Made by a program: the position numbers and the translations under genes. The notes beneath the pieces were generated by a model. The model was not told the DNA's origin. It did not search any database and saw nothing but the letters and a program-made list of their open reading frames with translations. A DNA stretch of 26,124 bases from NCBI GenBank assembly GCA_964396255.1, contig CAYNEP010000001.1, positions 1 to 26,124 of the forward strand. Direction: 5' to 3'. This DNA comes from an uncultured Gammaproteobacteria bacterium (lineage in GTDB: Bacteria; Patescibacteriota; Microgenomatia; UBA1406; HO2-37-13b). Shown piece after piece: positions 1 through 26,124 of the stretch. The first letter of the stretch is position 1; each line of letters begins with the position of its first letter.

Positions 1-1023
1 TTACCATATCAAACTCTTCACTGTCACACGACGACATCTGATGGCGACTTAACCTATGAGCAGGTATTAGATGAGTGTAAGAAAAATCACATTGGCGTTG
101 TTGCTTTTACTGACCATGATAGCTTGCCAACTGTTGAGAAGATTGAATCGCTTAAGTTACTGAACCACGATGTAAAATTTTTAACTGGAATTGAGATGTC
201 AGCGACAAACGTTGAGGAAGTTGCATCGCAGATTGAATTATTCCATGTCGTTGGGCTTTGTGTCGATCCAACTAACGAAAAATTATTAGCGTATTGTCAT
301 CGAGCATCTGAAAAAAGAAAGGAGCGTACAAAGAAAATCATCGAAAGTTGTAGAAAGTTAGGTTTTGCAATTACATACGAGGATGTCTTAAAGCATGTTA
401 CTGGATCAACTGTAGGACGACCCCATATTGCAAAAGCAATTCTAGCTGATGAGGCGAATTTGCAGGTTATTGCAAAAATTGAAGATAGTTTAAAAACTGA
501 AGCCAGCACAAGTGATGAGCTGAGTAAGCTTTATAACGAAGTCCTTCATCAAACTGTGTGGCAGAAGGTATTTAGTTTATTTTTAACAGATCATTCTTAT
601 ATCAAGGATGTGTACGTGCATTACGAAGATAAGGTTGATATGGATCATGCTGTTGAGTTGATACGGGGAGCTGGTGGCATTGCTTTGCTTGCACACTGGA
701 CATATTACAAAAAATTATTACCAATTGACCTTGTCGAAAAGTTTCTTCGTGATAAGAGAATAGATGGAGTTGAAACCGTATATGCATTTGGTGTGGGAGA
801 CGATCAGTATGGAGAGTTTGTTTCTGACATGCAACAGTTAGGGGCACTATGTGAGAAATATAGTGCTGCCAAAGGTGGAGGTGGAGATTTTCATAAAATT
901 GAAGACTTTGCTCTAATGTTAAATCAACGATTTGAGAGCTTCGCAAATAAGACACAGCATTTGTTTGATACGATAAAAGATCAGTTTTTAGATCTTAAGT
1001 ACACATATTCCTCGATTGACTAA
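1..1023 (+). CDS. PHP-domain metallohydrolase, YciV/TrpH (RNase AM / nucleoside 3',5'-bisphosphate phosphatase)-like; 5' end lies outside the window
   Basis: Frame 1 is open from base 1 and reads LPYQTLHCHTTTSDG...AFTDHDS, the PHP N-terminal motifs, upstream of the track's TTG at 124. Later motifs: GIEMS, FHVVG, GRPHIA, GGIALLAH, GGGDFH. Stop TAA 1021-1023. Confidence 0.88.
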   Translation, partial: LPYQTLHCHTTTSDGDLTYEQVLDECKKNHIGVVAFTDHDSLPTVEKIESLKLLNHDVKFLTGIEMSATNVEEVASQIELFHVVGLCVDPTNEKLLAYCHRASEKRKERTKKIIESCRKLGFAITYEDVLKHVTGSTVGRPHIAKAILADEANLQVIAKIEDSLKTEASTSDELSKLYNEVLHQTVWQKVFSLFLTDHSYIKDVYVHYEDKVDMDHAVELIRGAGGIALLAHWTYYKKLLPIDLVEKFLRDKRIDGVETVYAFGVGDDQYGEFVSDMQQLGALCEKYSAAKGGGGDFHKIEDFALMLNQRFESFANKTQHLFDTIKDQFLDLKYTYSSID

Positions 1024-1931
1024 AACAAATCAAGTTGTGATTTCTCTTTTGTTTGGGAGATGAGCTTGGGCGCACTGCCAAATATTCGATTGTGTAGGCT
1101 TTTGAAGTTGTATTTCTGAAAAAAGACTTTTAATCCATCATCATAGTGTTCAAAAGATGCATCATCAACTTTAAGCGGTAAGTCTGCTTTTATAATAAGC
1201 TGTGCAAGTTTTTTTGAAAGTTTTGCATCTTCAAATCCATCGATCAACTTCTTTTTCAAAGTTGGATTTTCTACCTCATCAATTCGTTTATACATACTCT
1301 CAATTGACCCAAACTGATTAATGAGTGCAGATGCTGTTTTGGGTCCAATCCCAACTATACCTTTATAGTTATCTGATGGATCGCCAGCAAGTGCTTTAAA
1401 GTCAACAACATGCTCTGGAGGTACGCCAAATTTTTCAATGACACCTTCTCTGTCGTACTTTTTTTCTTTGCCAAAACCTATTTGTGGTGTTATGACAAAT
1501 ATCTTGTCATTAACAAGCTGAAAGATGTCTTTGTCGCCAGTTAAAATATTAACAGTATACCCCTGATTATATGCCTCATGCGCAAGTACACCAATTAAAT
1601 CATCAGCTTCATATCCATCCATTTCTATTCGTTTAAGCCGTGCAGAGTCTAAGAATTCTTTAATAAGAGGAAACTGAGATATAAGTTGTTGATCGGTTTC
1701 TGGACGTTGAGTCCTGTAGTTGATAAATAACTCATCTCTATAAGTTGGTGCAGAAGTATCAAAACACGTAATAACATGTGTGGGTTTATAGTCAATAATA
1801 ACTTTATTAAGCGTTGAGACAAATCCATATACAGCACCTGTTGGAACTCCATCACGAGTTGTGAAATCTGGAAGTGCATGAAACGCGCGGTGTACAAGAC
1901 CATTACCATCGATCAAAAGCAGAGATTTCAT
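1020..1931 (-). CDS. Stand-alone 5'-3' exonuclease/flap endonuclease (Pol I N-terminal domain with H3TH), C-terminal QLDLF
   Basis: LLIDGNGLVHRAFHA, CFD, GYEADDLIG, TGDKD and GDPSDNYKGIVGIGPKTA (H3TH). It ends at 303 aa with no polymerase domain. Confidence 0.95.
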   Translation of the reverse strand: MKSLLLIDGNGLVHRAFHALPDFTTRDGVPTGAVYGFVSTLNKVIIDYKPTHVITCFDTSAPTYRDELFINYRTQRPETDQQLISQFPLIKEFLDSARLKRIEMDGYEADDLIGVLAHEAYNQGYTVNILTGDKDIFQLVNDKIFVITPQIGFGKEKKYDREGVIEKFGVPPEHVVDFKALAGDPSDNYKGIVGIGPKTASALINQFGSIESMYKRIDEVENPTLKKKLIDGFEDAKLSKKLAQLIIKADLPLKVDDASFEHYDDGLKVFFQKYNFKSLHNRIFGSAPKLISQTKEKSQLDLF

Positions 1932-1937
1932 ATAGAA

Positions 1938-1943
1938 ATGATA
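1938..1943 (-). promoter_or_regulatory. Putative sigma70 -10 box (TATCAT), 6 nt before the exonuclease ATG
   Basis: Minus strand reads gggTATCATttctatATG; no SD. Confidence 0.5.
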
Positions 1944-1945
1944 CC

Positions 1946-3793
1946 CTATTTGACTGCGACCAATTTGAGGAATTCAACATCATCGAGGCTCTCTTTCTTT
2001 ATAAGCTCTTCAGCAACAGCATTGAGTTGTTTGCGATTTTTCTTAAGAATTTTTTTAGCTTCCTGATAACACTCATCAATTATTCTTTTAATTTCTATGT
2101 CGATTTTTAATCGAGTAGCGTCAGATTGAGATTCAGAACCGGGATAAGCACTTCCCCAATCTGTAATGTCCTGAGTAGGTCCATAATTGATCGGTCCTAG
2201 ATTGCTCATACCATAGTCAACAACCATGCCGCGTGCTATGCGGGTTGCCTGATCAAAATCATTCGACGCTCCAGTTGTGACCTCATTAAAGACGGTCTCT
2301 TCAGCAGCTCGTCCTCCCATCATAGAGGTTATCATCTGGATGAGATGAGTTCTAGTCTCGTGGAGCCTATCAGCTGCTGGTGGGATAAGTGTGTGGCCAA
2401 GAGAGAGTCCTCTTGAAACAATTGAAATACGATGAACGGGATCCATGTCTTTTTGGAAATATGTCACAATGGCGTGTCCTGCCTCATGATAGGCGGTAAT
2501 TTTTTTATCAAGGTCAGATTGTAGTCTTTTCCTCTCAGGACCAAGTTTTACCTTAGTTGCTGCCTCTTCTAAGTCTTCCATTGTGATCACCTGACGATCA
2601 GCTCGTGCTGCCATAATTGCAGCCTCATTGAGCATGTTCTCAATGTCGGCACCTGAGAATCCAACGGTCCTTTTTGCAATTTTGTCCCATTTTACTGTTT
2701 TATCCATTGGCTTACCTTTGGCATGGATTTTCAAAATTGCAGATCTTCCTTCAAGATCAGGGTAGTCAACAAGAACTCTCCTATCAAATCGTCCCGGTCG
2801 AAGCAGCGCAGAGTCGAGCAAATCCCCTCGATTTGTTGCTGCTATAAAAATAACTCGATCATTTGGCTCAAACCCATCCATTTCAACCAAAATTTGATTC
2901 AAAGTTTGTTCTCGTTCGTCATGTGCTGGCATTCCACCACCTGATCGAGATCGACCGATTGCATCAATCTCGTCTATAAAGATGATTGATGGAGCATTTT
3001 TTTTGGCTACCTTAAACAAATCTCGCGCACGAGCCGCTCCAATACCGACCAACATCTCCATAAATTCAGATCCGGCTATTGAAAAGAATGGTACATTTGA
3101 CTCCCCAGCAACTGCCTTTGCAAGAAGTGTTTTTCCTGTTCCTGCAGGTCCTACGAGTATGACTCCCTTTGGAGAACGTGCACCTAATTTATTGTATTTT
3201 TTTGGATTTTTCAAAAAATCTACTATCTCAGCGAGCTCTTTTTTTGCCTCATCAACACCAGCAACATCAGCAAAAGTGATGCGAGATATTTCTTTGTTAT
3301 ACAGTTTCGATCGAGATTGGCCAAATGAGAATATTGAGTCTTGGGTACCTCTTGCTTGTCGAAAAATGAATATGAAAAAACCTATCATAAGCAGTGTGGG
3401 AATAACATTTGCTAAGAAGCTTGCTACCATCGAGCCTGTGTCGGTGTTTTTAACGCCAATCTCCAAACTTGTTGGGTCAACTTTTGCGTCTTGAAGAATC
3501 TTAACAAAGCTCTCGCCCTCTTCTTTTGATGTGGTTAGAATTTTGTCTCCAGGGTAGTGAACTAAAACCTTATTACCTACAATTTCAATTTTCTTAACTT
3601 TTTTAGACTTAATATCAGCAATTACTTTGCTTATTGGTTGTTCGTTTGCAGACGATGCGAGATCAGTTAAAGAAATAAAAATCGATGCAGCAAATAGTAA
3701 GAGAAAAATTCCAACAAAAATTTGCTTAAAACCTATATTTATTTTAATTGGGGTTTTTTTATTTGTCTTTGAATCTTTCTTTAATGGCGCCAT
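1946..3793 (-). CDS. ftsH: ATP-dependent zinc metalloprotease FtsH
   Basis: Two TM segments, Walker A GPAGTGKT, Walker [38 protein letters not shown] zinc motif. Start taken as ATG 3793 (MAPLKK) because the track start at 3811 overlaps a -10 box. Confidence 0.97.
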
Positions 3794-3801
3794 AGAAGCT
3801 A

Positions 3802-3810
3802 ATTGTACCA
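3802..3810 (-). promoter_or_regulatory. Putative extended -10 promoter (TGgTACAAT) for ftsH
   Basis: Minus strand reads TGgTACAATtagcttctATG, with 8 nt to the ATG. Confidence 0.6.
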
Positions 3811-3860
3811 AATAATTTGATAAAATAGAAGGCTAGAGGTTAGTTTTCAAATACTGTCAA

Positions 3861-4325
3861 ATGGACACAAAAGCGTATATAACTCAATCAGAACAGGAAA
3901 CACGAGATGTTGCTAGACAATTACTCTTAACTTGCAAAAGCATTGTCCCACAGATGCCTGTTGCAATTTTACTGTACGGAACTCTTGGTGCTGGAAAAAC
4001 TGCATTTGTTAAGGGTATAGGAGATAGTCTCTCAATTGATGATATATCCTCTCCTACATTCGTTTTGATTCATGAGTATGAACTTAAGGGTCCCATAAAG
4101 AAGTTAGTGCACATCGATCTTTATAGAGTGACAGAAAAGAGCGAATTTGACCATCTTGGGATTGAGAAGGATATGAATCCTGGAGTACTCTTTTGTATTG
4201 AGTGGAGCGAGAACATCGAACCCATTATTGATTTAGTCAGAGCGAAATGTCATATTGTATCGGTGACACTCGAGCATAAAGATGAAAAAAGTCGACGAAT
4301 TAAGATTTCAAGTATATCTCTATGA
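3861..4325 (+). CDS. tsaE: tRNA t6A biosynthesis ATPase TsaE
   Basis: LYGTLGAGKT, SSPTFVLIHEY, HIDLYR, IEW motifs; ATGA overlap with tsaD. Confidence 0.95.
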   Translation: MDTKAYITQSEQETRDVARQLLLTCKSIVPQMPVAILLYGTLGAGKTAFVKGIGDSLSIDDISSPTFVLIHEYELKGPIKKLVHIDLYRVTEKSEFDHLGIEKDMNPGVLFCIEWSENIEPIIDLVRAKCHIVSVTLEHKDEKSRRIKISSISL

Positions 4326-5368
4326 AAATACTCAGCATAGACACATCGTGTGATGAAACTGCAGTTGCAATAACTGAGGGTAGGCGGATCCTCTCAAATG
4401 AATTATTTTCACAAATTGAAACTCACAGACAATGGGGCGGCGTTGTGCCTAATCTTGCAAAACGGGCTCATGAGGAGAGAATCGATGAAGTGATAGAAAG
4501 GGCGCTTAAGAATGCAAATATGACCATTGAGCAGATTAATGCCATAGGAGTGACATATGGTCCCGGATTAGCTGTGGCGCTTGGAGTAGGGATAAATAAA
4601 GCAAAAGAGCTTGCATTGAAGCATGATAAAAAACTAATTGCAGTAAATCATATGGAGGGGCACATATATTCGTGCTTCGCCCAGGACAATCATGGTCTGC
4701 CAGACTTCGAATTTAACTTTCCTTATCTTGTTTTATTAGTATCAGGTGGTCATACAGAACTTATCCTATTTAAAGATCATATAACGTATGAGATATTAGG
4801 TCAGAAACTTGACGATGCTGCAGGTGAGGCTCTTGATAAAGGAGCTCGTCTAATTTTGAAAAATGATGTATATCCAGGTGGGCCAATAATTGAGACAATG
4901 TCTAGTGATGGCAGTGCATCTGCGTTTCAGTTTCCAAGACCAATGGCTCATTCAAATGACCTAAATTTTTCCTTTTCAGGACTTAAAACCTCGTTATTGT
5001 ATGCAATTCGAAACATGAGTGATAAAGAACGAACAGAGCGCCAGAACGATTTGGCTGCGTCTTATCAGGAGGCGGTATTTGATAGTTTGCTGATAAAGGT
5101 AAGGAAAGCAATTGTACAGACTGGGGTAAGTCAGGTAGTTGTTGGGGGCGGCGTTGCTGCAAATGGTACCTTAAGAGAAAAGATATCAAGACTTGTAAAC
5201 AACAAACAATCATCTGTTTATTTTCCAGCAAAGTCACTCTATGGTGACAATGCAGCAATGATAGGTATTGCGGCTTATTATAAAGCTCAAAAAAACTTGT
5301 TCGTTGTAGATTATGGCAAGCTTGATAGAATCCCCCGAGCGTCTCTTTCTTTTATAGAGACATTCTAA
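4322..5368 (+). CDS. tsaD: tRNA N6-threonylcarbamoyladenosine transferase TsaD
   Basis: IDTSCDETAVA, GGVVPNLAKRAH, GPGL, NHMEGH, VSGGHT, DDAAGEALDK, YPGGP, FSFSGLKT, GGGVAAN, DNAAMIG. Confidence 0.97.
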   Translation: MKILSIDTSCDETAVAITEGRRILSNELFSQIETHRQWGGVVPNLAKRAHEERIDEVIERALKNANMTIEQINAIGVTYGPGLAVALGVGINKAKELALKHDKKLIAVNHMEGHIYSCFAQDNHGLPDFEFNFPYLVLLVSGGHTELILFKDHITYEILGQKLDDAAGEALDKGARLILKNDVYPGGPIIETMSSDGSASAFQFPRPMAHSNDLNFSFSGLKTSLLYAIRNMSDKERTERQNDLAASYQEAVFDSLLIKVRKAIVQTGVSQVVVGGGVAANGTLREKISRLVNNKQSSVYFPAKSLYGDNAAMIGIAAYYKAQKNLFVVDYGKLDRIPRASLSFIETF

Positions 5369-5397
5369 ATACATGATATATCCTCTTTGATAGTTTG

Positions 5398-5406
5398 TGG
5401 TATACT
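5398..5406 (+). promoter_or_regulatory. Putative extended -10 promoter (TGgTATACT) for the RRM operon
   Basis: TGgTATACT seen directly, 114 nt upstream of ATG 5521. Confidence 0.6.
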
Positions 5407-5440
5407 AATATTTGTGTTAATAAAGTTTTACGAGAGGTCG

Positions 5441-5468
5441 AGCAGCATTGTCTAAGATAACTGCTGCT
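5441..5468 (+). other. Stem-loop in the 5' leader of the RRM gene
   Basis: AGCAGCA (5441-5447) pairs with TGCTGCT (5462-5468); TTGTC pairs with GATAA around a TAA loop, with one bulged C. There is no U-tract, so it is not a typical intrinsic terminator. Confidence 0.55.
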
Positions 5469-5520
5469 GTCTGAATCAAGTAAGTCTGTTTAAGTACGTG
5501 AGAAAGAGGGGTGAGAGAGA

Positions 5521-5874
5521 ATGAAAAATAAACTCTACGTGGGAAATCTTCCCTATTCAGTTGCCGACGATGGTCTTCGAGATCTATTTGCTCAATTTGG
5601 TGAAATCACCGAAGCACGAGTTATCGTCTTTAAAGACTCAGGTCGTTCAAGGGGATTTGGTTTTGTCGAATTTACCAATGATGACGATGCTCAAAAAGCT
5701 GTTGATGAGATGAACCAGAAGGAAGTCGAAGGTAGAAAGTTGGTTGTCAATATTGCACGACCAATGGAGCCTAGAGACAATAATGGTGGTGGAGATCGAG
5801 GTGGATATGGAAATCAAAATAATGATTTCGGAGGTTCAAATGACTCCAGCATGCAAAGTGATGATGTTATGTAA
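5521..5874 (+). CDS. Single-RRM RNA-binding protein with Gly/Asn-rich tail
   Basis: RNP2 LYVGNL, RNP1 RGFGFVEF, LVVNIARP, tail GGGDRGGYG; purine-rich RBS upstream (agaaagaggggtgagagaga). Confidence 0.95.
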   Translation: MKNKLYVGNLPYSVADDGLRDLFAQFGEITEARVIVFKDSGRSRGFGFVEFTNDDDAQKAVDEMNQKEVEGRKLVVNIARPMEPRDNNGGGDRGGYGNQNNDFGGSNDSSMQSDDVM

Positions 5875-5885
5875 TTTAGAGAATA

Positions 5886-6764
5886 ATGCCAATGGATCAA
5901 GCGCAGGATACATATAGTGCTGTATGGGTGTCGCACACCTCAATTCAGGATTTCACATCCTGTCCACGGGCATATTACATTAAAAATATCTACAAGGACC
6001 CTAAATCAGGTCGAAAGATAAAGCTCATGTCACCGCCACTCGCGCTTGGGTCTGCGGTGCATGAGGTGTTAGATATAATATCCGGCTTACCAAGAGAGTC
6101 TCGTTTCAATAACTCTTTAATTGATCTACTTGATGTATCATGGGAAAAAATAAAAGGTGAAAAGGGTGGATTCGTGAGTGATTCTCAGGAAGAACAATTT
6201 AAAAAAAGAGCACGCTCAATGCTTGAGAGGGTCACTGTTCATAAAGGTCCACTGTCTGGGCTAGCTGTTAAGATTAATATGGATCTCCCCCACTTTTGGC
6301 TATCTCAAAAGGACAATATCATTTTGTGTGGCAAGCTCGATTGGCTCGAGTACCTACCTGAGTCTGAGACAGTTCATATAATTGACTTCAAAACCGGCGC
6401 ATCATCTGAGGCAGTTGATTCTTTGCAACTTCCCATTTATTTTTTACTGGCTCAAAACTGTCAGAATCGACCAGTTGAGAAGGCAAGCTACTGGTATTTA
6501 GACAGGAGCGATGAGCCAGAGGAGCAGCCACTCCCCAATGCTGAGGTGAGTATGGAAAAGATTTTGAAAATTGCAAAAGAAATCAAGTTGGCAAGAAGTC
6601 TAGATAGGTTTAGGTGTCCTCATAACGGATGTCGCAACTGCAAGCCACTAGAAAGTATAGTCGAAGGTCAGGGGAAATATGTCGGTGTTGACGAATTTGG
6701 ACGTGACACATACATAGAACCTCAAGCCTCACAATCAACTGAGGATACGAGCGTCATTCATTAA
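5886..6764 (+). CDS. RecB-family PD-(D/E)XK nuclease, Cas4/AddB-like, with four Cys
   Basis: SCPRAYY, GSAVHEVL, GKLDW, IIDFKTG, LQLPIY (QxxxY), CPHNGCRNC. The start could also be ATG 5892. Confidence 0.85.
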   Translation: MPMDQAQDTYSAVWVSHTSIQDFTSCPRAYYIKNIYKDPKSGRKIKLMSPPLALGSAVHEVLDIISGLPRESRFNNSLIDLLDVSWEKIKGEKGGFVSDSQEEQFKKRARSMLERVTVHKGPLSGLAVKINMDLPHFWLSQKDNIILCGKLDWLEYLPESETVHIIDFKTGASSEAVDSLQLPIYFLLAQNCQNRPVEKASYWYLDRSDEPEEQPLPNAEVSMEKILKIAKEIKLARSLDRFRCPHNGCRNCKPLESIVEGQGKYVGVDEFGRDTYIEPQASQSTEDTSVIH

Positions 6765-7162
6765 CGAGTTGTTTTCTTAGGGTGTAATGCGTCCTTAAAT
6801 ACTACATACTGCACGAGTGTTACAACAACTCCAAGTATTAAAGAAACCCAGAATCCAGACACGCCAATGCCAACAGAATTTGAAAGGGGCGTTCTAGCCA
6901 TGAGATAAATAAACCCCATATTGACGACTAGATAAATTGAGCTCCATTTTTGATCTGTAAGCGTTATCCCGAAATCATCGTGCAGAATCGGCTTCACAAG
7001 AGATGCTGCAAGAGCAACACCAAATGAAGCAGTTAATAATGCTTGAAAATAGGGAATTGCGATGTTGCCAAAGACTAGGTTGCCTGGAAAAAGTTGATGA
7101 GCAAGAAAAAACACAGCGAACGTTGCTACGAATGTAGTTGCTAATTTACGAGTGTATATCAT
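6761..7162 (-). CDS. Four-TM membrane protein, YvlD/phage-holin family 4-like
   Basis: Four hydrophobic segments; LVKPIL, VVN and GIGVSGFWVSLILG resemble the family pattern. SD AAGGTGA (7170-7176) lies 7 nt from the ATG. Confidence 0.6.
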   Translation of the reverse strand: MIYTRKLATTFVATFAVFFLAHQLFPGNLVFGNIAIPYFQALLTASFGVALAASLVKPILHDDFGITLTDQKWSSIYLVVNMGFIYLMARTPLSNSVGIGVSGFWVSLILGVVVTLVQYVVFKDALHPKKTTR

Positions 7163-7190
7163 ATATTTATCACCTTCTTTCTTTTAGAAA

Positions 7191-7196
7191 AGTATA
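7191..7196 (-). promoter_or_regulatory. Putative -10 box (TATACT) for the holin-like gene
   Basis: agtata on + at 7191-7196, upstream of the SD at 7170-7176. Confidence 0.45.
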
Positions 7197-7219
7197 CAGG
7201 ACAATGGAATTCAATTGGG

Positions 7220-7228
7220 TGGTATAAT
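7220..7228 (+). promoter_or_regulatory. Putative extended -10 promoter (TGgTATAAT)
   Basis: Perfect TGnTATAAT, 10 nt before ATG 7239. Confidence 0.6.
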
Positions 7229-7238
7229 GAATAATATT

Positions 7239-8039
7239 ATGGGCGCTAATGAGGGAGTTTCACGATCTGAAATCGAAATCAAAAATAAATTAGCTCGGGC
7301 TTCGGTTGATCTAAACGGTGGCCGTGTCACGAGATTTGTTGTTGGAGGTCGAGATATTTTATTACCTGCACAAACTAGAGACAATCAAACTACCCGACCA
7401 GTCGTAAGAGGCGGATCATTAATATTATTTCCTCAACTTGGTAAGACTGATCAGGACGGGCAGTTTAATGGGATTCCATCAAATGGATTTGCAAGGGGCA
7501 TGCCGTGGAGTCTTGATGGAACTTATGGAAGCGCAGACGTTCCATTGAAGCTTGTTGATACACCCGATACTAGATCAAGATTCCCATATCCATTTGGGCT
7601 TTCATACAAGATTGCAATAGGCGACGCTCAGGCTGGCCAGAGATTAAGCCAGGCATTAACTGTTACCAATACGGGCGATGAGCCATTGCCAGTTTCACCG
7701 GGTATTTTGTCATATTTAGCAATACCTCAAGATTTAAGAGGAAATCTTACAATAGGTGAGGGTTTTGCTCAGATGCCTTTGCAATTATCACAAAAACAAG
7801 TTGCTTGCCATATGCCTCAGGATGGCATTGTTATTGAGGCGGGTAGTGCTTTTAGAGTACGCTTGATGGCTATTGGATCATTTTCTCGCTACACAATATG
7901 GGCAAAACCAGGAGAGGATTTTGTACGCGTTGCTGTTTTTTCTGGATCGCGAGGATCGATCGATGACCCTATGCATAGGAATAATATTCTTCCGGGTAAG
8001 TCAGTTGATTTTACATTGCTGACATTTGCAAGCGTATAA
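7239..8039 (+). CDS. Aldose 1-epimerase/galactose mutarotase-like protein with apparently substituted catalytic residues
   Basis: GGRV...RGGSLILFPQLG...NGFARGMPW...LTVTNTGDEPLPVSPG..SY...TIW. Start chosen at ATG 7239 because the earlier starts (7215, 7227) precede or overlap the -10 box. Confidence 0.75.
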   Translation: MGANEGVSRSEIEIKNKLARASVDLNGGRVTRFVVGGRDILLPAQTRDNQTTRPVVRGGSLILFPQLGKTDQDGQFNGIPSNGFARGMPWSLDGTYGSADVPLKLVDTPDTRSRFPYPFGLSYKIAIGDAQAGQRLSQALTVTNTGDEPLPVSPGILSYLAIPQDLRGNLTIGEGFAQMPLQLSQKQVACHMPQDGIVIEAGSAFRVRLMAIGSFSRYTIWAKPGEDFVRVAVFSGSRGSIDDPMHRNNILPGKSVDFTLLTFASV

Positions 8040-8045
8040 CTTCTG

Positions 8046-8051
8046 TATAAT
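8046..8051 (+). promoter_or_regulatory. Putative -10 box (TATAAT) for the DUF2130 gene
   Basis: TATAAT lies 10 nt before ATG 8062. Confidence 0.5.
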
Positions 8052-8061
8052 AAGTCACATT

Positions 8062-9258
8062 ATGTCAGATACGATTCTTTGTCCTCACTGTAACAAATCT
8101 ATCCCTCTTTCAAAAGCGTTTTCACATCAAATGTTGGAAACTCACAAACAAGAAATTGATAAGGCACTTACGGAGCAGAAAAGAATATTTGAAAGAGATC
8201 AATTAGAGAGAGAAAAAAGACTATCTCAGGAAGCATTGAGAAAAGCCCAAGAATCGCTTCAGCTTAAGATTCGCGATCGTGAAAATGAATCAAAAGAGTT
8301 ACTTGCGCAAAATAGAGCGCTCCAAGAGCAAATACTTGAGCTTAACAAAACGCTTCGACAAATAAGAGCTGATAGTGAGGCGATGAGGCTTGAGTTTCAA
8401 AAGAAGTTTATTGAAAGTGAGGAGAAAATTAGATATGACGCAAAGCGCAAAATTGAAGATGAATATAGATTGAAAGCTGCTGAGCAAGATAAGAAGTTAA
8501 ATGATGCGCTTAAGGTTAATGAGGAATTAAGACGAAAGCTCGAGCAAGGATCGCAACAGTTACAGGGCGAGGTATTGGAGCTTGAGCTTGAGGAAAAAAT
8601 CAAAAACACCTTTGTTTATGATGATGTTTCACCAGTTGCCAAGGGCGTTCGTGGAGGAGATATTATTCAAACAGTTAAAAATAAAGCACAAGTATCGTGC
8701 GGTAAAATTATTTGGGAGATCAAACGAACAAAAGCTTTTAGTCGGGAGTGGATAGTGAAACTTAAGGATGACCAAAGAAGGTTAGGAGCAGACATTGCAG
8801 TTTTAATCAGTAATGTATTGCCGCCTGGGATTGAACGATTCGGACAGATAGAGGGCGTGTGGATTGGGGATTATGAATCAATCATTGGATTAGCATCTGC
8901 ATTAAGATCGAACTTGATAGATATTTCATCGGTTAAATCCTCAAATGTGAACCGCGACGCTAAGCTTGAAGTTCTGCACGAATACATAAGTGGTGTCGAA
9001 TTCAAGCACAAAGTTGAGGCAATTGTCGAGGCGTTTTCGTTTATGCAAGACGAACTTGAGCGAGAAAAAAGGTGGTTTGCAACTAAATGGGCACGACAAG
9101 AGAAGTCTATACGAAAAGTTATTGATCAGACATTGTCTATGCATGGCCAACTCCAAGGAATTATGGGTAAAGCATTGCCTGATATTGAAGATAAAAAACA
9201 ACTTGAAGTTGACGTAGCTATTACAACGACAATTATCGAAGAGCAGCAATTATTCTAA
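8062..9258 (+). CDS. DUF2130-family protein (N-terminal CxxC, long coiled coil, RmuC/PD-(D/E)XK-like C-terminal domain)
   Basis: MSDTILCPHC; EKQ-rich coiled coil; SQQLQGEVLELELE, GGDIIQTV, IIWEIKRTK, WIVKLKDDQR. Start set to ATG 8062 rather than the track's TTG 8026. Confidence 0.8.
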   Translation: MSDTILCPHCNKSIPLSKAFSHQMLETHKQEIDKALTEQKRIFERDQLEREKRLSQEALRKAQESLQLKIRDRENESKELLAQNRALQEQILELNKTLRQIRADSEAMRLEFQKKFIESEEKIRYDAKRKIEDEYRLKAAEQDKKLNDALKVNEELRRKLEQGSQQLQGEVLELELEEKIKNTFVYDDVSPVAKGVRGGDIIQTVKNKAQVSCGKIIWEIKRTKAFSREWIVKLKDDQRRLGADIAVLISNVLPPGIERFGQIEGVWIGDYESIIGLASALRSNLIDISSVKSSNVNRDAKLEVLHEYISGVEFKHKVEAIVEAFSFMQDELEREKRWFATKWARQEKSIRKVIDQTLSMHGQLQGIMGKALPDIEDKKQLEVDVAITTTIIEEQQLF

Positions 9259-10476
9259 CTATCGTCTAACAAGGACAATACCAAATGGGAGGTCTCTGCC
9301 CGGGCCAGCTAAATACCTACCGCCCGACAGGAGTGCTGTTGAGCCACCACTATCTAGGTTAAGTGAATTCTGAACACCAAGCGTTTCCATAACGTATGCA
9401 ACTTCAGCAACCGATGCGCTATAAACCACACCGATGTAAACTGTTGTGCCTGAAAATCCTATAAAACTTCTTGAGCCTTTACCTTGACGTTTTACTTCAC
9501 CGTCTCCCCCAAAAACCCGCGATCCATTTGATGTTAGCATTGGCTGACTTGCAATAACAGAATCAACTCCCGTATCACGCCCCCATTCAAGCGACTTACC
9601 GACTATTCTCCCTGAACCACCTGAAAAGATAATTGCAGGCACCGTGCTGTAAACATTATTATCAGAGTTAAAATACACCTTGTTTTTGTTCATAAGAAGC
9701 GTATCAAATGAATTTTCTTTACCAGTGCATGATGGATAACTAGCTGGGCAGAAGTATGGTCCATTAATGGCGGCAAATGCACCGCTTCGACTGGCGTATG
9801 ACGAGAGCGACATTACGGGACAGTTGCTTGTGCATGTTCCGTCAGATGCGGTATCAACTATGACTTTTGTTGAACTTAGGTCGGCAGAAACTATATCAAC
9901 CATATATTCCCCAACAGGGGTTGAGACTTTTTGTCGACTGTACCCTTGTCCCGGAGGAGTATTGTTTGCTTTTACTGACTCTGGAATTTTAAATTCAGCA
10001 ACAACTTTCTGTTCATGAGACTTGATATCTCTATTAAGTGTGTCCAGCGTGGATGATGCGGAGGAGTAGTTGCGCTGCGAGAGTTGATTTAACACTTGAG
10101 CAAATAATTGATCTAGAGATGGGGGTGTTTTATTCTTGTCTTTAAGTTTTAATAGAGACTCATACGTTTTGTATGCTTTTTGAAAAGTGGACTCTATGTT
10201 TTTAATCTCAGTTTGAAGTGTGTTATTTCTTACAAATTGATCCTCTGAGGTGAGCTTACTTATTTCAATATCTTTTTGACCTAAAGTCTTTCGTGTTGAT
10301 TCAAGGTCCGATTTGAGTTGAGCAAGTTTTCTTTCCTTGGCACTCAGTGTTGTTCTGGTTGTGTTAAGAGAAGATTGGATGCCAAACGCGACAATAATGG
10401 CAACAAAGACAAAAGTGCCAATAGCAAGTAGCGTTATAATTTTTGAATTTGAAAGTTCATGAAATTGCAATTTCAT
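9259..10476 (-). CDS. Membrane-anchored phosphodiester glycosidase (NAGPA/DUF2233)-family protein with coiled-coil stalk
   Basis: N-terminal TM, heptad-rich segment, then AAINGPYF, SRSFIG and LNLDSGGST (family NLDGGGS). Confidence 0.8.
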   Translation of the reverse strand: MKLQFHELSNSKIITLLAIGTFVFVAIIVAFGIQSSLNTTRTTLSAKERKLAQLKSDLESTRKTLGQKDIEISKLTSEDQFVRNNTLQTEIKNIESTFQKAYKTYESLLKLKDKNKTPPSLDQLFAQVLNQLSQRNYSSASSTLDTLNRDIKSHEQKVVAEFKIPESVKANNTPPGQGYSRQKVSTPVGEYMVDIVSADLSSTKVIVDTASDGTCTSNCPVMSLSSYASRSGAFAAINGPYFCPASYPSCTGKENSFDTLLMNKNKVYFNSDNNVYSTVPAIIFSGGSGRIVGKSLEWGRDTGVDSVIASQPMLTSNGSRVFGGDGEVKRQGKGSRSFIGFSGTTVYIGVVYSASVAEVAYVMETLGVQNSLNLDSGGSTALLSGGRYLAGPGRDLPFGIVLVRR

Positions 10477-10483
10477 TACAGTC

Positions 10484-10489
10484 AGTATA
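10484..10489 (-). promoter_or_regulatory. Putative -10 box (TATACT), 7 nt before the glycosidase ATG
   Basis: Minus strand reads ttgTATACTgactgtaATG. Confidence 0.5.
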
Positions 10490-10516
10490 CAAGTGGGGTA
10501 GATTAATTGTAAAGAA

Positions 10517-10592
10517 TGGTGGCTGGGGGGAGGATCGAACTCCCGACCTCTCGCTTATGAAACGAATGCTCTAACCACTGAGCTACCCAGCC
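10517..10592 (-). tRNA. tRNA-Met(CAT), elongator type, CCA encoded
   Basis: 76 nt cloverleaf GGCTGGG TA GCTC AGTGGTTA GAGC A TTCGT TTCATAA GCGAG AGGTC GGGAG TTCGATC CTCCC CCCAGCC ACCA. G1-C72 excludes the initiator; G2-C71/C3-G70 and lack of C4-G69 favour Met over Ile2. Confidence 0.93.
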
Positions 10593-10602
10593 AAGACAAA
10601 TA

Positions 10603-10611
10603 ATTATATCA
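10603..10611 (-). promoter_or_regulatory. Extended -10 promoter (TGaTATAAT) for tRNA-Met
   Basis: Perfect TGnTATAAT, 10 nt upstream of the mature tRNA 5' end. Confidence 0.65.
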
Positions 10612-10635
10612 CGCTTGACAGATTGCATTGAATTG

Positions 10636-11595
10636 TTATTTTGCTGTATAAATCTTTGCAATAATTTCATCAAGGGGGACTGAATCGATATTAATATCAA
10701 CCGGTTTGTATTTTGATGTGACTGCCTCCAAAACACGTGGGACTTTATCTTGTGATGTTTTGACTATGTAGGAGTATTCTCCATCTTTCATAACATCTCC
10801 AAGTAGCTCAGTGTCGATCTTGACGGGAACTTTATCAAATGTAAATTTTACATATTTTGTTTTGTTATGAATCATCATAAGCTTTTCTAGTGTGTTGTCA
10901 TAAACTTTAATGCCACGATTGATAATAATGACCCTGTCACAAACCTTTTCAACATCATCCATATCATGGCTTGTGAGCAATAGTGTGACGCCTGATTTGG
11001 ATTGAATTTCTCTCAAAAACGTTCGAATAGTTTGTTTTGAAACAACATCGAGTCCTATTGTAGGCTCGTCGAGAAAAAGAACTTCAGGATTATGTAAAAT
11101 TGCTCCAATAATCTCCATTTTCATCCTTTGTCCAAGAGATAGTCTTCTTACCTGAACATCCAAATAATCTTGCACATGAAGCATTAGTGTCAATTGTTTG
11201 ACTCTAGTTTTATAATCAACGTCTGATATGTGGTATATTTTCCTGACAAGGTCAAAGCTTTGTTTTGGAGTTAAATCCCAATCTAGCCCGTTCTTATTCC
11301 CCATAACAAGTCCAATCTTCATTAAAAATTCCCTATCACGCTTAAATGGAATATGACCTAGTACAGTTACCGATCCTGACGAAGGGTACATAAGTCCTGT
11401 GAGCATTTTCATAATAGTCGTTTTGCCTGCCCCATTTGGTCCAAGCAATGCAACACTCTCTCCTCGCTTGATCTTAAAGCTAATGGAGTCAACAGCACGG
11501 TTTTCTCTATAGGTTGGGAGAAATAGATCGCGTAGAAATTGAGTTGTTATTCTTGATTTATATATTTTGGAGAGACTGTCGACGTTTATGATCAT
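10636..11595 (-). CDS. ABC-2 exporter ATP-binding subunit
   Basis: GPNGAGKTT, LSLGQRMK, LFLDEPTIGLD, TSHDMDD. Start at ATG 11595 (MIINVDSLSK); the longer track N-terminus overlaps the upstream gene. Confidence 0.93.
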   Translation of the reverse strand: MIINVDSLSKIYKSRITTQFLRDLFLPTYRENRAVDSISFKIKRGESVALLGPNGAGKTTIMKMLTGLMYPSSGSVTVLGHIPFKRDREFLMKIGLVMGNKNGLDWDLTPKQSFDLVRKIYHISDVDYKTRVKQLTLMLHVQDYLDVQVRRLSLGQRMKMEIIGAILHNPEVLFLDEPTIGLDVVSKQTIRTFLREIQSKSGVTLLLTSHDMDDVEKVCDRVIIINRGIKVYDNTLEKLMMIHNKTKYVKFTFDKVPVKIDTELLGDVMKDGEYSYIVKTSQDKVPRVLEAVTSKYKPVDINIDSVPLDEIIAKIYTAK

Positions 11596-11601
11596 GTTTT
11601 G

Positions 11602-11607
11602 ATTATA
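11602..11607 (-). promoter_or_regulatory. Putative internal -10 box (TATAAT), 6 nt before the ATPase ATG
   Basis: Minus strand reads TAA(stop)gcTATAATcaaaacATG. Confidence 0.45.
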
Positions 11608-11609
11608 GC

Positions 11610-12437
11610 TTACGATGAGGATGAGGTGTAATTGGCAATTGCAATTTTCCAAACTGCCAGTCTTAAAAAGAGCATGAAGATAAGCACAAGAAGGGTCCAG
11701 GTAAATAGAAAAATCGGGTCACTCTTGTTGAGTAGAATTGCCACTGGAAAACTAGCCCCAAGCATAACGGGTAGGAGACAGCCAAATGTAAACTTTCCAA
11801 TTTCTCCAAATCCTTGTAGTGGAATTCTTCTATTTGCGTTACCTTCAAACTCAAGTAGCAACTTAATGATCTTCTTGCTTTCACCCAACCAAATTACAGG
11901 AACTGTTGCAATAAATACCAATATATGCAAAATGAGCTGCCCCATAAAAATGACTAATATTCCAAGAATAACGTTTATTGTTGCAAACTCTAGATTTGAC
12001 CAATTAATTGAGAGACCTATAAGAAGAGTGGGTGGGATCCCATCTCGCATCATTGAATAGAAATACATTCTTTTAATGCTTATGTAAAATAAGGCAGGCA
12101 CAGGTTTTGTTAAAATTAGATCTAGATCACCTCGGTTAACATCTTGTATAAAGTCATAGAAGTTTTGTATGGTTAAAAACCACCATTGATAATATGAAAT
12201 TTGACCAATAAGAAAGAAGAATAACATCTCGTCTCTGGAGTATCCTGCGATAGATTTCACATTTGCATACAAAACATGCATGAATACAAGCATTGAACAC
12301 GTATAGAATACGGTAGAAAATATGCTCATCCAGTTATTTGCCCAGTATGCTGTCTCCTTCTGGAATGTAAAGGCAATATTAGAGCTTAAAATTACCCATC
12401 TGTCATATAGCGCCTGTTTAAATACCGATAGCTTCAT
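11610..12437 (-). CDS. ABC-2 family six-TM permease (DUF990/ABC2_membrane_6-like)
   Basis: Multiple TM helices, RGDLDLILTKPVPALF motif, adjacent to the ATPase. Confidence 0.85.
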   Translation of the reverse strand: MKLSVFKQALYDRWVILSSNIAFTFQKETAYWANNWMSIFSTVFYTCSMLVFMHVLYANVKSIAGYSRDEMLFFFLIGQISYYQWWFLTIQNFYDFIQDVNRGDLDLILTKPVPALFYISIKRMYFYSMMRDGIPPTLLIGLSINWSNLEFATINVILGILVIFMGQLILHILVFIATVPVIWLGESKKIIKLLLEFEGNANRRIPLQGFGEIGKFTFGCLLPVMLGASFPVAILLNKSDPIFLFTWTLLVLIFMLFLRLAVWKIAIANYTSSSS

Positions 12438-13197
12438 ATCTTTTCAATGACTTATGCCAAAGTGAATTTGAAAATATAGAGAGTGTAACCCCCCAGAACA
12501 TCGCCACTGCAAGATTGGTTAAGACGTCAGGTGTAATAGTTGGAGTTTGAAGGGCATGAACTGGGCCATAGACCATCCATGGAAACGGTGAAAGTTCAAT
12601 AATTCTTTTGAAAGGCTCAGGAAAGAGATAGATCGGAATCATGAGTCCTGACAACACGGCAATTATATGATTGACCGAATTTCTAATACCCGTTGCGTCA
12701 GGTGAATAAAGAAATAATGTGCCTTGGAGCACATTAAATGAGTAGCTAATCAGAAATGCACATATTAAAAATAATATAAAGAGAATAAGAGACACAAGGG
12801 TGCTTGGAGTTTGAAGGGCTAATCCAAGAGTAATTGTTATGAGCGCTATAATGATGTTTATACCATCCTTGCCTAAAGAATTAAAATACATTGCTGGTAA
12901 TAAATTGTAAGGCTTTAATAGAATATTGTTTATTGCTCCAGATCGAATTGATATGCCAAGTAAACTACCAAACTCTCCCCACTGGCTCATGACTATATTA
13001 TTAATGCCTGATGCAATTAGAAAGTAAGATGCAAATATCTCTGGTCCTGGGCTGTTTACGGCGCTTTTGGAATAGAGGGACCAAAAAATAATCAAAAAAA
13101 CAATCTCGACTAACGTTTTTGCGCCTGACGCAACAATTTCATAAGGATATGCAAAAAAACGTATAAAACTAAAACGAAAGATATCAAAATAAAGCAT
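12418..13197 (-). CDS. ABC-2 family six-TM permease
   Basis: IRSGAINNILLKPY, LSGLMIPIYLFPEPFKRIIELSPFPWMVYGP, multiple TMs. Confidence 0.85.
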   Translation of the reverse strand: MLYFDIFRFSFIRFFAYPYEIVASGAKTLVEIVFLIIFWSLYSKSAVNSPGPEIFASYFLIASGINNIVMSQWGEFGSLLGISIRSGAINNILLKPYNLLPAMYFNSLGKDGINIIIALITITLGLALQTPSTLVSLILFILFLICAFLISYSFNVLQGTLFLYSPDATGIRNSVNHIIAVLSGLMIPIYLFPEPFKRIIELSPFPWMVYGPVHALQTPTITPDVLTNLAVAMFWGVTLSIFSNSLWHKSLKRYEAIGI

Positions 13198-13237
13198 AGT
13201 AGCTAGGTATGAAGTCCTAAGTATACACCTGAGTGGA

Positions 13238-13267
13238 TTGTCTTGTCATTAGCGCGTGTGGTATTAT
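13238..13267 (+). promoter_or_regulatory. Putative promoter for the NUDIX gene (TTGTCT-18 nt-TATTAT with TG extension)
   Basis: TTGTCT 13238-13243, TG 13259-13260, TATTAT 13262-13267; ATG 13277 follows after 9 nt. Confidence 0.5.
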
Positions 13268-13276
13268 CGTGTTTAT

Positions 13277-13750
13277 ATGAATATAGTTGCAGACACTACC
13301 AAGCCATGTCCAACGTGCGGATTTTTTCCAAATAGGGGTCTTGGGATTGATGCCTTGATAGTTAGGGATAATAGAGTGGTTTTAATCAAGCGTGGCGGCG
13401 AACCATACAAGGGATACTGGGCATTACCTGGTGGTTGGGTTGATTGGAATATAACTATTGAGGATACTGTTGTGAAGGAGGTTAAGGAAGAAACTAATCT
13501 TGATGTTGTCTCAATGAAGCTCCTGGGCGTGTACGGTGACCCTGACAGACATCCAAGACAAGGCATGACAGCGGTGTATATTGTTGAGGCAAATGGGGAA
13601 TTAAAAGCAGGCGACGATGCTATTGAAGCTCATTTTTTTTCATTTGACCAGATCCCATCTCAATTGGGATTTGATCATGACAAGTTTATCGAAGTTTACA
13701 AAAACACTTATCAAATTTCTGCAGACTCAAGTCGGAGAGGCGGGACTTGA
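13277..13750 (+). CDS. NUDIX hydrolase (ADP-ribose pyrophosphatase-like)
   Basis: CPTCG, VVLIKRGGEPYKGYWALPGGWVD, KEVKEETNL, YGDPDRHPR, AGDDA, GFDH. Start taken at ATG 13277, since the track's GTG at 13256 lies in the promoter. Confidence 0.9.
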   Translation: MNIVADTTKPCPTCGFFPNRGLGIDALIVRDNRVVLIKRGGEPYKGYWALPGGWVDWNITIEDTVVKEVKEETNLDVVSMKLLGVYGDPDRHPRQGMTAVYIVEANGELKAGDDAIEAHFFSFDQIPSQLGFDHDKFIEVYKNTYQISADSSRRGGT

Positions 13751-13804
13751 ACCCGCGGCCTCCTCGTCCCAAACGAGGCGCGCTAGCCTCTGCGCCACTC
13801 TCCG
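13732..13804 (-). tRNA. tRNA-Pro(TGG), CCA not encoded
   Basis: CGGAGAG TG GCGC AGAGGCTA GCGC G CCTCG TTTGGGA CGAGG AGGCC GCGGG TTCAAGT CCCGC CTCTCCG A, followed by CTT. C1-G72 and A73 are typical of Pro. Confidence 0.94.
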
Positions 13805-13813
13805 TAAAAATCT

Positions 13814-13819
13814 ATTGTA
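13814..13819 (-). promoter_or_regulatory. Putative -10 box (TACAAT) for tRNA-Pro
   Basis: 9 nt upstream of the mature 5' end. Confidence 0.5.
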
Positions 13820-13871
13820 CTGCACGAGCGATCAATTTTCATTTGCAAATGGGCTTAGTCTTCTATTATTC

Positions 13872-13880
13872 TGATACAAT
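13872..13880 (+). promoter_or_regulatory. Extended -10 promoter (TGaTACAAT) for the sugar transferase operon
   Basis: 9 nt before ATG 13890. Confidence 0.6.
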
Positions 13881-13889
13881 ATATTACTC

Positions 13890-14567
13890 ATGAACGAAGT
13901 TGAGCTCAAACAATCGTCACGTACAAGACTCTATAGTCGGCTTCTCAAGCGAGTTGTTGATATAATCCTTGCAGTTTCTCTTCTCCTTCTTTTTTCACCA
14001 ATTGCACTGATTGTTGCCATTGCTATTAAGCTAAACTCACCTGGTCCAATACTTGCAGACACACCAAAGCGTGTTGGATATAAAGGGGAGTTATTCAATT
14101 TTCATAAATTTAGATCCATGTTCGTTAATTCGCATTATATTTTGCGAACTGATGCAAGATTTAAAAAACTCTACGAAGAATATAAGAAGAATAGTTTTAA
14201 ACTTACGCAGGACCCAAGAATTACGTCTGTCGGAAAAGTCATTCGCAAGTACTCGCTTGACGAGCTACCTCAATTTATTAATGTCATCAGAGGAGAGATG
14301 AGTATCGTTGGTCCTCGAGCTTACTATCCTGACGAGCTTGAGGAACAACAAAAAAAATATCCTCAAACACGTCCAATGGTAAAGAAAGTACTTTCAGTAC
14401 GCCCAGGAATTACAGGCTTATGGCAAGTTTCGGGACGTTCAGAAGTTAATTTTGACAAACGTATTGCAATTGATGCATATTATGTCGACAATATATCTTT
14501 CATGCACGATGTTATAATAATACTAAAGACTCCTTGGGCAATGATATCTGCTAAGGGCGCTGTCTGA
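13890..14567 (+). CDS. Priming polyprenyl-phosphate sugar-1-phosphate transferase (Bac_transf; WcaJ/WbaP/CpsE C-terminal type)
   Basis: KRVVDI, one TM, KFRSM, DPRITSVGKVIRKYSLDELPQFINVIRGEMSIVGPR, RPGITGLWQVSGR. Confidence 0.95.
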   Translation: MNEVELKQSSRTRLYSRLLKRVVDIILAVSLLLLFSPIALIVAIAIKLNSPGPILADTPKRVGYKGELFNFHKFRSMFVNSHYILRTDARFKKLYEEYKKNSFKLTQDPRITSVGKVIRKYSLDELPQFINVIRGEMSIVGPRAYYPDELEEQQKKYPQTRPMVKKVLSVRPGITGLWQVSGRSEVNFDKRIAIDAYYVDNISFMHDVIIILKTPWAMISAKGAV

Positions 14568-14576
14568 CATATATAT

Positions 14577-16469
14577 ATGAAATTCTATAATCCAATGCGT
14601 AGGCGCAAATTGCATCATAGTAAGAAAGCAAATCATAGAAAGAAACTATTAGTTTTTATCTTTGCTATTCTTTTTCTTGGATATTTCCTCATATATCGTC
14701 CCGCTACACGAATAAAAGCGCAGGCCACGAAAACAAAAGTTGCAGCAGATAAAGTCAAGGCGGCATTTGTTCTAAATGATATAACCCTTGTTAATAAAGA
14801 GATGAAAGTGTTTGAGGGTGAGTTTACTCAGTTACAAAAGGAATCAGAGACAATATATTGGATGAGATTTATTCCAATTCTTGGAGGCTATGTCGGTGAT
14901 TATCGTCATGGAATAGAAGCGGGAGACGCACTCATTGACGCAGGGAAGCAAGCAATTGCCGCAATAGAGCCACACGCAGATCTGATTGGTTTTAAAAAAG
15001 GTGAGGGATCATTTGCGCAAAAACCAGCTGAGGACAGAATTCAAACTGCTGTTCTTGCTCTGGACACCATAGTTGCAGATACCGATGAGATAGCTGTTAA
15101 GGTTGATGTAGCCCGGGAGCACATAGATAAGATTAATGTAAACAGATATCCAAATAATTTCGGCGGGAGGCCAATTAGACCACGAATTCAACAACTTGTC
15201 GATGCTTTCGATGGTGTCGCGACACTTTTTGTTGAGGCAAAACCGCTTATCAAAAAATTACCTGAGATTATGGGTACTCGTGAAGAGAAAACCTATATAG
15301 TGTTATTTCAAAATGATAAAGAGCTTCGCGCAACAGGAGGGTTCTTAACAGCATACGCAATTTTCAAGATTGATAAAGGTAAGTTTAAGGTTCAAGAGTC
15401 TAAAGATATTTATTCGCTTGACGACTCAATTCGCAATCATCCAGTTGGGCCTAAGGAAATTCTCACTTTTCATAAGGGTGTTTCAAAGTTTTATATAAGA
15501 GATAGTAATTTATCTCCAGATGTTCCAACGTCCGTTAAGCTATTTGAGTCGCTATATCAAAATAGTAGCGCCAAGCTTGATTATGACGGTATTATTTATG
15601 TGGATACACACGTGTTGGTTGCGACGCTTAAAATCCTTGGAGATACAGAGGTGAGAGGAACTCGGTTCTCAGCTGAAGAGGATAAGCGTTGTGACTGCCC
15701 ACAGGTCATCTATAAGCTTTTGGATGAAATTGATAGACCTGTACAATACATTAAAACCGATAGAAAAGGAATATTAGGTGATCTTTTATATGCACTTATG
15801 CAAAAGGCACTTGGGTTTTCCCCATCTCAATACTGGGGACCTCTCTCTCAAGAGTTATTGAGAGATCTGGATGAAAAACATATTCAGGTTTATCTTAAAG
15901 ATGAATCCGCACAAAAAGCCATTGAGACTATTGGGTATGGTGGAAGAATTAGGCCATATGATGGTGATTATTTACATATAAATGATGTTAATTTTGCAGG
16001 TGCTAAGTCAAATTTGTTTGTGACACAGTCTGTCACGAGCAAAACTACTATTAACAACGATAAAACAGTCGACAGGGAAGTTGTTATAGAATATAGAAAT
16101 CCATACCCTCCTTCAAATTGCAATCTTGAGGCTGGACAGCTATGTATTAACGCCGTTCTTCGCAACTGGCTAAGAGTTTATACCCCAAAAGGTTCTAAGT
16201 TAATCCAGTTTTCTGGATCTGAGAAGAAGGCCCGATCATATGATGAGCTTGAGAAGACTGTATTTGAGGGATTCTTAAGAGTGTCACCAATGGGAAAGTC
16301 GATAGTTACTATCAAGTACAGGCTGCCATTTAACGTTGAAAGTGATGATGATTACAAGCTTTTTATTCAGAAACAAGGAGGAACAGAAGGTAACAAATAT
16401 ACAATCTTGGTAAATGACAAAAAAACCGAGACAAATCTAACTAAAGACTACGAGTTGAAGCTTCAATAA
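14577..16469 (+). CDS. DUF4012-domain membrane-anchored extracytoplasmic protein
   Basis: Basic N-terminus plus TM; YIVLFQNDKELRATGGF, RDSNLSPD, DGIIYVD, WLRVYTPKGS, IQKQGG. Confidence 0.82.
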   Translation: MKFYNPMRRRKLHHSKKANHRKKLLVFIFAILFLGYFLIYRPATRIKAQATKTKVAADKVKAAFVLNDITLVNKEMKVFEGEFTQLQKESETIYWMRFIPILGGYVGDYRHGIEAGDALIDAGKQAIAAIEPHADLIGFKKGEGSFAQKPAEDRIQTAVLALDTIVADTDEIAVKVDVAREHIDKINVNRYPNNFGGRPIRPRIQQLVDAFDGVATLFVEAKPLIKKLPEIMGTREEKTYIVLFQNDKELRATGGFLTAYAIFKIDKGKFKVQESKDIYSLDDSIRNHPVGPKEILTFHKGVSKFYIRDSNLSPDVPTSVKLFESLYQNSSAKLDYDGIIYVDTHVLVATLKILGDTEVRGTRFSAEEDKRCDCPQVIYKLLDEIDRPVQYIKTDRKGILGDLLYALMQKALGFSPSQYWGPLSQELLRDLDEKHIQVYLKDESAQKAIETIGYGGRIRPYDGDYLHINDVNFAGAKSNLFVTQSVTSKTTINNDKTVDREVVIEYRNPYPPSNCNLEAGQLCINAVLRNWLRVYTPKGSKLIQFSGSEKKARSYDELEKTVFEGFLRVSPMGKSIVTIKYRLPFNVESDDDYKLFIQKQGGTEGNKYTILVNDKKTETNLTKDYELKLQ

Positions 16470-16475
16470 TTTACA

Positions 16476-17015
16476 ATGCGCCATTCATTAAACGATGAGG
16501 GCTTAGTTTTGAAAAAAATAATACTTGGCGAGCGAGACGTCCTCTTGACTCTTCTCTCCAAAACTCAGGGGAAATTAATAGTAAGAGCTTATGGGGTTAA
16601 AAAAATAACTAGTCGACGCATCTCACACCTTGAGACTGGAAATTATATTAAGTTCTCGCTAACTAAAACAGGTAGTCGACTAGCTCTTGGTGAGACAGAG
16701 CTTATGTGGGGATATTCACTTATTAAAAGTTCAAAACATAAAATGGAACTTCTCTATTTGCTCTTCATAATATTGAATAAAATTCTACCGGAAGAGCATA
16801 ATGAGCAGATGACATTTGATCTTGTCATTTCATATCTTAAGGAATTGAATAACAACAAGGTTGTAGCACCAGATGGGCTTGACGTAACACTAAAATCATT
16901 ACTTATGTCACTTGGGTATATCGATCAAAAAACAGCAAGTCTTCCTTTATTTAATCCAGTCACATTTGTCGAGGAGATGACGAATCAAAAAGTTCAAAAG
17001 TCATACCTTAAGTAA
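16476..17015 (+). CDS. recO: DNA repair protein RecO (short form)
   Basis: EGLVLKK..LGERDVLLTLLSKTQGKL...AYGVKKITSRRISHLE (RecO OB fold) followed by a short helical region; 179 aa. Confidence 0.85.
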   Translation: MRHSLNDEGLVLKKIILGERDVLLTLLSKTQGKLIVRAYGVKKITSRRISHLETGNYIKFSLTKTGSRLALGETELMWGYSLIKSSKHKMELLYLLFIILNKILPEEHNEQMTFDLVISYLKELNNNKVVAPDGLDVTLKSLLMSLGYIDQKTASLPLFNPVTFVEEMTNQKVQKSYLK

Positions 17016-18096
17016 GCTTTTCAAGATCTGTATCCTTGAGGGATTCAACAAGAGTTTTAATTTTTGATACACTTGTTTTTTTGGTCACAAGTAATACATC
17101 TGGGGTATTAACTATCAGGAAATCATTTAGATCAATGCCAACTATTGTTTTTTCATCTTCGTGATTGAAAACGAGCGTATCTTGTGAATCTTTAAGGTGT
17201 ACGTTACCACGAGTTACATTGGCAGTTTTAGAATCTTGCAAAGCCTCCTTAAGTTGCTCCCATGCACCAACATCGCTCCAACCAAAATCAGATGAAATTA
17301 CAATTGCATCGTTTGGATCAACGTGCTCTATAACGGCATTATCAAAGTGAATTTTCTCAAGCGTTGGGTAAATTTCCTGTAATACACTTTCATATGATGG
17401 TGTATCAATTGCATCATAAATTATTTTGAGTTGTCGAAATAATTTTGGGGCATGAATCTCAAACAATTTCCATAAATATGTTGATGTTACTAAAAAGTAT
17501 CCTGGATTCCAGACGTGCTTGCCAGTTGCAAAATAGCTATTTGCTGTTTCGGGATCAGGTCGATATTTCCATCCTTTAAACTTGTAGAAAGGAATATCTG
17601 AGTTCGTTTCAATTTGGCTACCAATCTTGATCCATCCTAAATTAGTTGAGGCAAATCTTGGTTGTTGGCCGAAAAATACAATTTTATTTGGATTTTCCTT
17701 TATATAAGCCTCTCCAGCGTAGAGCATGGCACGAAACTTAACCTCATCCTTTACAAGGTGGTCACTGCCCCAAAGTATTGCTATGGGTTCGTCTTTGAAC
17801 TTTTTAGCAAATAGTGCCGCCACAAGTCCAACTGCAGGTCCGACGTCGCGCATGACAGGTTCTAGAATTAAATGAGATTCCTTTAAATCTGGCACTTGAT
17901 CTATAAGATCGTTCTTATAGTCAGCACCAGTTGAGACGTAGATATCATCAAAAGAAAACTCTGGAACAAGACGATCAATTGCTAGCTGAAACATGGTCTT
18001 TTGGTGAATATAGCTTCTGAATTGTTTAGGCGATTTGCTCCTTGAGAGCGGCCAAAGACGAGTGCCTGTTCCTCCTACAAAAATTACTGCTTTCAT
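17008..18096 (-). CDS. manC: Mannose-1-phosphate guanylyltransferase-like nucleotidyltransferase (monofunctional, no cupin/PMI domain)
   Basis: GGTGTRLWPLSRSKSPKQF, EPVMRDVGPA, SDH, WNPG, WSDVGAW, C-terminal beta-helix. Confidence 0.85.
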   Translation of the reverse strand: MKAVIFVGGTGTRLWPLSRSKSPKQFRSYIHQKTMFQLAIDRLVPEFSFDDIYVSTGADYKNDLIDQVPDLKESHLILEPVMRDVGPAVGLVAALFAKKFKDEPIAILWGSDHLVKDEVKFRAMLYAGEAYIKENPNKIVFFGQQPRFASTNLGWIKIGSQIETNSDIPFYKFKGWKYRPDPETANSYFATGKHVWNPGYFLVTSTYLWKLFEIHAPKLFRQLKIIYDAIDTPSYESVLQEIYPTLEKIHFDNAVIEHVDPNDAIVISSDFGWSDVGAWEQLKEALQDSKTANVTRGNVHLKDSQDTLVFNHEDEKTIVGIDLNDFLIVNTPDVLLVTKKTSVSKIKTLVESLKDTDLEKLT

Positions 18097-18102
18097 ACCG
18101 AT

Positions 18103-19197
18103 TTATTTTGTAATTGTTTGGAACCTATTTATAAATAATGATAAGGAAAATTTGGAGAGGTGAGCCGATGTGTACTTTTTCATATTATCCTGAAAAGTGT
18201 ATGCAATTGTATCGAACTTTTCAATCGCAGATTTTATAGATTTTAGGCTGTTGTCCTCAACTAAAATACCTGTTTTATTGTCTAAGACTGTCTCAATTGC
18301 TCCACCCTTTTTATAAGCAATAACTGGGCAGTTGAAAAACTGAGACTCGAGAGAGGTATATCCAAAGTCTTCTTCCTGCATCATTATTGTTGCTCTTGCA
18401 GTTTGATAATATTTTGATAATTCTTCATCAGTGATGAATTTTTTAAAAAAAATATTTGATCCAGCCAAGCTCTTGAGTTTTTCCTCTTGGCTTCCAGTTC
18501 CAACAATCAGAAGTGTGTTTTTATACAGCCTATTAAAGGTTCGAATAATTGGCTCGATATTCTTATATGGCTCGAGTCGTGAAACAACAAGATAAAATGA
18601 TTCTCTTTTAAGTTTTTTGTTGCTATATCTACTCCAATAGTCTGTATCAAATGGTGGATAAACAACATCGCCGTCAAGATCATAATATTTATTTAGCCGT
18701 TTTTTTATTTCATTTGAGATTACAAAATAGCGATCGGGTCTTTTGGATGCTATTCTATCCCAGCGTTTTAGGTAATTAATATAGGGACCAGCAAAAATGT
18801 TTAAGAAGCCAAGGCTGCGGCGTGTTTTTGTCTCGTGCCATAGATAGCGAGTTGGTGTTAGTAGGTAGCAGACGTGAAGTGTTTCTGGCCTAGTTATAAC
18901 GGCCTTGGCAAAAGATGAAGTAATACTTATAACTATATCGTACCCCTTAAAGTCAAATGATTCAAATGCATATGGGTAAAAAGGTGAAGAGAGAATTCTG
19001 TTTGTTTTGATAAATTTAGGAAAGTTTTGCATAAACGATTGTTTGATTTTAAGATTTTTTGCCCATGGTGCTTTTTCTTCATCATAGTATGAAGTAAAAA
19101 ACTGGGCATTCGGGTATTCTCTAAAAAGTGTTAAAAGTATTCTTTCAACACCACCCCATTTATCAATCCAATCATAGATAATTGCAATTTTCTTCAT
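18103..19197 (-). CDS. GT4 glycosyltransferase (WbaZ-like, probable mannosyltransferase)
   Basis: IAIIYDW..WGGVER, VSRLEPYK, EDFGYTSLE. Confidence 0.88.
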   Translation of the reverse strand: MKKIAIIYDWIDKWGGVERILLTLFREYPNAQFFTSYYDEEKAPWAKNLKIKQSFMQNFPKFIKTNRILSSPFYPYAFESFDFKGYDIVISITSSFAKAVITRPETLHVCYLLTPTRYLWHETKTRRSLGFLNIFAGPYINYLKRWDRIASKRPDRYFVISNEIKKRLNKYYDLDGDVVYPPFDTDYWSRYSNKKLKRESFYLVVSRLEPYKNIEPIIRTFNRLYKNTLLIVGTGSQEEKLKSLAGSNIFFKKFITDEELSKYYQTARATIMMQEEDFGYTSLESQFFNCPVIAYKKGGAIETVLDNKTGILVEDNSLKSIKSAIEKFDTIAYTFQDNMKKYTSAHLSKFSLSLFINRFQTITK

Positions 19198-19198
19198 G

Positions 19199-20323
19199 TT
19201 AATTCAGTATCATTTTATAAATGCCATACGTCGTGTTTCCCATCGCTCCAAATGAAAACTGATTAATTACTGAACTATTAATACATTCTGCGTCAGAACG
19301 AATCGGGTTATTTTCTAAAAATTTACCAATTGTATCTTTCATCGATAGAGTCTCCATAGGATCAAAAAAATATTGATACTTGTTGCCAACTAGCTCTTTA
19401 AACACAGGAATGTCTGACAAGATAACCGGGCATTTAAAATGATTAGCCTCAATAATAGGAAGACCAAATCCTTCAGTTAATGATGGTTGAACGAGTGCTA
19501 GTGCATTTTTATAGAAAAACACTCGGTCTTCAAGTGTTGCGTTAAAGTGGAAAAGAATTGACCTATTATTCTCAACAGCCTGTGCTAGCTCAACAATCCT
19601 GGATGCAAAAAAATCTTTTGGACCGGCAAGAACGAGTTTTACATTTGTATCAAGCATGCTAAATGCGCTAATTAGTCTCTCAATATTTTTATGGGGGTAA
19701 AAGTTTCCTAGGCGAACTATAAATGGGTCTTTATAAATACTTTTCAATGTATTATTCGATTTGCTGGTAAGAAGACCTTCATCCACACCTTCGTATGTGA
19801 CTGTTATCTTTTGTTTATTTGTCTGTTTAAAGCGTTTTAATATTTGGTCACAAACTGCTTTACTTGGAGTTATGATATGGGCAGCCTTGCTTATGCCCCA
19901 ATAGAGAAGAAACTTATATGCGTTGTATTTAAATTCATATGCAAGAGGATGTAGTGTTGTTGCTTGTCCGGTTTTAAAGTCAAGAGGCGTAAGATCGTGT
20001 ATCGTAAGAACGAATGGTCGGGTATAGAGAATAGGATAACTAAAGTAAGTAAAATGCATGAGGTCAAGATTGTATTTTGAAATAGTTTTAAAGAATGATA
20101 CTTGTTCGTTAAAACTGTGCCATCGAGCATAAGTCTCGACAATAGTAACGTTTGAGAGAGATATACTTTTGGCTATTACCTTTCTGCCATTTGAGTCTGT
20201 AAAAAGATACAATTCAAATTGATTCTTTTCGAGTGGCAAATTTCGCAATAAATTTTGAATATAAATACCAACTCCGGTCTCATTAATAAGTCGACAGTCA
20301 ATTCCAATTCGTTTCTTTTGCAT
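19199..20323 (-). CDS. GT4 glycosyltransferase
   Basis: IGIDCR..TGVGIY, TIHDL, GNFYPHKN, EGFGLPIIEA. Confidence 0.9.
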   Translation of the reverse strand: MQKKRIGIDCRLINETGVGIYIQNLLRNLPLEKNQFELYLFTDSNGRKVIAKSISLSNVTIVETYARWHSFNEQVSFFKTISKYNLDLMHFTYFSYPILYTRPFVLTIHDLTPLDFKTGQATTLHPLAYEFKYNAYKFLLYWGISKAAHIITPSKAVCDQILKRFKQTNKQKITVTYEGVDEGLLTSKSNNTLKSIYKDPFIVRLGNFYPHKNIERLISAFSMLDTNVKLVLAGPKDFFASRIVELAQAVENNRSILFHFNATLEDRVFFYKNALALVQPSLTEGFGLPIIEANHFKCPVILSDIPVFKELVGNKYQYFFDPMETLSMKDTIGKFLENNPIRSDAECINSSVINQFSFGAMGNTTYGIYKMILN

Positions 20324-20327
20324 GGAA

Positions 20328-21221
20328 TTATAATTTGGCTTTTAAATCAATGAGAAAATAGATAAGGGAGTTGACAAAATTGGGATAATTTTTCGCGTAA
20401 TGTTTCTTGTAAAAAATCTTCATAGCGTTGTAAAAATGATATCGAGTTTTAGTCTGTGTTTCTTTAGTTGATTTGAGTCCACTCTGATGTTTTAGATGAA
20501 GTATGACAAATTCGGGATAATAAATCACTTTCAAGTCTCTCTCTTTAATTCTATATGCTAAGTCAATATCCTCTCCATACATAAAGAAGTTCGTATCAAA
20601 TCCGTGCAAGGTTTTATAGAGTGCAGTTGGCATTAGGAAAAAGGCACCCGCAGGACAGTCAATTTCGTGTATATGTGAAAGGTTCATGTGTGTTAAATGA
20701 TAGCCACCAAAAATTCGATTGAGAGGAGTTTGGGCAGTTAGTCTTTCTAACCCGCTAAAAAAGCAAAACGATCGCCAAATTGTTGGGAAGCCTCTATGAG
20801 AAGCTGGATCTATTGCTCCATGTGGAAATCGAACCTTAACAGTGAGCAGACCAACGTCTTGGTTCAATTCGATATACTCTATAAGTGATGAAAAGTTTAC
20901 ATTCTCAATTAATGTGTCGCTATTAAGTAATAGCGTGTAAGAGTACTTGGCTCTTTTTACTCCTTGGTTGTTGGCAGCGCCAAATCCAATATTCTTTTTA
21001 TTACTGATTAGATATATTGGAACCTGAGACCTCTTAATATATGATTTTATCGAAGATGTAGACGTGTCAACCGATGCGTTATCAACAACAATTATCTCGC
21101 TTTTAAGTTTTTGATCCCGAGACAGGGCGTAGTTTAGAGATTTTAGACAATCAAGAGTTAATCTCTCTGTGTTATAAGAAATTATTATTACGGATAAACC
21201 TTTTTGAAGATTATTATTCAT
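20328..21221 (-). CDS. GT2 glycosyltransferase (WbbL-like)
   Basis: LSVIIISYN, VVDNAS, NIGFGAANN, LLLNSD, FMYGEDIDL. Start set to ATG 21221 to avoid a 62-nt overlap with the upstream gene. Confidence 0.9.
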   Translation of the reverse strand: MNNNLQKGLSVIIISYNTERLTLDCLKSLNYALSRDQKLKSEIIVVDNASVDTSTSSIKSYIKRSQVPIYLISNKKNIGFGAANNQGVKRAKYSYTLLLNSDTLIENVNFSSLIEYIELNQDVGLLTVKVRFPHGAIDPASHRGFPTIWRSFCFFSGLERLTAQTPLNRIFGGYHLTHMNLSHIHEIDCPAGAFFLMPTALYKTLHGFDTNFFMYGEDIDLAYRIKERDLKVIYYPEFVILHLKHQSGLKSTKETQTKTRYHFYNAMKIFYKKHYAKNYPNFVNSLIYFLIDLKAKL

Positions 21222-21234
21222 ACGTGAAGTTGTG

Positions 21235-21840
21235 TTATCTAAACCATGCTGCTCGACCAAGTCTATAGTTAGGTTCTTTATTTTGTCTGCTGCCAATCAC
21301 TTTAGCGGGTACACCTCCGACAATCGTGTATTGGTCAACGTCCTTTGTAACTACTGCCCCAGCGGCTATGATTGCTCCAGTTCCAATAGTTATTCCAGGT
21401 AGAATAATTACGCGCGGTCCAATAAATACATAGTCGCCTATAATGACATCCTGTTTTACTACCTCTTCAATTGCAGCAAAGTGAACGCTTTCTGTATTGT
21501 GCTGACTGTTATAGATCATGACACCACTTGCAATATCTACATGATTGCCAATCGTAAGATCGGCCCTTCCATCAAGCGTAACAAACTCACCAATTATGCT
21601 ATCTTTGCCTATTACAATGTTGTGAGGATTATAAAATCGCGCGTACATGTGAATGGTTGATCCATTTCCAATTTTCATACCAGCAATTCTGTAAAAAAAT
21701 CGTCTTACGTGATGAATTGGAAAGGCTCCAATGCAGTGTAATATGTATACCTCAAGCTCCATAATAATTGAATAGAGTCTAAAGAACCCTCTATTAATAA
21801 GTTCCAAAAACGTTAATGTTTTGCCTGTTTTATCTTTCAT
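21235..21840 (-). CDS. Hexapeptide-repeat (left-handed beta-helix) sugar O-acetyltransferase
   Basis: IGNGSTI/IGKDSII/IGNHVDI repeats and IGTGAIIAAGAVVTKDV...GGVPAK. Confidence 0.9.
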   Translation of the reverse strand: MKDKTGKTLTFLELINRGFFRLYSIIMELEVYILHCIGAFPIHHVRRFFYRIAGMKIGNGSTIHMYARFYNPHNIVIGKDSIIGEFVTLDGRADLTIGNHVDIASGVMIYNSQHNTESVHFAAIEEVVKQDVIIGDYVFIGPRVIILPGITIGTGAIIAAGAVVTKDVDQYTIVGGVPAKVIGSRQNKEPNYRLGRAAWFR

Positions 21841-22943
21841 CTTGATTTTGTAGCTTGAGTAAGAACATCAAGAGTTTCTTGTCCACACTTGCTCCAGGTA
21901 TACTTTTTAACTTGTTGTCTGCCACGGGCAATAAGCTCTTTTCGTATTGTAGCATTACTAATAACCTTGTGTATAACTTTAGCGATCTCATCTTCATCTT
22001 GCGGGTCAAAATATAAGGCGGCAGATGCGCCAATTTCGCTTAAAGCCCCTGTGTTTGATGCAACAACAGGGCAATTAAAGTACATCGCTTCAAGCATGGG
22101 GTATCCAAACCCTTCATAAAGCCCCGGTAAGACTACGAGCGATGCATGTTTATACAAGCTTTTGAGAGCCGAATCATCAACAAAACCTGTAAATAGAACA
22201 CTTGTATCCAGTTTCAGATCTTGAACCATGTTAAATACGTCATCATAAAGCCATCCCTTCTTTCCTACGATAACGAGTTGGTATGATGTGTCCTTTTCTC
22301 TTAAAATTGAGAAAGCTTTTAATAATTTTGGAATATTCTTTCTTGGTTGAAGCGTGCCGACAGTTAGGAGGTAAGGCTTATGTATATTTTCAGGTAGTCT
22401 TGAGTCATGACCTGTTGTCTCGAGTGACACTCTAAACCCATTGGATATAACAGATAATTTTTTACCCGGAATATTGTAATATTTCCGTGCGTCTTTGGCT
22501 GTATTTTCAGATACACAGATAACATGGGTTGATGAGTTGGTAGCATGTCGTGTCCAGTTGTTGAGTTTGTATAAGTCTTTTTGTAAGAATTCATTTGGAT
22601 AGAATATGTAACCCAAGTCATGTAATGTGACTACGGTTGGGACAGGACAAAAACGCGGGATGTAGTGTGCTGGTGAGAAAAATACATCAATTCCACGACG
22701 GAGGTATAAATCAAAGGGAAGAAATATTTGTGACCAGCCAAACTTGCCATTTACTACTCTGTACTTAAAGTATTTATTTTCTTTTGGCATGTGACTCTTT
22801 GGGGATTCTTTAAGATAGACCGAAAAAATAAGATTTTGATTACATTTCTTATTAAAGAAACTAAGAAGTTCGTAGGCATATACGGAGACGCCAACTCTAG
22901 ACTCAACATTCGCTTCGTTGCCATCCACACCAATATGTATCAT
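21837..22943 (-). CDS. GT4 glycosyltransferase
   Basis: IGVDGNEA...GVSVY, TLHDL, GTLQPRKN, EGFGYPMLEA. Confidence 0.9.
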   Translation of the reverse strand: MIHIGVDGNEANVESRVGVSVYAYELLSFFNKKCNQNLIFSVYLKESPKSHMPKENKYFKYRVVNGKFGWSQIFLPFDLYLRRGIDVFFSPAHYIPRFCPVPTVVTLHDLGYIFYPNEFLQKDLYKLNNWTRHATNSSTHVICVSENTAKDARKYYNIPGKKLSVISNGFRVSLETTGHDSRLPENIHKPYLLTVGTLQPRKNIPKLLKAFSILREKDTSYQLVIVGKKGWLYDDVFNMVQDLKLDTSVLFTGFVDDSALKSLYKHASLVVLPGLYEGFGYPMLEAMYFNCPVVASNTGALSEIGASAALYFDPQDEDEIAKVIHKVISNATIRKELIARGRQQVKKYTWSKCGQETLDVLTQATKSR

Positions 22944-24067
22944 GATAGTGTTGTATTTATAACTTTTACAAAGTCATCTTTGAAGCGTTTTAAAGAAAAC
23001 ATTCTAGAAGTATTGAGAGATTGTTTCTTTAGTTTTGCTCGTAGCTGACTATCGCTAATTAGACAGCGTATCGCCTGTTTTATCTGACCTGAACTTGTTG
23101 GATCAAAAAGCAAACATGTATTTTTACCAATTTCTCCAAGTGATGAGTTAGAAGAGCACGCACATGGTGCTCCCATCATCATGGCCTCCACCAGTGGATA
23201 TCCAAATCCTTCATATAAGGAAGGCATTATAAATCCATAAGTTTCTTTGTAAAGTTGGTACAGATCATTATCTGGCACAAATCCTAGAAATTTAATTGAA
23301 GGTGTTACTCGTTTACTAACGTCTCCCCACCCTGATGGGCCAATTATAATCAAGTCAACATTGCTTGGTTTGAGTTCTAGAAAAGCTTCAACTAATTTGG
23401 AAATGTTCTTTCGTGGCTCAAGTTTGCCAACTGTCAATAGGTATGGTTTGATAATACCATATTTTGATAATACATTTTCAGAAGACTCTCTTATGGTTGG
23501 AGGGTTAAATCCTGGATAGACTACTGAAATTTTACTCTTTGGAATATTTAGTATTTCTACCAAGTCAGATGAAGTGCTTTTTGAATCTGCCACAATACTA
23601 TTGCTCTCTTTTTTGACCCAGCTCAAACGTCTTTTCTGGGTCTTGACAATATTTGATCGAAGCGTAAGGTTTCGAATATTAAAATCGTACTTTTGAGTTG
23701 AAGTCTCTGGATATTTATAGACAACCAGATCGTGCACAACGGTCATTTTCTTGGACCTCTTCGTTGGTGGTTCCGTCCAGTCTGATGTTATGAAAAGATC
23801 GATATCACCAATAAAATTCTCAATTGGGGTAATGTGGAGTCTGTTCCATAAGACATCAAGAGCGATTGGAGGTAGGGAAAAGTAATTCACAGGTTTGTTC
23901 TCAAGTAGTCTTTTGATATCATCTCCTAGATTGCCACGAAGTGTTGATAAGAAATAGCTGTATTCATGTGTTGAATCTAGCTCCAGTGCTTGGATTAAGT
24001 TGCTTGTATATCGAGCAACACCACTGCCTTGATAGACTATCTGTGATATATCAACAGCTATTTTCAT
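22940..24067 (-). CDS. GT4 glycosyltransferase
   Basis: IAVDIS...SGVARY, VVHDL, GKLEPRKN, EGFGYPLVEA. Confidence 0.9.
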   Translation of the reverse strand: MKIAVDISQIVYQGSGVARYTSNLIQALELDSTHEYSYFLSTLRGNLGDDIKRLLENKPVNYFSLPPIALDVLWNRLHITPIENFIGDIDLFITSDWTEPPTKRSKKMTVVHDLVVYKYPETSTQKYDFNIRNLTLRSNIVKTQKRRLSWVKKESNSIVADSKSTSSDLVEILNIPKSKISVVYPGFNPPTIRESSENVLSKYGIIKPYLLTVGKLEPRKNISKLVEAFLELKPSNVDLIIIGPSGWGDVSKRVTPSIKFLGFVPDNDLYQLYKETYGFIMPSLYEGFGYPLVEAMMMGAPCACSSNSSLGEIGKNTCLLFDPTSSGQIKQAIRCLISDSQLRAKLKKQSLNTSRMFSLKRFKDDFVKVINTTLS

Positions 24068-25266
24068 GATGACTTCATCTGCAAATAGACCCGTTCAAGC
24101 TTTTGAGCTATTCTTGAATATTCATATTCCTCCTCAACAAGCGCTCGAGCAGCTTTTCTTATCGAAAGAAAGAGTTTTTTGTCTTCTAGAATTTGGACAG
24201 CTTTTTTAGCAAATTCAGCAGGGGTTCTTGCTATAAGGCCATGCACTCCGTCTTTGATGTTGAGTCCTGCGACGCCAGTTTTTGATGATATGACTGGTAA
24301 GCCAGATGCCATTGCCCCTAGTATTTTCAGTCGAGTGCCACCTGGTCCTTCAAGAGGTGCGATAAACACTGAAGCCGTTGCATATGCCTTTTTCACTGCT
24401 GCAATACTATCTTTATCAAGATCAACGATATCGGCTTTATGATTTGTAAGGTGTTTGAGCTTCTCTTTGGCATATTGACCAGCTATTATGCATTTTGCAT
24501 TTGGAATCTTTTTTAGTATTGCTGGAAAGACCTGCTTAGCAAGTATTTCAGCTCCCTCAACATTTTGAAGCCAAAGAAAATTGGCGACATAGAGGAATAT
24601 TGGTCTTGGATTTGACTTTTTTTGCTTATATAAGTCCATTAAATCTTCACCAGCAGCATTTGGAATTATCTCAACATGTAGATCGGGTATCAGTTTTCTC
24701 ATTTGATCACGATCTTCTGCAGAGACAGCCCCTACTCGATCAGCCTTTTGCCAGTACATTTTTTCCCAATACTTTAATTTGAATATGTCGATCTTAAGAA
24801 TTTGAGGAGCAAGGGGAATTTTTAAGTTCTGAATAAAATGTTGATATACCATATATTCGATTGTTTGCTCAACTAAAAGAACTGGGACCTTAGTTTGGGG
24901 AATAAGTGGCATTACGTAAAATGTTTCAGCATGAATGAGATCAATCTCGTTGTGTGCCAGTATCTTTCTAATAGTCTCCTTTGCCTCAGGAGCATAATTT
25001 CTAGCCACAACAAATGGCTGTCCGCCAATAACACTTTTGAGTATATTTGAAATCGTCCAAGGAGTTTTTGATCGTTGGCATGGGTAGATTTCCTTACAAT
25101 ATTTCTTGAGGTGAGCGATGTGTTCTTTTTCAGATTCGTTCTTTATAAGACCGACCAAGTGAATTTCATGTCGAATACTCAATTGTTTTATTAGGTTATA
25201 CGATCTAATCTGTCCCCCAGATGAGGGAGGATAAGGTAGATAGGGTGTGAGCATTAGTATTTTCAT
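24064..25266 (-). CDS. GT4 glycosyltransferase (PSSGG/GTRLK subfamily)
   Basis: LMLTPYLPYPPSSGGQIRSY, WLQNVEG, GGTRLKILGAMASGLPVI. Confidence 0.88.
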   Translation of the reverse strand: MKILMLTPYLPYPPSSGGQIRSYNLIKQLSIRHEIHLVGLIKNESEKEHIAHLKKYCKEIYPCQRSKTPWTISNILKSVIGGQPFVVARNYAPEAKETIRKILAHNEIDLIHAETFYVMPLIPQTKVPVLLVEQTIEYMVYQHFIQNLKIPLAPQILKIDIFKLKYWEKMYWQKADRVGAVSAEDRDQMRKLIPDLHVEIIPNAAGEDLMDLYKQKKSNPRPIFLYVANFLWLQNVEGAEILAKQVFPAILKKIPNAKCIIAGQYAKEKLKHLTNHKADIVDLDKDSIAAVKKAYATASVFIAPLEGPGGTRLKILGAMASGLPVISSKTGVAGLNIKDGVHGLIARTPAEFAKKAVQILEDKKLFLSIRKAARALVEEEYEYSRIAQKLERVYLQMKSS

Positions 25267-26124
25267 TTATTAAGATTAAGAATAAATGCATTTTTTGACC
25301 TAAATACAACTTGATACTGCTGTTCAAGCGTAGCTGCATAATCTGCATTTGAAGTTACTATATAATCAACTCCAGCATTCTTAAGTTCGAAGTCTCCGTT
25401 GTCAGTAGTTGGTATTCCTGCTCGATTTGATAAGTACAGTAAGATTGGATCGCCTTTCGTGTCAGTTGCAATCATATCGGATTCTTGTGTTAACGTCTCA
25501 ATTATTTTGGCAATTTGGGCGCTACCTTGATTTTTTACAAAGTGAGGCTTCGTCTCATTAAAACTAACAAACAGTGAAAATGCAAATATAGCACACAAGA
25601 GCATGAATGATGCAAAATTTATCGTGAATTCCCTTTTAGTGGACAAGATGAGGCCAACTCCTGTCCCGAAGTAAAGAGCGAGAACCGGGATAAAGAACGA
25701 TTGAAAAGATAAGTGTGCAAAGTGTTCGCCTGGGAAAAGCAATACACTTACGAGCGCGCTTATTGCAAACCAGTGAAATATATTTGATTTTTTGTATTTC
25801 CTAAACATTCCACTGATGACAAATGCAATACCCATGGTCCCAAGGATAAGGTTTATGAGTCTCTCTTGAATAAGTATGGTAAAGAATTTTCTCTGAAAGA
25901 AAAGTATTCCAGTTTGTTCAACTACATTTTCGATGTGTGTTGTCCATATGGGCAATGGTAAGAGTTGAGGAAGTGTTCCAAGTGCAAAATTAATAATAAT
26001 TGTCGGGATTAAGGTAACAAGTAGATAAAGGAGGATTTTTGAAGAATGAAGTATTTCGATTGAGTATTGTTGGTAGGCCATATATAGAATTGGCAGAATA
26101 AAAACAATCATGATGGGATTTGTC
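25263..26124 (-). CDS. Multi-TM protein, possible GT-C (ArnT/PMT_2-like) glycosyltransferase; 5' end probably outside the window
   Basis: The frame stays open past ATG 26111 to the window edge (TNPIMIVF). Many TM helices and a soluble C-terminal domain (DPILLYLSNRAG, GVDYIV); ATGA-coupled to the GT4 gene. Confidence 0.55.
   Translation of the reverse strand, partial: TNPIMIVFILPILYMAYQQYSIEILHSSKILLYLLVTLIPTIIINFALGTLPQLLPLPIWTTHIENVVEQTGILFFQRKFFTILIQERLINLILGTMGIAFVISGMFRKYKKSNIFHWFAISALVSVLLFPGEHFAHLSFQSFFIPVLALYFGTGVGLILSTKREFTINFASFMLLCAIFAFSLFVSFNETKPHFVKNQGSAQIAKIIETLTQESDMIATDTKGDPILLYLSNRAGIPTTDNGDFELKNAGVDYIVTSNADYAATLEQQYQVVFRSKNAFILNLNK

What the first reader, a model, noticed from the sequence alone, without database searches (positions are those of the whole stretch)
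1020..1931. Stand-alone flap endonuclease ending in a perfect beta-clamp motif (QLDLF): a possible bacterial FEN1-PCNA analogue
Seen: an intact Pol I-type 5'-3' exonuclease with the acidic active-site motifs and H3TH, no polymerase domain, and a low-structure tail ending SQLDLF-stop (motif at 1023-1037). Established: QL[S/D]LF is the bacterial sliding-clamp binding consensus, often at C-termini (e.g. DinB). Archaeal and eukaryotic FEN1 use a PIP box to load on PCNA, whereas Pol I normally delivers its nuclease by covalent fusion. Inference: Pol I is split in this lineage, and the freed nuclease is recruited to Okazaki-fragment junctions through DnaN.
Basis: partly seen in the sequence, partly recalled or inferred. 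Interest (0 to 1): 0.75.

Follow-up and report, generated by a model that had tools for sequence, protein, structure and literature searches.

The report
Flap endonuclease with sliding-clamp tail
A tiny uncultured bacterium (Microgenomates) has a stand-alone DNA flap-cutting enzyme whose floppy tail ends in the five-residue tag that bacterial proteins use to hook onto the DNA sliding clamp; the tag is kept in nearly all relatives, which suggests these bacteria trim lagging-strand primers on the clamp, much as eukaryotic FEN1 does on PCNA.

Summary
ORF 1020-1931 (-) encodes a 303-aa Pol I-type 5' nuclease (FEN) with an intact active site and no polymerase domain. Its disordered 19-residue tail ends in QLDLF-stop.

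The motif is under selection. Q-x-x-[LMI]-F lies at or next to the C-terminus in 117 of the 120 closest homologues. A looser form, Q-x-x-[LMIF]-[FLIVM], is found in 70 of 71 stand-alone FENs from metagenome loci. The K/E-rich linker before it is not conserved.

The same motif is invariant (Q and F) in the only disordered linker of full-length Pol I of the sister lineage Dojkabacteria, directly after the FEN domain. That gene also sits downstream of ftsH, as in the window. The window gene therefore looks like a polA that kept FEN, linker and clamp motif and lost the rest.

"Pol I is split" is not shown. No polymerase gene lies within 10 kb in any stand-alone locus, and the apparent splits I found were a frameshift or an assembly gap. 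Whether a polymerase exists elsewhere in the genome is untested.

Clamp binding is inferred, not demonstrated, because no DnaN sequence was available. I found no report of a clamp motif on a bacterial FEN. I rate this a new variant of a known kind, of moderately high interest.

The parts
1020..1931 (-). Gene for a stand-alone Pol I-type 5'-3' exonuclease / flap endonuclease, 303 aa plus a TAG stop at 1020-1022.
1080..1931 (-). Folded FEN domain, residues 1-284: a PIN-like N-terminal domain plus H3TH, with nine invariant acidic active-site residues.
   Evidence: Pfam. Invariant D8, D58, E108, D110, D111, D133, D135, D184 and D187. AF2 pLDDT is high through residue 284. TM-scores of 0.72-0.82 to solved FENs.
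1038..1079 (-). Flexible linker, residues 285-298 (GSAPKLISQTKEKS). It is not conserved and is K/E-rich across the family.
   Evidence: pLDDT is below 50 at residues 288-296. The alignment shows no majority residue in these columns. Linker composition is K 27%, E 13%.
1023..1037 (-). C-terminal pentapeptide QLDLF (residues 299-303), a candidate beta-clamp (DnaN) binding motif.
   Evidence: Sequence. Q299 and F303 are invariant in 55 sequences. Present in 117/120 close homologues, 70/71 metagenome loci in the loose form and 39/49 short representatives.
1946..3811 (-). ftsH, directly upstream on the same strand with a 14-nt gap, so probably co-transcribed. It is a conserved synteny partner that marks the ancestral polA position.
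   Evidence: Pfam. FtsH lies directly upstream of the FEN in 31 of 45 metagenome loci that have enough upstream sequence and in L001 and L008. In Dojkabacteria ftsH is followed by full-length polA: L005 (its 614-aa upstream ORF is identified as ftsH by position only) and L006, where Pfam confirms FtsH.

Best explanation
The gene encodes an active flap endonuclease / 5'-3' exonuclease that removes RNA primers and 5' flaps. Its 19-residue disordered tail ends in a canonical beta-clamp-binding pentapeptide, QLDLF; the family consensus is [D/N]-Q-[L/I/M]-G-L-F-COOH.

The most likely mechanism is that the tail inserts into the hydrophobic cleft of a DnaN protomer left on the lagging strand. This would tether the nuclease at primer-template junctions so that it cuts flaps raised by the polymerase bound to the other protomer. 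That is a functional analogue of FEN1 on PCNA.

In evolutionary terms the gene is best read as a polA shortened from its 3' end. It sits in the ancestral polA position after ftsH. It ends just after a clamp motif that full-length Pol I of the sister lineage Dojkabacteria carries in its FEN-to-exo linker.

Shown: enzyme family, intact active site, disordered tail, motif conservation, the shared motif position in full-length Pol I, and synteny. Inferred: clamp binding, the role in Okazaki-fragment maturation, and the direction of evolution.
For: Enzyme:
- Family, fold and active site are established.

Motif conservation:
- 117/120 closest homologues (46-76% identity) carry Q-x-x-[LMI]-F, 112 of them at the exact C-terminus, and only one strict motif occurs elsewhere in those 120 proteins.
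- Q299 and F303 are invariant in alignment A2, while the 14 columns before them have no consensus.
- 70/71 complete stand-alone FEN ORFs from an independent metagenome scan end in Q-x-x-[LMIF]-[FLIVM].
- 39/49 short representatives at 50% identity carry the motif.

Consensus:
- The family consensus QLGLF equals the C-terminal clamp motif quoted for E. coli Pol II, and the window's QLDLF matches Dalrymple's QL[SD]LF (both quoted in bioRxiv 10.64898/2026.09.19.751633).

Full-length relatives:
- 20 Dojkabacteria-type Pol I sequences (40-64% identical) have invariant Q304 and F308 in an otherwise unconserved linker 17-40 residues after the FEN domain.
- In the AF2 model of one of them (P0285), residues 299-317 are the only stretch of three or more residues with pLDDT below 50, and the motif sits at 304-308.
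- 14 of 70 full-length Pol I representatives carry Q..[LMI]F in the 60-aa post-FEN linker, a 13-fold enrichment per residue (Fisher p = 2.5e-10). One of them is from candidate division CPR3.

Synteny:
- ftsH-FEN in the window, L001, L008 and 31/45 loci, against ftsH-polA in Dojkabacteria.
Against: - No DnaN sequence from this lineage was available: none is in the window or in 0.9 Mb of fetched loci. Neither the binding pocket nor a complex model could be examined, and nothing was measured.
- Short linear motifs are prone to false positives.
- In E. coli the clamp was reported not to bind Pol I or to act in Okazaki maturation (bioRxiv 10.1101/2022.08.02.502465).
- Some family members have P or T at motif position 2, or L/I/V instead of F at the last position. 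These may be weaker binders.
- Deep nodes of the FEN-domain tree are unsupported, so the sister relation to Dojkabacteria Pol I rests on the motif position and synteny, not on phylogeny.
- A large Microgenomates group (Daviesbacteria-type, ~720-aa FEN-Pol) lacks the motif, so clamp tethering is not universal in the class.
Confidence: 0.72

Rival explanations
1. Split Pol I. The lineage carries the polymerase/Klenow part as a separate gene elsewhere in the genome. FEN and polymerase cooperate in trans, and the clamp motif compensates for the lost covalent link.
For: - The FEN is closer to Pol I N-domains than to the ExoIX/FenA paralogues.
- Architectures with a solo 5'-3' exonuclease plus a 'PolA1-like' polymerase lacking that domain are known in other bacteria (PMC12926913).
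- The whole genome was not searched, so a distant polymerase gene cannot be excluded.
Against: - No polymerase-domain hit appears in any of the 71 stand-alone FEN loci, 26 of which have at least 5 kb on both sides.
- No polymerase gene lies in the 24 kb of window upstream of the FEN gene, or within 10 kb downstream in the 76%-identical relative L008.
- The polymerase-only hits whose contigs were examined were contig-end fragments, a frameshift or an assembly gap; several others begin without a start codon.
- None of the long contigs carrying FEN-CBM (741, 679, 506 and 496 kb) has the same length as any contig in the two top-120 polymerase lists. This is weak evidence, because only 120 hits per list are shown.
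Confidence: 0.3
2. Polymerase module lost. The lineage has no Pol I polymerase at all, as in many Mollicutes. The clamp-tethered FEN works with Pol III (DnaE) on the same DnaN ring, which would be a eukaryote-like Pol delta / FEN1 / PCNA arrangement.
For: - The absence evidence is the same as listed against the split reading.
- 109 of 3070 complete bacterial genomes have only a solo 5'-3' exonuclease; their mean genome size is 1.48 Mb and GC 34% (PMC12926913). Patescibacteria have even smaller genomes.
- The gene occupies the old polA slot after ftsH.
- In a Daviesbacteria genome with fused FEN-Pol, no FEN-CBM follows ftsH. This suggests the two are alternative reductions of a single ancestral gene.
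Against: This is negative evidence from 20-kb neighbourhoods only, and no whole genome was examined. Other Microgenomates keep a polymerase.
Confidence: 0.4
3. The C-terminal Q-x-x-L-F is not a clamp motif. It could instead be a C-terminal degron (for example for the co-transcribed FtsH or another protease), or a docking peptide for another partner such as a ligase, RNase H or SSB.
For: - ftsH lies directly upstream in most loci.
- Hydrophobic C-termini can act as protease tags (my own general knowledge, not tested here).
Against: - The same motif is conserved at an internal position in Dojkabacteria Pol I, followed by variable residues. A strictly C-terminal degron would not be conserved there.
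- The invariant positions (Q at 1, L/M at 4, F at 5) are the ones that define the clamp consensus.
- The ftsH linkage is equally present for full-length polA and is explained by ancestry.
Confidence: 0.08
4. Artefact. The ORF is a fragment of a full-length polA cut by a frameshift, assembly error or pseudogenisation, and the terminal motif is simply the linker motif exposed by truncation.
For: Such pseudo-splits do exist: L006 has a frameshift 70 codons after QLGMF, and L007 has a run of N.
Against: - In the window the stop codon follows the motif directly, and a convergent PHP-family gene overlaps it by 4 nt, so no polymerase-coding DNA follows.
- Most of the 71 independent loci also stop at or within three residues of the motif.
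- 112/120 homologues end exactly at the F.
Confidence: 0.02

Closest known systems
Eukaryotic and archaeal FEN1 with a C-terminal PIP box bound to PCNA
   Same: A stand-alone flap endonuclease of the same superfamily (Foldseek hits to human and archaeal FEN1, TM about 0.5-0.6). It carries a short clamp-docking peptide, beginning with Q and ending in aromatic or hydrophobic residues, at the end of a flexible C-terminal tail.
   Different: The motif here is the bacterial pentapeptide Q-x-x-L-F, not the PIP box QxxLxxFF, and the target would be the DnaN dimer, not the PCNA trimer. The enzyme is a Pol I-type bacterial FEN (37-39% identical to the Taq Pol I N-domain) and only 15-16% identical to FEN1. 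This is analogy or convergence, not orthology of the tethering device.
C-terminal clamp-binding motifs of E. coli Pol II (QLGLF), Pol V UmuC (QLNLF) and Pol IV (QLVLGL)
   Same: The pentapeptide consensus is identical: the family consensus here is QLGLF and the window has QLDLF. It is likewise placed at or near the C-terminus on a flexible segment (for the quoted motifs).
   Different: Those carriers are polymerases, whereas this one is a nuclease with no polymerase activity.
Clamp motifs recently described in family-A polymerases: actinobacterial PolA2 (QSSLF, PMC12926913) and Mycobacteriales Pol I (QLSLLDD between the 3'-5' exo and pol domains, bioRxiv 10.64898/2026.09.19.751633)
   Same: These are family-A polymerase relatives with a Q-x-x-L-F/L peptide in a disordered loop.
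   Different: Those motifs lie in or after the 3'-5' exonuclease domain and serve the polymerase. They are reported as restricted to Actinobacteria or Mycobacteriales. Here the motif directly follows the 5' nuclease domain and occurs in Patescibacteria, both on stand-alone FENs and in the linker of Dojkabacteria/CPR3 Pol I.
Stand-alone bacterial FENs: B. subtilis FenA (YpcP/ExoR), M. smegmatis FenA, E. coli ExoIX/Xni, and the solo 5'-3' exonucleases of Mollicutes and Verrucomicrobia
   Same: The fold and catalytic core are shared (TM 0.74-0.82). They have the same presumed job in primer and flap removal, and FEN can be the only Pol I-derived function kept in small genomes (PMC12926913; PMC10191290).
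   Different: No clamp motif or clamp interaction is mentioned for these proteins in the papers I read. The window protein is closer to Pol I N-domains (2.6e-57) than to FenA (1e-24) or Xni (4e-22), and it carries the conserved tail.

Membership tests
Bacterial Pol I-type 5'-3' exonuclease / flap endonuclease (PF02739 + PF01367) | N-terminal PIN/resolvase-like nuclease domain and a C-terminal H3TH (SAM-fold) domain | tested here: met
   PF02739 at 3.4e-54 (residues 4-169) and PF01367 at 5.3e-29 (residues 170-264), both far above the gathering scores.
Bacterial Pol I-type 5'-3' exonuclease / flap endonuclease (PF02739 + PF01367) | Conserved acidic metal-binding residues of the active site | tested here: met
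   D8, D58, E108, D110, D111, D133, D135, D184 and D187 are invariant in 55 family members. They align with the acidic residues of the Taq Pol I 5' nuclease.
Bacterial Pol I-type 5'-3' exonuclease / flap endonuclease (PF02739 + PF01367) | FEN three-dimensional fold | tested here: met
   AF2 mean pLDDT 90.3 and pTM 0.86. Foldseek TM-scores of 0.72-0.82 to FenA, ExoIX, Pol1 and Taq.
Bacterial Pol I-type 5'-3' exonuclease / flap endonuclease (PF02739 + PF01367) | Structure-specific 5' flap / 5'-3' exonuclease activity | not testable with these tools
   This needs an enzyme assay.
Beta-clamp (DnaN) client proteins with a canonical clamp-binding motif | Peptide matching Q-[aliphatic]-x-[L/M]-[F/L] (Dalrymple consensus QL[SD]LF) | tested here: met
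   QLDLF at residues 299-303. The consensus is quoted.
Beta-clamp (DnaN) client proteins with a canonical clamp-binding motif | Motif lies in an exposed, disordered segment or terminus | tested here: met
   The motif is at the extreme C-terminus of a low-confidence tail that starts after residue 284, with pLDDT below 50 at residues 288-296.
Beta-clamp (DnaN) client proteins with a canonical clamp-binding motif | Motif conserved among orthologues while its flanks vary | tested here: met
   117/120 close homologues, 70/71 metagenome loci (loose form) and 39/49 short representatives carry it. Q and F are invariant and the linker is unconserved.
Beta-clamp (DnaN) client proteins with a canonical clamp-binding motif | Physical binding to the hydrophobic cleft of the cognate DnaN | not testable with these tools
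Split Pol I (solo 5'-3' exonuclease plus a separate polymerase-only polA) | The FEN is of Pol I type rather than an ExoIX/FenA paralogue | tested here: met
   Pol I models and Taq are the best hits. Full-length Pol I proteins sit among the nearest representatives at 40-45% identity.
Split Pol I (solo 5'-3' exonuclease plus a separate polymerase-only polA) | A polymerase-only family-A gene in the same genome | tested here: inconclusive
   None lies within 10 kb in the 71 loci, in the window or in L008. Whole genomes could not be searched. The apparent splits are a frameshift and an assembly gap.
FEN1 / PIP-box clients of PCNA | PIP box Qxx[LIM]xx[FY][FY] and a PCNA-type clamp | tested here: not met
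   The tail ends at Q-L-D-L-F with no further aromatic pair. The organism is a bacterium whose clamp is presumably DnaN, so this is a functional analogy only.

The most novel reading that the evidence does not exclude
In a large part of the Patescibacteria, Okazaki-fragment maturation is centred on the clamp, as in eukaryotes and archaea. A FEN tethered to DnaN by a C-terminal Q-x-x-L-F works alongside the replicative polymerase, with no Pol I polymerase in the cell. The device would be inherited from an ancestral Pol I that already carried a clamp motif next to its 5' nuclease domain, as still seen in Dojkabacteria and CPR3. That would overturn the working view that Pol I orthologues (PolA1) have no clamp-binding motif and that the bacterial clamp plays no part in primer removal.
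Probability: 0.35. Interest if true: 0.8.

Novelty: new variant of a known kind. Interest (0 to 1): 0.62.

Why it matters
Textbook bacterial primer removal relies on Pol I delivering its 5' nuclease by covalent fusion. Recent work on E. coli argues that the clamp is not involved, and a 2026 survey of bacterial polymerases knew of no clamp motif in Pol I orthologues.

A clade-wide, strictly conserved clamp motif attached to the 5' nuclease would show that bacteria have also evolved the FEN-on-a-clamp solution. The motif occurs both at the C-terminus of stand-alone FENs and in the linker of full-length Pol I in neighbouring lineages.

It gives a directly testable system: peptide-DnaN binding, and flap-cleavage stimulation on clamp-loaded DNA. 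It may explain how genome-reduced bacteria can dispense with the Pol I polymerase. It also adds a client to the beta-clamp interactome.

Finally, it warns annotators that these ~300-aa proteins labelled 'DNA polymerase I' are nucleases.

Tried and rejected
1. The single genome-contig scan, run with the Dojkabacteria polymerase domain as a lone query, returned only the query's own locus.

2. Polymerase-only hits were followed up as possible split partners. None is a clean split:
- P0334 is cut by a contig end.
- P0365 follows another ORF that is itself cut by the contig end.
- P0302 follows 1.5 kb with no called gene.
- P0416 (L006) is a Dojka-type polA with a frameshift.
- P0426 (L007) is a polA broken by a run of N.

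3. A tblastn with E. coli DnaN (sequence written from memory) against all fetched loci and the window found nothing. The cognate clamp pocket therefore could not be checked.

4. I looked for clamp motifs on the ATP-dependent DNA ligases next to polA in Dojka-type loci. None is at either terminus.

5. The neighbour-joining tree of FEN domains gave these supports: the stand-alone core clade 72%, the Daviesbacteria type 100%, and the Dojka type 86-96%. All deep nodes are below 10%, so the tree does not settle which full-length group is sister.

6. Cluster look-ups for organism names mostly returned none. The taxonomic breadth of the ~296-aa subfamily and of the GC-richer tails stays unknown.

7. 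The ~910-aa Pol I genes caught in the metagenome scan have an intact 3'-5' exo motif and no linker motif, so they are ordinary Pol I.

8. The supplement of PMC12926913 includes only two Saccharibacteria genomes, no Microgenomates, and the relevant sheets are cut.
Full report
**Observation.** The minus-strand ORF 1020..1931 is intact: 303 aa, ATG start, TAG stop at 1020-1022. Pfam finds the two domains of a bacterial 5'-3' exonuclease / flap endonuclease (PF02739, 3.4e-54; PF01367, 5.3e-29) and nothing else. NCBIfam scores it best against the first ~290 positions of the DNA polymerase I models (1e-93), ahead of the stand-alone exonuclease and Xni models. Among solved structures the best match is the 5' nuclease domain of Taq Pol I, residues 14-294 (2.6e-57). 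M. smegmatis FenA (1e-24) and E. coli ExoIX (4e-22) are much weaker.

Nine acidic active-site residues are invariant in 55 family members. An AlphaFold2 model has mean pLDDT 90.3; it is confident for residues 1-284 and unconfident for the tail, below 50 at residues 288-296. The model superposes on bacterial FENs with TM 0.72-0.82. So the gene encodes an intact Pol I-type FEN with no polymerase domain and a 19-residue flexible tail ending in a perfect match to the clamp-binding consensus.

**Is the motif more than chance?** Q..[LMI]F occurs about once per 950 residues in the window's proteins. All of the 120 closest homologues (46-76% identical) are 295-324 aa stand-alone FENs, and those with names come from Microgenomates or Roizmanbacteria.
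- 117 of these 120 carry Q-x-x-[LMI]-F in the last 15 residues, 112 of them at the exact C-terminus. Only one strict motif occurs anywhere else in those 120 proteins.
- The family consensus is [D/N]-Q-[L/I/M]-G-L-F-COOH. The preceding linker is K/E-rich and has no conserved column, while Q299 and F303 are invariant.
- In an exhaustive search of 50%-identity representatives, 39 of 49 short proteins (345 aa or less) end in the motif.
- In an independent scan of JGI metagenome contigs, 70 of 71 complete stand-alone FEN ORFs end in Q-x-x-[LMIF]-[FLIVM].

**Where the motif comes from.** Among the nearest representatives were full-length Pol I proteins with a Q-x-x-[LM]-F right after the FEN domain. 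Two of these are named Candidatus Dojkabacteria and one candidate division CPR3; both are Patescibacteria. All 16 Dojkabacteria-type full-length Pol I proteins I inspected have the motif 17-40 residues after the end of the FEN domain. In an alignment of 20 of them (40-64% identical), Q304 and F308 are invariant inside an otherwise unconserved linker. In the AlphaFold2 model of one of them (P0285, 892 aa), residues 299-317 are the only stretch of three or more residues with pLDDT below 50, and the motif sits at 304-308. Across 70 full-length Pol I representatives, Q..[LMI]F is 13-fold enriched per residue in the 60-aa post-FEN linker (14 proteins; Fisher p = 2.5e-10).

Synteny links the two forms. 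In the window, in a 76%-identical relative (L008), in L001 and in 31 of 45 informative metagenome loci, the FEN gene directly follows ftsH on the same strand. In Dojkabacteria, full-length polA follows ftsH: in L006 FtsH is confirmed by Pfam, and in L005 the upstream 614-aa ORF occupies the same position. The simplest reading is that the window gene is a polA that kept the nuclease, the linker and the clamp motif and ends there. The motif was not acquired after the nuclease became free. A neighbour-joining tree neither contradicts nor proves this, because its deep nodes are unsupported.

- The window has no polA or dnaN.
- The gene downstream of the FEN is a convergent PHP-family gene that overlaps it by 4 nt. 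In L008 that gene is followed by secA and serS, with no polymerase within 10 kb.
- None of the 71 stand-alone FEN loci has a polymerase-domain hit, and 26 of them have at least 5 kb on both sides.
- A profile search with Patescibacteria polymerase domains found two things instead. The first is a large group of ~700-745-aa FEN-Pol fusions without a 3'-5' exo domain, several named Candidatus Daviesbacteria (Microgenomates). These lack the linker motif. In one such genome the fusion gene lies 5 kb from ftsH, and no FEN-CBM gene follows ftsH.
- The second is a set of polymerase-only hits. Those whose contigs I examined are fragments, a frameshifted polA (L006) or a polA broken by an assembly gap (L007).

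So at least three reductions of polA exist among these lineages, and I saw no genuine two-gene split. Whether the window's genome keeps a polymerase elsewhere is untested. Loss, as in many Mollicutes (PMC12926913), is at least as likely.

**Mechanism.**
- Shown: the enzyme family, the intact active site, the disordered tail, the conserved canonical pentapeptide, and the same peptide in the same place in full-length relatives.
- Inferred: the tail docks into the hydrophobic cleft of a DnaN protomer left at the 3' end of each Okazaki fragment. This would concentrate the nuclease at primer junctions. The second protomer stays free for the gap-filling polymerase, which would be Pol III if Pol I is absent, or a separate polymerase if one exists. 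Flaps raised by strand displacement would then be cut in place, and a ligase would seal the nick.

This works like FEN1 on PCNA, but the tethering peptide and the clamp are the bacterial ones, so it is an analogue and not a member of the PIP-box system.

**Alternatives.** A C-terminal degron or another partner peptide is unlikely, because the motif is equally conserved at an internal position in Dojkabacteria Pol I. A truncation artefact is excluded by the convergent overlapping neighbour and by about 70 independent loci that stop at the motif.

**Comparison with the literature I could search.**
- A 2026 survey of bacterial polymerases describes solo 5'-3' exonucleases and 'PolA1-like' polymerases. 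It calls actinobacterial PolA2 the first bacterial family-A polymerase with an identified clamp motif. It reports no motif on solo FENs or on Pol I orthologues, and its genome set has no Microgenomates (PMC12926913).
- A 2026 preprint finds a clamp motif (QLSLLDD) in Mycobacteriales Pol I, but it lies between the 3'-5' exo and polymerase domains.
- Work on E. coli concluded that the clamp does not bind Pol I or act in Okazaki maturation.
- Papers and a 2026 review on B. subtilis FenA/ExoR mention no clamp link.
- Full-text searches combining flap endonuclease, clamp-binding motif and Patescibacteria found nothing closer.

The library lacks most subscription journals, so prior description cannot be excluded.

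**Verdict.** The feature is a new variant of known kinds: a known enzyme and a known docking motif in a combination that appears not to have been described. There is also an unexpected extension, the motif being a conserved feature of the post-FEN linker of Pol I in neighbouring CPR lineages. Clamp binding is well motivated but unproven. The split-Pol I claim should be replaced by '3'-shortened polA; polymerase status unknown'. Interest 0.62.

Noticed in passing
window 1-1023 (+): A PHP-family (PF02811 in its L008 orthologue) phosphoesterase gene runs off the window start; its first residues read ...LHCHTTTSDGD. It converges on the FEN gene and overlaps its stop by 4 nt. The arrangement is conserved in the 76%-identical relative L008. 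Pfam did not recognise the in-window part. Its function, and any link to the FEN, is unknown.
   Followed up: partly
P0439, P0440, P0483, P0497 and about 90 others; locus L009 10001-12091: A large Microgenomates group (several named Candidatus Daviesbacteria) has a ~700-745-aa Pol I made of the FEN domain fused directly to the polymerase domain. It has no 3'-5' exonuclease region and no clamp motif in the linker.
   Followed up: partly
L006 6763-9419; L007 6974-9605: Two MAG contigs show FEN and polymerase as separate called genes. One is a frameshift about 70 codons after the QLGMF motif, and the other is a run of N. Surveys that count 'solo FEN' or 'split Pol I' from gene calls alone would be misled by such cases.
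   Followed up: yes
L005 5986-7851; L006 9863-11656; L007 10037-11884; L002 3728-5512: In Dojkabacteria-type loci polA is followed by a small gene (an HTH_DeoR family protein in L002, L006 and L007) and then an ORF of about 600 aa. In L006 and L007 that ORF is a three-domain ATP-dependent DNA ligase (PF04675/PF01068/PF04679), giving an ftsH-polA-x-ligase cluster. In L005 and L002 the ligase identity rests on synteny and end-sequence similarity only. No terminal clamp motif was seen on any of the four.
   Followed up: partly
P0122 (754 aa; its cluster also holds a 1246-aa member, P0276): This protein has two matched FEN stretches; a second FEN domain starts right after the first. It is among the closest representatives to the window FEN. 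It may be a tandem FEN architecture, or a gene-call fusion.
   Followed up: no
L031, L039, L043, L047, L053-L055, L060, L062, L065, L074 and others: A distinct subfamily of 296-310-aa stand-alone FENs has a very short tail of the form TLTxRVKxVGKxxxxEKQxxL[F/L/I]. The last residue is often L or I instead of F. Its taxon is unknown.
   Followed up: no
window 5521-5874 (+) and 5886-6764 (+): A 117-aa RRM_1 (eukaryote-type RNA recognition motif) protein is followed by a PD-(D/E)XK nuclease. The pair is conserved in L008.
   Followed up: no
window 16476-17015 (+): A 179-aa protein matches only the N-terminal domain of RecO (PF11967, 1.7e-10). It may be a shortened RecO.
   Followed up: no
window 17008-25266 (-): A run of eight co-oriented genes: a sugar nucleotidyltransferase, six glycosyltransferases (five GT4-type and one GT2-type) and a hexapeptide acyltransferase. 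A Bac_transf priming transferase and a DUF4012 protein lie at 13890-16469 (+). Together these look like a cell-envelope polysaccharide locus.
   Followed up: no
window 10517-10592 (-) and 13731-13804 (-): tRNA-Met (CAT) and tRNA-Pro (TGG). The tRNA-Pro overlaps the last 20 nt of the NUDIX ORF (13256-13750, +), so that ORF's 3' end may be overcalled.
   Followed up: no
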